Assembly: GCA_014381545.1 (NCBI GenBank)
Contig: JACNLL010000026.1
Location: 1 to 57,779, forward strand
DNA from: Candidatus Desulfaltia bathyphila
Lineage (GTDB): Bacteria; Desulfobacterota; Desulfobacteria; Desulfobacterales; ETH-SRB1
DNA: 57,779 bases
Direction: 5' to 3'
Shown here: positions 1-57,779 of the stretch, in pieces
How positions within the stretch are numbered: the stretch's first letter is position 1
How the letters are laid out: every line of letters starts with the position of its first letter
Notes under the pieces: generated by a model
The model's input: only the letters and a program-made list of their open reading frames with translations
Told to the model about the DNA's origin: nothing
Databases searched by the model: none
Translations under genes and position numbers: made by a program

Positions 1-2
1 TC

Positions 3-632
3 GGAATACTGAATAACCAGATCAATTTAGGCGGCCTCGGGAAGGTAGTGGCATGCTGGATCGGAACTCCCACAGGCGCAGTAATTGTATCCATCCCTCT
101 CTACTATGCGGTGGCGGCAATATATAATAAACTTCACCTGAGTGTCTTCAGGTCGGACAGCATGCTTCGCTTTGGCCTGGTTGCTGCCGGGTCATATGGC
201 GCCTATGCCCTGGGAGCCAATAACGTAGCCAATGTAACAGCCGTTTTTGTTGGCGCCGGGCTCATAACAGTATTTCTTGCCACTCTTATTGGAGGGGTCA
301 GTATTGCCCTGGGCATTATAACATACAGCAAGCCGGTTATGGAGACAGTGGGCAAAAAACTTGTGAAGCTTGATCCGTTCTCGGCTTTTGTAGTGGTTCT
401 GGCTGGGGCTATTACAGTGCATATCTATACCATTATCGGTGTTCCTGTCTCAACATCTCAGGCTGTGATCGGAGCAGTGATCGGCATCGGCATCGTAAAA
501 GGCGCTCACACTGTCAGCAAAAAAACACTGAAAAATATTCTCCTGGCATGGATTCTTACCCCTGTTGTAGCCTGCTTTATTGCCCTGGTTATCGATTTTG
601 CATATAATTTACATTACATCCCGCCACAATAA
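3..632 (+). CDS. PiT-family inorganic phosphate transporter, 5'-truncated by the window edge
   Basis: Hydrophobic protein with the PHO4 signatures GANNVAN and PVSTSQAVIGAVIG; the frame is open from the window start. Confidence 0.85.
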   Translation, partial: GILNNQINLGGLGKVVACWIGTPTGAVIVSIPLYYAVAAIYNKLHLSVFRSDSMLRFGLVAAGSYGAYALGANNVANVTAVFVGAGLITVFLATLIGGVSIALGIITYSKPVMETVGKKLVKLDPFSAFVVVLAGAITVHIYTIIGVPVSTSQAVIGAVIGIGIVKGAHTVSKKTLKNILLAWILTPVVACFIALVIDFAYNLHYIPPQ

Positions 633-636
633 AAAC

Positions 637-660
637 AGGTGTTAGGTGTTAGGTGTTAAG
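637..660. repeat. (AGGTGTT)x3 heptamer tandem
   Basis: aggtgtt aggtgtt aggtgtt aag; same unit as the arrays at 44862 and 57527. Confidence 0.85.
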
Positions 661-687
661 CAAAAAAAGCAGCATAAAACAAACAAA

Positions 688-1545
688 ATGATTATAGATT
701 TTCATACACACATTTTCCCAAAAGAGATACGTAAAAACAGGGAAAAATATTTCCAGTCAGAACCTGCTTTCGAGCTTTTGTATGGCAGAACTGGATCAAA
801 ACTGGCCGGAGTCGGTGAACTGATTGATTCAATGGACAGCCGAGATGTGGATAGATCTGTAATCTTCGGCTTTCCCTGGAAAAATTCAGATACATTTAAA
901 AAACATAATGATTATATCATTAAATCAACAGAAAGATACCCCGGCCGCCTTACAGGTTTCTGCTGTGTTGATATATTCAGCAGGGAAGCAATACCGGAAG
1001 TTATGCGGTGTCTTGAAAGCGGGCTTTCAGGTGTAGGAGAGCTTGCCCTTTATGAATCCAGCCATGAATCCGGCATTGATGAAGAATCCATAAACAGGCT
1101 GGAGCCTGTCATGGAAATCTGCCTTGATAAAAACCTTCCTGTTTTAATCCATACCAATGAGCCTATAGGCCATCAATATCCTGGCAAAACTCCAAACACT
1201 TTCAGGCAGATTTACAGACTGATAACAAAGTTTCCGGAAAACAAAATTGTTTTAGCCCACTGGGGCGGTGGGATATTCTTTTTCAGTCTTCTTAAAAAGG
1301 AAGTAAAAGAGAGCTTTAATAACGTATATTTTGACACAGCAGCGTCCCCTTTTCTTTATGATGCAAAGATATACAGGATTGCAATTAATGTCCTGGGACA
1401 GGACAGGATTATCTTTGGAAGCGACTTTCCGCTTTTAACACCGGCAAGATATTTCAAGGAGCTTGAGCGAGCCGGACTTACAAAAAGCGAAATCGACTCT
1501 ATTTGCGGAAAAAACGCAGCAAGGTTGCTTAATGTTTTATTTTGA
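688..1545 (+). CDS. Amidohydrolase_2 family metallo-dependent hydrolase
   Basis: IIDFHTH, VGEL, LIHT, LAHWGGG, YFDTAA, FGSDFP motifs; ATG at 688 preferred to the upstream GTG. Confidence 0.85.
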   Translation: MIIDFHTHIFPKEIRKNREKYFQSEPAFELLYGRTGSKLAGVGELIDSMDSRDVDRSVIFGFPWKNSDTFKKHNDYIIKSTERYPGRLTGFCCVDIFSREAIPEVMRCLESGLSGVGELALYESSHESGIDEESINRLEPVMEICLDKNLPVLIHTNEPIGHQYPGKTPNTFRQIYRLITKFPENKIVLAHWGGGIFFFSLLKKEVKESFNNVYFDTAASPFLYDAKIYRIAINVLGQDRIIFGSDFPLLTPARYFKELERAGLTKSEIDSICGKNAARLLNVLF

Positions 1546-2673
1546 CGTGTCCGGAGGAACAAATACTTCCGGCTTTTCGGTCGGCAATGTCTCAACGTAA
1601 AGTGACTGGCTGGGAAATGCAAAGGATGTTCCCGACCCTTCAACAATTTCCTTAATCCTGTAAGCCAGAGTTTCCTTTATCTCCAACCATCTACCCCATT
1701 CAATTGTTTTGGTAAAGCAATAGACCATAATGTCAATCGAAGAATCGCTGAATCTGTCAATTCGCACAAACATCGGGGCATTGGGAGGCTTTGCAAAATC
1801 ATCACCTTCTAAAATGTACTGCTCAATTGAATCTCGAATCTGCCTGAGCTGCTTGACTGTTGTTCGATACTCCACACCGATTATCCAATAAATCCGCCTG
1901 TAAGTCATAGAACTGAAATTTACCACCGAATGATCGGAAAGCTGTGAGTTCGGCACAAAAACCGGCGCTTTATCAAAACGACGAACCACAGTGGACCTAA
2001 AACCTATGGTCTCGACCGTACCCTCAACCACACCATCAACACGTATCCAATCGCCGATATTGAACCTTTTTTCTGCAATAATAAGAATGCCTGAAATCAG
2101 ATTTTTAAACATGTCCTGGGCGCCAAGCGCAACAGCCACACCAAGCAGCCCCACTCCGGCAATAATCGGCCCAATTTTTATTCCCCAGATTTCAAGTATG
2201 GTTGCCGCTCCAATGAAGATAAAAACCGCCCTGATTGCCTTTAACAACCAATCCACCATTGAGGATGTAAAAATGTTTTCGAGTTGTTTTAACAGGAAGG
2301 AAAGCGGTTCAACTATATTTACAAGCCCCCAAAAAATTACAAATACAATAAGAGATCGGATTAACTTATCGGCGATTATCTCTATCCCCCCTTCCAAAGA
2401 AAGATATTCGACAGCAAAAAAAAGGCCTAAAACAACCGGGATAAATTTAACCGGTCTTTCGAGAGCTTTTAAGACATTATCGTCAATAGCGGTTTTAGTT
2501 GCTTTTGTTAATGCCTTGAGTCTGCTAAGAACAAATTTGGCAAATAATCCGCGCAAAAGAATAAAAGCAAAAAAAATCAAGATGGCTATAACCAATCTGC
2601 CCATATCGATCCCCAGCAGCCCGTTTTCCCATACATCGATTACCAAAAACCAAAATTGCTTAAGTTTATCCAT
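1537..2673 (-). CDS. MscS small-conductance mechanosensitive channel
   Basis: TM N-terminus; AVALGAQD..KNLISG, F.IGDWI, GTVETIGFRST, VPNS motifs; start may be 2673 or 2715. Confidence 0.9.
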   Translation of the reverse strand: MDKLKQFWFLVIDVWENGLLGIDMGRLVIAILIFFAFILLRGLFAKFVLSRLKALTKATKTAIDDNVLKALERPVKFIPVVLGLFFAVEYLSLEGGIEIIADKLIRSLIVFVIFWGLVNIVEPLSFLLKQLENIFTSSMVDWLLKAIRAVFIFIGAATILEIWGIKIGPIIAGVGLLGVAVALGAQDMFKNLISGILIIAEKRFNIGDWIRVDGVVEGTVETIGFRSTVVRRFDKAPVFVPNSQLSDHSVVNFSSMTYRRIYWIIGVEYRTTVKQLRQIRDSIEQYILEGDDFAKPPNAPMFVRIDRFSDSSIDIMVYCFTKTIEWGRWLEIKETLAYRIKEIVEGSGTSFAFPSQSLYVETLPTEKPEVFVPPDTSK

Positions 2674-2704
2674 GATATTCTCCAAAATTTTATGCCCTAT
2701 TTTT

Positions 2705-3394
2705 TTATTCTTCACTCCCGGCCGATAAAATCGCCTGCAGGATTGGTTGAATTTTAAGCCGGTGTTCAGGTGGTATCATCAAGGCCGGTATGGATCGGTT
2801 TGATATCAGGTTGTTTTCCGCGCAATTTGAGACACCATCTCTGTAGTTCTGGCGGGCTTCACTTGATTCAAAATAAAGCAGCACATCAATCAGATTTCCA
2901 GAACAACCCTGCGAATCAATATGTTCAATATACTGTAAAAATATATTGTTTACACTAAGAATAAACTCATCAACCTTGGCATAACCTTTTTCACTGCAAC
3001 TGTGTTTTGAAACAAAGCATCTGCATCCAAACGGTCTGACCTTATAAACCGGACATTGTCTGTCTGTTAAAATCGGGCACTCTCCCCAAGAATAACAGCT
3101 CTTTTCATCCGGGATATCCTTTTCAGCAATGGATAATTCAGCAAGCAAGTTTGTGGTTATGCTGGGCTGAAATCGCCTTTTATGCAAATCTTTCTGAATA
3201 ATATCAAACAAATACGCTTTTCCATCCGATATTAAACAATCAACAATCCTGTATCCCTCAAGGGTCGTCAATGTGACATTCCGGGTGCAACAAGTATAAC
3301 AATATTTTTTGCATGCCACGTCCAGGTTGCCGGCAAAATCATCATAAATTTTATAAATTTTCTCCAGAACATCCAGTTTTTTATTTAAGTCCAT
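2705..3394 (-). CDS. YkgJ-like CxxxCxxCC cysteine-cluster protein
   Basis: CKKYCYTCC, CPIL..QCPVYKVRPFGCR. Confidence 0.7.
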   Translation of the reverse strand: MDLNKKLDVLEKIYKIYDDFAGNLDVACKKYCYTCCTRNVTLTTLEGYRIVDCLISDGKAYLFDIIQKDLHKRRFQPSITTNLLAELSIAEKDIPDEKSCYSWGECPILTDRQCPVYKVRPFGCRCFVSKHSCSEKGYAKVDEFILSVNNIFLQYIEHIDSQGCSGNLIDVLLYFESSEARQNYRDGVSNCAENNLISNRSIPALMIPPEHRLKIQPILQAILSAGSEE

Positions 3395-3545
3395 TTGCAG
3401 TCCTATAATATTCAAACTCTCTGCTTAAAGAGCTTGACTTGAGATGAACCACTGAGTAATTTTGATGGTATCTTAAAAAGTCTAATTCATCCTCTTAACA
3501 CGAGGCACTTAACACTTTTTTTAAAAACATTATACGAAGGATATT

Positions 3546-4652
3546 ATGAAAAGCAAAGTCTATTTTATCGATCTAAGGGCCGGTTATAAGGAAAATCTGC
3601 CCCAAAAGATCGCAAGGCTTCTTAAAACAGCCGGCATTTTAAAAATTATCAAAAAAAGAGACCTTGTCGCAGTCAAGCTCCATTTCGGAGAGTCAGGCAA
3701 TACAGCCTTTATCCGGCCTGTATATATTCGAAAGATAGTGGAAACCTTAAAAGGGATCGGCAGCATACCGTTTCTGACAGATTGCAACACACTTTACGCC
3801 GGCACGCGAAGCGATGCTCCTAATCATCATGCAACAGCTATCTCCAACGGTTTTGCCTATTCTGTGATAAATGCTCCCGTTATTATTGCAGATGGTTTAA
3901 GGGGACAAAGTGAGACCTGTGTCACTATAAATCAGAAGAATTTTAATAAGGTTTATATCGGATCTGAAATTATCCATGCGGATTCTCTGTTATCGGCGGC
4001 CCATTTCAAAGGTCATGAACTTTCCGGTTTTGGAGGAACCATAAAAAACCTGGGCATGGGATGCGCTTCACGAAGGGGAAAGCTGGCCCAGCATTCAACC
4101 GTAGCGCCAAAAGTGAAAAGAAAAAAATGCGCCGGCTGCGGTGACTGCACAGATCACTGCTCCCAACAGGCCATTTCACTGGCTAAAGAAAAGGCCGTTA
4201 TTGATCAAAAAAAGTGTATCGGATGCGGAGAATGTATAATTATTTGTCCCAACGGCGCAATACAGATCCAGTGGAATCAGGACATACCGGTTTTTATGGA
4301 AAATATGGTCGAATACACAATGGGTGTTTTACAAAACAAGAAAGACAGGGCATTATTTATAAATTTTATCACCGATGTTTCGCCGGCATGCGATTGTATG
4401 GATCATAACGATGCGCCGATTGTCAGGGATATAGGGATGGTTGCCTCAAATGACCCTGTTGCCATTGACCAGGCCTCTGTAGATCTTGTCAACAGTGAGC
4501 AAGCCCTTCCGGGGTCATGCCTTAAAACAAACATAAAATCCGGCGAAGACAAGTTCAGAGGGATCTATCCTGAAGTGGATTGGGAAATCCAGCTGGAATA
4601 TGCTGAAAAGGTGAAACTTGGAAGCCGCAATTATGAGCTGGTCTCACTTTAG
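3546..4652 (+). CDS. DUF362 domain protein with a 2x[4Fe-4S] ferredoxin insert
   Basis: VAVKLHFGE.GN, TDCNTLY.G.R, HFKGH..SGFGGTIKNLGMGC; two ferredoxin CxxCxxCxxxC motifs. Confidence 0.85.
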   Translation: MKSKVYFIDLRAGYKENLPQKIARLLKTAGILKIIKKRDLVAVKLHFGESGNTAFIRPVYIRKIVETLKGIGSIPFLTDCNTLYAGTRSDAPNHHATAISNGFAYSVINAPVIIADGLRGQSETCVTINQKNFNKVYIGSEIIHADSLLSAAHFKGHELSGFGGTIKNLGMGCASRRGKLAQHSTVAPKVKRKKCAGCGDCTDHCSQQAISLAKEKAVIDQKKCIGCGECIIICPNGAIQIQWNQDIPVFMENMVEYTMGVLQNKKDRALFINFITDVSPACDCMDHNDAPIVRDIGMVASNDPVAIDQASVDLVNSEQALPGSCLKTNIKSGEDKFRGIYPEVDWEIQLEYAEKVKLGSRNYELVSL

Positions 4653-4730
4653 GTAGCCGTTCACGGCTTAGGTTTTTTTACCAAACCATCAACTTTACCT
4701 AAATTATGAAACAAAACACTAATGTTTAGA

Positions 4731-4760
4731 TTGACATATCAGATCAATATTAGATATAAA
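4731..4760 (+). promoter_or_regulatory. Putative sigma70 promoter of ppsA
   Basis: TTGACA (4731) N18 TATAAA (4755). Confidence 0.45.
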
Positions 4761-4886
4761 ATTTTGTTGGCTGTTGACTTTTTGCCGTCGGTTTAATATT
4801 TTATTTTTCGTGCAAGTTTGATGAATTCGTAAAAAATACAAGGTGTTACTTTAACCAATTACAAGAGGGTGCGAAGGAGAAAAAGG

Positions 4887-7334
4887 ATGGCAGAAAAACA
4901 TGATAAGGCATTGATTCTCTGGTTTGATGATATTTCTATCGAGGATATCCCCATGGTTGGCGGGAAAAACGCTTCACTTGGGGAGATGTATCAAAAACTT
5001 ACTTCCAAAGGTGTGACTGTGCCGCACGGCTTTGCAATCACCGCATATGCATATCAGTACCTTCTTAAATCAGCAGGCATAGAAGATGGCATAAAGGATG
5101 CGCTGGCCGGACTGGACACCCATGACATGAAAAATCTCCAGGAACGGGGCAAAAAGGCCAGAAATATCATCCGCTCTGCCGAGTTCCCGGACGATCTCCG
5201 GCAGGCTATTGTTGAATCATACAAAAAAATGGAAGAAGAATACGGCGCCGATGTAGATGTGGCTGTCCGGTCCTCCGCCACGGCAGAGGATCTGCCTGAC
5301 GCTTCCTTTGCGGGCCAGCAGGAAACCTTCCTGAATGTCCGGGGCCCTGACGATTTGATTGACAACTGCCGGAAATGTTTTGCCAGCCTGTTCACAAACC
5401 GCGCCATTTCATACAGACACGACAAGGGGTTTGGTCAGTTTGACGTATATCTCTCCATTGCAGTTCAAAAGATGATCCGAAGCGATTCCGCGTCTGCCGG
5501 AGTTATATTCTCCATTGACACTGAAAGCGGTTTTAAGGATGCGGTCTTTATTACCGCTTCATGGGGACTCGGGGAAAACGTGGTGCAGGGAGCTGTTAAT
5601 CCTGATGAATATTATGTCTTTAAACCCACCTTAAAAAATGCCAAATGTCCTATAGTCGGCAAAAGGGTGGGAAGTAAAAAAATCAAGATGATATATAATA
5701 CATCCGGAGGCGGCAAGGAGCCGGTCAAGAATATTGATACCACACTAGAAGAACGGGGAAGCTATGTAATAAATGATGATGAAATCATTCAGCTTGCCAA
5801 ATGGGCCTGCATTATCGAAGATCATTATGAAAAAGCCATGGACATTGAATGGGCAAAAGACGGTGATGGCGTTAATGTCGGCACTGGCGAGCTTTTCATC
5901 CTCCAGGCAAGGCCCGAGACCGTTCATTCACAAAGCACAAAAAATGTCCTGGAAACCTATGTGCTCAAGGAAACCGGCAATGTTATTATAACCGGACAGG
6001 CTGTGGGAACCAAGATCGGCCAGGGCAGAGCCCATATTATTGAAGATACCGCACACATACATAAATTCAAGAAAGGGGAAATTCTGGTTACAGACATGAC
6101 AGATCCTGACTGGGAGCCGATAATGAAGATTGCCGGCGCTATTGTCACCAACAGGGGCGGGCGAACCTGCCATGCTGCAATCATCTCTCGTGAGCTGGGA
6201 ATTCCGTGCGTAATAGGCACTGTGAATGGATCTGAGGTTATTAAAACCGGCACAGACATTACTGTTTCCTGCGCAGAAGGTGAAACAGCCAATATATATG
6301 AAGGGCTTTTAAAATTCAAAATAGATAAACTCGATCTTGATAAAGTGCCTGCAACCAAAACAATGATCATGATGAATGTCGGAATCCCGGAAAAGGCCTT
6401 TAGCGAATGCCAGATTCCCAATGAAGGTGTGGGGCTTGCGAGAGAAGAATTTATTATCAATTCACATATCGGAATTCATCCGCTGGCCCTGTATTACTTT
6501 GATGATCTCAAAGCCAAAGCCGCTGCCGGCGACGCTGAAATAGCTGAAATTGTAAAAAAGATCAAAGCGCAAACCACGGCTTACCCTGATGACAAAAAAC
6601 AGTTTTTTATTGACAAACTCGCCGAAGGCGTTGGCCGTATCGGCGCAGGCTTCTACCCCAAGGACGTAATTGTCCGGCTGTCGGATTTTAAAAGCAACGA
6701 ATATGCAAATTTAATCGGCGGAACCTTATATGAACCTGAAGAAAGCAATCCCATGATAGGCTGGCGGGGGGCTTCCCGTTATTATGACGAAAAATACAAG
6801 CCTGCTTTTGAACTCGAATGCATGGCTTTGCTCAAGGCGCGCAATGATATGGGGCTAACCAACATCAAATTGATGGTGCCGTTCTGCAGGACTCCTGAAG
6901 AGGGACGCAAGGTAATTGAGGTTATGAAGGAATTCGGACTTGTTCAGGGTGAAAATGATCTTGAAGTCTATGTGATGTGCGAGATACCGAGCAACGTGAT
7001 CTCAGCAGATGCCTTCTTCGATGTCTTCGACGGGTTCTCCATCGGCTCCAACGACTTAACCCAGCTTACCCTGGGACTGGATCGTGATTCAGATCTTGTT
7101 GCCCATATATTTGACGAGCGAAACGAGGCTGTTAAAACCATGGTGCGCATGGTAATTGATGTAGCCAAACGCCGGGGCAAAAAGATCGGGATATGCGGCC
7201 AGGCTCCAAGTGATTTTCCGGAATTTGCCACGTTCCTCGTTGAATGCGGCATCGATTCCATGAGCCTGATCCCTGATACTGTTATTAAAACAAGGCTGGC
7301 GGTGGCAGCAAAAGAAAAAGAATTAGGGATATAG
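4887..7334 (+). CDS. ppsA: Phosphoenolpyruvate synthase
   Basis: VGGKNASLGEM, VAVRSSATAEDL..ASFAGQQ, GGRTCHAAI (phospho-His), EESNPMIGWRG, SIGSNDLTQ, ICGQAPSD. Confidence 0.97.
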   Translation: MAEKHDKALILWFDDISIEDIPMVGGKNASLGEMYQKLTSKGVTVPHGFAITAYAYQYLLKSAGIEDGIKDALAGLDTHDMKNLQERGKKARNIIRSAEFPDDLRQAIVESYKKMEEEYGADVDVAVRSSATAEDLPDASFAGQQETFLNVRGPDDLIDNCRKCFASLFTNRAISYRHDKGFGQFDVYLSIAVQKMIRSDSASAGVIFSIDTESGFKDAVFITASWGLGENVVQGAVNPDEYYVFKPTLKNAKCPIVGKRVGSKKIKMIYNTSGGGKEPVKNIDTTLEERGSYVINDDEIIQLAKWACIIEDHYEKAMDIEWAKDGDGVNVGTGELFILQARPETVHSQSTKNVLETYVLKETGNVIITGQAVGTKIGQGRAHIIEDTAHIHKFKKGEILVTDMTDPDWEPIMKIAGAIVTNRGGRTCHAAIISRELGIPCVIGTVNGSEVIKTGTDITVSCAEGETANIYEGLLKFKIDKLDLDKVPATKTMIMMNVGIPEKAFSECQIPNEGVGLAREEFIINSHIGIHPLALYYFDDLKAKAAAGDAEIAEIVKKIKAQTTAYPDDKKQFFIDKLAEGVGRIGAGFYPKDVIVRLSDFKSNEYANLIGGTLYEPEESNPMIGWRGASRYYDEKYKPAFELECMALLKARNDMGLTNIKLMVPFCRTPEEGRKVIEVMKEFGLVQGENDLEVYVMCEIPSNVISADAFFDVFDGFSIGSNDLTQLTLGLDRDSDLVAHIFDERNEAVKTMVRMVIDVAKRRGKKIGICGQAPSDFPEFATFLVECGIDSMSLIPDTVIKTRLAVAAKEKELGI

Positions 7335-7425
7335 AAAAGTTGACCAGCCTTCCAGCCTCTGAACCGTGAACTGTACTTACTTCTTAACTCTTCTCTTTTT
7401 GCCGGGAGTAAGCCTGATTCCCTTT

Positions 7426-7934
7426 TCATATACTTTGATTAAAACCGGTCTCTTCAGCTCCGCTGTCCGCAGTCTGCCACGGATACATAGCTCCCTCGTA
7501 ACCGTTTTGAGCGGCATATCTTTTTGCGTCATTCAGACGGTTGTACCTGTACATGAGAAGCGCCCGGGTGATTTCCGGAAAACGGAAATTATAAAAAGGC
7601 AGTATATAAAGTTCATCCCAGAAAATATGCCCCCTGTATGCTTCACCGTGAAGCCCCCGCGCGGGCATTCCAGCATCAATAACTGTGTTGTGAGGGGATG
7701 CCGTAACCAGCAGGTGATAAATATGCAAACGCGTGGTTTTTTGCACAAACCTGTCACCGCTGATCCTAATGTCGGCTCTATCCCAGAGAGATTTCAAGGT
7801 ATGTTTTCCTTCTCGGCGTTTTTTTTAAGAAAGCCATTAAACATGCTTTCCCAGGCCAGCGCATGCACACGGGCCGTCCCTGTTATAACGCCGTCCAGAT
7901 CAAAAATAACACCTTTCATTTTTGTTAAGGCCAT
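7426..7934 (-). pseudogene. Remnant of a beta-phosphoglucomutase (HAD)-GH65 phosphorylase fusion gene
   Basis: 7934-7794 encodes [24 protein letters not shown] and stops after ~46 aa; 7797-7426, in another frame, encodes the GH65 core [17 protein letters not shown]...[12 protein letters not shown] and then stops. Confidence 0.8.
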
Positions 7935-7994
7935 TACATCCTTCCTTTTTTCCATATTTCCGCTATATAGTGCCTGAACAAAAACCCCACTTTT

Positions 7995-8074
7995 TGTCAT
8001 TTCGACCAAAGGGAGAAATCTTAAATTTCAATATTAACAATAGGCTAAGATTTCTCGCTCCGCTCGAAATGACA
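7995..8074. repeat. REP/RPE-like palindromic element
   Basis: TGTCATTTCGA...TCGAAATGACA outer inverted repeat and GAGAAATCTTA/TAAGATTTCTC inner inverted repeat. Confidence 0.8.
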
Positions 8075-8139
8075 GCTGCAGACTTCGCCATAGTAGCCTA
8101 TGGCTACGACGGCTGAATTGGATAGTTTTCATTCAGACG

Positions 8140-9384
8140 CTATATAGACAAAAAACTCAGAATTGCTACAAGCATATCCGGCTCAGGCACAATAATGGAA
8201 TTCGGACATATATATTTCACCTTTCCAGCAAGCTCATTATCTTTTGTCACAAAAATCGACCACGTATCCTCTGTTTTATCTGAAAACGCTTTTATCATCG
8301 GAATATCAGATGATGTATCCCCACACACAAGATGGGGTCCTTTTGTCATATCAAAGTTTAATTCCGAATTAAGATATTTTACGGCATCTGCCTTGTCAAA
8401 GTCTTTGACCCCGCATTGAGAAACTTCAATTGTCAAAATTATTTCGATATCAAGACCTGTGTCCTCAATTATAAAATTCTTTCTTTTTGGATCGAGTTCA
8501 AAAACAATTTCCCTAATCTTTTTCAGGAACGCATCTGATTCATCTTCAGATATGGAATTAGTTATATTCTGGCGCGCTATTGTAGTCTGCCCGAATTTTA
8601 GCTGTAATCCGGAGCCGATCAATGAAAATTTCTCAAAGGACGGATCTTTTACCAGATCGGAAAGCCTTTGGTTTAGCTTATCAAGAAGGATTTGCTTTTG
8701 TCCGTCTATATGGCAATATCTTCGTTTTCCGGTAAGATCGATAAATTCTCTGCCCTTTGAAGCAGCGTAAATTAAAGTTTTTTCCGGGCTAACGCTCACA
8801 TCAACAATCCCAAAATTTTCAAGAGGAGCGGAGGTCAAAATTATTGGACAGGCAGTTCTTTTTTTCGCAAAACGGGCAATAAAAACTGAATTATATACAG
8901 ACTGTACAGAGGAGCGGTATCTGCCGCAGTAATTGTTTATCGTGCCGTCGCGATCTGTCATAAAGCAATTAAACTGCATGCCCTTTAATTTCATTGCACC
9001 AATATCCAGATGCATTCGGAAATCAGAATGAATCTTTTCCAGATACTTGATGAATGCCGGTTCGCCATTTTCAAGATAGAAAATATCTTTTTCAAGTTCC
9101 GTGATCTCGTATGTCAAATCGACTGTTATCCTTTTGGAACCGCTTATAACGAGAATTCTTTTTTTCTGCTCAAGAGGAATATTTGCAAGTGAGGCATGTG
9201 CATTCGCCAGCGAGTCTATACAAGTAGAAGTTAGGGGTCTGTTGTTAAAAATATTTTCCACAATCTGCAGGCGCAGGTCTCTGGTCTTAGCCATAAGATC
9301 GTAAAACTGCTTTAACGTAAATATCTCCTGCCGACTTATTATGTCATTGCTCATTAGCATCTCGTCCATAAGAGACCTTTGCAA
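8140..9384 (-). CDS. HAD-family trehalose-6-phosphate phosphatase-like protein (nematode gob-1/T6PP type)
   Basis: FMTDRDGTINNYCGRY, LTSAPL, GSGLQLKFGQTTIARQ, DTGLDIEI, FDKADAV, CGDTSSD; exact start uncertain. Confidence 0.7.
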   Translation of the reverse strand: MQRSLMDEMLMSNDIISRQEIFTLKQFYDLMAKTRDLRLQIVENIFNNRPLTSTCIDSLANAHASLANIPLEQKKRILVISGSKRITVDLTYEITELEKDIFYLENGEPAFIKYLEKIHSDFRMHLDIGAMKLKGMQFNCFMTDRDGTINNYCGRYRSSVQSVYNSVFIARFAKKRTACPIILTSAPLENFGIVDVSVSPEKTLIYAASKGREFIDLTGKRRYCHIDGQKQILLDKLNQRLSDLVKDPSFEKFSLIGSGLQLKFGQTTIARQNITNSISEDESDAFLKKIREIVFELDPKRKNFIIEDTGLDIEIILTIEVSQCGVKDFDKADAVKYLNSELNFDMTKGPHLVCGDTSSDIPMIKAFSDKTEDTWSIFVTKDNELAGKVKYICPNSIIVPEPDMLVAILSFLSI

Positions 9385-9413
9385 AACGTCCCCTTTTGCC
9401 CGATTACTGCGTC

Positions 9414-9490
9414 AGGCAAAGCCGGAGGCTTGATTTGTGAACCGCTCAAAGCGGTTATAAAACTATGTGCCACCTAAAGGTAAGGTGGCC
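9414..9490. repeat. Hairpin cluster resembling an IS200/IS605-type end remnant
   Basis: ggcaaagccggaggcttg, aaccgc-tcaaa-gcggtt and gccacc-N9-ggtggc stems; no transposase adjacent. Confidence 0.35.
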
Positions 9491-9495
9491 AAATC

Positions 9496-10302
9496 CTAAT
9501 CCCCTAATCCCCTGCCCCCTAATCCAGGCACCAGAGTAATCCTCGGAAATTTACCAGCAGGACTTTCATCCACGAGCAGCTTGCAGTTATATGTCTTCTC
9601 AAGCAACTGACGTGTAAGCACATCTTTTGGTTTTCCCAGGCTTGCGATTATCCCTGCATTGAGCAATAGCAAATGGCTGCCGTACATAGCCGCAAGATTT
9701 ACATCGTGTAATACCACAATAACTGTAAACCCGATTTCTTTTTTCAATTTCTCCATCAAGTCCATTACTTTTACCTGGTGGGCAAGGTCCAGCGAGGCGG
9801 TCGGTTCATCAAGAAGTATGATTTTTGGTTCCTGGCATATTGCCCTGGCGATAAAAACGCGCTGGCATTCGCCTCCGCTCAACTGGTCTATCTTTCTATG
9901 CGCAAGATGGTCAACTCCGGTAAGAGTCATTGCTTTGTCGGCAATTTCCAGGTCCTTTTCCTGCTCAAATCCAAGCATACTTAGATGGGGGGAACGCCCC
10001 ATTAGAACAAGCTCGGTAACAGTAAATGGAAAATCAAGTCCCGCCATCTGCGGAACAAGGGCAACTGTTTTTGCCAGATCCTTTCTGGTATAGTCTTTTA
10101 AAGGGCGATCAAATATTCTCAGTTTGCCTTGTTTTGGTTTTAGGATTCCGGCAATTGTTTTCATCAAGGTTGTCTTGCCTGACCCGTTTGGGCCGATTAT
10201 GATAAAAAATTCGCCTTCAGAAATCGAAAAAGAAAGATTTTTCAAAACCTCATTGTCGATGTATGAAAAACTTAAGCTTTTTATCTCAACTGCTTTTTTC
10301 AT
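9496..10302 (-). CDS. Cobalamin/Fe-chelate ABC transporter ATPase (BtuD/FepC-like)
   Basis: GPNGSGKTT, LSGGECQRV, LLDEPT.SLD, HDVNLA. Confidence 0.9.
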   Translation of the reverse strand: MKKAVEIKSLSFSYIDNEVLKNLSFSISEGEFFIIIGPNGSGKTTLMKTIAGILKPKQGKLRIFDRPLKDYTRKDLAKTVALVPQMAGLDFPFTVTELVLMGRSPHLSMLGFEQEKDLEIADKAMTLTGVDHLAHRKIDQLSGGECQRVFIARAICQEPKIILLDEPTASLDLAHQVKVMDLMEKLKKEIGFTVIVVLHDVNLAAMYGSHLLLLNAGIIASLGKPKDVLTRQLLEKTYNCKLLVDESPAGKFPRITLVPGLGGRGLGD

Positions 10303-11306
10303 CGTTTTGATCTTTTTAGAAGATAAATAAACAACGGCGCTCCGATCATGGCGGTAATCACGCCGGCAGGCATCTCACCCTGCTGCGGGAAGGTCCTTGC
10401 CAGTAAATCACATATAACCATATACGCCCCGCCTCCAAGAATACAGGCTGGAACAAGGACACGATGGTCAGGGCCGAGTATAAGCCGCAGCAGATGCGGC
10501 ATAACCAGGCCGACAAAACCCAGCAGGCCGCAATGACATACGGTTGAGCTAACCATAAACGATGTAACTACAAGAAGGATCGTGGTTACCCTCTTGATGT
10601 TTACGCCCATGGTCTGGGCCATTTCATTTCCCATAAGGAGAAGATTCATCGAATGTGAATATCTGAAAAGAATAATAAAACAGGGCAAAAGTGTTAGGGC
10701 AAGTATTCCGACTTGTCCGATATCGCTCATGGAAAGATCTCCCATGAGCCAGAAAATAATATTATGGAGCCTGGAGTCCTGCGTCATGGAAACAAGAAAC
10801 ATGATAATCGCACCGCAGAATGCATTTACCATTACACCGGAAAGAAGCAGTGTATTTTTTTTAAGAATAGATTGTCCTGATGACATTATAAGAAGCAAAA
10901 GCAGCGTGGCTATACTTCCAAGAAAGGCGGTAAAGCTGACACCCGGAAAACGGGATAATCCAGCTAATATGCCGATAATAGCGCCAATAGCAGATCCGCC
11001 TGAAATGCCAAGAATATATGGTTCGGCAAGCGGGTTTCGAAGAAGCGCCTGGAAAACAAGACCGCCCAGCGAAAGAGTTGCTCCGACCAGGGCTGCCAGC
11101 AGCACACGGGGAAAACGGATTTGCCAGACAATTGTATTTAGTATGGAGTCGGCTCCTCCTCCGAACAGTGATTGTAATACCGCCTTTACTCCGTTTCCGG
11201 TTGACCCTATGGAAATTCCAATAAGCATGGTTATTAAAAGGAGAAGCAAAAGCAGGGAAGAAACCGCCACAATACGCTTTAGCACAAATGGGGCTTTAAG
11301 ATTCAC
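10299..11306 (-). CDS. Cobalamin/Fe-chelate ABC permease (BtuC/FecCD family)
   Basis: IRFPRVLLA, FQALLRNPLAEPYILG.SGG, GFVGLVMPH. Confidence 0.92.
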   Translation of the reverse strand: MNLKAPFVLKRIVAVSSLLLLLLLITMLIGISIGSTGNGVKAVLQSLFGGGADSILNTIVWQIRFPRVLLAALVGATLSLGGLVFQALLRNPLAEPYILGISGGSAIGAIIGILAGLSRFPGVSFTAFLGSIATLLLLLIMSSGQSILKKNTLLLSGVMVNAFCGAIIMFLVSMTQDSRLHNIIFWLMGDLSMSDIGQVGILALTLLPCFIILFRYSHSMNLLLMGNEMAQTMGVNIKRVTTILLVVTSFMVSSTVCHCGLLGFVGLVMPHLLRLILGPDHRVLVPACILGGGAYMVICDLLARTFPQQGEMPAGVITAMIGAPLFIYLLKRSKR

Positions 11307-12223
11307 TGTTCATCCTCAAATAGTTCCGGCTCAAATAGTTCCGGATGAATCAGCCTGACAAGAACTTCAAGCCCGTCCAAAAGACGTGGGGTTGGGCGGT
11401 CAAAAAGGCTTGAATCCACCAGGAAAATTCGCTGGTCTCGGACAGCAGGAATGGTTGTCCATCTGCTCCACTCTTTCTTCACACGCTCAAACACTTCGCC
11501 CCTTGCCATGGAAGTGATGATAAAAACCTCCGGAGAAAGGGTCAGAACCTGCTCCCGGCTAAACCGAGGATATCTGGTGGTTCCTTCTGCAAGATTTTTT
11601 CCTCCGGCCAGCAAAATAAGTTCATGGATAAATGTATCCGACCCTGCTGAAACAATGGGGAAAATTCCAACCTGATAAAAGACCCGCGGCCTGTTTGAGG
11701 CTTTTGCCACCAGAAACTCCACCCGCTGAATCCGGAAACGCATCTTTTGCACCAGACTTTTTGCCTTTTTGCCGGCATTCAGGAGAGCGCCGATCTCAAT
11801 AACCGTTTCCATAACAGAATCAAGATCCCTGGGATTCACAACATATACAGGCACTTGAAGAGACCCAAGCCTTTCAACAACCGCCCTGGGGTTGCCATCC
11901 TTTATAGCTATACAAAGATCCGGTTTTAAGGCCACTATCCTTTCCAGATCGAGCCGCACAAATGAACCAACCTTTGGAAGCTTTACGGCTTCGGGAGGAA
12001 AATCGCTGAACCTGGTTACACCTGCTAAACGATGTTCCTGGCCCAGCCCATAAATAATTTCCGTGATACTCGGGGCAAAAGATATAATCCGCTGGGGGTT
12101 ATCAGGCAACATAACGGATCGTCCCAGTTGATCGGTTGTCTTTTTAACGGCAGATTGAGCCCCTGCAGAAAAGGAAAGAAATATTAAAACCGGCAAAACG
12201 ATGACCAGATGTTTGTATCTCAT
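11303..12223 (-). CDS. Cobalamin-binding periplasmic protein (BtuF-like)
   Basis: Signal peptide, DQLGR.V, RIISFAPSITE, ERIVALKPDL, RPTPRL. Confidence 0.85.
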   Translation of the reverse strand: MRYKHLVIVLPVLIFLSFSAGAQSAVKKTTDQLGRSVMLPDNPQRIISFAPSITEIIYGLGQEHRLAGVTRFSDFPPEAVKLPKVGSFVRLDLERIVALKPDLCIAIKDGNPRAVVERLGSLQVPVYVVNPRDLDSVMETVIEIGALLNAGKKAKSLVQKMRFRIQRVEFLVAKASNRPRVFYQVGIFPIVSAGSDTFIHELILLAGGKNLAEGTTRYPRFSREQVLTLSPEVFIITSMARGEVFERVKKEWSRWTTIPAVRDQRIFLVDSSLFDRPTPRLLDGLEVLVRLIHPELFEPELFEDEQ

Positions 12224-12225
12224 AA

Positions 12226-12447
12226 TTATTTATCAGGATTTATGGGTATTTCCAGGCCCCACCAGCCTTGCTCCTGTGTTTTCTTTAAACTTTCCGCTGA
12301 AGGATATTCGAACCCATATATGCTGAATTTCAGGTGATCCCAGTTTTTGTACATTGTGTCATGCTCAAAAAATTCAGACTCTTTTGCCAGGGTTCCGCAG
12401 CCTGAAAAAAACAAACCCAGGATAAAGATCAAAACAATTTTTTTCAT
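12226..12447 (-). CDS. Small lipoprotein of unknown function
   Basis: MKK + hydrophobic stretch + FSGC lipobox; GAGGAG RBS; tightly packed between neighbours. Confidence 0.75.
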   Translation of the reverse strand: MKKIVLIFILGLFFSGCGTLAKESEFFEHDTMYKNWDHLKFSIYGFEYPSAESLKKTQEQGWWGLEIPINPDK

Positions 12448-12460
12448 AATCTTAAGCTCC

Positions 12461-13564
12461 TCAAACAGACGCCTTTCTTTTATCCGTTATTATAATATCC
12501 CTTTTCGGATATGGTATCTCAATCCCCTCCTTATCAAACTCATCTTTTACTCTATCTGTAATGTAGGAAATTGTATCCATACGTTTTCGCGCATCATCAA
12601 TCCATACCCTGAGCTGGAGATCGACCGATGATTCCCCAAAATTTTTAACAACCACGTTAGGCGGCGGCTCTTTTGAAATCCAGTCAGCGGAATCAGCAAC
12701 CCTTTTAATTATCTCCTTCGTCTTTTTCATATCCGCGTCATATGCAACTCCAATATTAATTCTAACCCTGATCTTTGATGTGATAATAGTGTAATTTACA
12801 ATATCGCGTGTCATTATTTCGTTATTGGGAATAATTATTACAATATTATCGGTTGTCCTTATCTTTGTCGCGCGAAGGCCTATACCTATTACATCGCCCC
12901 ACGAGGCGCTTCCGGCCGGAGCGTTCCACACTTCGATCCGATCACCTATTTCAAAGGGCCTGTCAATGATGAGCAATACACCGGCTATAAGATTTGACAG
13001 CGTATCCTTGGCCGCAAACCCTATTGCTATTCCGATTACGCCTGCACCCGCAATAAACGGCATTACATTTACGCCCAGAATATCAAGGGCCAGAATGATC
13101 GCCGTCAGATAAACTATTACGCCGGCAAATTTGTTAAGCAGGTCGAAAATAATATTATCAATCTTGGTCTCTGTTTTAGCGGCAATATTATTTTCCAGAT
13201 AAGTAAGAAGCATAACAAGGAAATCTTTCACAGGGGCCGCAAGTAGTATAATCAAAAAAGCAAAGAATGCCTTTTCGATTAATTGAATGTTGAAAATCCT
13301 GATAAGATATGTGCCTGTTACAAGCACCAGAGCATAAAAAACCGCTCTGCGGGCAGCTATAAAAACCTTTGTGTCAATACGTATAAAGTTATATTTTTTT
13401 GCCCGTTTCTGAATATAATTAAGGATGCATTTCAATATCATCCAGACAATAAATGAACCAGCGACTGCAAGAGCAGCCTTATATACAACATTTAAATATA
13501 CAGACTCTCCTGGAAATATTGCCAGGAGTTTATTCCAATATATATTCAAGTTATTCATAGACAC
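12461..13564 (-). CDS. MscS mechanosensitive channel
   Basis: AIGFAAKDTLSNLIAG, DRPFEIGDRI, IGLRATKIRT, IPN, GIEIPYP. Confidence 0.92.
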   Translation of the reverse strand: MSMNNLNIYWNKLLAIFPGESVYLNVVYKAALAVAGSFIVWMILKCILNYIQKRAKKYNFIRIDTKVFIAARRAVFYALVLVTGTYLIRIFNIQLIEKAFFAFLIILLAAPVKDFLVMLLTYLENNIAAKTETKIDNIIFDLLNKFAGVIVYLTAIILALDILGVNVMPFIAGAGVIGIAIGFAAKDTLSNLIAGVLLIIDRPFEIGDRIEVWNAPAGSASWGDVIGIGLRATKIRTTDNIVIIIPNNEIMTRDIVNYTIITSKIRVRINIGVAYDADMKKTKEIIKRVADSADWISKEPPPNVVVKNFGESSVDLQLRVWIDDARKRMDTISYITDRVKDEFDKEGIEIPYPKRDIIITDKRKASV

Positions 13565-13656
13565 TCCATTTTATATCATGTATAATTTTATATTTATAAT
13601 GGGGTACATGCTTTTTTCAAATCTATAGCTACCTTACTGTTTTGTCAAACAATAGT

Positions 13657-13799
13657 GATGGCGTCGTAAAAAGTCGAAAAACATGTCATTGCGAGCGAAG
13701 CGAAGCAATCTCGTATAAGATAAGTGCTTATATTTATTAGATTGCTTCGTCGTTGCACTCCTCGCAATGACTTGGGGAATGACTTTTTACGAAACCATT
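13657..13799. mobile_element. MITE-like element with 19-bp terminal inverted repeats, enclosing an RPE/REP-like palindrome (13685-13771)
   Basis: GATGGCGTCGTAAAAAGTC ... GACTTTTTACGAAACCATT; inner GTCATTGCGAG...CTCGCAATGAC. Confidence 0.75.
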
Positions 13800-13817
13800 A
13801 AGTGTTGAATAATCAAA

Positions 13818-15086
13818 ATGCCTGACGTTAAGTATAACTTCTTATCTTTATTACTAATAATATATTTTCTGCTTCCCGGGCAACCGGAAAATTTATGGGC
13901 TGAAAATCAATACACTCAAAACAATCATCCAACAAAGCGCTCTATAAGCAAAGCGCTTCAAGCCCTGCAACATGACATCGGCAGTAATGATGCTGTGCTT
14001 GTCGCAAACCGGCAAGGTAGAATAATATTTTCCAAAAATGCCGAAAAACCACTGATTCCGGCTTCCACCCTGAAAATACTGACATCTCTTGTGGCGCTTC
14101 ATTATCTCGGGCCTGATTACAGATTCACAACTGAATTCTACATGGATGCAAAGGCAAATCTAAAAATAAAGGGCTACGGAGATCCGCTTTTGATATCAGA
14201 AATTTTAGCAAAGATATCAAAATCCTTAAGCGCTGATCTTTCAATAAAGGGTCAAAGGATCAACGATCTTGTTCTGGATGACTCATATTTTATAAAAAAA
14301 ATAGTAATTCCCGGAAAGACAGAATCATTAGAGCCATATGATGCGCCAAACGGAGCCCTGTGCGTCAACTTCAACACTGTTTATTTTAAACAACTTAAAG
14401 ACGGCTCCTTTATCAGCGCCGAACCCCAGACACCTCTTTTGCCGATCGCTTTTAAAAGGATTAAACAGTCCGGTCTCAAGAAGGAAAGAATAGTGCTTAC
14501 TCATGCTGAAAATGAAATTACTCTTTATGCAGGGCATCTTTTTCAATATTTACTGAATAAAGAAGGTATAAAAACAAAGGGAAAGATAAAATTAGGCACG
14601 GTTCGGAAAGACAAAAATAAACTGATTTATCGCTATGCTTCAGAATTTACCTTAAAACAAATAATATCAAGGCTACTTGAGCATTCAAATAACTTTATGG
14701 CAAACCAGATACTGATTGCAACAGGAGCAAAGGTTTTCGGTCCTCCAGGAACGCTGGGCAAAGGGATACTCGCAGCATCAACTTACGCAAAAAATGTGCT
14801 TAATATAGACAACATCCGCCTTGTTGAAGGCTCTGGAATGTCGAGGAGAAACAGGATTTCCGCAAAGAATCTGGCTAAAATTATCAAAGAATTTGAGCCG
14901 TATTACAATCTAATGCGCCATTTAAAGGGAGAGTATTATAAATCAGGAACATTAAAGGGCATAACAACAAGGACAGGCTATATTGAAAATAAAAAAGGGG
15001 AATTGTATCGCTTTGTAGTAATGTTGAACTCGCCCGGCAAATCAATGCAAAACATTATGGATAGTATTCATCAGCTTGTTGAGTAG
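13818..15086 (+). CDS. dacB: D-Ala-D-Ala carboxypeptidase/endopeptidase (peptidase S13, PBP4)
   Basis: PASTLK (SxxK), GYGDP, SNN, EGSGMSR.N, KSGTL. Confidence 0.85.
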   Translation: MPDVKYNFLSLLLIIYFLLPGQPENLWAENQYTQNNHPTKRSISKALQALQHDIGSNDAVLVANRQGRIIFSKNAEKPLIPASTLKILTSLVALHYLGPDYRFTTEFYMDAKANLKIKGYGDPLLISEILAKISKSLSADLSIKGQRINDLVLDDSYFIKKIVIPGKTESLEPYDAPNGALCVNFNTVYFKQLKDGSFISAEPQTPLLPIAFKRIKQSGLKKERIVLTHAENEITLYAGHLFQYLLNKEGIKTKGKIKLGTVRKDKNKLIYRYASEFTLKQIISRLLEHSNNFMANQILIATGAKVFGPPGTLGKGILAASTYAKNVLNIDNIRLVEGSGMSRRNRISAKNLAKIIKEFEPYYNLMRHLKGEYYKSGTLKGITTRTGYIENKKGELYRFVVMLNSPGKSMQNIMDSIHQLVE

Positions 15087-15117
15087 AGGTCGTGTGAAGT
15101 TATTTTTGCGTGAACCC

Positions 15118-16368
15118 TTAGTGCTTAAAGCTCCTCTGCCCCGTATATACCATTGTAGCATCCGCCTCATTGCATGCCTCAATCGACTGATAGTCGTTTA
15201 CAGATCCTCCAGGCTGAATTACAGCGGAAACACCTTCATTCAGACCCACATCAATACCATCCCTGAATGGAAAAAACGCATCACTGACCATTGCGGAACC
15301 AGGCAGCCCGCCCTTTTCGTCTGCAACTCTGCTGTCAATTTCTGCCTTTTTATCCTTGTCTTTTAATTCATTATAAGGAATTTTATACATCTCAAAACAA
15401 TAACGGTCGGCAAGCTTTCGATATGCCTTATCTCTCGCTATCTCGGCAACCCCTACCCTGTCCTGTTCTCCTGCGCCGATACCAACTGTTACCAGGTCCT
15501 TTACAAAAATAACCGAGTTAGATGTAACTCCTGACTCAACCAGCCATCCAAACAGCATATCATTATATTCCTTCTCGGTCGGCTCACGGTTTATCCTGTA
15601 ATTCTTCCCCTTATATTCGCACTCGGCAATATTAAGATCATCTTTCGACCTGGCAGCAGGCACAAAAGACCACTGAGAGACAATGCCGCCGTCAATAAGA
15701 CTTTTGAATTCTACGAATCTCTGCCCGACAAAATCTGTTAATTTGTCTATGTTTCCTATTCTCACTACCCTGAGGTTTTTCTTCTTTGCAAAAATATCCA
15801 TAACACCAGCTTCAAAATCAGGAGCTACCACAACTTCAGCATATTGTCTGTTAATTGTTTCCGCCGTTGCTTTATCAACAGCTCTGTTTACAGCGATACA
15901 ACCTCCAAATGCAGCAATTCTGTCTGCCATATTGGCCTTAATATAGGCTTTGTCTAAAGAATCGGACTGAGCAACGCCACATGGATTGTTGTGCTTGACA
16001 ATTATAGCGGTTGGCTTGTCCGTAAAATATCTCAGGATATTCAAGGCATTATCAGCATCGGTCAAATTGATTTTGCCGGGATGCTTCCCTGACTGCAACA
16101 ACTCAATGTCAGAAGCCAGATACTGGCCTGGCTGGATTGTTTCGGTTTCACCTAAAATCAGGTTTCCGTTAATCAATTTATACAGGGCTGCTTCCTGACC
16201 GGGATTTTCGCCGTACCTTAAACCTTTTTCAACATTATCTATAGTCCAGGTAACTTTTTCATAAAAAAGAGTCTGCCTTTTATCCTTGTCCACAAAGCTG
16301 ATTTCCATATTAGGCGTAAAATGGTCATCCATGATTGTTTTATACATTTTCTTTAGATCTTCAGCCAT
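15118..16368 (-). CDS. purH: AICAR transformylase-like domain (C-terminal half of a split PurH)
   Basis: LRYGENPGQ.AA, KHNNPCGVA, AFGG, SDAFFPFRDG, QPGGS, RSFKH. Confidence 0.85.
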   Translation of the reverse strand: MAEDLKKMYKTIMDDHFTPNMEISFVDKDKRQTLFYEKVTWTIDNVEKGLRYGENPGQEAALYKLINGNLILGETETIQPGQYLASDIELLQSGKHPGKINLTDADNALNILRYFTDKPTAIIVKHNNPCGVAQSDSLDKAYIKANMADRIAAFGGCIAVNRAVDKATAETINRQYAEVVVAPDFEAGVMDIFAKKKNLRVVRIGNIDKLTDFVGQRFVEFKSLIDGGIVSQWSFVPAARSKDDLNIAECEYKGKNYRINREPTEKEYNDMLFGWLVESGVTSNSVIFVKDLVTVGIGAGEQDRVGVAEIARDKAYRKLADRYCFEMYKIPYNELKDKDKKAEIDSRVADEKGGLPGSAMVSDAFFPFRDGIDVGLNEGVSAVIQPGGSVNDYQSIEACNEADATMVYTGQRSFKH

Positions 16369-16450
16369 TTATATCTCCTAATTGATTTCAAGTAAGCTAA
16401 CCCTAAAGTTAAGGGGTCGCTTTGCTCCATAATTTTAGTCATTTGTAACT

Positions 16451-17128
16451 TTAAAAGGAATAACAAGCCTTTACTTCATCGAAGGTTCTATCACTCAAAT
16501 AGTCTGCGATAAACCGGTCATATACGGCTGTGTGCTCAAAGGCCTTCTGCGCCAGCTCACAGCGTAGCCTCAGAGATAATTGTCCGTTATTTGATTTTAT
16601 CTCTGATACAATAGTTTCGTAGTCAGAAGGGTCAACAACCGGTGCCACTCTTATAAAGTTTTTGGCGGCAGCCCTTATCATGCAGGGGCCGCCTATATCA
16701 ATATTACCCCTGGCCTGTTCAATGGTTATATTATGTTTTGCAATAGTCTCCTTAAAAGGATACAGATTCACTACGACCATATCGATGGGAACAGAATCTG
16801 TTCTCTTCAAATCATTTTTGTGGTATTCATTATATGTTTCCGTAAGAAGACCCAGATATATTTTAAAATCCAAAGTCTTTACAAGCCCACCCTGGGTTTC
16901 GGGCTGCCCCGTGTAATCTGACACCTGTGTCAAGCAGGATGCGGCATCAGAACCAAGTATCTCTTTTATACTACTGTATGTGCCTCCGGTTGAAAAAAAT
17001 TTTAGCTCAGGATTTACTGAAAGCATCTCCGGTATTAGCTTGTCGAGGCCATTTTTGTCTGAAACACTTACAAGTATGTGCTTCACCATGATTAAATCAT
17101 CGATCCTTTCAACAACATTAATACTCAT
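16451..17128 (-). CDS. purH: IMP cyclohydrolase MGS-like domain (N-terminal half of a split PurH)
   Basis: VSVSDK.GL, STGGT, GGLVKTL, VVNLYPF, NIDIGGP.MIRAAAKN. Confidence 0.88.
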   Translation of the reverse strand: MSINVVERIDDLIMVKHILVSVSDKNGLDKLIPEMLSVNPELKFFSTGGTYSSIKEILGSDAASCLTQVSDYTGQPETQGGLVKTLDFKIYLGLLTETYNEYHKNDLKRTDSVPIDMVVVNLYPFKETIAKHNITIEQARGNIDIGGPCMIRAAAKNFIRVAPVVDPSDYETIVSEIKSNNGQLSLRLRCELAQKAFEHTAVYDRFIADYLSDRTFDEVKACYSF

Positions 17129-17478
17129 TATCTCTACCTTGTTCTCTCATATTTTTCTAAACCTTATATAAAAGGAAGAATTCATTCCCACAAAAAATTT
17201 ACAGATATTGCTTTTTACTGTGCATAAGAAATAAACAATCATTTTAGAACCTTAGTGTCTTTGCAACTTTGTGGCTGAACTATTACCATTTATGTAATTT
17301 TTATGTTATTATCCAAATAGTGTCAAGAATTATGTGTAAAAGGGAAAACCGCTTTTTCTATTGTCACGGCCACTTCTTTTTCCAAAATTCCATTTGCAAT
17401 TCGATAAATTTACGCATAGTTTACTCCCATTAACAGAAATTTACAAACTCATTTTTATGTAACATTAACCGACTGTGC

Positions 17479-19080
17479 GTGAGCTTCATGTGTGATCGAA
17501 TTCAAAACAGGACAGGCTGGATAAGACATGTTTCTATCACTCCCCCAACTCTGCAAAATAATACTGCAGATGCTGATCGGCTTATAGGAGAATTAAAAAC
17601 CAGGCTTAATACCGATGCCGTTGATATAGACTTTTATTTATTAAAAAGATTGCCGGATCTTTTAAGAAAATGCGAATATAATGTCGACTGCATCCTTTTC
17701 AAGGATCGGAAAAGGTGGGTTGTTACAGGTATTACGCATTCGCAGGATACAAGTCCCACCTACGGCCTGGCCGTTGATCTCGGCACCACCAGGATTGTCT
17801 TGCGCCTTATAGACCTTTCAACAGGTTTGATTCCGGCCGAAACATCTTTTGACAATCCCCAAATATCCGTGGGACCCGACGTGTTGGCAAGGATACACTT
17901 TGCGGACCAGGATGGAGGGCTGAATAAGCTCAACAAAATGATTGTCGACAGCCTTAATCGAATGATCATAAGGTTGTGCGATTCCTGTAAAATAAAGCCA
18001 TATAACATATATTCCCTTTCTGTGGCAGGCAATACAGCCATGACCCATTTTTTCATGGGTCTTAGTCTTCACTGGATAGTACGTGAACCATATATTCCGG
18101 TTATAAACAGACCCGGGCTTGTAAAAGCAAAAGAGCTGGGAATTAAGGTTAACCCTATGGCCAGAGTTCTGATCTTTCCAAATGTCGGCAGCTATTTTGG
18201 TGGAGACCTGATTGCAGGAATTCTGTTTTCCGGCTTAAACAAAACAGAGGATACAGCCATTTTGGTTGACGTTGGAACAAATGCAGAGGTTGTATTAGGA
18301 AATAGAGACTGGCTTATTGCCTGTGCCGGAGCAGCAGGCCCTGCCCTGGAATGCGGGGTAACCGGGATGGGTATGATGGCGGGCCCGGGTGTGATTGATC
18401 AGGTTGTTATCGATCATGATACTTATAATATTCGATTGCATACCATTGACAACATGCCGCCCAGAGGGATTTGCGGTTCAGGCCTGATAGACCTTGCAGC
18501 CCAGCTTTTTCTTCGCGGTATGATCGACATCAAGGGCAAGTTGGTGCCGTCGATATGCGGCAACAGACTAAAGAAGAAAGATGGTGCCAGGCATCTTGTG
18601 GTGGCGCCTGCAAAAGATTCCGCCACGGGGTCTGACCTTACTATAAGCCAGGCAGACATTAACAGTCTTATCAGATCCAAGGCCGCCATGTATACAATAC
18701 TTGAGACTATTACATCTTCTGCTGGAATCTCTTTTAAGGATCTTTCTACATTTTATGTGGCAGGCGCCTTTGGATCTTTTATCAATCCCAGGTCGGCTAT
18801 ATCTATTGGAATGCTTCCTGATCTGCCGATTGACCGTTACAAATCCCTGGATAACAGCTCTATTGGCGGAGCAACCATGGTGCTTACATCGAGTGAGTGT
18901 TTAGATGAGATCGATAATATCAGAGACCGCATTACTTATCTTGAATTAAACGTAAATCAGGAATTCATGAACAGATTCAGCGCTGCCAGGTTTCTCCCCC
19001 ATACTGATTCCTCGCTTTTTCGCTCGGTGAAGACGTGTGCCCACATCTCCCCTCCACAAAAGCCTTCCGCGGCAGGATAA
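17479..19080 (+). CDS. ASKHA-fold reductive activator of corrinoid proteins (RACo/AcsV-like), lacking the N-terminal [2Fe-2S] domain
   Basis: GLAVDLGTT, NPQ..GPDVLARI, GNTAM, DVGTNAE, AAGPALE, GICGSG, AGAFG. Confidence 0.88.
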   Translation: MSFMCDRIQNRTGWIRHVSITPPTLQNNTADADRLIGELKTRLNTDAVDIDFYLLKRLPDLLRKCEYNVDCILFKDRKRWVVTGITHSQDTSPTYGLAVDLGTTRIVLRLIDLSTGLIPAETSFDNPQISVGPDVLARIHFADQDGGLNKLNKMIVDSLNRMIIRLCDSCKIKPYNIYSLSVAGNTAMTHFFMGLSLHWIVREPYIPVINRPGLVKAKELGIKVNPMARVLIFPNVGSYFGGDLIAGILFSGLNKTEDTAILVDVGTNAEVVLGNRDWLIACAGAAGPALECGVTGMGMMAGPGVIDQVVIDHDTYNIRLHTIDNMPPRGICGSGLIDLAAQLFLRGMIDIKGKLVPSICGNRLKKKDGARHLVVAPAKDSATGSDLTISQADINSLIRSKAAMYTILETITSSAGISFKDLSTFYVAGAFGSFINPRSAISIGMLPDLPIDRYKSLDNSSIGGATMVLTSSECLDEIDNIRDRITYLELNVNQEFMNRFSAARFLPHTDSSLFRSVKTCAHISPPQKPSAAG

Positions 19081-19114
19081 CCTTGAACCACAATATGTTG
19101 CGTCACTTTTTCTC

Positions 19115-19144
19115 TTGACACACATTCAATTACCTTTATATACT
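19115..19144 (+). promoter_or_regulatory. Putative sigma70 promoter of the CBS-ACT gene
   Basis: TTGACA (19115) N18 TATACT (19139). Confidence 0.4.
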
Positions 19145-19230
19145 TAATTTTTATACAAATTATTTTGATTTTTTATGAAATATGCAGACCGGCGGGGTCA
19201 GAGCCCCTTACAAGCAATGGAGGAAATATT

Positions 19231-19935
19231 ATGTTAGTCAAAGGATGGATGTCAAGTGATGTAATTTCAGTCGAGGAAGAAACTTCTATGATGAAGGCTT
19301 CCGTCCTTATGAAGGAAAACAATATTCGTCGTCTCCCTGTAGTCAGAAAGGGAAAATTAGTTGGGCTTGTTACTGATACGGATTTAAAAGAGGCTTCTCC
19401 ATCAAAGGCGACCACTCTGGATATCTATGAAATAAGTTATCTGTTGTCTGAGATTAAAGTCAAAGAATTGATGTCAAAAAACGTGACCTATGTGAAACCT
19501 GATGAGACTATAGAATTTGCAGCGGTCTTGATGCTTGAAAACAAGATTTCAGGACTCCCGGTAATAAACGATCAACAAAATTTGATCGGTGTTATAACGG
19601 AAACAGATATATTCAAAGCTTTAATCCATATTACCGGAGTATACAACGGCGATACACAGTTTGCTCTCTGCCTGAGAGATAAACCGGGATCAGTGCATGA
19701 AGTTGCGGATGTCATCCGCAACATGGGCGGCCGGGTCGTGAGTATACTCACAAGCTATGACTTAGCGGATGAAGGGTACAGAAACGTCTATTTTCGAATT
19801 CGACATATGGAACATGATCGGCTGGTAAAACTGGTCAATATTCTGGAAGAAAAATTCACAGTACTATATACAGTCAAAGAATCCTTGGAAAAGGTTGCAG
19901 ATAGGCGGTTGCATAAAGATTATGAATCCTCGTGA
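19231..19935 (+). CDS. CBS-pair plus ACT domain protein (AcuB-like)
   Basis: IRRLPVV, LKEASPSKATTLDIYE, KISGLPV, DKPGS; GGAGG RBS before the ATG at 19231. Confidence 0.88.
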   Translation: MLVKGWMSSDVISVEEETSMMKASVLMKENNIRRLPVVRKGKLVGLVTDTDLKEASPSKATTLDIYEISYLLSEIKVKELMSKNVTYVKPDETIEFAAVLMLENKISGLPVINDQQNLIGVITETDIFKALIHITGVYNGDTQFALCLRDKPGSVHEVADVIRNMGGRVVSILTSYDLADEGYRNVYFRIRHMEHDRLVKLVNILEEKFTVLYTVKESLEKVADRRLHKDYESS

Positions 19936-20674
19936 TCGCATCCTTTATTCTCTCGATTGCCAGAACTGCATCGCCCCCGGCATCAAACGGCGCCTGCTCA
20001 TTGATATCTGCCTGTATCAGTTTATCATCATACGGAATTGCGCCGATTACAGGAATTCCGAGTCTGTCCAGTTTTGCGCTGATTGCGTCAATATCGCGTT
20101 CGCTCGCTCTATTGATTACGGCAGCCAGTCTTCCGATTCCGATCTTTTTACTTAATTTCTGTATCCGTGCCGCTGTTTCGATTGATCTGGTTCCGGGCTC
20201 GACCACCACAATCATCAGATCAACCCCGCTAGCGGTTCCGCGCCCGAGATGCTCAATGCCGGCTTCCATATCAAGGATCACAATACTCTGTTCCCGAAGC
20301 AGCACATGACGCAGCAGCGCACGCAGCAACGAGGATGCAGGGCACATACATCCTGATCCTCCTTTGTCAATGGTTCCCATTGTGAGCATGGAAACACCAT
20401 GCTCGGTCACGCCAAATCGACAAGCGATGTCATCCACCTTCGGGTTCAGTTTGAAGATACCTCCTGTGTCTGTGCCTGCTCGTTCTTCGATTAGTTTTTT
20501 GTGTTCTGTGAGCGGAGCAGGTGGGTTTTTGATACCGATGGCAGATGCCAGGTTCATATCAGGATCGGCATCGATTGCAAGAACTGCAAAGCCGTCTGCT
20601 GCGAAGATGCGGGCGAGCGTGCCTGCAAGTGTGGTCTTGCCGACGCCGCCTTTGCCTGTGATTGCGATTTTCAT
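19874..20674 (-). CDS. cooC: CO dehydrogenase/ACS nickel-insertion ATPase (CooC/AcsF)
   Basis: GKGGVGKTT, IDADPDMNL, GGSGCMCP, DMEAGIEHLGRGT, VVEP. Confidence 0.93.
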   Translation of the reverse strand: MKIAITGKGGVGKTTLAGTLARIFAADGFAVLAIDADPDMNLASAIGIKNPPAPLTEHKKLIEERAGTDTGGIFKLNPKVDDIACRFGVTEHGVSMLTMGTIDKGGSGCMCPASSLLRALLRHVLLREQSIVILDMEAGIEHLGRGTASGVDLMIVVVEPGTRSIETAARIQKLSKKIGIGRLAAVINRASERDIDAISAKLDRLGIPVIGAIPYDDKLIQADINEQAPFDAGGDAVLAIERIKDAITRIHNLYATAYLQPFPRIL

Positions 20675-20727
20675 TGTTGCTCCTTTGGGATGTTAGAGAC
20701 TCGCTTTTTTGTGAGCTAAAAGCTGTC

Positions 20728-20760
20728 GAAGATTCCCTGTAGCTTGCTACAGGGTTCTTC
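20728..20760. repeat. Palindrome (IS200/IS605-end or REP-like) upstream of cooC
   Basis: CCCTGTAGC-TT-GCTACAGGG perfect 9-bp stem extended by GAAGA/TCTTC. Confidence 0.6.
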
Positions 20761-20918
20761 AATTGTGTGTCAAGAGAAAAAGCAACGAGTAACCAGCAAC
20801 GAGTAATATAAAAAAAATGAATAATTTATACTTGACTAAATGAAAGATACCATATTATAAAGATTTTAAATAAATATGATTCAGTAAATTATTGGAATAC
20901 AGAAAAAAGGAGGGAATT

Positions 20919-22682
20919 ATGGTTCTCGATCCAACCAAATATAAAGACTGGGAAATTGCCGAATATGCTGAAAAGAATATGAAAACGGTTTATCAATTGG
21001 GAGAGGAGCTTGGGTTGGAGAAAGATGAACTCCTTCCACATGGACATTATGTGGCAAAAGTCGATTTTGCAAAAGTTTTAAAACGCCTGAAAGATAAACC
21101 GGACGGTAAATATATTGATGTCACCGCCATTACTCCCACTCCGCTTGGAGAAGGCAAAAGCACTTCTGCCATGGGATTGGTGCCCGGGCTTGGCAAGCGT
21201 GGAAAACGGGTTATCGGCGCTATCCGTCAACCTTCCGGCGGTCCGACTATGAATATAAAGGGGAGCGCCGCAGGCGGCGGCCTGGCCCAGTGTATCCCTC
21301 TTACCCCGTTTTCATTAGGGCTTACAGGCGATATTAATGCCATTATGAATGCGCATAATCTGGCCATGGTAGCTTTGACAGCCAGAATGCAGCATGAAAA
21401 CAACTATTCTGATGAGATACTGGCGAAAAAGAATCTGAAACGGCTCGATATTAATCCCAAAAATGTGGAAATGGGGTGGATTATCGATTTTTGCGCTCAA
21501 TCGCTTCGGAATATTATCATAGGTCTTGGCGGAAAGATGGACGGTTTCCCCATGCAGTCTAAATTCGGGATTGCCGTAAGCTCGGAGATTATGGCTATTC
21601 TGGCGGTTGCTACCGACCTGAAAGATATGCGTGAACGGATGGGAAAGATCGTGGTTGCCTATAATAAAAAAGGCGATCCTGTTACTACAGCAGACCTTGA
21701 GGTTGACGGCGCCATGACTGCATGGATGGTGGAAGCGCTCAACCCGAATCTCCTCCAGACTTTAGAAGGGCAGCCGGTCTTTGTGCACGCAGGGCCGTTT
21801 GCAAATATCGCAATAGGCCAGTCATCTATTATAGCGGACAGGGTTGGATTAAAACTTGCAGACTACAATGTTACGGAAAGTGGTTTTGGAGCTGACATCG
21901 GGTTTGAAAAATTCTGGAACTTAAAGTGTCGTTTTAGTGGTTTGAAACCGCATTGCGCTGTAGTAGTGGCAACTATTCGCGCATTAAAATGTCATGGTGG
22001 CGGGCCTCCTCTGCCTCCGGGGAAACCAATGGATCCGGCTTATCTTGAAGAGCATGTGGACTGGGTGGAAAATGGTTGCGAAAATTTAACTCACCATATC
22101 CGAACCGTTAAAAAGGCGGGAATCAACCCTGTGGTCTGCATCAATTCCTTCTATACCGATACCAAAGATGAAATAGCAGCGGTTCGCAGGTCGGCAGAAG
22201 CCGCGGGCGCCCGCGTTGCCGTTTCCGAACATTGGCTTAAAGGTGGTGACGGGGCTCTAGAATTTGCCGATGCGGTTATCGATGCGTGTGAGGAGGAAAA
22301 TGACTTTCACTTTCTTTATGATCTTGAGACTCCATTGCGCAAGAAGATTGAATTGATTGCTAAAGAGGTATATGGCGCGGACGGTGTAAGTTATACCCAG
22401 GAAGCCGAAGCCAAGGCAAAGAGAATTGAACAGGATCCGGAACTGGCAAAATTGGGTACATGTATGGTCAAAACCCATCTAAGTCTTTCTCACGATCCGG
22501 TTAAAAAAGGTGTGCCGAAAGACTGGACACTCCCTGTTCGGGATATCTTGACGTATAAAGGGGCGGGATTCGTGGTGCCCGTGGCAGGGGCAATCAGCCT
22601 GATGCCGGGAACGGCTTCTGATCCGGCCTATCGGCGTATTGATGTTGATGTGGAGACCGGAAAAGTAAAGGGGTTGTTTTAA
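20919..22682 (+). CDS. fhs: Formate--tetrahydrofolate ligase
   Basis: [60 protein letters not shown]; AGGAGG RBS. Confidence 0.97.
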
Positions 22683-22695
22683 GGAAATTAAGATA

Positions 22696-23574
22696 ATGTC
22701 TGCAAAGATTATCAGCGGCACTGAAATCGCCAAACAGATACGGGAAGAACTGAAAAAAGAGATAGTGGAATTAAAGGAAAGACACGGTGTAACTCCGGGG
22801 TTGGCCACAGTTCTTGTGGGTGACGATCCAGCCTCCAAGGTATATGTGGGCCAAAAGGAGAAGTCGTGTAGCAATTTGGGGATATATTCGGAAAGAATCG
22901 ATTTGTCTGGAAATATCTCGGAGGAAAAGCTTCTCTTGCTAATTGAGAAATTGAACAAGGATTCACGGATTCACGGGATATTGGTTCAGCTCCCTCTTCC
23001 TAAACAGATTAATGAATCCCGCGTTATATGTGCCATTGATCCCGCTAAAGATGTGGATGGTTTCCATCCGGTAAATATAGGAAAGATGGTGATCGGGGAA
23101 AAGTGTTTTCTCCCCTGTACCCCTCATGGGATACTGGAGCTTCTGGCCCGTTCCGGTGTGCAAACAGAAGGCGCCGAGGTCGTAGTTGTGGGCAGGAGCA
23201 ACATTGTTGGGAAACCTGTCCTTAATCTGATGCTCCAAAAACGACCAGCAGGCAATGCAACGGTAACGTTGTGCCATACAAAAACAAAAGACTTGGCCTT
23301 CCACACAAAGCGAGCAGACATCCTGATAGTAGCTACCGGTTATCCCAAGACAGTTACAGGGGACATGGTAAAAGAGGGGGTTGTGGTTATCGATGTGGGG
23401 GTAAATCGGATAGGAAAGACTCCGGAAGGCAAAGCAATTTTAGTAGGCGACGTAGACTTTGAAAGTGTAAAAGAAAAAGCCGCCGCCATTACGCCGGTAC
23501 CCGGCGGCGTCGGCCCCATGACCATCGTCATGCTGATGAAGAATACGATACAAGCGGCCAAAAATACAATATAA
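22696..23574 (+). CDS. folD: Methylene-THF dehydrogenase/cyclohydrolase
   Basis: GILVQLPLP, KDVDGFHP, PCTP.G, GRSNIVGKP, TPVPGGVGPMT. Confidence 0.97.
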   Translation: MSAKIISGTEIAKQIREELKKEIVELKERHGVTPGLATVLVGDDPASKVYVGQKEKSCSNLGIYSERIDLSGNISEEKLLLLIEKLNKDSRIHGILVQLPLPKQINESRVICAIDPAKDVDGFHPVNIGKMVIGEKCFLPCTPHGILELLARSGVQTEGAEVVVVGRSNIVGKPVLNLMLQKRPAGNATVTLCHTKTKDLAFHTKRADILIVATGYPKTVTGDMVKEGVVVIDVGVNRIGKTPEGKAILVGDVDFESVKEKAAAITPVPGGVGPMTIVMLMKNTIQAAKNTI

Positions 23575-23589
23575 GCTAATGAAAAATTA

Positions 23590-23661
23590 AACCGCGAAGG
23601 GGCACGAAGGTTAGGAAGAGTGCTTTTATAATTTCTTTGTGTTCTTCGTGCTCTTCGTGGT
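23590..23661. repeat. Inverted 9-mer array element
   Basis: accgcgaag/ggcacgaag ... ctttgtgtt cttcgtgct cttcgtggt. Confidence 0.65.
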
Positions 23662-23738
23662 GAAAAACATGATAAAAAAGCTCCGATTATGACTGTTCAA
23701 AACCTAAGCAGCTATGAGCTAATCTTGGAGGATTGATT

Positions 23739-25697
23739 ATGGGATCAAGAAGATCTCCTGTTGGCGTGGCGCCCCGTTGCCTCGGTATTGATTGTGAGGG
23801 AAGCACCTGTGTTGCAAAGCAGGCCGAGGGCAAGGGGGTTGTTACCTACATCCAACGGATGAACAAAAGCGCTATTGAGCCTTGTCTTTTCGGTCAGGGG
23901 GGCACATGTTGTCGTAATTGCTCCTTTGGCCCGTGCATGATGATCGAAGATGTTCCGGAATCGATCGGGATCTGCGGGGCTACTCCTGCTACAGTGGCAG
24001 CGCGTAATTTTTGTCGTATGGTTGCTGCAGGGGCGTCTGCACACATGGATCACGCCCTTGAGACAGCAATGGCATTTCTGGCCGCGGCAAAAGGAGAATC
24101 CGAGTATAAAATCAAGGATGAAAAGAAGCTTCGTGCGCTGGCAGAGGTCTTTGAAATAAAGACAAAAGACCGGAACACAAAGGATATTGCTATTGAGCTG
24201 GGTGAAAAGGCATTAGCTGAATTCGGGAAGCAAGAAGGAGGCCTGTACTGCATACGTCGTGCACCTGAAAAGCGGCAAGAAGTATGGAAAAAAATCGGTG
24301 TTGCCCCGCGTGGTATACAGCGGGAAGTGGTAGAAATCATGCATCGGACCCATATGGGGACCGACCAGGATTATCGCAACCTGCTTCTTCAGGCCACCAG
24401 GTGTGCACTGGCAGACGGTTGGGGCGCATCCATGATATCTACCGAACTTCAGGACATCATGTTCGGAACTCCGGTTCCGACTCGGGCGGTGGTCAACCTT
24501 GGTGTTCTTTCCAAAGACGAGGTCAACGTGGTTGTACACGGTCATGAACCGATCCTGTCTGAAGCCATGGTGTTGGTTGCTGAGGATCCGGAGATGATAG
24601 AGGCAGCCAAAAAGGTGGGAGCAAAAGGGATCAATCTGGTCGGTGTCTGCTGTACCGGAAATGAGATCCTCATGCGTCACGGAATCCCTGTTGCAGGGAG
24701 CTTTATCCAGCAGGAGATCGTGCTTGCAACAGGCGCTGTAGAGGTAATGGTAGTAGATGTTCAATGCGTCATGCAGTCTCTTCCTGCTGTGGCCGGGTGT
24801 TTCCATACTGAGATGATTACCACGTCTGACCGGGCAAAAATTCCTGGCGCAAAACATATAGAGGTACATCATCACAATGCATCGGAAGCAGCCAGGCAGA
24901 TAGTCCAACGCGCTATTGACAGGTATCCGCAGCGAGGGGAGATCAATATCCCACACAATAAGATGGATGTGGTGGTCGGCTTCAGTCATGAGACAATCAA
25001 TCATATATTGGGTGGCGCCTTCCGTGCGTCGTACCGTCCCTTGAATGACAATATCATCAATGGTCGTATCCGGGGGGTCGGAGCAGTTGTAGGATGTGAC
25101 AGCGTGCGCGTACGTTCCGGGCACGTGCATACCACTGTGGTAAAAGAGTTGATAGCCAACAATGTCCTGGTTCTTGTCACAGGCTGTGCTGCTACTGCAT
25201 GTGGACGTGCAGGACTTTTAACGCCTGAGGCTGCAGAGCTGGCAGGGCCGGGCTTGAGAGAGGTATGTGAGACCGTGGGTATGCCCCCGGTATTGCACAT
25301 GGGATCATGTGTGGACAACAGCCGGATCCTGATCGCTGCGACAGAGATTGTCCGTGAGGGGGGGCTTGGCGACGATATTTACCAGGTGCCTGCGGCCGGT
25401 TGTGCGCCGGAGTGGATGAGTGAAAAGGCGATATCTATTGGACATTATTTTGTTGCAAGTGGCGTTTTTGTTGTATTTGGTCGCACCTTTCCAACAACTG
25501 GAAGCAAGGTTGTGACCGATTTTCTGTTCAGTGAAATGGAAGAGCTGTACGGCGGAATGTGGGCGGTTGAATCCGATCCAATAAAGATGGCGCAACTGAT
25601 GATCGAGCGTATAGAGAAAGGGCGAGATGCCCTCGGTATCCAGGAGAAGAAGAAAAGAGTCCTCTATGACATGGCCATGAGGCGTGAGCTGGAATAA
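23739..25697 (+). CDS. cooS: Anaerobic Ni-CO dehydrogenase catalytic subunit
   Basis: PCLFG..GTCCRNC..GPC (D/B clusters), VHGHEP, GVCCTGNE, VDVQC, TGCAA, HMGSCVDNSR, SEKA. Confidence 0.96.
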   Translation: MGSRRSPVGVAPRCLGIDCEGSTCVAKQAEGKGVVTYIQRMNKSAIEPCLFGQGGTCCRNCSFGPCMMIEDVPESIGICGATPATVAARNFCRMVAAGASAHMDHALETAMAFLAAAKGESEYKIKDEKKLRALAEVFEIKTKDRNTKDIAIELGEKALAEFGKQEGGLYCIRRAPEKRQEVWKKIGVAPRGIQREVVEIMHRTHMGTDQDYRNLLLQATRCALADGWGASMISTELQDIMFGTPVPTRAVVNLGVLSKDEVNVVVHGHEPILSEAMVLVAEDPEMIEAAKKVGAKGINLVGVCCTGNEILMRHGIPVAGSFIQQEIVLATGAVEVMVVDVQCVMQSLPAVAGCFHTEMITTSDRAKIPGAKHIEVHHHNASEAARQIVQRAIDRYPQRGEINIPHNKMDVVVGFSHETINHILGGAFRASYRPLNDNIINGRIRGVGAVVGCDSVRVRSGHVHTTVVKELIANNVLVLVTGCAATACGRAGLLTPEAAELAGPGLREVCETVGMPPVLHMGSCVDNSRILIAATEIVREGGLGDDIYQVPAAGCAPEWMSEKAISIGHYFVASGVFVVFGRTFPTTGSKVVTDFLFSEMEELYGGMWAVESDPIKMAQLMIERIEKGRDALGIQEKKKRVLYDMAMRRELE

Positions 25698-25717
25698 GTG
25701 GCTAAATAGTTACAAAT

Positions 25718-28700
25718 ATGAAAGAAAGTAAAACGACAAAAAAAGGTTCCGTACTCGTTGTGGGCGGCGGGGTGGCCGGCGTTCAGGCGGCGCTCGACCT
25801 TGCCGATCTGGGTTACTATGTCTACCTTGTCGAAAAATCAGCTTCGATCGGCGGGGCTATGGCCCGGCTCGACAAGACCTTTCCCACAAATGACTGTTCC
25901 ATTTGTATCCTGGCGCCCAAGCTGGTTGAGGCCGGCAGGTCACCGAACATAAAGATTATAACAAAAGCGACTCTGGCATCCGTGGACGGAGAGGCGGGCA
26001 ACTTCACTGCCGAAGTTCACTGTGAGCCCCGATACATCAACGAAGAACTGTGTACTGCCTGCGGCATGTGCACCATGTACTGTCCCATAGTTATTCCTGA
26101 CGCTTACAATGAGGGCTTTACCGTAACAAAAAATCCTCATATGGACTATCCTCAGGCTGTTCCTGCGAGTTTCTATATCGATCCAAAGGAGTGCCTTTTT
26201 GTCAACAATCAGACCTGCCGGATATGCGTATCTACCTGTCAGGCCCAGGCGATCGACCTTGATGCAAAGGAGGAGACGCTTGACTTAGCCGTAGGCGCTG
26301 TAATACTTGCCCCGGGTTTCGGCTCGCTGAGTGAAGATATACTGAGTCGTTTTGGTTACGGTTCCTACCCCAATGTACTTACCGGTTTCGAGTTTGAAAG
26401 GATGATGTGCGCTTCTGGTCCATCCAACGGGGAGATCCTTCGGCCATCAGATGGAAAGCATCCAAAACGTATTGCCATTTTACAGTGCGTCGGTTCAAGA
26501 GATGTAACGTGCGGCAACGGGTACTGTTCATCGGTTTGCTGTATGTATGCCGTAAAGGAGGCCACGGTCGTGAAAGAACATGACCCTGATCTTGAAATTG
26601 TTATCTTCTATATGGAGATGCGGACTCAAGGTAAGGGATTTGACGCTGCTCGCCAAAGGGCCGAAAAAGAGTATGGTCTTCGATTTGTCCGGGCAAGGGT
26701 TGCCGGTGTCCGGGAAAACGGCAAAAACTTAAGGATTCCTTATGTAAATGAGAAGGGAGAGCACATAGCCGAAGATTTTGATATGGTGATCCTGGCTCAG
26801 GGCCTTGAGTCACCCACTGATGCTGAACCACTGGCATCTGCCGCTGGAATCGATCTCAATCACTATGATTTTTGCAAGACGGGTAACTTTTCACCGCTTG
26901 AGACAACCAGGCCGGGGATTTTTGTAGCCGGTGCTTTCCAGGGCCCAAAGGATATCCCGGATAGTGTAACTCAGGCATGTGGCGCGGCCGCTCTTGCCGC
27001 AGAGCTCCTGCGGGATGTTCGTGGAACCAGTGCAGTGAAGAAAGAATATCCGGCTGAAATCGAGATAGAAGCAAAACCGCGGATCGGTGTGCTTGTCTGT
27101 CACTGCGGAATCAACATCGGTGGCGTGGTGGATGTGCCGGCAGTGAAGGAGTATGCCTCTACACTCGATAATGTAGTATTTTGTGATAGAAATCCGTATA
27201 GTTGCTCGCAGGATACGCAAGTTGCAATCAGAGAAAAGATCAAAGAATATAAATTGAACAGGATAGTGGTTGCTGCCTGTACCCCCCGTACTCATGAACC
27301 CCTATTCCAGGAAACCCTGAGAGATGCAGGCTTGAACCGTTCTTTATTTGAAATGGTTAATATAAGGGATCAGTGTTCATGGGTGCATATGCATGAACCG
27401 GCAGAAGCAACGGCCAAGGCTAAAGAGCTTGTAAGGATGGCAGTGGCAAAGGCAAACCTCCTTAAGCCCCTTGTTGAACAGACCGTTCCGGTTATCCCAA
27501 AGGCACTTGTTGTCGGTGGGGGTGTCTCCGGTATGACCGCAGCTTTGAGTATTGCGGAGCAGGGGTTTGAGTGTTTTCTTGTAGAAAAAGCCGATCGACT
27601 TGGCGGAAATCTCGACAATCTTGTTTTTACCCTTTCCGGGGACGATCCGCATGCACTTCTCGAGCAACTCAAAAAGAAGATAGAGCAAGAACCACTTATA
27701 CATGCCTATACTAATTCAACTGTTGAAAACATATCCGGGTATGTGGGGAATTTTACCACGTCAATCAACTCCGGCTCTAAAACTGAGACTGTGGAACATG
27801 GCGTTATAATTATAGCCACCGGCGGCAGGCCATATCAGCCTACACAATATCTTTATGGAAAATCAAAGCAAGTGCTCACACAGCTTGAATTGGAAAAGAT
27901 AATCTCTTCTGATGTTGAGGTAACAAAGATACAAGAAATCGTTATGATTCAATGCGTGGGATCACGTGGACAAGACCTTGCCTATTGCAGCAAGATATGC
28001 TGCATGCAGGCGGTTAAAAACGCCTTGAAGATACTGGAGTTAAATTCACGTGCCACTGTATATATTCTTTACAGGGACATGCGAACCTATGGGTTTGCGG
28101 AAGACTACTACAGAAAGGCCAGAGAAAAAGGTGTAATCTTCATCCACTATGAAAAGGATGCTCTCCCTGAAGTTACCGAAGAAGGCGGAAAGGTTAAGAT
28201 TGAATTTTTGGATCCCTTGCTTGATGAAAAGGTAGCCATTAAACCGGATTTGCTGGCATTGAGCGTAGGGATTGTGCCACATGATGTGGAACAACTGGCA
28301 AAGGATCTCAAGGTTCCTCTTACCGGCGATAAGTTTTTCCTGGAAGCTCATGCCAAGCTTCGCCCGGTAGAATTCTCTGTAAGCGGGGTCTACCTGTGTG
28401 GGCTGGCGCATTCCCCAAAACCTATCGATGAATCGATTGCACAGGCAAAGGCTGCGGCATCAAAAGCCGGCGCCTCGCTGGCAAAGGGATTTGTATCGGT
28501 GGAACCGATTGTCTCGGTAGTTAACACCGATGTCTGTATCGGCTGCGGCATCTGTGAGAGTCTCTGCCCATATAGTGCGATCAGGATAATCAGGGTGGGA
28601 AAAAGGAAAAAAGCCGAGACGATTTCAGCTTCATGCAAGGGGTGCGGTGTATGCGCCTCACATTGCCCAACATTTGCCATATCAATGGGGGGCTTCACTA

Positions 28701-28744
28701 ATGAAGAGATAATGGCCCAGATAAGGGCGTTTGGTGGAAATTAG
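25718..28744 (+). CDS. hdrA: Heterodisulfide reductase subunit A, double FAD-domain form (1008 aa)
   Basis: [16 protein letters not shown], two QCVGSR..YCS..CC motifs, [27 protein letters not shown]-terminal 2x[4Fe-4S]. Confidence 0.93.
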
Positions 28745-28755
28745 GAGATAAAACT

Positions 28756-29544
28756 ATGAAATCACAAGTTACGCTTACCACTCTTTACAAGATGAAGGAA
28801 AAAGGTGAAAAAATAGTTGCTCTTACAGCCTATGATTATCCATTTGCAAAGATAGTTAATGATTCAGGAGTACATATGATCCTTGTAGGGGATTCAGTAG
28901 GAATGGTGATTCAAGGAAAATCGAGCACCCTGCCGGTTACAATGGATGAAATGATATACCATACCTGCATTGTGTCAAAAGCCGCCGGAAATGCAATGAT
29001 TGTCGGTGACATGCCGTTTATGTCTTACCAGACAAGCATAGAAGATGCAATTGCCAATGCAGGACGTTTTCTTAAAGAAGCAGGCGCTGCTGCAGTCAAG
29101 CTGGAGGGAGGAAGAGCCGTCAGTGAAACAATAAAAGCAATTTCAGGAGCTGGAATTCCGGTACAGGCCCACATAGGCCTTACACCGCAATCTGTTCACC
29201 AGATGGGAGGCTACAGGGTTCAGCGCAATGAAGAACAGCTCATGGCAGATGCCCTTGAGATAGAATCCGCCGGAGCCTTTTCCGTTGTTTTAGAAGGTAT
29301 CCCATCCGAAATTTCAGAAAAGATAACTAAAGCGCTTGCCATACCGACAATAGGAATAGGAGCGGGTCCACATTGCGACGGGCAGATACTTGTGCTGCAC
29401 GACCTTTTAGGGTTAAATGACAGGCATCTGCCAAAATTCGTAAAGCAATACGCCAATCTGCTTGATGATGCAAAAACCGGAATAAAACAGTATATAGAGG
29501 AAGTGCAGGCAGGTAAATTTCCCGCCAAAAAGCATTGTTATTGA
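28756..29544 (+). CDS. panB: 3-methyl-2-oxobutanoate (ketopantoate) hydroxymethyltransferase
   Basis: [50 protein letters not shown]. Confidence 0.96.
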
Positions 29545-29547
29545 AAT

Positions 29548-30426
29548 ATGAAACCATCTTTTGCCATTATAGGATGCGGAAAGGTCGGCACTGCGCTGGG
29601 GAAATTTCTTGCAAAGGCCGGCTATAAACCAGCCGGGTTTGCCAGTAAAAGCCTTTCGTCTGCCGAGAGGGCTGCTGAAATCAGCGGTTCTGATAATTGC
29701 AGCCGGATTCCCTGGGAAATAACAAGAAAGGCGGATATCGTTTTTATAACAACACCTGACAGCGCTATAGCCGACACGTGCAACAGTATCTCCCTTCATT
29801 CCGGTTTCTGTAAAAATGGTGTGGTACTGCACTGCAGCGGAGCGCTCCCTTCAACCATTCTATCATCTGTAAAAGAGTGTGGCGCTTTTGCGGGGTCAAT
29901 GCATCCTCTCCAGACTTTTGCTTCAGTTGAGATTGAAAAAAATCCTTTTCAGGATATAATAATTTCCCTGGAAGGTGAAAAGGAAGCTGTCAGTATAGCA
30001 AGGAAAATCGCAACCGACCTTGGGGCAACCTGCTTTACAATACAAACAGAGGCCAAAACACTCTATCATGCTTCGGCAGTGGCAGCATCAAACTACCTTG
30101 TAACAGTGCTCGGCCTTTCCTTAAAGCTTATTGAAGCGGCAGGGATATCAGGCGCAGATGCTTTAAAAGCGCTAAAACCACTAATTGAAGGGACGCTTTC
30201 CAACATAGAAAAAGCCGGGATTGACAGAGCGCTTACCGGCCCCATTGTCAGAGGAGATATTGAAACCGTAAAAAAACATTTGGTCCAGATAGGTTTAAAA
30301 ACGCCCGACCTTCTCGACCTTTACAAGACACTGGGCTTTCATACAGTCGATATTGCAATGGCAGGAGGCGGTCTTTCAGAATCATCAGCTCAAAAGTTGA
30401 AAAAGATTACATCGCCTGATTCTTAA
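29548..30426 (+). CDS. Rossmann-like + DUF2520 protein (PanG-type ketopantoate reductase)
   Basis: IIGCGKVG, VLHCSGA, SMHPLQTF, LYHASAVAASNY, ALTGPIVRGD; adjacent to panB. Confidence 0.82.
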   Translation: MKPSFAIIGCGKVGTALGKFLAKAGYKPAGFASKSLSSAERAAEISGSDNCSRIPWEITRKADIVFITTPDSAIADTCNSISLHSGFCKNGVVLHCSGALPSTILSSVKECGAFAGSMHPLQTFASVEIEKNPFQDIIISLEGEKEAVSIARKIATDLGATCFTIQTEAKTLYHASAVAASNYLVTVLGLSLKLIEAAGISGADALKALKPLIEGTLSNIEKAGIDRALTGPIVRGDIETVKKHLVQIGLKTPDLLDLYKTLGFHTVDIAMAGGGLSESSAQKLKKITSPDS

Positions 30427-30453
30427 TGAACTTAGTTCGCTTCGCTCACAAAT

Positions 30454-30566
30454 TAGTCGAGTGGTCGAATAGTCGAGTGGAGAAATAGTCGAGCAGGAAT
30501 TAGTCAACCACTTGACCACTCGACCAATCAGCTACTCGACGACTCGACTATTTAACTACTCGACTA
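30454..30566. repeat. Inverted octamer array element (TAGTCGAG)n ... (CTCGACTA)n
   Basis: Five units of tagtcgag/tggtcgaa followed by ~7 reverse-complement units. Confidence 0.8.
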
Positions 30567-30583
30567 AAGTCAAGGAAAATAAA

Positions 30584-31375
30584 ATGTCTCAAGATTTATT
30601 TAAGCCGAAGATACTCGGTTTTTTATGTAACTGGTGCTGTTATACAGCGGCAGATTCAGCAGGGGTGGCAAGATACCAGTATCCGCCAAACATCAGAGTA
30701 ATCAGAGTAATGTGTTCAGGAAGGATTGATCCTGTCTTTATTCTTGAGGCCTTCTCCTGTGGAGCGGATGGAGTGTTTGTTGGTGGATGCCATCTCGGAG
30801 AATGTCATTACCAGACCGGAAATTATGAGGCCTTGGTAGTTGCGGCGTTAACACGCAAGTTATTGGAAAAAGCCGGACTCTCAACGGAAAGATTTCTTCT
30901 TGAATGGGCATCCGCTGCAGAGGGACCTCGCTTTGTAGAGATTATAACGAATTTCACAAATAAGATCAAAGAACTGGGCCCATTAGGAAAGACGGAAAAG
31001 AAAGATAAAGATGAATTAAGATTAAAAATATTAGCAGCAAAGTCAGCGGCAAAGCAGATGAAATTACGAACCAGGTTTGGAAATCTTGCTAAGGAACTAC
31101 GCAAGGAAGGTGATTATTCCGACAAGATCATTCATGATAAGCTGGGTCAGAAAGTAGCCGGCGTTATAAATACTGAAATTGCAAGACATGAAACATTCCT
31201 TCGGATCCAAAAAGATGGCCCGGTTTCTTTTAATGATCTGGAAAAAAAGATCGGCGCATCCCTTTCAGAAATCGAAAAATATGTCTCTACATTCAGCAAA
31301 AAAGGGTTAATAACGGAATCTGATGGGCAACTATCAGTAACCAGCAACGAGCAACAAGTAACCAGTAACCAGTAA
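30584..31375 (+). CDS. mvhD: MvhD/FlpD [2Fe-2S] subunit with a ~110-aa C-terminal extension
   Basis: GFLCNWCCY.AAD.AG, RVMCSGRID, GADGV..GGCHLGECHY, WASAAEG; ATG at 30584. Confidence 0.88.
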   Translation: MSQDLFKPKILGFLCNWCCYTAADSAGVARYQYPPNIRVIRVMCSGRIDPVFILEAFSCGADGVFVGGCHLGECHYQTGNYEALVVAALTRKLLEKAGLSTERFLLEWASAAEGPRFVEIITNFTNKIKELGPLGKTEKKDKDELRLKILAAKSAAKQMKLRTRFGNLAKELRKEGDYSDKIIHDKLGQKVAGVINTEIARHETFLRIQKDGPVSFNDLEKKIGASLSEIEKYVSTFSKKGLITESDGQLSVTSNEQQVTSNQ

Positions 31376-31382
31376 AAAAATT

Positions 31383-31961
31383 ATGGCAATAGACAGAGAT
31401 GAGTTAGAACCTCGATTCAAATTTGAAGTGGCGGAACTTCCGGAAGGTAAACATGTCAAGGAATGCTACGCGTGCGGCAGTTGTACTGGAACATGTCCGG
31501 TCAGCCAGGTGATCCCGGAATTCGATCCGCGAAAGATCCTTCATATGATCATGCTCGGCCTGAAAAACCGTCTCCTTTCATCCGATTTGATCTGGTATTG
31601 CACAGAATGCCAAACCTGTGAGTTCGTGTGTCCGCAGGATGTGAGCTTCAGCGATGTGATCAAGGCGCTGAGGATCTTGGCCTTGCAGGACGGCTATGTG
31701 GATGCGGAAAGATTGGGTGAAATGGGAAAATTGGCTGTTGTAGACGAAAAACGTTGCGTAGCCTGCCTCACGTGTGTTCGGGTGTGCCCTTTTGGTGTTC
31801 CCTATGTGGGGGATGATAGTGTCGCCCATATTGAACCGGTAAAGTGTGTGGCCTGCGGGATCTGTGTGTCCGAGTGCCCGGCCAAGGCTATTGAATTACA
31901 GACATCTCAAGATGTGAGGCGGTTTGCCTCGTGTGAATTTTTGCTCTCGAGGGAATTATGA
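31383..31961 (+). CDS. hdrC: HdrC-like Fe-S protein fused to a C-terminal 2x[4Fe-4S] ferredoxin
   Basis: CYACGSCTGTCP, PRKI, IWYCTECQTC..VCPQDV; then CVACLTCVRVCP and CVACGICVSECPAKAI. Confidence 0.8.
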   Translation: MAIDRDELEPRFKFEVAELPEGKHVKECYACGSCTGTCPVSQVIPEFDPRKILHMIMLGLKNRLLSSDLIWYCTECQTCEFVCPQDVSFSDVIKALRILALQDGYVDAERLGEMGKLAVVDEKRCVACLTCVRVCPFGVPYVGDDSVAHIEPVKCVACGICVSECPAKAIELQTSQDVRRFASCEFLLSREL

Positions 31962-32377
31962 ATGATGTGAACCAACCGGATATTGTGGCGTTTTGCTGCC
32001 ATTATACCGCCTATGCATGCTCCCAGGATTTGCAGAACTTACCTCAGTTGGGGTTTCCGGAGAATGTGCGACTGGAAATACTGCCCTGCAGCGGCAGGAT
32101 CAGCATAACCAGGCTATTAAAGGCCTTTGAACAGGGCGCAGACGGAATTTACGTTGCCGGATGCAAGGACGATACCTGCCACAATGTAAGAGGGAGTCAG
32201 ATTGCAAAAAAAAGAGTCGATTACGTGAAAGATGTTTTCGACCAATTGAATATAGAACCTGAACGCATAGAGATGTATATGATTTCTCGCGAGCCGAATC
32301 GCGGATTTATTGAAGTAGCCGAAGAGATGACTATGCGGATTAAAAAGTTAGGATCAAGTCCATTAAAGGGGAAATAG
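31958..32377 (+). CDS. mvhD: Second MvhD/FlpD subunit (divergent)
   Basis: VAFCCHY, LPCSGRI, AFEQGADGIYVAGC..TCH..GS, IEPERIEM; ATGA overlap with the upstream gene. Confidence 0.82.
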   Translation: MNDVNQPDIVAFCCHYTAYACSQDLQNLPQLGFPENVRLEILPCSGRISITRLLKAFEQGADGIYVAGCKDDTCHNVRGSQIAKKRVDYVKDVFDQLNIEPERIEMYMISREPNRGFIEVAEEMTMRIKKLGSSPLKGK

Positions 32378-32380
32378 AAT

Positions 32381-33049
32381 ATGATTGTCGGACAGAGAAA
32401 ACCGATCCAGGAAATTATCGGAATGCTGAAAGGGATTAAAAAGATATTAATCCTGGGATGTAGCGGATGTGTGAGCGTCTGTTCCGCCGGAGGAGAAAAG
32501 GAGGTCGAGATCCTTGCCTTGATCCTTCGGATTGACCGCAAAAAAAAAGGAGAACCTGTTGAAACAATGGAAAAGACTCTTGCCCGGCAGTGTGATACGG
32601 AATATCTGGAAGAATTAAAAGGTGAGGCGGGCAACTACGATGCCATTCTATCGATGGCCTGTGGCGTCGGGGTCAATTATTTAGCTGATATGTACCCCAC
32701 AACTCTGGTTTTCCCAGCGCTTAATACCAGTTTTATGGGCGTTTCAGAGGAACAGGGGGTGTGGTCGGAACGGTGCGCGGGCTGCGGCGACTGTGTGCTC
32801 GACAGGACTGGGGGGCTTTGTCCCATTGCCCGGTGTTCAAAACGTTTATTCAATGGCCCATGTGGAGGATCACAGAACGGGAAATGCGAGATTGACCCGA
32901 ATGTCGCCTGCGTGTGGCAGTTGATATATGATCGTTTGAAGGGATTAAATCAATTGGAAAAACTGAAGGAGATCTTTCCCATCAAGGATTGGTCCAGCAG
33001 TCTACACGGCGGTCCCAGAAAGATCGTCAGGGAGGATCTGAAGCTATGA
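32381..33049 (+). CDS. metV: Methylene-THF reductase small subunit (MTHFR_C)
   Basis: GCSGCVSVC..GG, RQCD.EY, MACGVG, CAGCGDC, CPIARCSK..FNGPCGG, CVWQLIY. Confidence 0.9.
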   Translation: MIVGQRKPIQEIIGMLKGIKKILILGCSGCVSVCSAGGEKEVEILALILRIDRKKKGEPVETMEKTLARQCDTEYLEELKGEAGNYDAILSMACGVGVNYLADMYPTTLVFPALNTSFMGVSEEQGVWSERCAGCGDCVLDRTGGLCPIARCSKRLFNGPCGGSQNGKCEIDPNVACVWQLIYDRLKGLNQLEKLKEIFPIKDWSSSLHGGPRKIVREDLKL

Positions 33050-33975
33050 AATCAGGCAGTAACTTGGAAAAGGTGTTAACATCCGGGCAGTTTGCCGTAA
33101 CAGGAGAACTGGGTCCTCCCAAAAATGCCGATGCTGAAGTCATTCGTACCAAGGCAAGACTTCTAAAAGGTTGCGTTGACGCGGTCAATATTACTGACTG
33201 TCAAACCGCTATTGTCAGGATGTCGAGTATCGCGTCATCCGTTATACTGATGGAGGAAGGATTAGAGCCCGTCACGCAGATGACCTGTAGGGACCGGAAT
33301 CGTATTGCCATTCAGAGCGATCTCCTTGGCGCTTCTGCTCTGGGAATGAAGAATTTACTCTGTCTCACCGGTGACCACCACAAGTTCGGAAACCACCCAA
33401 ACGCTGTCGGTGTCTTTGATATGGATTCTATTCAGCTCCTGCAGATGGTAAAAAACATGCGCGACGAAAAGGTCTTTCAATGCGGAGAAGAACTCAAAGG
33501 GACGGAACCGACGTTCTTTCTGGGAGCTGCCGCCAATCCCTTTGCAGATCCGTTTGAATTCAGGGCTCTCCGCCTGGCAAAAAAGGTCGTCGCAGGCGCA
33601 CAGTTTGTTCAGACACAGCTTGTGTATAACCTCGAAAGGTTTACCGCATGGATGCAGGCAGTCAGGGCTTTAGGGGTCCATGAGCAATGTTACATAATGG
33701 CGGGAGTGACTCCTCCCAAATCGATCGGAATGGCCAAGTACATGAAAAATAACGTGCCGGGCCTTGATGTCCCTGACGAGGTGATAGTCCGTCTTAAGGG
33801 CGCCAGGGATGCCAAAAAGGATGTGCAGGAAGAGGGAATCAATATTTGTGTAGATATTATTAACAGGGTAAAAGAGATAGAAGGTGTGGCCGGTGTACAT
33901 ATCATGGCGATAGAATGGGAGAGCGCCGTACCGGAGATAGCGAAGCGAGCCGACTTGCTTCCGAGGCCGGGATGA
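33046..33975 (+). CDS. metF: Methylene-THF reductase
   Basis: VTGELGPPK, NITD.QTA.VRMSS, TCRDRNRIA.QSD, LTGDH, FVQTQ, GVHIM. Confidence 0.93.
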   Translation: MKSGSNLEKVLTSGQFAVTGELGPPKNADAEVIRTKARLLKGCVDAVNITDCQTAIVRMSSIASSVILMEEGLEPVTQMTCRDRNRIAIQSDLLGASALGMKNLLCLTGDHHKFGNHPNAVGVFDMDSIQLLQMVKNMRDEKVFQCGEELKGTEPTFFLGAAANPFADPFEFRALRLAKKVVAGAQFVQTQLVYNLERFTAWMQAVRALGVHEQCYIMAGVTPPKSIGMAKYMKNNVPGLDVPDEVIVRLKGARDAKKDVQEEGINICVDIINRVKEIEGVAGVHIMAIEWESAVPEIAKRADLLPRPG

Positions 33976-33984
33976 TAAAGCGTG

Positions 33985-34161
33985 GAGTGCCTAAAGTGAG
34001 CTAAAGTATATTAAAGTGCCTAAAGTTAAGGTATTCTGCTTATTTTAAAGTAACAAATGATAAATGAGCTAAAGTTTCCTAAATTTTGCTATTTATAATA
34101 TAAAATCAGCTAACGCTGGCAAGCGCTTTCCTTAACTTTAGGCACTTTAGCTCACTTAACT
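33985..34161. repeat. Inverted 9/10-mer array element between metF and acsD
   Basis: TAAAGTGCCTAAAGTTAAGG (34012-34031) is the exact reverse complement of CCTTAACTTTAGGCACTTTA (34130-34149); extra ctaaagt units on both sides. Confidence 0.8.
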
Positions 34162-34178
34162 CAGAGGGGGTAAATAAA

Positions 34179-35135
34179 TTGGCCGTAGAAATACCTAAGG
34201 TTGCTTATGCCGGAAAGATAAAAGAGATTCCGTTGGGACGTGAAGGGAATACCATAACCGTAGGTGGCGAGTCGTGTTATCCGTTTCATCTGTTCGAAGG
34301 CGCTATGCCGCATCCTCCGAAAATAGCGATGGAGGTGTATGACAGGGCGCCTGAAGATTGGCCTGATACAGCGCTGGAACCGTTTGCCGATGTTGCAGGC
34401 GATCCTGCGGCATGGGCTCGTAAATGTATCGATACCTATGGGGCTGAAATGATAGCGCTGCAACTGGCAAGCACCGATCCGAACGCTGAGAACATACCGG
34501 CTGACGAGGCCGCCGCGATTACAAAAAAAGTCTCCGATGCGGTGGATGTTCCTTTGATTGTTTTTGGAACTTCAAATGTTGATAAGGATACCGAGGTATT
34601 AAAGGCGGTTTGTGAGGCGTGCGAGGGGAAAAATCTGATTATAGGGCCTCTATCAGAAGGGAACTATCGGGCGATCGGAGCCACGGCAATCGGTTATAAA
34701 CATACTGTTATGGCTTCCACACCAATCGACATAAATCTGGCAAAACAGCTCAATATCCTTTTGGGGAACTTGAATGTTCCTGACGATAAGATCATTATTG
34801 ATCCGACGACCGGCGCTCTTGGATACGGGCTGGAGTATTGTTACAGCGTCATGGAACGAATCCGAATGGCCGCGCTTGTTCAGGAAGACGAAAGACTCCA
34901 ATTTCCAATCCTTGCTAATCTTGCCAAAGAGGTATGGAAGATAAAAGAGGTAAAGTTGAGTGAAACAGAGGCTCCGCTTTTAGGAGATCAAAAAAAGAGA
35001 GGTATATTGATGGAGGCCATGACAGCTCAGTGTGTGCTCCTTGCAGGAGCTGATATCCTGGTAATGAGGCACCCTGAAGCTATTAATTTAGTAAAAGAAT
35101 CGATTCAAGATTTGATGATCAGAGGAGAGGGTTAA
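34179..35135 (+). CDS. acsD: Corrinoid Fe-S protein small subunit
   Basis: VGGE..YPFHLFEG, STDPN, PIDINLAKQLNI, IDPTTGALGYGLEY, MRHP; TTG start after GAGGGGG. Confidence 0.93.
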   Translation: MAVEIPKVAYAGKIKEIPLGREGNTITVGGESCYPFHLFEGAMPHPPKIAMEVYDRAPEDWPDTALEPFADVAGDPAAWARKCIDTYGAEMIALQLASTDPNAENIPADEAAAITKKVSDAVDVPLIVFGTSNVDKDTEVLKAVCEACEGKNLIIGPLSEGNYRAIGATAIGYKHTVMASTPIDINLAKQLNILLGNLNVPDDKIIIDPTTGALGYGLEYCYSVMERIRMAALVQEDERLQFPILANLAKEVWKIKEVKLSETEAPLLGDQKKRGILMEAMTAQCVLLAGADILVMRHPEAINLVKESIQDLMIRGEG

Positions 35136-35137
35136 TC

Positions 35138-37342
35138 GTGTCTAAGATAATTTGTTCCGCAGCCATTCGAGGCGCCCACAAGATTGTGGGTACGGCAGAG
35201 GCAAAGTGCGAGGCGGCATTAAAAAAGTGGGGGCCTGTTCAAGAGCTCGGATTTCCGAACACCACCTATTATCTCCCGATTATTTACGGGATACTCGGCA
35301 TTCCAGTAAAGACACTGGGGGATGCAAAGGGCGTGCTTGACAAGTGCAAGGAACTCCTTCCGGCGCAGGTGAGCGATAATGTCTGGCTTCCCTATCTGGC
35401 TCCTGCACTGGAAGCCGGCATGGCCACCTTTTTTGCAGAAGAGATCGTTGAGGCAATACGATATTTGGAAGAACCAAATTGTTATACACAGGGAGAAAAC
35501 CCTCTCCCTGATAATATATGGCTTGGAGCCGCGGACGACGTTATCATGCGAAAACGTGGTGTGGAATTTGTTGACGGGACAGCTCCGGGGTTTGCCGCCA
35601 TATTAGGCGCTGCGCCGACCTCTGAGATTGCGGCAAAAATAGCAATAGAGCTTCAAGAAAAGAATCTGTACGTCTTTATGTGTGCCGACCACGAAGGAAA
35701 GACCATGTCTGAGCAACTGGTAGAGGCCGGTGTTCAGATAGGCTGGCCCACCCGTCTGGTCTCTTTTGGGCCGAGTTATACGGCAACTGTATTTGCTATG
35801 GGGTTTGCGACGCGCGCCGCTATGTCCTTTGGCGGCGTTAAACCCGGAGATTTTGCAGCAAACCTACATTATAACAAAGACAGGATTTTTGCCTTCGCAA
35901 TGCCGCTTGGGACCGTAATCGATGAATGGTATGCCAATGCGGCCGGAGCCATCAACTGGGGGTTTCCCACCATAGCCGACACACCGATTCCCGAGATCCT
36001 GCCGACCGGGATCTGTACCTATGAGCATGTGGTCAGCAATATTCCGCACGATCAGATAGTCGCCAGGGCTATTGAAGTTCGCGGGTTGAAGGTAACTATC
36101 AGTAAGGTAGATATCCCCATGTCTTACGGACCTGCTTTTGAGGGAGAGCGTATCAGAAAGGACGATCTCTACTTTGAATGCGGCGGCGGGAGGACACTTG
36201 GAGTTGAGCTGACCGTTTCAAAGGATATGTCCGAGGTGGAGGACGGAAAGATTGAAATGGTCGGTCCTGATCTGGATCAGATTAAAGAAGGAGCCAAGCT
36301 CCCGTTTGCCATGCTGATCGAGGTAGCCGGTCGGCAGATGCAGCCGGACTTTGAGCCGATCCTAGAGCGCCAGGTCCATCACCTGGTTAATTATGTTCAG
36401 GGGATAATGCATATCGGACAGAGGAACATAATGTGGATCCGGGTGGGGAAGGCGGCTGTTGAAAAAGGACTTTTGCTAAAACATTTAGGCAAGGTAATGC
36501 ATGCAAAGTACCATCAGGATTTCGGGAATATTATCGATAAGGTGCAGATAAAGATCTACACAGATGAAGAGAGAGTCAAAGAAATCCTGGAAATGGCAAA
36601 GAAGGTGTATAGACAGAGAGATAAGCGGGTTGAGGGTATGACCGACGAAACAGAAGAGACCTACTATTCATGTACCCTGTGTCAGTCGTTCGCTCCAAGC
36701 CATGTCTGCATAATTACCCCTGAACGCACAGGGATGTGCGGTGCTTATAACTGGCTTGACTGTAAGGTTTCTTTTGAGATCAATCCTACTGGCCCGAATC
36801 AGCCGATAGAAAAGGGAGAATGTATCGATCCGGCAATGGGCCAGTGGAAAGGGATTACCGATTTTGTATTCAAGGCCTCGCGCCAGAAAATAGAGCAGGT
36901 AAGCGCTTACAGCTTGATGAATTTTCCAATGACGGCATGTGGGTGCTTTGAGTGTGTAGCTACAATCCTCCCCATGTGTAATGGCATTATGGTGGTAAGT
37001 AGAGATTTTATGGGGATGACGCCATGCGGGATGAAGTTTACCACTCTGGCCGGGATGGTAGGCGGTGGAAACCAGACACCCGGCTTTCTTGGTGTAAGTA
37101 AGCATTATATTTGCAGCAGGAAGTTCCTGATAGCTGAAGGAGGCTTAAAGCGTGTGGTATGGCTTCCCAAGATGTTAAAAGAAGAAATCGCCGAACGGAT
37201 AAAGCCGATATGCGAAGAAATGGGGATTCCAAATTTCCCTGAGATGATAGCCGATGATACAATCGGAACCACGGAAGAGGAGATCCTCCCGTTTCTCGAA
37301 GAAAAAGGGCATCCTGCTCTTACCATGGATCCGTTGATGTAA
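35138..37342 (+). CDS. acsB: Acetyl-CoA synthase
   Basis: FPNT.YYLP, GVEFVDG.APG, GPAFEGERIR, YSCTLCQSFAP.HVC, MTACGCFEC, GMKFTTLAG. Confidence 0.97.
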   Translation: MSKIICSAAIRGAHKIVGTAEAKCEAALKKWGPVQELGFPNTTYYLPIIYGILGIPVKTLGDAKGVLDKCKELLPAQVSDNVWLPYLAPALEAGMATFFAEEIVEAIRYLEEPNCYTQGENPLPDNIWLGAADDVIMRKRGVEFVDGTAPGFAAILGAAPTSEIAAKIAIELQEKNLYVFMCADHEGKTMSEQLVEAGVQIGWPTRLVSFGPSYTATVFAMGFATRAAMSFGGVKPGDFAANLHYNKDRIFAFAMPLGTVIDEWYANAAGAINWGFPTIADTPIPEILPTGICTYEHVVSNIPHDQIVARAIEVRGLKVTISKVDIPMSYGPAFEGERIRKDDLYFECGGGRTLGVELTVSKDMSEVEDGKIEMVGPDLDQIKEGAKLPFAMLIEVAGRQMQPDFEPILERQVHHLVNYVQGIMHIGQRNIMWIRVGKAAVEKGLLLKHLGKVMHAKYHQDFGNIIDKVQIKIYTDEERVKEILEMAKKVYRQRDKRVEGMTDETEETYYSCTLCQSFAPSHVCIITPERTGMCGAYNWLDCKVSFEINPTGPNQPIEKGECIDPAMGQWKGITDFVFKASRQKIEQVSAYSLMNFPMTACGCFECVATILPMCNGIMVVSRDFMGMTPCGMKFTTLAGMVGGGNQTPGFLGVSKHYICSRKFLIAEGGLKRVVWLPKMLKEEIAERIKPICEEMGIPNFPEMIADDTIGTTEEEILPFLEEKGHPALTMDPLM

Positions 37343-37402
37343 GGGAATTGAGGAATTTAGGGATTGGATGATTAGTCCAATCAATAAGGAGAAGAAACAG
37401 TT

Positions 37403-38749
37403 ATGGGACTTTCGGGAATAGAGATATTTAAAAAACTACCAAAGACAAATTGCGGCAAGTGCGGGGTTCCTACCTGCCTGGCTTTTGCCATGAAGTTGGC
37501 TACGGGTAAGGCTGAACTTGACGCGTGCCCGGATTTGTCCGAAGATGTAAAAGAAGAACTCGGGGAGGCCTCGGCTCCTCCTGTGAGAACAGTGGTTATC
37601 GGTACAGGTGAACGCGCGGTAAAACTGGGCGGGGAAACAGTGCTATTCCGCCATGAGAAGCGGTTTGAAAATCCTCCCGCATTTACTCTTCTCCTTTCGG
37701 ATAAGATGGATGAAGCTGAAATTTCGGCTAAACTAACCAAGTTTAAGGATACCACCTATGAACGCGTCGGCATTGTGTTGCAGCCTGCAATGGTTGCCGT
37801 CAAAGGAGAATGCAAAGATACTTCCGGATTTATGGCGCTGGTTGAAAATGTCTGTAACAATACAGATGCAGGACTGGTGTTAATGAACGAAGATGTGGAT
37901 GCTCTTTCTCGGGCTGTCAAAAGCTGTTCAAACAGAAAACCGCTCATTTATGCCGCTACCAGGAAAAATGCGGAAACATTGGGAAACCTTGCCAAAGAAC
38001 TTTCATGCCCGTTGGCGGTTAAAGGGAATAGCTTGGAAGAGCTGGCAGAAATCTCTGAAAAACTTATCAAAATGGGGCTTAAGGATCTGGTTCTTGATTC
38101 AGGAGCAAGAACTGCCGGAAAGTCTATGGAAGATCAGATTATTATCCGGAGATCCGCATTGATGAAAAAATTTAAGCCGTTTGGATTTCCTACGATTGTC
38201 TTTCCGTGCGAAATGACGGACAACCCGATGAAAGAGGCGATGATTGCCTGTCAGATGATTGTAAAATACGGCAGTATTATTATTCTCTCTGAAATGAAAG
38301 GCCACAGCATCTTCCCGCTTCTCCTTGCAAGTATGAATATCTTTACGGATCCGCAAAGACCTATGGCTGTGGAACAGAAGATTTATGAGATCGGCGCTAC
38401 AGATGAAAATTCACCTGTTCTTATCACAGGGAATTTTTCTCTTACCTATTTTATTGTTTCAGGGGAAGTCGATGCGAGCCATGTTCCATCCTATTTATTG
38501 ATCAAGGACACAGAGGGCCTTTCGGTCTTAACCGCATGGGCTGCCGGCAAATTCGGAGCAGACACCATTGCGCCATTTGTAAAGAAATGCGGTATTGAGG
38601 AAAAGGTCAAACATCGCAAACTGGTAATTCCGGGTTATCTTGCAACGATTAGCGGAGAGTTGGAAGAAGAGCTCCCGGATTGGCAAATTCTCATCGGGCC
38701 GAGAGAGGCAAGCCATCTGCCGGCATATTTGAAGCAGTGGAACGCGTGA
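37403..38749 (+). CDS. acsC: Corrinoid Fe-S protein large subunit
   Basis: LPKTNCGKCGVPTCLAFA..CP, GGETVLFRHEK, IFTDPQRP, NFSLTYF, GLSVLTAWAAGKF. Confidence 0.96.
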   Translation: MGLSGIEIFKKLPKTNCGKCGVPTCLAFAMKLATGKAELDACPDLSEDVKEELGEASAPPVRTVVIGTGERAVKLGGETVLFRHEKRFENPPAFTLLLSDKMDEAEISAKLTKFKDTTYERVGIVLQPAMVAVKGECKDTSGFMALVENVCNNTDAGLVLMNEDVDALSRAVKSCSNRKPLIYAATRKNAETLGNLAKELSCPLAVKGNSLEELAEISEKLIKMGLKDLVLDSGARTAGKSMEDQIIIRRSALMKKFKPFGFPTIVFPCEMTDNPMKEAMIACQMIVKYGSIIILSEMKGHSIFPLLLASMNIFTDPQRPMAVEQKIYEIGATDENSPVLITGNFSLTYFIVSGEVDASHVPSYLLIKDTEGLSVLTAWAAGKFGADTIAPFVKKCGIEEKVKHRKLVIPGYLATISGELEEELPDWQILIGPREASHLPAYLKQWNA

Positions 38750-38780
38750 AAACAATTTTGAGCTTTTAATTCTTAATTTT

Positions 38781-38969
38781 GATGGTCTCGTAAAAAGTCT
38801 TTTGTGAACGGCTTTGAGCATTTTGGGAAAAAAGCAATTGAGATGTTCATCGTCAAGAAATGCAAGCTGTTTGAGGCCGTCAGGCCGAGTTCTTGCATTT
38901 TAGATGAACATTTCAATTGCGCCCAAAATGGTCATGAAGTGAACAAAATCGACTTTTTACGAGTTCATC
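38781..38969. mobile_element. MITE-like element with terminal inverted repeats and a 6-bp direct flank (AATTTT)
   Basis: GATGGTCTCGTAAAAAGTC ... GACTTTTTACGAGTTCATC; AATTTT on both sides; interior folds as a long hairpin. Confidence 0.8.
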
Positions 38970-39026
38970 AATTTTAAATTAATTAAAAATTCAACATTTA
39001 ACATTTAACATTGGAGCGAAACGACT

Positions 39027-39911
39027 ATGGTAATCTGTGTTGCAGAAAATATTAATATTATGTCAAAGACACTCGGGCCTGCAATGAAAGAGAGGAATGC
39101 CGGTCCGATTCAGGATATGGCAAGAACTCTGACGAAAAACGGCGCTGACTATCTTGATCTGAATATCGGACCCGCCAGAAAAGGCGGCGATGAGCTGATG
39201 GATTGGCTGGTTAAGACAGTTCGAGAAACAACCGATCTTCCTTTTTCACTTGATACAACGAATCCGGTTGCCATGGAAGCAGGATTAAAGGCAAACATAA
39301 AAGGGAAATCATTGATAAACTCTATTTCGCTTCAGCCTGAGCGATTGGAAAAAGGGCTTCCGATGATAACCAGGTATAATACGGACGTTATAGGACTTCT
39401 GTGGGGAAAAGATGGAATGCCGCGGGATGCCGATGAGCGGGCTGCTATGGCAGTCGATTTTATTTACCAGGCAAATGAGGCGAGAATTTCCACTTCAAAC
39501 ATCTGGATCGATCCGATTGCAACACCTATATGCGTTGATGCAAATCAGGTTTTGGCTGGTCTGGAATTCATGAGCATGTTGGGTGAAATAGCGCCTGAAG
39601 CCAAATCGATTGTAGGGCTTTCCAATGTTTCCAACGGCGCTCCGGAGAATCTCCGTCCATATCTGAATCGCACCTATTTAATGATGCTTATGAAATATGA
39701 TATCTATTCTGCAATTGTCGATGGGTTTGACAAAGAGCTGCTCGCGATTGCCGGTGGCGAAAGACCTGAACATGTTAAATTAGTGCATGACATCATGGAC
39801 GGAAACAAACCTGACCCTGCATCCCTTGGACAAACCGAATTGGAATATTACAAAACTACGCGTGTTCTCATGGGTAAGGTTCTCTATTCACATTCGTGGC
39901 TAACCACTTAG
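39027..39911 (+). CDS. acsE: Methyl-THF:corrinoid Fe-S protein methyltransferase
   Basis: AENINIM, YLDLNIGP, SLDTTN, INSIS, IDP, GLSNVSNG; pterin-binding fold, directly after acsC. Confidence 0.88.
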   Translation: MVICVAENINIMSKTLGPAMKERNAGPIQDMARTLTKNGADYLDLNIGPARKGGDELMDWLVKTVRETTDLPFSLDTTNPVAMEAGLKANIKGKSLINSISLQPERLEKGLPMITRYNTDVIGLLWGKDGMPRDADERAAMAVDFIYQANEARISTSNIWIDPIATPICVDANQVLAGLEFMSMLGEIAPEAKSIVGLSNVSNGAPENLRPYLNRTYLMMLMKYDIYSAIVDGFDKELLAIAGGERPEHVKLVHDIMDGNKPDPASLGQTELEYYKTTRVLMGKVLYSHSWLTT

Positions 39912-39941
39912 GATTGATGATTGTCAATCAACAATCACAAA

Positions 39942-42900
39942 ATGGCTAAGTTAGAAATAAAAATTGATGGCCAAACATTATGGGTTGATTCTGGCACAAT
40001 AATATTGGATGCCGCGCTCAAGGCAGGGGTTTTCATCCCAACACTGTGTTATATTCCGGGCAAAACCGCAGAACACCCTTGCGGAATATGTGTTGTTGAA
40101 GTCGATGGGAGAGAAGAATTAGTTCACGCCTGTTCCACGCTTGTGGAAAGCAACATGGTGGTAACTTCTCGAAGTAATCGGGTTATAAAAGCAAGACAAC
40201 AGGTTTTAGAACGGATGCTGTCGAAACATTATGGCGATTGTATTGCGCCATGTTCTCTGACATGTCCAGCCCATATCAATATCCAGGGTTATCTCAGCCT
40301 GATCTCACAGGGTGAGTTTATAGAGGCCCTGAAACTTATCAAAGAAAAGAATCCACTCCCTCTTTCTGTTGGAAGGGTCTGCCCACATTTTTGTGAAACT
40401 CTATGTCGCCGTATCCTGGTAGACGAATGTCTCTCCATTAATCATCTAAAGCGATTTGTAGCAGATTTTGCTGCCGATCATAAAGATGCGCATGCTTTGC
40501 CTCCTCCACCATCCTCCGGACACAGAGTTGCTGTGATCGGCGGGGGGCCTGCCGGACTTTCCGCTGCTTATTATCTGTCCTATATGGGTCATGAGGTAAC
40601 TATATTTGAGGCAATGTCTCAACTGGGCGGAATGCTTCGTTATGGGATCCCGGAATTTCGTCTTCCCAAAAAAATCGTTGACAAAGAGATAGAAAGTATA
40701 CTCAGAGCAGGCATCCGTTCACGAACCAGAAAGAGGCTGGGAGTTGACTTTACTATTAAGAGCCTGAAGGAAAGCGGTTTTGAGGCTATTTTTCTTGGCA
40801 TTGGCGCCTGGCGGAATCAAAAAATGGGTATTGAGGGAGAGGAGTTGGAGGGGGTTCTTTCGGGCCCTGAATTTCTTAAGAGCATCGGCATGGGCTTGAT
40901 GCCGTCCGTAGGTCGAAGGGTAGCCGTAATAGGAGGGATAGATACTGCCGTAGATACGGCCAGGACCTGTGTGAGAATAGACAACGTAGATGAAGTTGTT
41001 GTTATATATCAACGTTCAATGATGGAGATGCCGGCAAGCCATCGAGAAGTCATTGAAGCCGAAAAAGAGGGTGTCAAGTTTATCTTTATGACAGGGCTTA
41101 CAAAGATAAAGAAAGAGAAAGACTTTCTTGAACTTGAAACAGTCCGTATGAAGTTGAGTAGACCCGACAAGAGGGGAAAGCGCCGGCCGATTCCTGATCC
41201 TGGATCCGAAAAAACCCGTGAAACAGATACAGTAATTGTGGCAACCGGACAGACCCCTGACCTTTCCTGGATGGAACTACCGGATGAAGGGGTAAAACCG
41301 CGTGTCCTTTCCGGTGGAACTATTATTGCCGGTCCTCAAACTTTTCAGACTTCGGAGAAAGAAGTTTTTGCAGGAGGGGACGCTGTACGCGGCCCAAGAA
41401 CGGTTATCCAGGCAATCACCGGGGGGAGAAAGGCGGCCAAAGCAATACATCTATATCTTAAGAAAAAACCGCTGTACTACACAAAACGGCAACTCAATTT
41501 CACAAAGGGCAAAAAATTCGAGGATGTTGATCTGCATAACTTCGAAAATGTTCCAATACGCCTGGGAGAAAAGATGCCTGTGCGGGCGCCGGAAAGACGC
41601 ACCCTGGATTTTGATGAAATAGAATTGGGATTTACTGAGGAGACCGCGCTTCGGGAGTCCAAACGATGCCTGCAGTGTGGATGTACAGCTCTTTCCAAAT
41701 GTAAGTTGCGTGAATTATCCATAGAATACGGAGTAAGGTTTCGTATATCCAGAATGCTAAAACGCAGGCAATACGAGATCGACAGCCGTCATCCTTTTAT
41801 TATTATTGATCCCAATAAGTGTATATTTTGCCAGCGTTGCAAGAATAGCTGTGAATATGGCGCATTGGAGCTGACCGGGACAAATTTTGACAATAACGGA
41901 CTCCCTGAACAAATCTCCATAATTATTAATGAAAAGTGCGTTTCTTGCGGCGCTTGCGTAGATGAATGTCCGGCAGGCGGTCTGGCAAAAAAATCGATCT
42001 GCTTTCCTGTTGGCCCTCATGAAATCAAAAAAGTCAAAACAGTCTGCCCGTTCTGCGGTTGCGGATGCACCATTGACTTGACCATGAAAGGAGACTCAAT
42101 CATTGAAGTAACCTCTGATCCTGAGGATAGCCTCAATTTCGGGCAGATCTGTGTTAAGGGGAGGTTTGGAATCAATTTTGTTCGTCATCCGGATCGATTA
42201 AAAAAACCGCTTGTCCGAAAAAGGGAATATTTTGAGGAGGTGAGCTGGGAAGATGCGATCTCTCTTGTTGCACAAAAATTTCTGGAAATAAGGGATAATG
42301 ATCCTGATAGTCTGGCCGGTTTGAGTTCGGCAAAGTGCACCAATGAAGAAAATTACCTCATGCAGAAATTTATGCGCACAGTGATCGGCACAAATAATAT
42401 TGACAACTGCGCGCGGCTCTGTCACGCATCCACAGTGGCCGGTTTGGCCGCATCGTTTGGAAGCGGGGCCATGACCAACTCTATAGCCGATTTCAAAAAG
42501 GCTGATGTAATCCTCCTTACAGGAAGCAATCCCACTGAAAATCATCCTGCCATAGCCCTTGGTATGATAAAAGCCATACAAGAAAACAAGACAAAACTGA
42601 TTGTAGTCGATCCCCGTGAGATAGAAATAGTGCAGTATGCCGAAATCTGGCTGCGTCCAAAGCCCGGCACGGATATGGTCTGGTTAAACGGCATGATGAA
42701 CGTAATTATAGATGAAGATCTATATGATATCTCTTATGTGGCCGAAAGGACGGAGAACTTTAATGCTTTGAAAGAGACGGTGATGCAATACAACCCGGAA
42801 TTTGTTGAACAGGTGACCGGCATACCCGCAAAAGATCTTATCAGGGCTGCGCATCTTTATGCCAAAGCTGAGCGAGGCTCTATTGCATATGCCATGGGCA

Positions 42901-44051
42901 TCACCCAGCATGCATTCGGCACCGACAATGTTAAATCGATTGCCAATCTCGCTATGTTGTGCGGAAACGTAGGAATCGAAGGAGGCGGGGTTAACCCGCT
43001 GCGAGGTCAAAACAATGTGCAGGGAGCATGCGATATGGGTGCTCTCCCAAATGTACTTCCTGGTTATCAGTATATTTCCGATCAGGAGACCGCCAGGAAA
43101 TTTGAAGAGGTCTGGGGCAAGAAACTTCCGCCAAAACCAGGCCTGGCTCTAACAGATATGTGGCCCGCTATTCTGGAAGGAAAGATAAAAGGGATGTACA
43201 TCATGGGAGAAAACCCTGTTCTTAGCGATCCCAACTCAAAACAGGTAGAAGCGTCTCTCAAAAAATTAGATTTTCTGGTGGTTCAGGATATCTTCATGAC
43301 AGAGACGGCAAAGTTGGCCAATGTAATCCTTCCTGCTGCCAGTTTTGCCGAAAAAGACGGCACCTTTACCAATACAGAAAGACGGGTCCAACGGGTGAGA
43401 AAGGGATTGGAACCCCTGGGTGATTCCAAACCGGACTGGAAGATCATCTGCAACCTGTCTGAAAAGATGGGCGTGCCTATGAATTACGATAGCCCTGAAG
43501 AGATCATGGAAGAAATCGCCTGTTTTGTCCCGATTTACGGCGGGATTCACTACGAACGCCTCAATAAGAATGGTCTCCAGTGGCCGTGCCCGAACAGGGA
43601 ACATCCCGGCACGCCGTATCTACACAAAGATAGTTTTACCCGTGGAAAAGGATTGTTTCACTCCGTGGAATTCATCCTCTCCGGTAAACTTCCGAATGAA
43701 GAATATCCTTTTCTTCTTTCGACAGGAAGAGTTCTTTACCATTACAACAGCGGTACCATGACCCGCAAGGTAGATGGGCTGCGTACGGTTTTTCCTGAAT
43801 CGATCATTGAGATTAATCCGTTGGATGCGGAAAAGAAGGGAATAGCGAACGGAAGTATGGTCAAGATAAGATCCCGACAAGGAGAGATTGCCACGCGCGC
43901 CCGTCTTACCAGGAAAAGCCCGGAAGGAATTGTCTTTATTCCGTTTCATTTCCGGGAAGCAGCAGTCAATGTTTTGATCGGAAACACTCTTGACCCTGTC
44001 GCTCGAATACCGGCATTCAAGGTCTGTGCGGTTAGGGTGGAACCGGCATGA
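39942..44051 (+). CDS. fdhF: Formate dehydrogenase alpha subunit fused to an N-terminal [2Fe-2S] and a GltD-like FAD/NAD(P)H module
   Basis: IPTLC..PCGIC, GRVCPHFCE..CRR, GGGPAGL, CPFCGCGC, SAKCTNEENY, CARLCH (Cys, TGT), PLRGQNNVQG.CD, GTFTNTERRVQ. Confidence 0.9.
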   Translation: MAKLEIKIDGQTLWVDSGTIILDAALKAGVFIPTLCYIPGKTAEHPCGICVVEVDGREELVHACSTLVESNMVVTSRSNRVIKARQQVLERMLSKHYGDCIAPCSLTCPAHINIQGYLSLISQGEFIEALKLIKEKNPLPLSVGRVCPHFCETLCRRILVDECLSINHLKRFVADFAADHKDAHALPPPPSSGHRVAVIGGGPAGLSAAYYLSYMGHEVTIFEAMSQLGGMLRYGIPEFRLPKKIVDKEIESILRAGIRSRTRKRLGVDFTIKSLKESGFEAIFLGIGAWRNQKMGIEGEELEGVLSGPEFLKSIGMGLMPSVGRRVAVIGGIDTAVDTARTCVRIDNVDEVVVIYQRSMMEMPASHREVIEAEKEGVKFIFMTGLTKIKKEKDFLELETVRMKLSRPDKRGKRRPIPDPGSEKTRETDTVIVATGQTPDLSWMELPDEGVKPRVLSGGTIIAGPQTFQTSEKEVFAGGDAVRGPRTVIQAITGGRKAAKAIHLYLKKKPLYYTKRQLNFTKGKKFEDVDLHNFENVPIRLGEKMPVRAPERRTLDFDEIELGFTEETALRESKRCLQCGCTALSKCKLRELSIEYGVRFRISRMLKRRQYEIDSRHPFIIIDPNKCIFCQRCKNSCEYGALELTGTNFDNNGLPEQISIIINEKCVSCGACVDECPAGGLAKKSICFPVGPHEIKKVKTVCPFCGCGCTIDLTMKGDSIIEVTSDPEDSLNFGQICVKGRFGINFVRHPDRLKKPLVRKREYFEEVSWEDAISLVAQKFLEIRDNDPDSLAGLSSAKCTNEENYLMQKFMRTVIGTNNIDNCARLCHASTVAGLAASFGSGAMTNSIADFKKADVILLTGSNPTENHPAIALGMIKAIQENKTKLIVVDPREIEIVQYAEIWLRPKPGTDMVWLNGMMNVIIDEDLYDISYVAERTENFNALKETVMQYNPEFVEQVTGIPAKDLIRAAHLYAKAERGSIAYAMGITQHAFGTDNVKSIANLAMLCGNVGIEGGGVNPLRGQNNVQGACDMGALPNVLPGYQYISDQETARKFEEVWGKKLPPKPGLALTDMWPAILEGKIKGMYIMGENPVLSDPNSKQVEASLKKLDFLVVQDIFMTETAKLANVILPAASFAEKDGTFTNTERRVQRVRKGLEPLGDSKPDWKIICNLSEKMGVPMNYDSPEEIMEEIACFVPIYGGIHYERLNKNGLQWPCPNREHPGTPYLHKDSFTRGKGLFHSVEFILSGKLPNEEYPFLLSTGRVLYHYNSGTMTRKVDGLRTVFPESIIEINPLDAEKKGIANGSMVKIRSRQGEIATRARLTRKSPEGIVFIPFHFREAAVNVLIGNTLDPVARIPAFKVCAVRVEPA

Positions 44052-44082
44052 CTCTTATGGGCCGTGGGATGTGAAAGTGTAA

Positions 44083-44859
44083 TTATCTTCTTCCGCTTGT
44101 AATGAATGCATAGGCATTATGGTTGTGGATTGACTCAAAATTTTCAGCGCTTACAGAAAACCAGGTAACATTTTCGTCTTTTTTCAGCTTTTCAGCGACA
44201 TCCCGAACAATATCCTCAACAAACTTAGGGTTTGAAAAACCCTGTTCAGTTACATGCTTTTCATCAGCACGTTTTAATACAGAATATACTTCGCATGACG
44301 CGGATTTCTCCACCAGATCTATCATATCTTCTATCCAGATAAATTTTTTAAATCTCGTGCTGAGCCTGACTTCTCCCCGCTGATTATGAGCGCCTGTGTC
44401 GCTGATTTCCTTTGAGCAGGGACATACGGAAGAAATAGGAACTATTACTTCTGATACAAGATCGACTCTGCCGTCAGGACCGCTCGATCCGATGATCCTG
44501 CATGTATAGTCCATGAGTCCCGGAGAATCACTTACAGGAGCCTTTTTTTCAATAAAATAAGGAAAAATAATCTCAATATGCGCTGAAGCAGCATTTAAAT
44601 ACTCCTTCATCTGCTCAAGAATATCTGCGATTTTTTTTAAAGAAACTTCAGGTCGAAACAAATGGAGCAGTTCAACAAAACGGCTCATATGCGTACCTTT
44701 GTATCTCTCAGGCAGGTCAACATACATGTTTATTGAAGCGATAGTATGCTGAAAACCGTTCTTCTGGTCAAGAACCATAATGGGATATCGAAGATCTTTT
44801 ATTCCCACCTTGTCAACAGGTATATTGCGAAAATCGTGTTGGTTCTGGATATCTTTCAT
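44083..44859 (-). CDS. folE2: GTP cyclohydrolase IB
   Basis: KGTHMSRF, VCPCSKEIS..GAHNQR, NPKFVEDIVRD, ESIHNHNA. Confidence 0.96.
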   Translation of the reverse strand: MKDIQNQHDFRNIPVDKVGIKDLRYPIMVLDQKNGFQHTIASINMYVDLPERYKGTHMSRFVELLHLFRPEVSLKKIADILEQMKEYLNAASAHIEIIFPYFIEKKAPVSDSPGLMDYTCRIIGSSGPDGRVDLVSEVIVPISSVCPCSKEISDTGAHNQRGEVRLSTRFKKFIWIEDMIDLVEKSASCEVYSVLKRADEKHVTEQGFSNPKFVEDIVRDVAEKLKKDENVTWFSVSAENFESIHNHNAYAFITSGRR

Positions 44860-44861
44860 TT

Positions 44862-44945
44862 AGGTGTTAAGTGTTAAGTGTTGAGTGTTAGGTGTTGAGT
44901 GTTAGGTGTTGAGTGTTAGGTGTTGAGTGTTAGGTGTTAGGTGTT
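44862..44945. repeat. 12-unit heptamer tandem (RRGTGTT) filling the ttcA-folE2 gap
   Basis: aggtgtt/aagtgtt/gagtgtt x12, including (gagtgttaggtgtt)x4. Confidence 0.95.
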
Positions 44946-44948
44946 ACT

Positions 44949-45680
44949 CTACTTCAATAAATAGTCTGTATTCACATGGCTCATGGCCCTGAAAATATTC
45001 CCTTTTATCTTTTTATTGCTGCTGTATAACTGCCTTAAAAGGTTTTTTATTTCCTGTCGTTTAGATACTTTTGCCGAAGGGCATGGATTGACAAACTCCG
45101 GGAACCCTTTTTCACCGGCAAAACAGCTTATGATATCCTCATCCACAAATGCAAGGGGCCTTATTACTGTAAACCTTCCCTGGAAAAAAGACTGGGAAGG
45201 AACCATAGTGCTAATCTCACCTGAATAACACATATTCAAGAACAGCGTCTCAATAATATCATCCTTGTTATGCCCGAGGGCCAGTTTGTTGCACCCAAGT
45301 TCATCAGCAATTTCAAAAAGCCGTTTCCTGCGTAACCTTGAACACAAAAAACAGGGGTTTTCCCGATTCGTCGAGCTATGAGCCAAAATTCCATAGTCTG
45401 TATGCTCTACGATGAGCTTGAAGCCGTTTCTATCGCAATAATCCGCAAGGGCTTCACTAAAGCCTCCCTCAAACCCCGGATCAACGCAAACAGCAAACAA
45501 CTCATATTTTATGGAAATTCGAGGCTGACGTTCCTTTAAAATCGATAGGAGAGCAAGACTGTCTTTTCCTCCGGAGAGCCCCACCAGTATTCTATCTTCA
45601 TCAGATATCATATCATATTGATGAAGGGCTTTGCCGACGGCTCTATTTAACACTTTATATATATAGCTTGGTTTTGACAA
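44949..45680 (-). CDS. ttcA: tRNA 2-thiocytidine biosynthesis protein
   Basis: SGGKDS PP-loop, PCFLCSRLRR, ALGHNKDD, IRPLA. Confidence 0.88.
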   Translation of the reverse strand: MSKPSYIYKVLNRAVGKALHQYDMISDEDRILVGLSGGKDSLALLSILKERQPRISIKYELFAVCVDPGFEGGFSEALADYCDRNGFKLIVEHTDYGILAHSSTNRENPCFLCSRLRRKRLFEIADELGCNKLALGHNKDDIIETLFLNMCYSGEISTMVPSQSFFQGRFTVIRPLAFVDEDIISCFAGEKGFPEFVNPCPSAKVSKRQEIKNLLRQLYSSNKKIKGNIFRAMSHVNTDYLLK

Positions 45681-45690
45681 AAGTGAACGG

Positions 45691-45894
45691 TTACTTTTTT
45701 TCTTTATCTTGCTCTATAACGACCTTGCCGGCGGCAATTTCTCTGAGAGCGACAACAATATCTTCATTTTTCGGCGAATTTACCAGATATTCGGAACCTT
45801 CGCTAATCTGTCTAACGCGCTTCACAGCCACATTGCACAACAAAAAACGGTTTGGTATCTTTTCCAGGCAATCTTCAATTGTAATACGTGCCAA
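45691..45894 (-). CDS. rpoZ: RNA polymerase omega subunit
   Basis: ARITIEDCL...NRF.L...ALREIA.G; TTG start after GGAGG. Confidence 0.93.
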   Translation of the reverse strand: MARITIEDCLEKIPNRFLLCNVAVKRVRQISEGSEYLVNSPKNEDIVVALREIAAGKVVIEQDKEKK

Positions 45895-45945
45895 AATAAA
45901 AACCTCCATTATTAACTAAGTTTGGTCAAGTGGTTAAGTGGTTGA

Positions 45946-46413
45946 TTACAATATCTCTACCAATTCGTAAAATCTTTTTCCACCAGGAGCCTGAAGCTGG
46001 ATCTCGTCTCCTGGTTTTTTCCCCACAATCGCTCTGCCAAGTGGTGAAGATACTGATATTCGACCTTCCTCGACACTTGATTCGTCCGGCCCCACAAGCT
46101 GATATTTTACATTCTCTTCATTATCTATATTTTCAAGCAAAACAGTGCAGCCAAATACAGCACAATCCTTGGGAAGTGTATCAGGATCGATGATATCAGC
46201 ATTGGCCAGCTTGTGCCCTAATTCACCTATCCGGCCTTCAATAAAACTCTGCCTGTCCTTTGCCGCTTCAAACTCGGCATTTTCAGAAAGATCTCCATGT
46301 GCCCTAGCATCTTCAAGAGCCTTAATATTTTTAGGCCGCTCAATTTTTTTAAGATGTTCCAGTTCTTTTTTAAGGATCTCATAACCCTCTTTTGTAATTG
46401 GTATTCTCTCCAT
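45946..46413 (-). CDS. greA: Transcription elongation factor GreA
   Basis: ARAHGDLSENAEF.AAK, ISVSSPLGRA. Confidence 0.96.
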   Translation of the reverse strand: MERIPITKEGYEILKKELEHLKKIERPKNIKALEDARAHGDLSENAEFEAAKDRQSFIEGRIGELGHKLANADIIDPDTLPKDCAVFGCTVLLENIDNEENVKYQLVGPDESSVEEGRISVSSPLGRAIVGKKPGDEIQLQAPGGKRFYELVEIL

Positions 46414-46455
46414 TTAAACTCCATTTTCGATCTTTAGTAATACTTCAGCTCGCTT

Positions 46456-46531
46456 AATTGGGAATTTGGGAATTGATCCGCCTGCGGCGGACTACTGATT
46501 TTAATCCCTCAATCCCTCAATCCGTAATTCC
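46456..46531. repeat. Inverted octamer array with a central GC hairpin
   Basis: gggaattt gggaattg - tccgcc tgc ggcgga - aatccctc aatccctc; same unit at 37343-37366. Confidence 0.7.
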
Positions 46532-46542
46532 TGTTTCGATCT

Positions 46543-47565
46543 TTATAAATAGTTTTCTGCCAGAATTTCCGCTATCTGAACCGTATTGGTTGCAGCTCCT
46601 TTCCTTATGTTATCGGCAACAACCCACATATTTATCCCGTTTGGAATCGATTCATCCTCCCTGATGCGGCCCACAAGTGTCAAATCCTGACCGGCGGCAT
46701 CAACAGCTAACGGATAAACATTCTTTTCAGGATCATCCATAACCTTAACACCGGGTGCATTTTCAAGAAGAGACTTCACTTCAGAAGCTGTGATATGCTT
46801 TCTGGTTTCAATATTAATCGATTCAGAGTGGCCGAAAAACACCGGAACACGAACCGTTGTTGCCGTGACCCCTATATTATCGTCTTCCAGGATTTTTCTT
46901 GTCTCATCTACCATCTTCATTTCTTCTTTGGTATATCCATTATCCAGAAACACATCTATGTGCGGAAGGCAATTAAAAGCTATCCTGTGTGGATATACAT
47001 TTGTCTTGTAATCGATGAAATTGATCATGGATCTTGTCTGATCAAAAAGTTCATCAATTGCTTTCTTCCCTGTGCCTGATACGGCCTGATATGTTGAAAC
47101 CACAATCCTCTTTATTCCGCATTTCTTGTGAATAGGATTAAGAGGAACAACCATCTGGATTGTAGAACAGTTCGGATTTGCAATAATACCCTTGTTTGTA
47201 TATTGTGCCACTGCATGAGGATTGACTTCAGGAACGACGAGCGGAACCTCGGGATCCATCCGCCAGGCGCTGGAATTATCAACAACAACGCACCCATCCT
47301 TTGCGGCAATTGGCGCAAAATTTTTACTTATACCCCCGCCTGCCGAAAAAAGAGCAATGTCCACGCCTCTGAAAGAATTTTCTTTCAATTCTTCAACTTC
47401 CACTAAATCTCCTCTGAAACGAAGCTCACGCCCAACAGATCGACTGGAAGCTAAAAGCTTAATAGACTTGACAGGAAAGTTCCTCTCTTCCAGACAGATT
47501 ATCATCTGATTCCCAACAGCGCCTGTAGCGCCTGCCACTGCGACATTAAATTTCTTCTCAGACAT
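46543..47565 (-). CDS. asd: Aspartate-semialdehyde dehydrogenase
   Basis: GATGAVG, DNSSAWR, ANPNCSTIQ, STYQAVSG, RVPV..GHSE, DNIRKGAA. Confidence 0.97.
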   Translation of the reverse strand: MSEKKFNVAVAGATGAVGNQMIICLEERNFPVKSIKLLASSRSVGRELRFRGDLVEVEELKENSFRGVDIALFSAGGGISKNFAPIAAKDGCVVVDNSSAWRMDPEVPLVVPEVNPHAVAQYTNKGIIANPNCSTIQMVVPLNPIHKKCGIKRIVVSTYQAVSGTGKKAIDELFDQTRSMINFIDYKTNVYPHRIAFNCLPHIDVFLDNGYTKEEMKMVDETRKILEDDNIGVTATTVRVPVFFGHSESINIETRKHITASEVKSLLENAPGVKVMDDPEKNVYPLAVDAAGQDLTLVGRIREDESIPNGINMWVVADNIRKGAATNTVQIAEILAENYL

Positions 47566-47567
47566 GA

Positions 47568-48635
47568 TTACTTTCCTTTAATATATTCTGACACAAGGTC
47601 GCCGACCTCTTTTGTCGTAAATCCCATCTTCCCTGCTCCAACATCCTTTAGATCGTCTCGCAGAACCTTTCTTACCGCCCCTTCTATCAAAGAGGCTGCT
47701 TTATGCTCACCTAATGTTTCAAGCATAAGTTTGGCTGCTAAAATCGCTGCAATCGGATTGATTACCTGCTTGCCGGTATACTTGGGAGCAGACCCGCCGA
47801 TCGGTTCGAACATTGAAATACCATCAGGATTGATATTTCCTCCTGCCGCAATCCCCATACCACCCTGTATAATTGCTGCCAGATCGGTAATAATATCCCC
47901 AAACATATTATCGGTAACAATAACATCGAACCACTCAGGGTTTTTTACCATCCACATGCAGACAGCATCAACGTGCGCATAATCTGTTTCAATGTCCGGG
48001 TACTCTTTTGCAACCTCATTAAAGGCGCGTTCCCACAGATCAAAGGCAAAGGTCAGCACATTGGTCTTTCCGCAAAGAGTTAACTTTTTTGCCTTGTCGC
48101 GTTCTCTGCAATATTCAAAGGCATATCTTACGCATCTTTCCACTCCCTTGCGTGTATTTATTGATTCCTGAATTGCCACTTCATCAGGAGTCCCGCGCTT
48201 TAAGCAGCCGCCTGCGCCTGCGTAAAGACCTTCCGTATTCTCACGCACCACGACAAAATCAATATCTTCAGACCCCTTGTCCTTTAACGGAGTATTAACT
48301 CCTTCATACAACTTAACCGGTCTTAAGTTGACATACTGGTCAAAATGAAACCTGAGTTTCAAAAGTATGCCCTTTTCAAGAATACCAGGTTTAATATCCG
48401 GATAACCGATGGCGCCCAAGTATATTGCGTCCGACAGTGCAAGCGACTCAAGGACCTTATCCGGCAAGATCTCTCCGGTTTCTTTATAATGGCCACCGCC
48501 AATATTGTAATGGGTAAATTTACAGATAAAACCGCATTTATCCGCCACTGTTTCAATTGTTTTGATACCCTCTGCTATAACTTCCGGACCTGTTCCGTCA
48601 CCAGGGATGATTGAAATTCTATATTCTTTTGACAT
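47568..48635 (-). CDS. leuB: 3-isopropylmalate dehydrogenase
   Basis: PGDGTGPE, NLRP, VRENTEG.Y, NMFGDI.TD, FEPIGGSAP. Confidence 0.88.
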   Translation of the reverse strand: MSKEYRISIIPGDGTGPEVIAEGIKTIETVADKCGFICKFTHYNIGGGHYKETGEILPDKVLESLALSDAIYLGAIGYPDIKPGILEKGILLKLRFHFDQYVNLRPVKLYEGVNTPLKDKGSEDIDFVVVRENTEGLYAGAGGCLKRGTPDEVAIQESINTRKGVERCVRYAFEYCRERDKAKKLTLCGKTNVLTFAFDLWERAFNEVAKEYPDIETDYAHVDAVCMWMVKNPEWFDVIVTDNMFGDIITDLAAIIQGGMGIAAGGNINPDGISMFEPIGGSAPKYTGKQVINPIAAILAAKLMLETLGEHKAASLIEGAVRKVLRDDLKDVGAGKMGFTTKEVGDLVSEYIKGK

Positions 48636-48710
48636 GATGCTATGCTCCCAAAATAGCCGACAACCTGAAACCCGACACCCGATCGCTGCCCGCTGATATT
48701 TACATCCTTA

Positions 48711-49496
48711 TTAAACAGGCTTTGTGTCGTGCCTCTTTGTTTCGTGAGATTCGGTCTCTTTTTGTTTTATAAGTTTATGATACCTTATTGTAGTGATGGG
48801 ACCTGAGACGACATAGGCAAGGCCTAAAAGAAACAGAGCAATGGGCGGCTGAGCAGCAATAAAAATTAATATCAGTATCGCGGTGACCAGAACATTAAAA
48901 TTCATCTTTCTAAAAAGTTCCGGATTCTTTTTAAAGCTATTATATTTAATCGTACTAACCATCAAAAAGGCAAGCATGTAAAGCATTACAATAATTACCA
49001 CAGAATTTGCATTCCCTGCAATGTCAAATCTATTACAAAACAAGACAGTGGTTGCAGCCATGCCTGCTGCAGCCGGTATTGGAAGACCAATAAAATACTC
49101 GCCGCTGGTACTGCCCGTCTGTGTATTGAAACGGGCCAGCCTTAGCGCTCCGCACGTCATAAAAAGGAATGCGGCAAGCCAGCCGATCCTCCCAAGAGGT
49201 TTAAGCGCCCATAAGTAAATCATTAACCCGGGAGCAAGACCAAAGGATATAAGATCTGCAAGAGAATCGTATTCCACGCCGAATTTGCTTGCAGTCTTTG
49301 TAGCCCTGGCGATTTTACCGTCTAAAATATCAAATACAACCGCAATTATTATCGCTATAGCCGCTGCAAGATATTTGCCGTCTATAGCAGATATAATCGC
49401 ATAGAAACCGCAAAAAATATTAAGAGAAGTAAAGATATTCGGCAGAATATATATCCCTCGGCGAAAGTCCTTTTTTCTAATTTTTTTTCTTTTCAT
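48711..49496 (-). CDS. pssA: CDP-diacylglycerol--serine O-phosphatidyltransferase
   Basis: LPN.FT, D.LDGKIAR...SKFG.EYDSLAD.ISFG, ALRLARFN. Confidence 0.95.
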   Translation of the reverse strand: MKRKKIRKKDFRRGIYILPNIFTSLNIFCGFYAIISAIDGKYLAAAIAIIIAVVFDILDGKIARATKTASKFGVEYDSLADLISFGLAPGLMIYLWALKPLGRIGWLAAFLFMTCGALRLARFNTQTGSTSGEYFIGLPIPAAAGMAATTVLFCNRFDIAGNANSVVIIVMLYMLAFLMVSTIKYNSFKKNPELFRKMNFNVLVTAILILIFIAAQPPIALFLLGLAYVVSGPITTIRYHKLIKQKETESHETKRHDTKPV

Positions 49497-50164
49497 GTTA
49501 GATATCCCAGTATTGATGTTCCTGCTTTTACCCTGTCTTCAATGCACACGTTTAACTTTGTGTCATCAGGCAAATAAACATCGAGCCGTGAGCCAAAGCA
49601 TATCATACCAAAACGCTGCCCACGGGCCATTTTATCGCCATCATGAACCTCGCAGATAATTCGCCTGGCAATCAGCCCTGCAATCTGGACAACACAATAT
49701 TTTTTCCCCTGGTTTGTTTTAATAAAAACCGCATTTCGTTCATTATCTGTTGATGCCTTGTTGAAATTTGCGGAAATAAATTTTCCTGGATAATAATTGA
49801 TCTTTTCGACCTTCCCTTCATGCGGAATGCGATTTACATGGACATTAAACACCGACATGAAGATGCTTATCTTAAGGCAACGACCTTCAAAATATGGATT
49901 GCTATTCTTGATGCACGCTTCAACAACCTTTCCATCTGCAGGCGAAACAACTGCGCTGTTCTTATTGGTGACAACCCGATCCGGATCTCTAAAAAAATAG
50001 CAGATAAAAATGGTAACTGCAAGCCCTGTCAAAGACAAAACAGTCAGTTCCAATAGAGCAAACACAGCGGTTATAAATGCTGAAGCTAAAATAAAAGGAT
50101 ACCCGGCTTTTGCCACAGAAAATGCTGTTTGCCCGGGTGGATCGGGCCGGGAAAAATTGTCCAT
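49493..50164 (-). CDS. psd: Phosphatidylserine decarboxylase
   Basis: FFRDPDR, SPADG, IFMSVFNVHVNR, QIAG..ARRI, FGSR. Confidence 0.94.
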   Translation of the reverse strand: MDNFSRPDPPGQTAFSVAKAGYPFILASAFITAVFALLELTVLSLTGLAVTIFICYFFRDPDRVVTNKNSAVVSPADGKVVEACIKNSNPYFEGRCLKISIFMSVFNVHVNRIPHEGKVEKINYYPGKFISANFNKASTDNERNAVFIKTNQGKKYCVVQIAGLIARRIICEVHDGDKMARGQRFGMICFGSRLDVYLPDDTKLNVCIEDRVKAGTSILGYLT

Positions 50165-50194
50165 TTAATTATGTTATCATATTAAACAATAATG

Positions 50195-50884
50195 TCAACG
50201 AGAGCTTTCGCTGCTTAACTCTGCGTATGATTTTCGTATGTAAAAAGGCACAAAACTGCGGATATCATCTGTGTCATTGTTTTTAAATCTATCCATACTG
50301 ATATTTGCTATCGTCGAAGCCCGAATAGCGCTTTGACTGGGCAAGGCAAAATGTGCAAGAACTCCCAACTTATCTCTAATAAGCTTTTGATAAACAAATG
50401 CGCCGTCTCCAACAAATATACACGCTTCATTAATATCACAAACAGCTTCGCCGGGAGGCAGGACCTGCTCGTCAATTTCTTTTTTCAAAATACCCCCGTT
50501 AAATCTGTAACGTGAAAAATAGACCTCCCCCCTGCGGGCGTCTAAAAGAGGACAGATGAGATATTGAGAAAAAAAACACTGCCTGGCAAGCGCATCAAGG
50601 CTTGAAACACCTACCAGAGGTTTGCGGGTTGCCGCAGCCAGCCCCTTTATTGAACTTATTCCTATTCGAAGACCGGTGAAACTTCCAGGGCCTCTGGTTA
50701 CAGCAAATCCGTCCAGTTCGGAAACAATAATGCCCGATAATTTAATAGCGGCATTTATCATCTCCATTAAGTGTTTTGAATGTGTTTGTTCTCTGCACAG
50801 GGTAAGCTCGGCCAGCACGGATTCCTTATCAACTATCGCAACACTGCAACTTTTTACAGCTGTATCAACAGCGAGTATTTTCAT
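50195..50884 (-). CDS. tsaB: tRNA threonylcarbamoyladenosine biosynthesis protein
   Basis: ILAVDTA, GPGSFTGLRIG, DARRGEVY, P.YIRKS. Confidence 0.95.
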   Translation of the reverse strand: MKILAVDTAVKSCSVAIVDKESVLAELTLCREQTHSKHLMEMINAAIKLSGIIVSELDGFAVTRGPGSFTGLRIGISSIKGLAAATRKPLVGVSSLDALARQCFFSQYLICPLLDARRGEVYFSRYRFNGGILKKEIDEQVLPPGEAVCDINEACIFVGDGAFVYQKLIRDKLGVLAHFALPSQSAIRASTIANISMDRFKNNDTDDIRSFVPFYIRKSYAELSSESSR

Positions 50885-53283
50885 TTAGTTGTCCGTTGCT
50901 TTGATTTCTTTTTCTTTTCAATGGCTATACTAAGGACTTCATCCATACTGCTTACAGGAACGAATTTTATTTTTCGTCTTACATTCGCCGGAATCTCGGT
51001 TAAATCCTTTTTGTTCTTCTCAGGTAATATAACAGTATGAATTCCTGCCCTTAAAGCTCCAAGAGATTTTTCCTTCAAGCCCCCTACAGGAAGAACCCGC
51101 CCTCGAAGGGTAATCTCGCCCGTCATGGCAACATCTTTGCAAATCGGCTTATTGGTCATGGCGGAAATAAGGGCTGTAGCCATTGCAATGCCGGCAGACG
51201 GCCCATCTTTGGGTATAGCGCCGGCCGGAACATGGATATGCACATCATGATTTTCAAACAGGTTTTCCTTTATTTTATACAAACTAAGATTTGCCCTGGC
51301 ATAAGTAACGGCCGCACGAGCAGACTCCTGCATTACATCTCCAAGCTGTCCGGTTACAATCAAATCACCTTTTCCTCTAATCAAAGAGGCTTCCACATAC
51401 AGGACCTCACCGCCGGCCTGTGTCCAGGCAAGGCCTGTGGATAAGCCGACCTGACTGTTTTCCTGATCCATTTCAGGGAGATATTTCGGCACACCCATAT
51501 ATTTTTGCAGGTTGCTTTTTGTGATATTAAAAGGCTCTTTTTTTCCTTCGGCAATTTTGCGTGCCACTTTTCGACATAGGTTTCCTATCTCCCGTTCAAG
51601 GTTTCTTAAGCCTGCCTCTGATGTGTATTCTCTAATTAATTGCTGCAACGCCCCGGTGCTGATACTCATGGTTTTGGGATTTAAACCGTTTTCCTTTATC
51701 TGCCGCGGCAAAAGGTACTTTTGGGCAATGACCCTTTTTTCCTCTTCCATATATCCGGAAAGTGAAATAATCTCCATCCTGTCCAGAAGAGCTGAAGGAA
51801 TAGTATCTGTCAAGTTTGCTGTAAGTATAAATATAACATTTGAAAGATCAAAGGGCAGGTTAAGATAGTGATCGCTAAATCCAAAATTCTGCTCAGGATC
51901 AAAGGCTTCTAACAGAGCAGAGGAAGGATCCCCGCGAAAATCTGCTCCAAGCTTGTCGATCTCGTCCATCATAAAAACAGGATTCTTTGTGCCGCACTGT
52001 TTCAACCCCTGCAATATGCGTCCCGGCAAAGCCCCTATATATGTACGACGATGGCCCCTTATTTCTGCTTCATCACGTATGCCGCCCAAAGAAATGCGCA
52101 CAAATTTTCGTTTCATGGCATTAGCAATCGAACGCCCCATCGAGGTCTTTCCAACGCCCGGGGGGCCGACAAAGCAAAGAATCGGGCCTTTGCTCTCAGG
52201 GTTAAGCTTACGAACACTTAAATATTCCAGCACGCGATCCTTTACCTTGTCAAGAGCATAATGGTCCGCATCAAGCAGCTTTTTTGCGTTCTTTATATTG
52301 ATTACATCTTTGGTCGTTATGCTCCAGGGCATATCAACAAGCCAGTCCAGGTAGGTTCGTATTACCGAAGCCTCCGCAGAGTCGGGATGCATCTGTTCCA
52401 GTCTTTTTAACTGTCTTTTCGCCTCTTTCTCCGCCTCCTTTGACATCTTTGCTTTTTTGATCCTTTTTTTGTAGTCGGTTATCTCCTGTTTCCTTTCATC
52501 CTGCTCACCCAATTCCTTATGGATAGCTCTCATCTGCTCCCTTAAAAAATAATCTCGCTGATTTTTAGAAATTTCATCCCTGACATCAGACTGAATCTTG
52601 GCCTGGATGGATGAAAGCTCAACTTCACGGGAAAGCAGGTCGTTTGTTTTGTTGAGGCGCTTTACAGGATCGATATGTTCCAGCACTGTTTGCGACTCCT
52701 TTATTTTCAGCTTTAAATTGGATGCGACAAGATCGGCAAGCTTGCCGGGATCATTTATGCTTTCCAGAATACTGCTCACATCACCTGTTAATTCCCCGCG
52801 GAGCGCCAGGATTTTTTTGGAATAGTCCCGGACATTTCTCATCATAGCCTCAACTTCAAGGCTTATTTTTCTTACAGGATTTTCAGGAATAATTTCAATT
52901 TTTACAAGATACAAATCCTTCCTTTTTACATACCTTACAATCCGGGCTTTGGAAACTCCCTGCACAAGGGCCTTAACGCTGCCGTCAGGAAGCTTTAACA
53001 TGCGAAGGATACGGCTGACGGTTCCAACCCTGTAGATTTCACTGGGCTTGGGGGCCTCAACATTTGGATCCTTCTGGGTAACCAGCATTAAAAAACTGTC
53101 CTTTGTTACAGCCTCTTCTACAGCACGCACCGACTTTTCACGTCCAACAAAAAGAGGCAGCAACATATCGTTAAAAATCACTACATCACGAACAGGCATT
53201 AAAGGTAAAACAGCAGGTATGTCGGCATCCCTTACATTTCCGTCAATAATGCTGATAAGGTCATCTTTGTCAGATTCAGCCAT
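50881..53283 (-). CDS. lon: Lon protease
   Basis: [42 protein letters not shown]. Confidence 0.98.
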
Positions 53284-53433
53284 AATTTCTCCTTATAATA
53301 TATTCCCCTTCATAACAGCCTAAAAAACCTTAAAGTTATTTACAGGCGAAGAATTTAAACTCAAAACTAATATTATAAAACATAATTTATCTTTGACAAT
53401 ATCAATCTTGATTTTTCAATGAAACATACTTAT

Positions 53434-53594
53434 ACCTAAATTAAGCGATTTTTTACTCGATCTGCACCAATCTCTTGCGCATCAGGGATTCGCAAAAATC
53501 CTCGACATATCCACGGGTATGCCTGTGGTTTTCGCAAACCCTTATGCATCAAGATCTCGGCACATATCTTCGCAATAAATCGCTCAACTTAGGT
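53434..53594. mobile_element. Second MITE-like long hairpin element
   Basis: ACCTAAATTAAGCGATT ... AATCGCTCAACTTAGGT termini in TAT-containing flanks; interior self-complementary. Confidence 0.7.
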
Positions 53595-53626
53595 TATAAT
53601 ATTTAAAATTTTGATTGAGGAACAAA

Positions 53627-54403
53627 ATGTTCTCTTGCCTGGTCCAAATAATAATTTTTATATTCGGCATGTGTCTGGGAAGCTTTGTAAATGTGTGTAT
53701 ATACAGGCTGCCGGCCTCGAAATCAATCATTGATCCACTTCGTTCAATCTGTCCAAATTGCGGCAGTATAATACGATTCTACGACAATATTCCTGTTTTA
53801 AGCTATCTCCTGCTTAAAAGACGATGCCGCCATTGTAATAAGCCAATATCTTACCGTTATCCGCTTGTGGAAATTATGAGCGGCGTTTTTGCGCTCTGCA
53901 CATTTCTCAAGTTTGGGCCTACTCTCGAAGCACTTGTTTACTTTGCTTTCATTACAGCCCTGCTCGTAATAACCTTTATCGATATTAATCATAAGATCAT
54001 ACCGGATATAATAACTATTCCCGGCATACCTGCAGGCTTCCTGGCATCCTTTGCCCTCCCGTCAATAACATACAAGGAATCTCTGCTGGGACTTCTTGCC
54101 GGAGGAGGAACTCTCCTGTTGGTTGGGTGGATCTATTATCTAATTAAAAAGGCCGAGGGCATGGGAGGCGGAGACATAAAGCTCATGGCTATGATTGGAA
54201 TAATCGTTGGCTGGGAAGGTATACTCTTTACAATCTTTTTTTCATCTCTTATCGGAACTCTTGTCGGAATCACAATCATGCTGCGCACGAAAAAGGGAAT
54301 GAAAGTCGCCGTGCCATTCGGCCCGTTTCTATCTATAGGCGCTATCACCTATATCTTTTTTGGACCCGGTCTGACATCCTGGTATTTTAATTTACTCAGA
54401 TAG
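53627..54403 (+). CDS. pilD: Prepilin peptidase
   Basis: GSFVNVCIYRLP, CPNC, DNIP, CRHC, GMGGGDIKL, VPFGPFL. Confidence 0.95.
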   Translation: MFSCLVQIIIFIFGMCLGSFVNVCIYRLPASKSIIDPLRSICPNCGSIIRFYDNIPVLSYLLLKRRCRHCNKPISYRYPLVEIMSGVFALCTFLKFGPTLEALVYFAFITALLVITFIDINHKIIPDIITIPGIPAGFLASFALPSITYKESLLGLLAGGGTLLLVGWIYYLIKKAEGMGGGDIKLMAMIGIIVGWEGILFTIFFSSLIGTLVGITIMLRTKKGMKVAVPFGPFLSIGAITYIFFGPGLTSWYFNLLR

Positions 54404-54428
54404 GTTGCTACGACGTATTTATAGATAA

Positions 54429-55064
54429 TCATAGAAAAAAAGATGCATTTTGTTGCATCATTTCAAAGTCATTCTCAGTCAAACCAGCGCCGCAAACAAT
54501 GCGTTGCGCCATGCTTTTATCGATTAAATCACCAGGATCGTGCGCGTCAGTATTAATTACAAGCTTTGCGCCAATTTTACCGGCAAGCTTTGCAACATGT
54601 CCGTTGGTTAAAGAATGCCCCTTACGTGCCGATATCTCCAAAAAAATCCCTTTTTCTTTTGCTGTTAAAACCTCTTCTTCACTAATCAGACCCGGATGCG
54701 CAAGTATATCGATATCTGCTTCCAGAGCAGCCCTGTTGGTACCGGCAGCAACCGGTTCGACAATTGTTTCGCCATGAACGATGATGATCTTTGCACCCAG
54801 AGAACGCGCTTTTCTGACATTATTCGCTATCAAGGAAGGGTAAACATGTGTAATTTCTATGCCTGGAATGACCTTTATCTTTACGACTCTATTTAGCTCT
54901 TCCGCTATTGCGACTATCCTGGGAATTATAAGGTCGAGATTGGACAAATCACCATGGTCGGTAATCCCGATTCCTCTTAGCCCCGCAAATTCAGCGCGCC
55001 TGACAAGCTCGGACGGAATCAAAGCCCCATCGCTAAAAATTGAATGGGTATGAAGATCAATCAT
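54429..55064 (-). CDS. PHP-domain protein (histidinol-phosphatase-like)
   Basis: DLHTHS..SDG, ITDH, VHGET..EPV, LAHPG, NTDAH. Confidence 0.88.
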   Translation of the reverse strand: MIDLHTHSIFSDGALIPSELVRRAEFAGLRGIGITDHGDLSNLDLIIPRIVAIAEELNRVVKIKVIPGIEITHVYPSLIANNVRKARSLGAKIIIVHGETIVEPVAAGTNRAALEADIDILAHPGLISEEEVLTAKEKGIFLEISARKGHSLTNGHVAKLAGKIGAKLVINTDAHDPGDLIDKSMAQRIVCGAGLTENDFEMMQQNASFFL

Positions 55065-55080
55065 GATTTATTATCCTCTT

Positions 55081-55116
55081 AATCCTGTAATCCTATAATC
55101 CTATAATCCTTAATCC
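55081..55116. repeat. (AATCCTAT)-type octamer tandem
   Basis: aatcctgt aatcctat aatcctat aatcctt aatcc. Confidence 0.75.
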
Positions 55117-55120
55117 TTTT

Positions 55121-55618
55121 CTATACCTTATATTTGCCGAAATCTTCTGAAGAAAGTTGTTCAAGATATTCCGCCCATTTTTTTCCTTCTTCGCTTTTGT
55201 CCACGGCTTCTGCTTTAACATCTTTCTGCTTTGATTTAGCAATAACCTCGTCGTTGACATAAATAGGAGCGCTAAACCGCAAAGCAATGGCTATTGCGTC
55301 ACTCGGGCGGGCATCCACACTGAAATTTTTCTCTTTGGAAGCAAAATATATTCTGGCATAAAAGGTATTATCCTTTAAATCACATACCTCAACCTTTGGC
55401 ACATCAATATCAAGCATACTGGTAAAATTCTTGAAAAGATCATGTGTCATGGGACGATCGAACTTTATATTCTGTATACTCGAAGCTATGGAGGTTGCTT
55501 CGAGCAATCCAATCCATATTGGAATAACCCGGCCATCTTCCTCCGATTTTAAAATAATAATCGGTGTGTTTGATGTCGGATCCATAGTCAAGCCTGCTAT
55601 GCTTACCCTGTGCAGCAT
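55121..55618 (-). CDS. Bifunctional nuclease family protein (DUF151)
   Basis: IPIWIG..EA, RPMTHDL, DARPSDAIA.ALR. Confidence 0.92.
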   Translation of the reverse strand: MLHRVSIAGLTMDPTSNTPIIILKSEEDGRVIPIWIGLLEATSIASSIQNIKFDRPMTHDLFKNFTSMLDIDVPKVEVCDLKDNTFYARIYFASKEKNFSVDARPSDAIAIALRFSAPIYVNDEVIAKSKQKDVKAEAVDKSEEGKKWAEYLEQLSSEDFGKYKV

Positions 55619-55678
55619 AATCTTTTTTCTCCTTTCAACCCAGCAATTCTTTGATGAACTCCTGAAAAGTCAAATTCA

Positions 55679-57052
55679 TTAGGTCATAATCGGTATCCCC
55701 TGAAGAGAATGCGACAATGCTTTTTCAATCCTTACATTCATTATCTTGCCTGAAAAATTTTCATCACGAAAAGAAACATCATTGTTTGGAATAAAGTTTA
55801 CGATCTTGTTTGTTAATGTCCTTCCGGTCCATTGGATATTCTTGCTGTTTACATCAGTTTTAATCTGCTTTTTGCTTAGCCCTTCTACAAGTATTGATTG
55901 GGGCGATCCAACCAGAACTTCGTTCTTTTTTTTTGTATAATATTCCTGTGATTTCAATAATTCAATCAACCTGTCTTTCTTATCCTGTTCAGAAACCTTG
56001 TCGTGAAAAAGAGCTGAAGGTACATTTGGCCGATCGGAATACTTAAAGACAAATATATCATCATATTGCAGTGTTTTGATCAAGTCCAGCGTTTCATTAA
56101 AGTCATCCTCGGTCTCCCCTGGAAAACCTACAATAAAATCGGAAGTAATGGCTATTTCCGGACAAATATTTCGCAGTTTATCCACCTTTGCAAGATAATA
56201 ATCCCTGGAATATTTCCGGTTCATCCTTTTTAATACCCTGTCCGAGCCTGATTGTACAGGCAAATGTATATGACTACATAATTTATCAAGGTTTTTAAAG
56301 GCATAAATTAAATCATCTGAAAGATCCTTTGGGTGTGAAGTAGTAAATCTGATTCTTAAAAGACCGTCAATTTCATTAATAAGAGAGAGCAGTTCGGGGA
56401 ATGAACACAACCCTTCCTTCTTACCGAAACTGTTTACGTTCTGCCCAAGAAGGGTAACCTCTTTTATGCCGGATTCAACAAGGCCGCGGATCTCGCCAAC
56501 TATTTTCTCAGGGCTCCTGCTCGCCTCCCTGCCCCTCACAAAGGGAACCACACAGTATGTGCAATAATTATCACAGCCCTGCATTATGGTTACAAAGCTT
56601 GCAACCCTGCCCTTATCATCCATATCAGCGCTAAAAACAGATTCGTCTATTCCTTCCGGCATTTCAATGTCGACAATGCGGCATTTTTTAGCCTCTATCC
56701 GTTCAATCATACCCGGCAGGCGGCCAATGGCATGGGTCCCGAAAACAAGGTCAAGGTACGGCACACGTTCCAGCATATTAAGCCCTTCCTGTTGCGCCAC
56801 ACATCCACCAACCCCTAAAATAAGATCAGGTTTTTTTCTTTTAAGGCGCGCAAGACGGCCTAAAAAGCTGAACACTTTCTGCTCCGCCTTTTCCCTGATA
56901 GCGCATGTATTAACAATAATCAGGTCGGCAATCTCAGGGGATGAGGTCATTTTATATTGTAATGGTTTTAATACCTTTGAAATCTGTTCGGAGTCATAAA
57001 CATTCATCTGACATCCGATGGTATTAATATATAAGTATTTAGTATTCATCAA
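55679..57052 (-). CDS. miaB: tRNA-2-methylthio-N6-isopentenyladenosine synthase
   Basis: TIGCQMN.YDSE, NTCAIREKAE, GCDNYCTYCVVP, HLPVQSGS, IVGFPGET. Confidence 0.96.
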   Translation of the reverse strand: MMNTKYLYINTIGCQMNVYDSEQISKVLKPLQYKMTSSPEIADLIIVNTCAIREKAEQKVFSFLGRLARLKRKKPDLILGVGGCVAQQEGLNMLERVPYLDLVFGTHAIGRLPGMIERIEAKKCRIVDIEMPEGIDESVFSADMDDKGRVASFVTIMQGCDNYCTYCVVPFVRGREASRSPEKIVGEIRGLVESGIKEVTLLGQNVNSFGKKEGLCSFPELLSLINEIDGLLRIRFTTSHPKDLSDDLIYAFKNLDKLCSHIHLPVQSGSDRVLKRMNRKYSRDYYLAKVDKLRNICPEIAITSDFIVGFPGETEDDFNETLDLIKTLQYDDIFVFKYSDRPNVPSALFHDKVSEQDKKDRLIELLKSQEYYTKKKNEVLVGSPQSILVEGLSKKQIKTDVNSKNIQWTGRTLTNKIVNFIPNNDVSFRDENFSGKIMNVRIEKALSHSLQGIPIMT

Positions 57053-57477
57053 TCCTTTTTAGATATCTTCTCACGAATAGTGATCCTTTTTATATCCTGC
57101 ATCTCTATTCTGATATCTGCAAATGAAGCTACGCCATAGCAGGGTTTTTTCTTGTCCACAACAAGCTCGACGACCTTCCCGTCTTTTAAATTCACCTTTG
57201 CATTAACATCCTTATCCTGTAATAGAAAAAAAACAGAGTTTATCTTGTCAAAGTCGATAGATATTTCAACCCTGCCCAGTTTACCTGTAAGACAGGTCAG
57301 CCCGTCACAGGAAAATTTCTCAAGCTCAATCGACACGTCAGACTGGTCTATAAGAGTTACCGAGTAGTTTTCTTCGGGCTCAGGCACAGTTATAGCGTCC
57401 CCTTCTCCCATACCTCCCATTCCAAGCGCACAAAAAGATATTATCACCACGAGGCTAAAATAGAATCCTTTTTTCAT
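57049..57477 (-). CDS. Hypothetical exported protein
   Basis: Strong GGGGGAGG RBS, signal-peptide-like N-terminus, 4-bp overlap with miaB. Confidence 0.7.
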   Translation of the reverse strand: MKKGFYFSLVVIISFCALGMGGMGEGDAITVPEPEENYSVTLIDQSDVSIELEKFSCDGLTCLTGKLGRVEISIDFDKINSVFFLLQDKDVNAKVNLKDGKVVELVVDKKKPCYGVASFADIRIEMQDIKRITIREKISKKD

Positions 57478-57546
57478 AACACCTCCCCCCTCGATTTTGC
57501 AAAATTTATAATCTCTCTCCCTGATCCCTAACACTTAACACCTAAC

Positions 57547-57779
57547 TGGTAAGTGCCACAACATCGTGGACTGCGAGATGTGCCACGACATCGTGGACTT
57601 TTATTAATAGTTCTTTGACAATCGAATAGCTATCACGTTTATGCTCATGGGCACCTATTAACTCAGGAGGTGTTCATGGAAAATAAAATAAAACAGCAAC
57701 GGTTACTGGCAGTACAACGATTCAGGAACGGAGAGAGTCCTAATACAATCTGTGCCTCACTCGGCAAGTCCAAGGCTTG
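57547..57779 (+). mobile_element. Left end of an IS element (IS481-like) with a transposase start truncated by the window edge
   Basis: Two 20-bp direct repeats GTGCCACRACATCGTGGACT (57553, 57580); AGGAGG RBS; ATG 57676 encodes MENKIKQQRLLAVQRFRNGESPNTICASLGKSKA (HTH-like). Confidence 0.6.

Follow-up and report, generated by a model that had tools for sequence, protein, structure and literature searches.

Probable replacement of the nickel-insertion gene cooC by a copy of ANME-2c origin in a bacterium of the Desulfobacterales

Introduction

CooC1 of C. hydrogenoformans binds one nickel per dimer through two cysteines, and the nickel loading of several CO dehydrogenases (CODHs) needs CooC, though not that of all, since some mature without it (PMC6006190, available sections). 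Genes of CODH clusters move horizontally, and ancient inter-domain transfers have been suggested for them (Techtmann et al. 2012, PMC3328121, available sections). In partner bacteria of ANME archaea the gain of cbcBA, pel and oetABI is described (Murali et al. 2023, PMC10553843, available sections). As told in the available parts of that paper and of an ANME-3 study (PMC12180501), the described gains came from other bacteria or passed from ANME to ANME, unlike the cooC treated here.

The family ETH-SRB1 (Seep-SRB1a, Eth-SRB1, Ca. Desulfaltia) has a large multiheme cytochrome conduit that is said to be absent from the rest of the Desulfobacterales (PMC10553843; bioRxiv 10.1101/2025.02.04.636526; available sections). 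A published account, available in part, places Ca. Desulfaltia in the same family, reports that two Ca. Desulfaltia genomes have the conduit, and puts forward ANME-1 as the partner.

We analysed a stretch of 57,779 nucleotides, here called the window, from a genome (G000) of 2.07 Mb that is 97% complete with 0.2% contamination and has 42% G+C. This genome probably falls within the ETH-SRB1 family, and its genus may be Ca. Desulfaltia. The proteins near cooC in the window carry Desulfobacterales source labels. The comparison set comprises 26 genomes of the host family, 9 in the host genus and 13 in the genus g3; these genomes are kin, and counts across them are not statistically independent. 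A preliminary description of the window had proposed that its cooC reached the bacterium from Methanosarcinales or an ANME archaeon by xenologous replacement.

Results

The cooC gene is set between a CBS-domain gene and fhs (20919-22682, plus strand) and, as described before, runs on the strand opposite to both.

19231..19935, plus strand: CBS-domain (AcuB-like) gene, bacterial by sequence comparison, convergent on cooC
19874..20674, minus strand: cooC, CooC1-type nickel-insertion ATPase of probable ANME-2c origin, 266 aa
20630..20656, minus strand: deviant Walker A motif GKGGVGKTT, residues 7-15, from sequence and alignment; motif as in the available part of PMC6006190
20342..20350, minus strand: putative CXC metal-binding motif, Cys109 and Cys111, aligned with Cys112 and Cys114 of C. 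hydrogenoformans CooC1 (3KJE)

The product is an ordinary member of the CooC1-type family. Its best solved relative is C. hydrogenoformans CooC1 (E 1.5e-43 over residues 1-228), and every one of the 13 aligned rows has Cys109 and Cys111. In CooC1-type proteins such a conserved CXC pair binds Ni/Zn where the two monomers meet. All motif segments quoted in the preliminary description occur in the protein and fit the Methanosarcinales rows of the alignment. The last ~15 residues of the G000 protein are read-through after loss of the stop. Among the bacterial copies of archaeal type dN/dS is 0.07–0.28 over 10 pairs, and by these ratios the gene is under purifying selection. No second cooC of CooC1 type was found anywhere in G000; the preliminary description had noted none in the cluster. 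Contig C20 holds the sole other relative, a CooC2/AcsF-like gene with 33% identity; it falls into a distant separate clade of the tree, and the window CooC groups with CODH-linked CooC.

With CooC of ANME-2c (Ca. Methanogasteraceae) the window CooC shares 79–85% identity, with that of other Methanosarcinales no more than 68%, and with native Desulfobacterales CooC only 45–51%. An orthologue is present in 248 of 284 genomes of the Methanosarcinales order; 24 reach 79–85%, followed after a gap by the next at 68%. The best 120 of 8000 scored proteins can be divided into three tiers: 88–94% (Desulfobacteraceae where named), 76–85% (Methanosarcinales/Euryarchaeota) and 64–69% (ANME-2a/b and others). 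In the second tier, the names given to cluster members are Ca. Methanogaster, ANME-2c ERB4 and Methanogasteraceae. When named genomes were searched, the best four of 80 loci were archaeal and 82–83% identical. Outside the host genus the top matches of the similarity search are those of ANME-2c.

A quick tree was built from 174 rows and a careful tree from 55 rows picked from those 174. The bacterial copies form one clade (100/99) inside the ANME-2c clade (100/99), which itself lies inside Methanosarcinales (99/95), and native Desulfobacterales CooC copies form a distant clade (100/99). An AU test on 28 chosen rows rejects a single clade of all Desulfobacterales CooC (p-AU 1.7e-6). Monophyly of ANME-2c without the bacteria is not rejected (p 0.40 with the 28 rows), in agreement with a DNA tree built from 26 rows (p 0.50); the donor is therefore given as ANME-2c or its stem. 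Unexpected clade placements were also seen for L010 (labelled Nanoarchaeia), L046 (Bathyarchaeia) and P0111 (Nitrospirae).

At the DNA level the similarity is confined to the reading frame.

19933..20674, minus strand: segment of 77–81% DNA similarity to ANME-2c loci (blastn), reaching from near the start codon to the former 3' end

No blastn match to ANME-2c loci was obtained with the DNA flanking this segment. In the 11 ANME-2c loci examined cooC is a stand-alone gene among archaeal housekeeping genes, with EF-1alpha, S10, proteasome beta and L7Ae as neighbours (judged by eye from translations), and no ANME-2c neighbour gene was co-transferred with it. Top matches, tree placement and AU test bear out the xenologous replacement proposed in the preliminary description, and we put the probability that an inter-domain replacement of ANME-2c origin is real at about 90%. 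The transfer is not recent, since it is common to several species.

The archaeal type of cooC is present in five of the nine genomes of the host genus (G000, G002, G003, G004 and G006) and as a fragment in G011, which belongs to another genus. These six carriers are 85–98% complete (G004 85%, G011 90%), and native cooC was found in none of them, G000 included. No genome among the 26 of the family has both types. Native cooC occurs in 8 of the 13 genomes of g3 and in other Desulfobacterales families. In 16 loci from many families it adjoins a DEAD/DEAH-type helicase, far from the operon; in G000 hisD stands before that helicase in its place. Two sets of 401 genomes, one from the order and one from the class, were searched with the best six or fewer candidates considered per genome. 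No full-length archaeal-type cooC was found outside the host genus; at E 1e-75 and 1e-76 it was detected in 3/401 and 4/401 genomes, all of the host genus. On the rpoB tree of the genus the carriers are scattered, and this points either to an early gain followed by losses or to a block that has spread from species to species. A second bacterial case, an ANME-1-like cooC in a contig labelled Desulfobacteria (L056, 1226-1984), was rejected as a probable misbin with archaeal-looking neighbours. In G011 the first 83 cooC codons lie at a contig end directly behind acsV on the same strand (G011:C143, L187), possibly the original arrangement or else a misbinned contig.

The preliminary description had drawn attention to 35, 26 and 21 G+C in three lines of 60 nt; these counts are correct, and the line with 26/60 equals the genome average of 42% G+C. 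The whole gene has 51.9% G+C against 42.8 ± 3.8% for 1213 host ORFs (99.6th percentile). Its neighbours cooS (52.0%) and acsB (49.5%) are similarly rich, so that G+C alone is weak evidence for transfer. GC3 of the five bacterial copies (0.51–0.53) lies between that of ANME-2c (0.61–0.68) and that of the host (0.42), and the composition is partly ameliorated. As proof the G+C and codon signals are weak, with cooS near: the codon score of cooC is z 3.2 and that of cooS 2.8, and among the 1445 ORFs of a wider set cooC stands 23rd by codon score, the archaeal reference consisting of only 12 genes. Two of the top codon outliers were considered as further ANME-2c genes in G000; with 5 genomes tested for each, neither is ANME-2c-derived. 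Odd codon use was also seen in a stand-alone GMP synthase B-subunit-like gene, named from its sequence (G000:C78:3461-4420, L256), which is shared within the family at 69–90% and reaches 43% to one genome of the Methanosarcinales order.

Several elements around cooC bear on its arrival and expression.

19874..19935: tail-to-tail overlap of cooC and the CBS gene, 62 bp; by alignment, a deletion of ~70–90 bp removed the spacer and the cooC stop
20680..20686, minus strand: putative purine-rich ribosome-binding site, in most bacterial copies, absent from four aligned ANME-2c loci
20725..20763: REP-like palindromic host repeat, 39-mer, dispersed in G000 and the genus
20768..20773, minus strand: -35-like hexamer, putative host-type promoter, by consensus match only

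The overlap of 62 bp and the lost stop are present as first described. They are found only in G000 and are no mark of transfer: since the two genes have separate stops and no overlap in G003 and G006, the overlap results from a later deletion. An insertion scar is ruled out, the deletion post-dating the transfer. The palindrome upstream of cooC is likewise there, but is not the mobile-element end it had been taken for. It is a dispersed host repeat with 18 matches in G000 (at most 5 mismatches), about ten-fold depth in sequencing runs and many copies in G001, G005, G007 and G008, kin without archaeal-type cooC. At the cooC site it is missing in G003, G004 and G006, which instead have about ten bases with a putative -10 box; G002 has a similar insertion in the putative cooC promoter. 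Transfer by a transposon or insertion sequence was therefore rejected, the palindrome being a host repeat absent here in three carriers and the foreign similarity covering the reading frame only. Palindrome and overlap are both later than the transfer. With the repeat in place of the putative -10 box and without its own stop, the G000 copy may be weakened. The motif of the -35-like hexamer also precedes the CBS gene, at 19115-19144. The two promoter-like regions (19106-19144 for the CBS gene, 20758-20782 for cooC) are closely alike and face each other, maybe through shared regulation or a copied promoter.

The cooC region heads a Wood-Ljungdahl cluster with acsV, fhs, folD, cooS, hdrA-mvhD-hdrC-metVF, acsD, acsB, acsC, acsE and fdh.

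15118..44051: block of ~29 kb with purH, acsV, the CBS gene, cooC, fhs, folD, cooS, hdrA-metVF, acsDBCE and fdh; absent in G001
17479..19080, plus strand: gene for an AcsV/RACo-like corrinoid activation protein; in G011 immediately followed by archaeal cooC on the same strand
23733..25697, plus strand: cooS, bacterial, 89–92% identical within the family; the only CODH found in G000 and the likely client of cooC

In G001 the purH-fdh block is missing and pbp4 is directly joined to folE2 (G001:C43:26111-28201, L222). Four of the five carriers in the genus have cooS (G000, G002, G003 and G006) and none of the four non-carriers, save for a scrap of 34 residues in G005. In G004 (85% complete, contig ending in folD) and G011 (90% complete) the search for cooS found none. 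A more distant fhs-folD-acsD operon without cooS is present in G001, G005 and G009, and its site (window 53615-55064) is empty in G000. It is complete to acsE in G001 (G001:C43:8163-16354, L192) and G009 (G009:C40, L193), with the order fhs-folD-acsD-acsB-acsC-acsE. One genus contains two versions of the Wood-Ljungdahl operon, with 78% DNA identity in fhs against 94% in rpoB. A Prismane-family gene was not found in G001 (100% complete), G009, G012 or G013, and the operon of G001 and G009 apparently encodes an acetyl-CoA synthase without CO dehydrogenase. The 29-kb cluster looks relocated. A recent transfer of the operon from g3 is not supported, since the DNA identity of fhs (80–82%) is only a little above that of rpoB (75–77%). 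Co-transfer of cooS from archaea is not supported either: its relatives are bacterial, with one archaeal-labelled partial match among the best 120 that is a possible misbin.

Compared with the best cooS from most of the other Desulfobacterales families searched, the family cooS reaches only 56–59% identity, and it occupies a long branch of its own. Closer relatives at 75–80% exist elsewhere, and cooS may itself have been acquired. In G013 (C54, L220), from genus g2 (rpoB 77% DNA identity to G000), an acsD-acsB-acsC-acsE-fdh block with 85–93% protein identity lies beside folE2 as in G000, a possible case of cross-genus exchange. In the window purH is split into two genes (15118-17128), the second of which comes to 92% with g3, against only 80–83% with the non-carriers in the host genus.

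Discussion

The placement of the window cooC within the ANME-2c clade could have come about without a transfer into the bacterium, or by one in the opposite sense. It is extremely improbable that the locus is an assembly chimera or contamination, with an ANME-2c fragment fused at the repeat into a contig of bacterial origin. In three near-identical runs all contigs do end at 20725-20763, so that none of these covers cooC to fhs; across four such runs no contig bridges the repeat from cooC to fhs. Misbinned archaeal contigs with cooC also exist (L056). Against this, the three runs, which may be the source of the window itself, each give one contig over 18800-20754 (acsV-CBS-cooC) with no altered letter and a depth equal to that of the fhs contig (93/94, 8.8/8.5 and 104/102). 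Contigs from two cold-seep runs join the CBS gene to cooC, with 86 extra letters at 19938/19939. The order acsV-CBS-cooC(-)-fhs is repeated in G003 and G006, cooC-fhs in G004 and CBS-cooC in G002, and cooC and fhs stand side by side on single contigs of G003, G004 and G006. The copies, moreover, differ among themselves and are partly ameliorated. Of the two junctions singled out in the preliminary description the one at 19.9 kb is joined in contigs and the one at 20.7 kb is unbridged in the near-identical runs; it is the recurrence of the gene order in other species that rules out a chimera. No more credible is the reverse direction, ANME-2c having taken cooC from the bacterial lineage. The joint clade sits on a long branch (0.31–0.37), and the nesting of the bacteria within ANME-2c lacks statistical support. 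This clade is, however, placed inside Methanosarcinales, where cooC is near-universal, and rooted trees contradict the reversal. In the searches of 401 order and 401 class genomes (best six or fewer candidates each) the gene was confined to the host genus, and bacterial GC3 has moved toward the archaeal value.

Two further explanations accept the transfer and differ on its donor or its use. According to the first, which is possible though doubtful, the donor was an unsampled Methanosarcinales lineage beside ANME-2c, or the gene came via a virus or a third organism, and the locus is silent on syntrophy. The unsettled branching order inside the ANME-2c clade fits this, as do the lack of a large multiheme cytochrome cluster in G000 and G004 and the retention of the native gene by most g3 genomes, all 13 of which have paired-CXXCH hits. 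On the other side, all of the 24 closest archaeal genomes stand together, clearly set off from the others, the cytochrome cluster is found in 4/6 carriers against 0/4 non-carriers of the genus, and relatives are present in cold-seep metagenomes. This explanation is compatible with the main reading and bears on the ecological reading only. The second, which we regard as unlikely, holds that cooC is a passenger or decaying spare, at least in G000, with CooS maturing alone or via the CooC2/AcsF-like protein. CooC-independent maturation of CODHs is known (PMC6006190, available sections), cooC is on the strand opposite to the operon, and G000 has the repeat in the promoter region, the lost stop and the convergent overlap. 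Yet frame and motifs are intact, dN/dS of G000 against its four relatives is 0.07–0.23, and within the genus cooC and cooS are retained or lost jointly.

We return to a transferred and probably working archaeal gene. In the mechanism proposed here, the ANME-2c cooC reading frame alone would have been taken up, once, before several species of the genus diverged. It would have landed immediately upstream of the Wood-Ljungdahl operon, behind expression signals of host type, replacing a native cooC not found in G000. CooC would bind ATP via the deviant Walker A motif and nickel via two cysteines per monomer of the dimer, and would deliver the nickel to the C-cluster of CooS. Since native cooC lies far from the operon, beside the helicase, a moved or regained operon without it would need a new maturase, and the archaeal cooC was likely kept for this reason. 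We thus envisage, order of events included, a CODH-bearing operon that was parted from its unlinked native maturase and would have been completed by the archaeal gene. With Walker A and CXC motifs intact and dN/dS at 0.07–0.28, cooC likely matures the only CooS, 3 kb away; judged from sequence, the window CooC would act on the G000 enzyme. It is quite likely that ANME-2c cooC stands in for the missing native copy and loads nickel into the only CODH.

How the gene met its recipient is a more tentative matter. Relatives are present in cold-seep and marine-sediment metagenomes, and we infer that contact with the donor took place at seeps and that the family ETH-SRB1 holds ANME-2c partners. At least 20 paired-CXXCH hits were counted in 14 of the 26 family genomes, including the carriers G002, G003, G006 and G011; this mark is missing in G000, G004 and the four non-carriers of the genus. 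The pattern across the family is in keeping with what is described for ETH-SRB1. In G000 no large electron-transfer cytochromes of OetAB/OmcX type were found (0 PF09699 hits, at most 11 CXXCH per ORF). In g3 native cooC lies ~4–15 kb from a large multiheme cytochrome cluster on the same contig in three genomes (G015:C29, G010:C231, G018:C12). A syntrophic partner is a plausible donor, but a simple partner story is opposed by G000 without the conduit and by g3 keeping the native gene. We offer as a possibility, at less than even odds, that a methane-oxidising consortium was the setting in which ANME-2c handed cooC to its bacterial partner. The gene would have completed a mobile Wood-Ljungdahl/CODH island, and this island and the multiheme conduit would jointly mark those members of a Ca. 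Desulfaltia-like genus that are syntrophic.

If this is true, cooC would serve as a fingerprint, in the genome, of partnership with ANME-2c in the past or today, with an archaeal maturase working on a bacterial CODH. The transfer itself gives independent support for testing Ca. Desulfaltia-like bacteria as ANME partners and points to ANME-2c rather than ANME-1. Gene exchange between ANME and their partners is often supposed, and no documented archaea-to-partner case was found in the literature searched. The main text of PMC10553843 does not contain 'cooC', 'from archaea' or 'archaeal origin', and 12 of its 17 supplements are without 'cooC'; the available parts of PMC12180501 and PMC13109099 do not mention this transfer. 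Nor did a literature search, with subscription journals mostly outside its coverage, give a prior report. Transfer of CODH genes is known as a kind of event. The case is a clean, tree-supported transfer of a single gene, fixed in several species. It provides a cross-domain dating constraint, because the ANME-2c lineage must pre-date the divergence of these bacterial species. It also opens a simple biochemical question: can CooC of a methanotrophic archaeon load nickel into a bacterial CooS?

Compared with known systems, the window protein shares the deviant Walker A motif and the two metal-binding cysteines with C. hydrogenoformans CooC1 (PDB 3KJE, 3KJG, 3KJH, 3KJI). It differs in belonging to the Methanosarcinales branch, in being encoded opposite to the operon and in having ~15 extra C-terminal residues, and is a predicted ATPase. 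Native Desulfobacterales CooC is of the same family with the same motifs and likely the same role, but is only 45–51% identical, forms a separate clade and is encoded at another locus, beside the helicase. ANME-2c CooC falls in the same clade as the window copy, with 79–85% protein and 77–81% DNA identity. Its client is presumably an archaeal enzyme of CdhA type. The ANME-2c gene stands alone, whereas the window cooC adjoins a bacterial fhs-folD-cooS-acs operon, behind putative host-type signals.

Follow-up and report, generated by a model that had tools for sequence, protein, structure and literature searches.

The window analyzed here is a 57,779-nucleotide stretch of contig JACNLL010000026.1 from Candidatus Desulfaltia bathyphila (GCA_014381545.1), and the locus of interest, at positions 25718 to 33975, is set in a complete Wood-Ljungdahl carbon-pathway operon. 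All six genes named in an earlier note on this DNA were found where it had placed them, on the forward strand: a two-module (double-FAD) hdrA encoding 1,008 amino acids with two GxGxxG/FAD modules (25718 to 28744), a long mvhD (30584 to 31375; PF02662), a 192-amino-acid fusion of an HdrC core with a 2x[4Fe-4S] ferredoxin (hdrC/Fd; 31383 to 31961), a short gene of the mvhD family encoding 139 amino acids (31958 to 32377), metV (32381 to 33049), and metF, encoding methylene-THF reductase (33046 to 33975; likely ATG at 33046). Profile matches had E values of 1.2e-51 and 2.7e-36 for the two MvhD proteins, 2.5e-39 for MetV (PF12225), and 1e-41 for MetF (PF02219). The context on the same strand includes cooS (Ni-CODH, PF03063; 23733 to 25697) and a gene for a 1,376-amino-acid fusion of formate dehydrogenase with an N-terminal GltD/NfnB-like module (FDH-GltD; 39921 to 44051).

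These genes had been described as tightly packed with ATGA overlaps. Two such overlaps are real, at 31958 (hdrC/Fd with the short mvhD) and at 33046 (the metV stop with the metF start), but the block is not uniformly tight, because it also contains panB (ketopantoate hydroxymethyltransferase, PF02548; 28756 to 29544, forward strand), a forward-strand gene with a profile match to Rossmann-like and DUF2520 oxidoreductases (29548 to 30426), and a 157-bp repeat-rich spacer (30427 to 30583). All three lie between hdrA and the long mvhD and had been overlooked. In the spacer, TAGTCGAG-type repeats with an 8-nt period precede their complements, so that the two make up long imperfect inverted repeats. 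Comparison with relatives indicates that panB is a lineage-specific insertion outside the conserved module and that panB and the DUF2520 gene are a movable pair inserted together. The DUF2520 oxidoreductase is probably a PanG-type ketopantoate reductase, and DUF2520 proteins have been linked to the FTT1388 reductase (PMC4572677).

In alignments to solved HdrA, residues 4 to 378 of the locus HdrA match the thioredoxin-reductase domain with its inserted ferredoxin domain, residues 451 to 605 match the N-terminal domain, and residues 832 to 1004 match the C-terminal ferredoxin domain. In unit 1, a TrxR-like FAD domain carries a 2x[4Fe-4S] ferredoxin domain as an insert, and C60/C63 correspond to Cys194/197 of solved HdrA; unit 2 combines the HdrA N-terminal cluster domain with a second TrxR-like FAD domain, which lacks the insert, and with a 2x[4Fe-4S] ferredoxin domain at the C terminus. 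All HdrA cofactor ligands are retained, and the Cys197-equivalent ligand, the inserted ferredoxin domain, and the N- and C-terminal cluster domains are all present. So is the E/K flavin signature, as E227 and K280 in unit 1 and E726 and K767 in unit 2; E356/K409 (Methanothermococcus thermolithotrophicus numbering) is given as a criterion for bifurcating flavins (PMC9430772). Where hdrA ORFs are interrupted among relatives, the break is a TGA (Sec) codon at the Cys63 position in every case (23/23), a pattern that indicates selection on the flavin-site ligand. A domain scan recognized no NAD(P)H site in the locus HdrA, and the only recognizable bifurcation partners at the locus are MetFV and the ferredoxin-docking domain.

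The HdrC/Fd protein aligns to residues 29 to 110 of solved HdrC over its residues 23 to 106 (E about 1e-18) and nowhere else; residues 117 to 185 form a 2x[4Fe-4S] ferredoxin in place of the canonical HdrC C-terminal region, and neither a CCG domain nor the canonical HdrC tail was found in this protein. Its 16 cysteines, enough for four [4Fe-4S] clusters, are all invariant across 12 orthologues. The long mvhD ORF spans 30512 to 31375, with a likely ATG at 30584 that yields 263 amino acids. Its MvhD domain is 57% identical to solved MvhD (5odh_D) over 134 aligned columns and is followed by a helical and winged-helix-like C-terminal extension; at the position of Cys69 (C93 when the longer ORF is counted), the one relative checked has TGA/Sec. 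The short MvhD shares 30% identity with the long one and has four invariant cysteines (C14, C44, C69, and C74). In trees that were quick or FastTree reconstructions with midpoint roots, the two MvhD types fell in separate clades, and the long clade (31 rows, support 0.998) was sister to a 64-row clade of MvhDs located between hdrA and metV in HdrB-containing (Moorella-type) and other types of loci. MetV has 13 invariant cysteines, and a structure search found no solved structure of any MetV relative. Complex prediction supports contact between the short MvhD and MetV, with a score of 0.61 compared with 0.00 for the best of three controls; at least 97% of contacts were shared between runs, and the pLDDT of the partners was 83 or higher. 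The score mark had been calibrated on solved complexes, 116 of 157 of which reached it, and on mismatched pairs, of which 2 of 215 did so.

The earlier note was right that the window lacks hdrB and hydrogenase genes: none of the eight PF02754 matches in the genome is on the contig of the window, and no hydrogenase was seen among the scanned ORFs. A genome-wide search with PF00374 returned a single match, on contig C32. This [NiFeSe]-type enzyme is encoded next to hyp maturation genes and a gene for a small subunit, and neither mvhD nor hdr genes accompany it. One true HdrB (288 amino acids, two CCG domains) is encoded on contig C71, as part of a separate complete Hdr/Flx-like cluster with an HdrC-like/NarI-like protein of 596 amino acids, another two-module HdrA (48% identity with that of the locus), an MvhD of its own, and Flx-like subunits for NAD(P)H. 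The remaining CCG proteins of the genome are of HdrD, DsrK, Tmc, and Etf-linked types. A further cluster, on contig C66, has the order hdrA-mvhD(long, Sec)-hdrC-like-nuoEFG-like.

The layout without HdrB is common in sulfate-reducing, sulfur-disproportionating, and cable bacteria. Of 401 genomes sampled evenly across the phylum, 39 had a full-length HdrC/Fd fusion, representing 25 of 254 genera and 17 families, and the MetV proteins of this layout formed one clade in a quick tree (SH-aLRT 96) that comprises every type-A (14), sister-genus (7), and trio (18) row. The layout is a conserved lineage and not a one-off. Ten of 73 MetV-centered loci, from nine families, share the order fhs-folD-cooS-hdrA-mvhD(long)-hdrC/Fd-mvhD-metV-metF-acsDBC(E). 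The published gene numbering of Thermosulfurimonas dismutans fits this order (fhs TDIS_0997, folD 0998, metF 1006, acsE 1009, and fdh 1010; PMC4911364). Within the same 73 loci, 15 of the 19 with a full HdrC/Fd had no CCG protein nearby, and the other four are compound loci that also carry a separate Moorella-type HdrC-HdrB-HdrA set. None of 80 loci chosen by likeness to HdrC/Fd had a CCG protein, and the same HMM detected CCG proteins in 28 of the 73 MetV-centered loci. A sister genus has HdrC/Fd joined to MvhD in a single ORF of 328 to 333 amino acids (a Rosetta-stone fusion).

In Desulfobulbales, hdrA-mvhD(long) is separated from hdrC/Fd-mvhD(short)-metV, and each of the two pieces is conserved; the latter is a separate operon in, e.g., Ca. 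Electrothrix. Many Desulfobulbales loci have this trio by itself (60 of the 152 MetV genes in a tally), and genomes with a separate trio keep hdrA-mvhD(long) elsewhere, inside the Wood-Ljungdahl cluster. In four loci (L037, L038, L041, and L042), the arrangement is mvhD(long)-hdrC/Fd-metV-metF, and the short MvhD is missing. The adjacency of cooS and hdrA is not conserved: in Ca. Electrothrix and Desulfocapsa, metF::acsD comes after cooS, and hdrA-mvhD is found at another place in the cluster. Since the cooS studied here is the only Prismane/CODH-family gene of the genome, it most simply encodes the CODH subunit of the CODH/ACS encoded downstream. The proposal that CODH could be the low-potential partner, made from the cooS-hdrA adjacency, was not supported.

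Among known enzymes, the closest comparison is the Hdr-type (fourth type, type IV) methylene-THF reductase found in Moorella thermoacetica and Sporomusa ovata, HdrCBA-MvhD-MetVF (Kremp, Roth & Muller 2022, PMC9430772, citing Mock et al. 2014). The locus shares with it MetF and an adjacent MetV, an MvhD accompanying hdrA and metVF, an enlarged HdrA whose two TrxR-like FAD modules complement each other in make-up, an HdrC-type di-cluster protein, and a position within or beside Wood-Ljungdahl genes. It differs in having no HdrB with two CCG domains in the operon, in fusing HdrC to a 2x[4Fe-4S] ferredoxin encoded after hdrA-mvhD and not before, in adding a second, divergent MvhD, and in the winged-helix-like tail of the first MvhD. 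Moorella HdrA is two fused HdrA domains (Chadwick et al., PMC9012536); the locus HdrA lacks its GltD NAD(P)H insert but keeps an inserted ferredoxin domain that the C-terminal HdrA part of the S. ovata and M. thermoacetica proteins is reported to lack (PMC9430772). With the methanogen HdrABC-MvhAGD and Fdh-Hdr complexes (PDB 5ODC, 8RVU, and 7BKB), the locus has in common the Cys197 equivalent (Sec in relatives), the E356/K409 equivalents, the inserted, N-terminal, and C-terminal cluster domains of HdrA, MvhD (in its long form), and the HdrC di-cluster core. In contrast to the methanogen homodimer, it has two unequal HdrA units in one polypeptide, and it has MetVF instead of HdrB, the heterodisulfide site, and the Mvh hydrogenase. 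The C71 paralogue (FlxABCD-HdrABC-like) shares the two-module HdrA and an MvhD/FlxD-type protein but, unlike the locus, encodes HdrB, an HdrC-like protein of the membrane type, and Flx-like subunits that bind NAD(P)H, and it lacks MetVF. The MetVF-only (type II) reductase of Clostridium ljungdahlii (PMC8515935, PMC8760232) has the same MetV-MetF core, but type II enzymes lack Hdr/Mvh subunits, whereas here MvhD and HdrC/Fd precede MetV and HdrA accompanies it.

We infer, with a probability of roughly 55%, that the six genes encode one HdrB-less variant of the Hdr-type methylene-THF reductase in the Wood-Ljungdahl pathway, which is probably electron bifurcating with ferredoxin. The arrangement is conserved, and, as the earlier note proposed in describing a rewired complex, only Fe-S proteins are available to link the HdrA flavins to MetVF. 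Electrons would pass between the HdrA flavins and the MetF flavin through these proteins, and the firmer part of the chain would run from HdrC/Fd (four [4Fe-4S] clusters) through the short MvhD ([2Fe-2S]) and MetV to MetF. Ferredoxin is the likely low-potential partner, because HdrA unit 1 keeps the inserted ferredoxin domain, the Cys197 equivalent, and the E/K signature. In the form that we prefer, methylene-THF/MetFV would take the place of methanogen CoM-S-S-CoB/HdrB as the high-potential arm of flavin-based bifurcation, and the long MvhD with its winged-helix tail may be the port for a third donor or acceptor. It counts against this reading that the module contains neither a hydrogenase nor a domain for NAD(P)H binding, so that bifurcation with three partners would need a further donor; candidates are NAD(P)H and the FDH-GltD fusion encoded in this operon, which is linked to NAD(P)H and formate. 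The N-terminal part of that fusion is an NAD(P)H-FAD-FeS module, the only NAD(P)H-binding module of the operon, and the fusion is at most a candidate partner. The wider proposal, that MetFV replaced HdrB, that HdrC/Fd-MvhD-MetV became the adaptor wire, and that a donor such as formate or NAD(P)H, by way of FDH-GltD, docks on the winged-helix MvhD, is more tentative.

The trio hdrC/Fd-mvhD-metV, so often alone in Desulfobulbales, could work without HdrA, which weighs against a single complex. The operon might then encode two enzymes, a self-contained, nonbifurcating HdrC/Fd-MvhD(short)-MetV-MetF fed by ferredoxin through the ferredoxin domain of HdrC/Fd, and an HdrA-MvhD(long) that serves another step, e.g., together with FDH-GltD. 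In most Desulfobulbales loci, the trio is its own operon without hdrA or metF within 10 kb, hdrA-mvhD(long) lies directly 3' of the FDH-GltD genes in Desulfocapsa, and MetVF alone is reported to be a reduced-ferredoxin-dependent enzyme in C. ljungdahlii (PMC8515935, PMC8760232). We nevertheless find this division doubtful: in nine families, the six genes lie side by side from cooS to acsD in a single order, and the genomes with a separate trio still have hdrA-mvhD(long) among their Wood-Ljungdahl genes. By established potentials, folate reduction by ferredoxin alone would also waste about 250 mV, and the reaction could not run oxidatively, the direction used by acetate-oxidizing sulfate reducers. 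The methylene-THF couple is placed at −200 mV (PMC9430772).

It is unlikely, in our view, that the same six proteins form a linear wire in gene order, with MetFV at the MvhD port (as presumed for Moorella) and not replacing HdrB, the HdrC site of HdrA vacant, and a third substrate, if any, reacting directly at an HdrA flavin. The sister position of the long MvhD clade, together with the four loci without the short MvhD, would fit the order HdrA, long MvhD, HdrC/Fd, short MvhD, MetV, and the C66 cluster repeats its beginning. However, the HdrC-like half retains HdrC-type sequence, and HdrC is reportedly the HdrA-bound relay in solved complexes, as in the 5ODC work; the extra winged-helix-like domain of the long MvhD suits docking of another partner, and an NAD(P)H site is not recognizable in HdrA. 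Least probable, and only by a slim chance, is a canonical Moorella/Sporomusa-type complex that recruits the C71 HdrB in trans. That protein is a true HdrB, and hdrABC is described as often lying apart from metFV-mvhD (PMC6085437), but it belongs to its own complete cluster, the other CCG proteins are of other types, the locus HdrC has a ferredoxin domain at the position of the canonical C-terminal part, and the HdrB-less state is kept across 17 families.

The architecture is common in genomes, as the earlier note had allowed that it might be, but we found no characterization of it in the literature searched. In the Moorella and Sporomusa enzymes, the second substrate and the role of HdrBC are described as still unknown (PMC9430772). 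A widespread natural form that has dropped HdrB, yet has a fully equipped bifurcation-type HdrA apparently wired to MetFV via HdrC/Fd-MvhD, reduces the number of possible mechanisms, and cultured carriers such as Thermosulfurimonas and Desulfocapsa are available for biochemistry. The finding is also relevant to how abundant bacteria of marine sediments, cable bacteria among them, fix carbon and oxidize acetate. If MetFV did replace HdrB, reduced ferredoxin would be made, or in reverse consumed, during the folate step, and this would be the long-sought coupling site in the Wood-Ljungdahl pathway's methyl branch in sulfate reducers, sulfur disproportionators, and cable bacteria.

On its + strand, the window (contig C73 of a 2.07-Mb genome, 97% complete) has a complete Wood-Ljungdahl operon, in which genes for an acsV-like activase (17479-19080), fhs (20892-22682), folD (22696-23574), and cooS (23733-25697) are followed by hdrA (25718-28744), panB (28756-29544), a Rossmann/DUF2520 gene (29548-30426), a long mvhD (30584-31375), hdrC/Fd (31383-31961), a short mvhD (31958-32377), metV (32381-33049), and metF (33046-33975). 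Downstream of metF lie acsD, acsB, acsC, and acsE, in that order, and a 1,376-aa formate dehydrogenase (FDH) with an N-terminal GltD-like module (39921-44051), all on the + strand. ORF and domain annotation bears out the six genes (hdrA, long mvhD, hdrC/Fd, short mvhD, metV, and metF) and the outer coordinates of the earlier note, which had not listed panB, the DUF2520 gene, or the 157-bp spacer rich in repeats that also lie within it. Its description of tight packing with ATGA overlaps holds for two overlaps, at 31958 and 33046, but not across that spacer. A chance or pseudogene origin of the six-gene set is ruled out, as the ORFs are all intact and the cofactor ligands are all kept across families.

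The same note had reported that hdrB is missing from the window, and indeed none of the eight PF02754 matches in the genome (six ORFs) lies on the window contig; a custom HMM adds a DsrK-like protein. Only one of all these proteins is a true HdrB (contig C71, 7462-8328; 288 aa, two CCG domains), and it belongs to a complete cluster of its own, with a 596-aa NarI-like/HdrC-like protein, a two-module HdrA (48% identical to the window HdrA), MvhD, and Flx-like Fe-S and NAD(P)H/FAD subunits. The remaining CCG proteins are of other types, namely, an HdrD-like protein adjoining etfBA, one that is GlcF/HdrD-like, two HmeD/TmcB-like proteins (one beside a cytochrome c3), and DsrK beside DsrM. Therefore, the genome has no orphan hdrB. 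A third Hdr-like cluster, also without HdrB, was seen on contig C66 (22313-29594; locus L211, 4314-11595), encoding an HdrA-like protein (955 aa), a long MvhD with selenocysteine (Sec), an HdrC-like protein (155 aa), NuoE, NuoF, and a NuoG/HydA-N-terminal-like protein. It shares the hdrA-mvhD-hdrC order with the window but has an NADH module where the window has MetVF.

Alignment to the solved HdrA of Methanothermococcus thermolithotrophicus (5ODC) and to Methanothermobacter HdrA (8RVU) resolved the window HdrA (1,008 aa) into a single chain of two unequal HdrA units. Unit 1 (approximately residues 1 to 440) comprises a thioredoxin-reductase-like FAD domain with an inserted 2×[4Fe-4S] ferredoxin domain; its C60/C63 are the equivalents of Cys194/Cys197 in the solved HdrA, and its E227 and K280 are those of E356/K409, cited by Kremp et al. 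(PMC9430772) as a sign of a bifurcating flavin. Unit 2 begins with the HdrA N-terminal cluster domain (residues 451 to 590), continues with an FAD domain that keeps E726 and K767 and lacks both the insert and the Cys197 motif, and ends with a C-terminal 2×[4Fe-4S] ferredoxin domain (approximately residues 930 to 990). Chadwick et al. (PMC9012536) give this complementary loss between units as the pattern of fused HdrAs, that of Moorella among them. Every HdrA ligand is kept in all window-type loci in an alignment of 59 HdrA proteins of the same size class. The hdrA ORF is interrupted in 23 relatives, and in every one the break is a TGA, encoding selenocysteine, at precisely the Cys63 position; the window HdrA has Cys there (codon 25904-25906).

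Within HdrC/Fd, residues 23 to 106 are the only part matching solved HdrC (residues 29 to 110; E value of ~1e-18), residues 117 to 185 form a clostridial-type 2×[4Fe-4S] ferredoxin, and all 16 cluster Cys are invariant among 12 orthologues from nine families. The MvhD domain of the long MvhD is 57% identical to the MvhD of 5ODH/5ODC by structural alignment, and its tail of ~120 residues is predicted to be helical and winged-helix-like (AlphaFold model, mean pLDDT of 80). Position 69 of the long MvhD, in the GGCHLGEC motif (codon 30788-30790), is Cys in the window and TGA in the one close relative checked. The short MvhD shares 30% identity with its long counterpart; four of its Cys are invariant, as are 13 in MetV, and no relative of MetV was found in the PDB. 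The window genome apparently still uses Sec, with one in-frame TGA in a [NiFeSe]-type hydrogenase large subunit (contig C32, 8400-9887) and one in the long-MvhD paralogue on C66 (25183-25875); the 1,376-aa FDH ORF is free of in-frame stops.

In the window and in the related genome G006 (locus L109), the panB and DUF2520 (PanG-like reductase) pair (28756-30426 in the window) separates hdrA from the long mvhD; it lies 3′ of the long mvhD in the relative G003 (locus L108, 10162-11862), and is absent from the relative G002 and all other families. Contigs of relatives in sequencing run X19 join hdrA directly to mvhD (28734>30598) and mvhD to panB (31372>28761). The use of methylene-THF by PanB may be the reason that panB lodged at this locus. 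Both spacers (30427-30583 and 33976-34178) are rich in repeats. In the first, 8-nt periodic TAGTCGAG-type repeats precede their complements, with inverted arms of up to 43 nt that are 72 to 88% complementary; the second has perfect inverted repeats of 20 nt and 14 nt, 98 to 136 nt apart. Elsewhere in the window, purH (15118-17128, − strand) consists of two adjacent ORFs of 225 aa and 416 aa, corresponding to model positions 1 to 191 and 199 to 511.

Of the 401 genomes sampled evenly across the phylum, 299 encode MetV. We annotated 73 MetV-centred loci from 67 of these genomes, using phmmer seeds and an iterated CCG HMM; being the top of the ranking, these loci are biased towards window-like MetVs. 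The window order without panB/DUF2520 (fhs-folD-cooS-hdrA-mvhD[long]-hdrC/Fd-mvhD-metV-metF-acsD...) recurs in 10 of the 73, spanning nine families. A CCG protein occurs in 28 loci, which have either the Moorella-like hdrC-hdrB-hdrA-mvhD-metV-metF order or the same with an HdrA-GltD-HdrA protein of ~1,500 aa. Full HdrC/Fd is encoded in 19 loci, 15 of them free of a CCG protein; the remaining four (L037, L038, L041, and L042) are compound loci, each having a Moorella-like copy among its two or three of metVF. The arrangement hdrA-mvhD-metV-metF without a nearby hdrCB is also seen at many more loci, so being HdrB-less in a loose sense is frequent.

In a direct search of the phylum sample, the HdrC/Fd fusion was full length in 39 of 401 genomes (25 of 254 genera, 17 families); it was found in none of the 11 genomes sampled from other families of the window's order. 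In the window's family, 13 of 25 genomes have it, as do four of nine in its genus. Named species-representative genomes gave 584 stretches encoding a relative, the best 80 being mostly from Desulfobulbales (Desulfocapsa, Ca. Electrothrix, Desulfobulbaceae, and Desulfurivibrionaceae), along with the window's own lineage, whose MAGs are labelled “Desulfobacterales bacterium.” The CCG HMM found no CCG protein at any of these 80 loci. Among sequencing runs that hold this DNA, none is recorded as RNA; two labelled “RNA?,” judged to be probably DNA, gave matches at 90 to 99% from relatives and speak neither for nor against expression. The basic kind, an Hdr-type methylene-THF reductase, is already known; in the full-text literature searched, we found no description of the HdrB-less hdrA-mvhD-hdrC/Fd-mvhD-metVF composition. 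In the Thermosulfurimonas dismutans genome paper (PMC4911364), the pathway gene numbers fit the window layout, which would put the set at TDIS_0999-1006; the Hdr genes are not discussed there.

In most Desulfobulbales loci, only the trio hdrC/Fd-mvhD(short)-metV remains together; it lies between purB and lptA in a complete Ca. Electrothrix genome, and 60 of 152 tallied MetV genes are of this kind. Trio genomes also keep, elsewhere, folD-cooS-metF::acsD-acsB-acsC-(FDH-GltD)-hdrA(Sec)-mvhD(long, Sec), and the set therefore falls into two parts, hdrA-mvhD(long) and the trio. A phylum-wide search with the long MvhD hit as many as 226 of 401 genomes (E value of ≤1e-45), too wide a spread to discriminate whether trio genomes always carry hdrA-mvhD(long). 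A sister genus in the same family as the window has hdrC/Fd and mvhD(short) as a single fused ORF of 328 to 333 aa, within the set hdrA-mvhD(long)-[hdrC/Fd::mvhD]-[HdrC-like::GltD, ~600 aa]-metV-[second HdrA, ~865 aa]-mvhD-metF (L110 to L114); the HdrC-like::GltD fusion means that an NAD(P)H-binding module is inserted there. AcsD is the small corrinoid Fe-S protein subunit. The metF and acsD genes are separate in the window, whereas many other carriers, including Ca. Electrothrix, encode a MetF::AcsD fusion of 880 to 1,050 aa with a linker of ~300 to 370 aa (e.g., L073, 4074-7052, −; L090, 4294-6972, −; L207, 4391-7033, +).

A quick IQ-TREE phylogeny of MetV (midpoint root) placed all 14 window-type, all seven sister-genus, and all 18 trio rows in one clade (SH-aLRT, 96), together with five compound-locus and four unclassified rows. 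A FastTree phylogeny of MvhD domains had three groups, short (40 rows), long (31 rows; support, 0.998), and Moorella-type (64 rows), with the long group sister to the Moorella-type group. A predicted complex of MetV and the short MvhD (35-row alignment each) scored 0.61, compared with 0.00 for the best of three controls; at least 97% of contacts agreed between runs, and partner pLDDT was at least 83. Among 157 solved complexes, 116 reach this mark, as do two of 215 mismatched pairs; these counts are only rough, own alignments having been used. As a prediction, the model supports binding between MetV and the short MvhD.

No NAD(P)H domain was found in the six-gene module, and in the operon as a whole an NAD(P)H module occurs only at the N terminus of the FDH, which combines an alpha subunit with a ~650-aa N-terminal 2Fe-2S/GltD-like NAD(P)H-FAD module and a ferredoxin. 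The FDH gene directly precedes hdrA-mvhD(long) in Desulfocapsa, and the same kind of gene closes the cluster in several other families; the gene numbering in PMC4911364 also puts an FDH-type gene at the cluster end in T. dismutans. The single [NiFe(Se)] hydrogenase large subunit of the genome is encoded on C32, next to a small-subunit gene and genes for hyp maturation; mvhD and hdr genes are absent there. CODH had been proposed as the low-potential partner because cooS adjoins hdrA. This proposal is not supported, as the cooS-hdrA adjacency is not kept in Desulfobulbales, and cooS, being the only CODH-family gene in the genome, is most simply the CODH subunit that works with ACS. Ferredoxin is used by both CODH/ACS and HdrA, and nothing beyond this general common use supports a CODH-HdrA link.

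The best-supported part of the proposed mechanism is the chain HdrC/Fd, short MvhD, MetV, and MetF, to which gene fusion, the trio operon, and contact prediction all point. How HdrA feeds this chain may be read in two ways. A linear wire would run from HdrA through the long MvhD to HdrC/Fd, the short MvhD, and MetV, an order favored by gene order, the MvhD tree, and four loci without the short MvhD. In our preferred reading, HdrA unit 1 would be the site of bifurcation and its inserted ferredoxin domain would serve ferredoxin. Methanogen HdrC takes the high-potential electron; here, the HdrC-like half of HdrC/Fd would receive it and hand it on to MetFV in HdrB's place, which would leave the long MvhD as a port for a third partner. 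The proposed HdrC/Fd-MvhD-MetV-MetF chain is associated with a two-module HdrA that has its full equipment and with an MvhD of canonical appearance.
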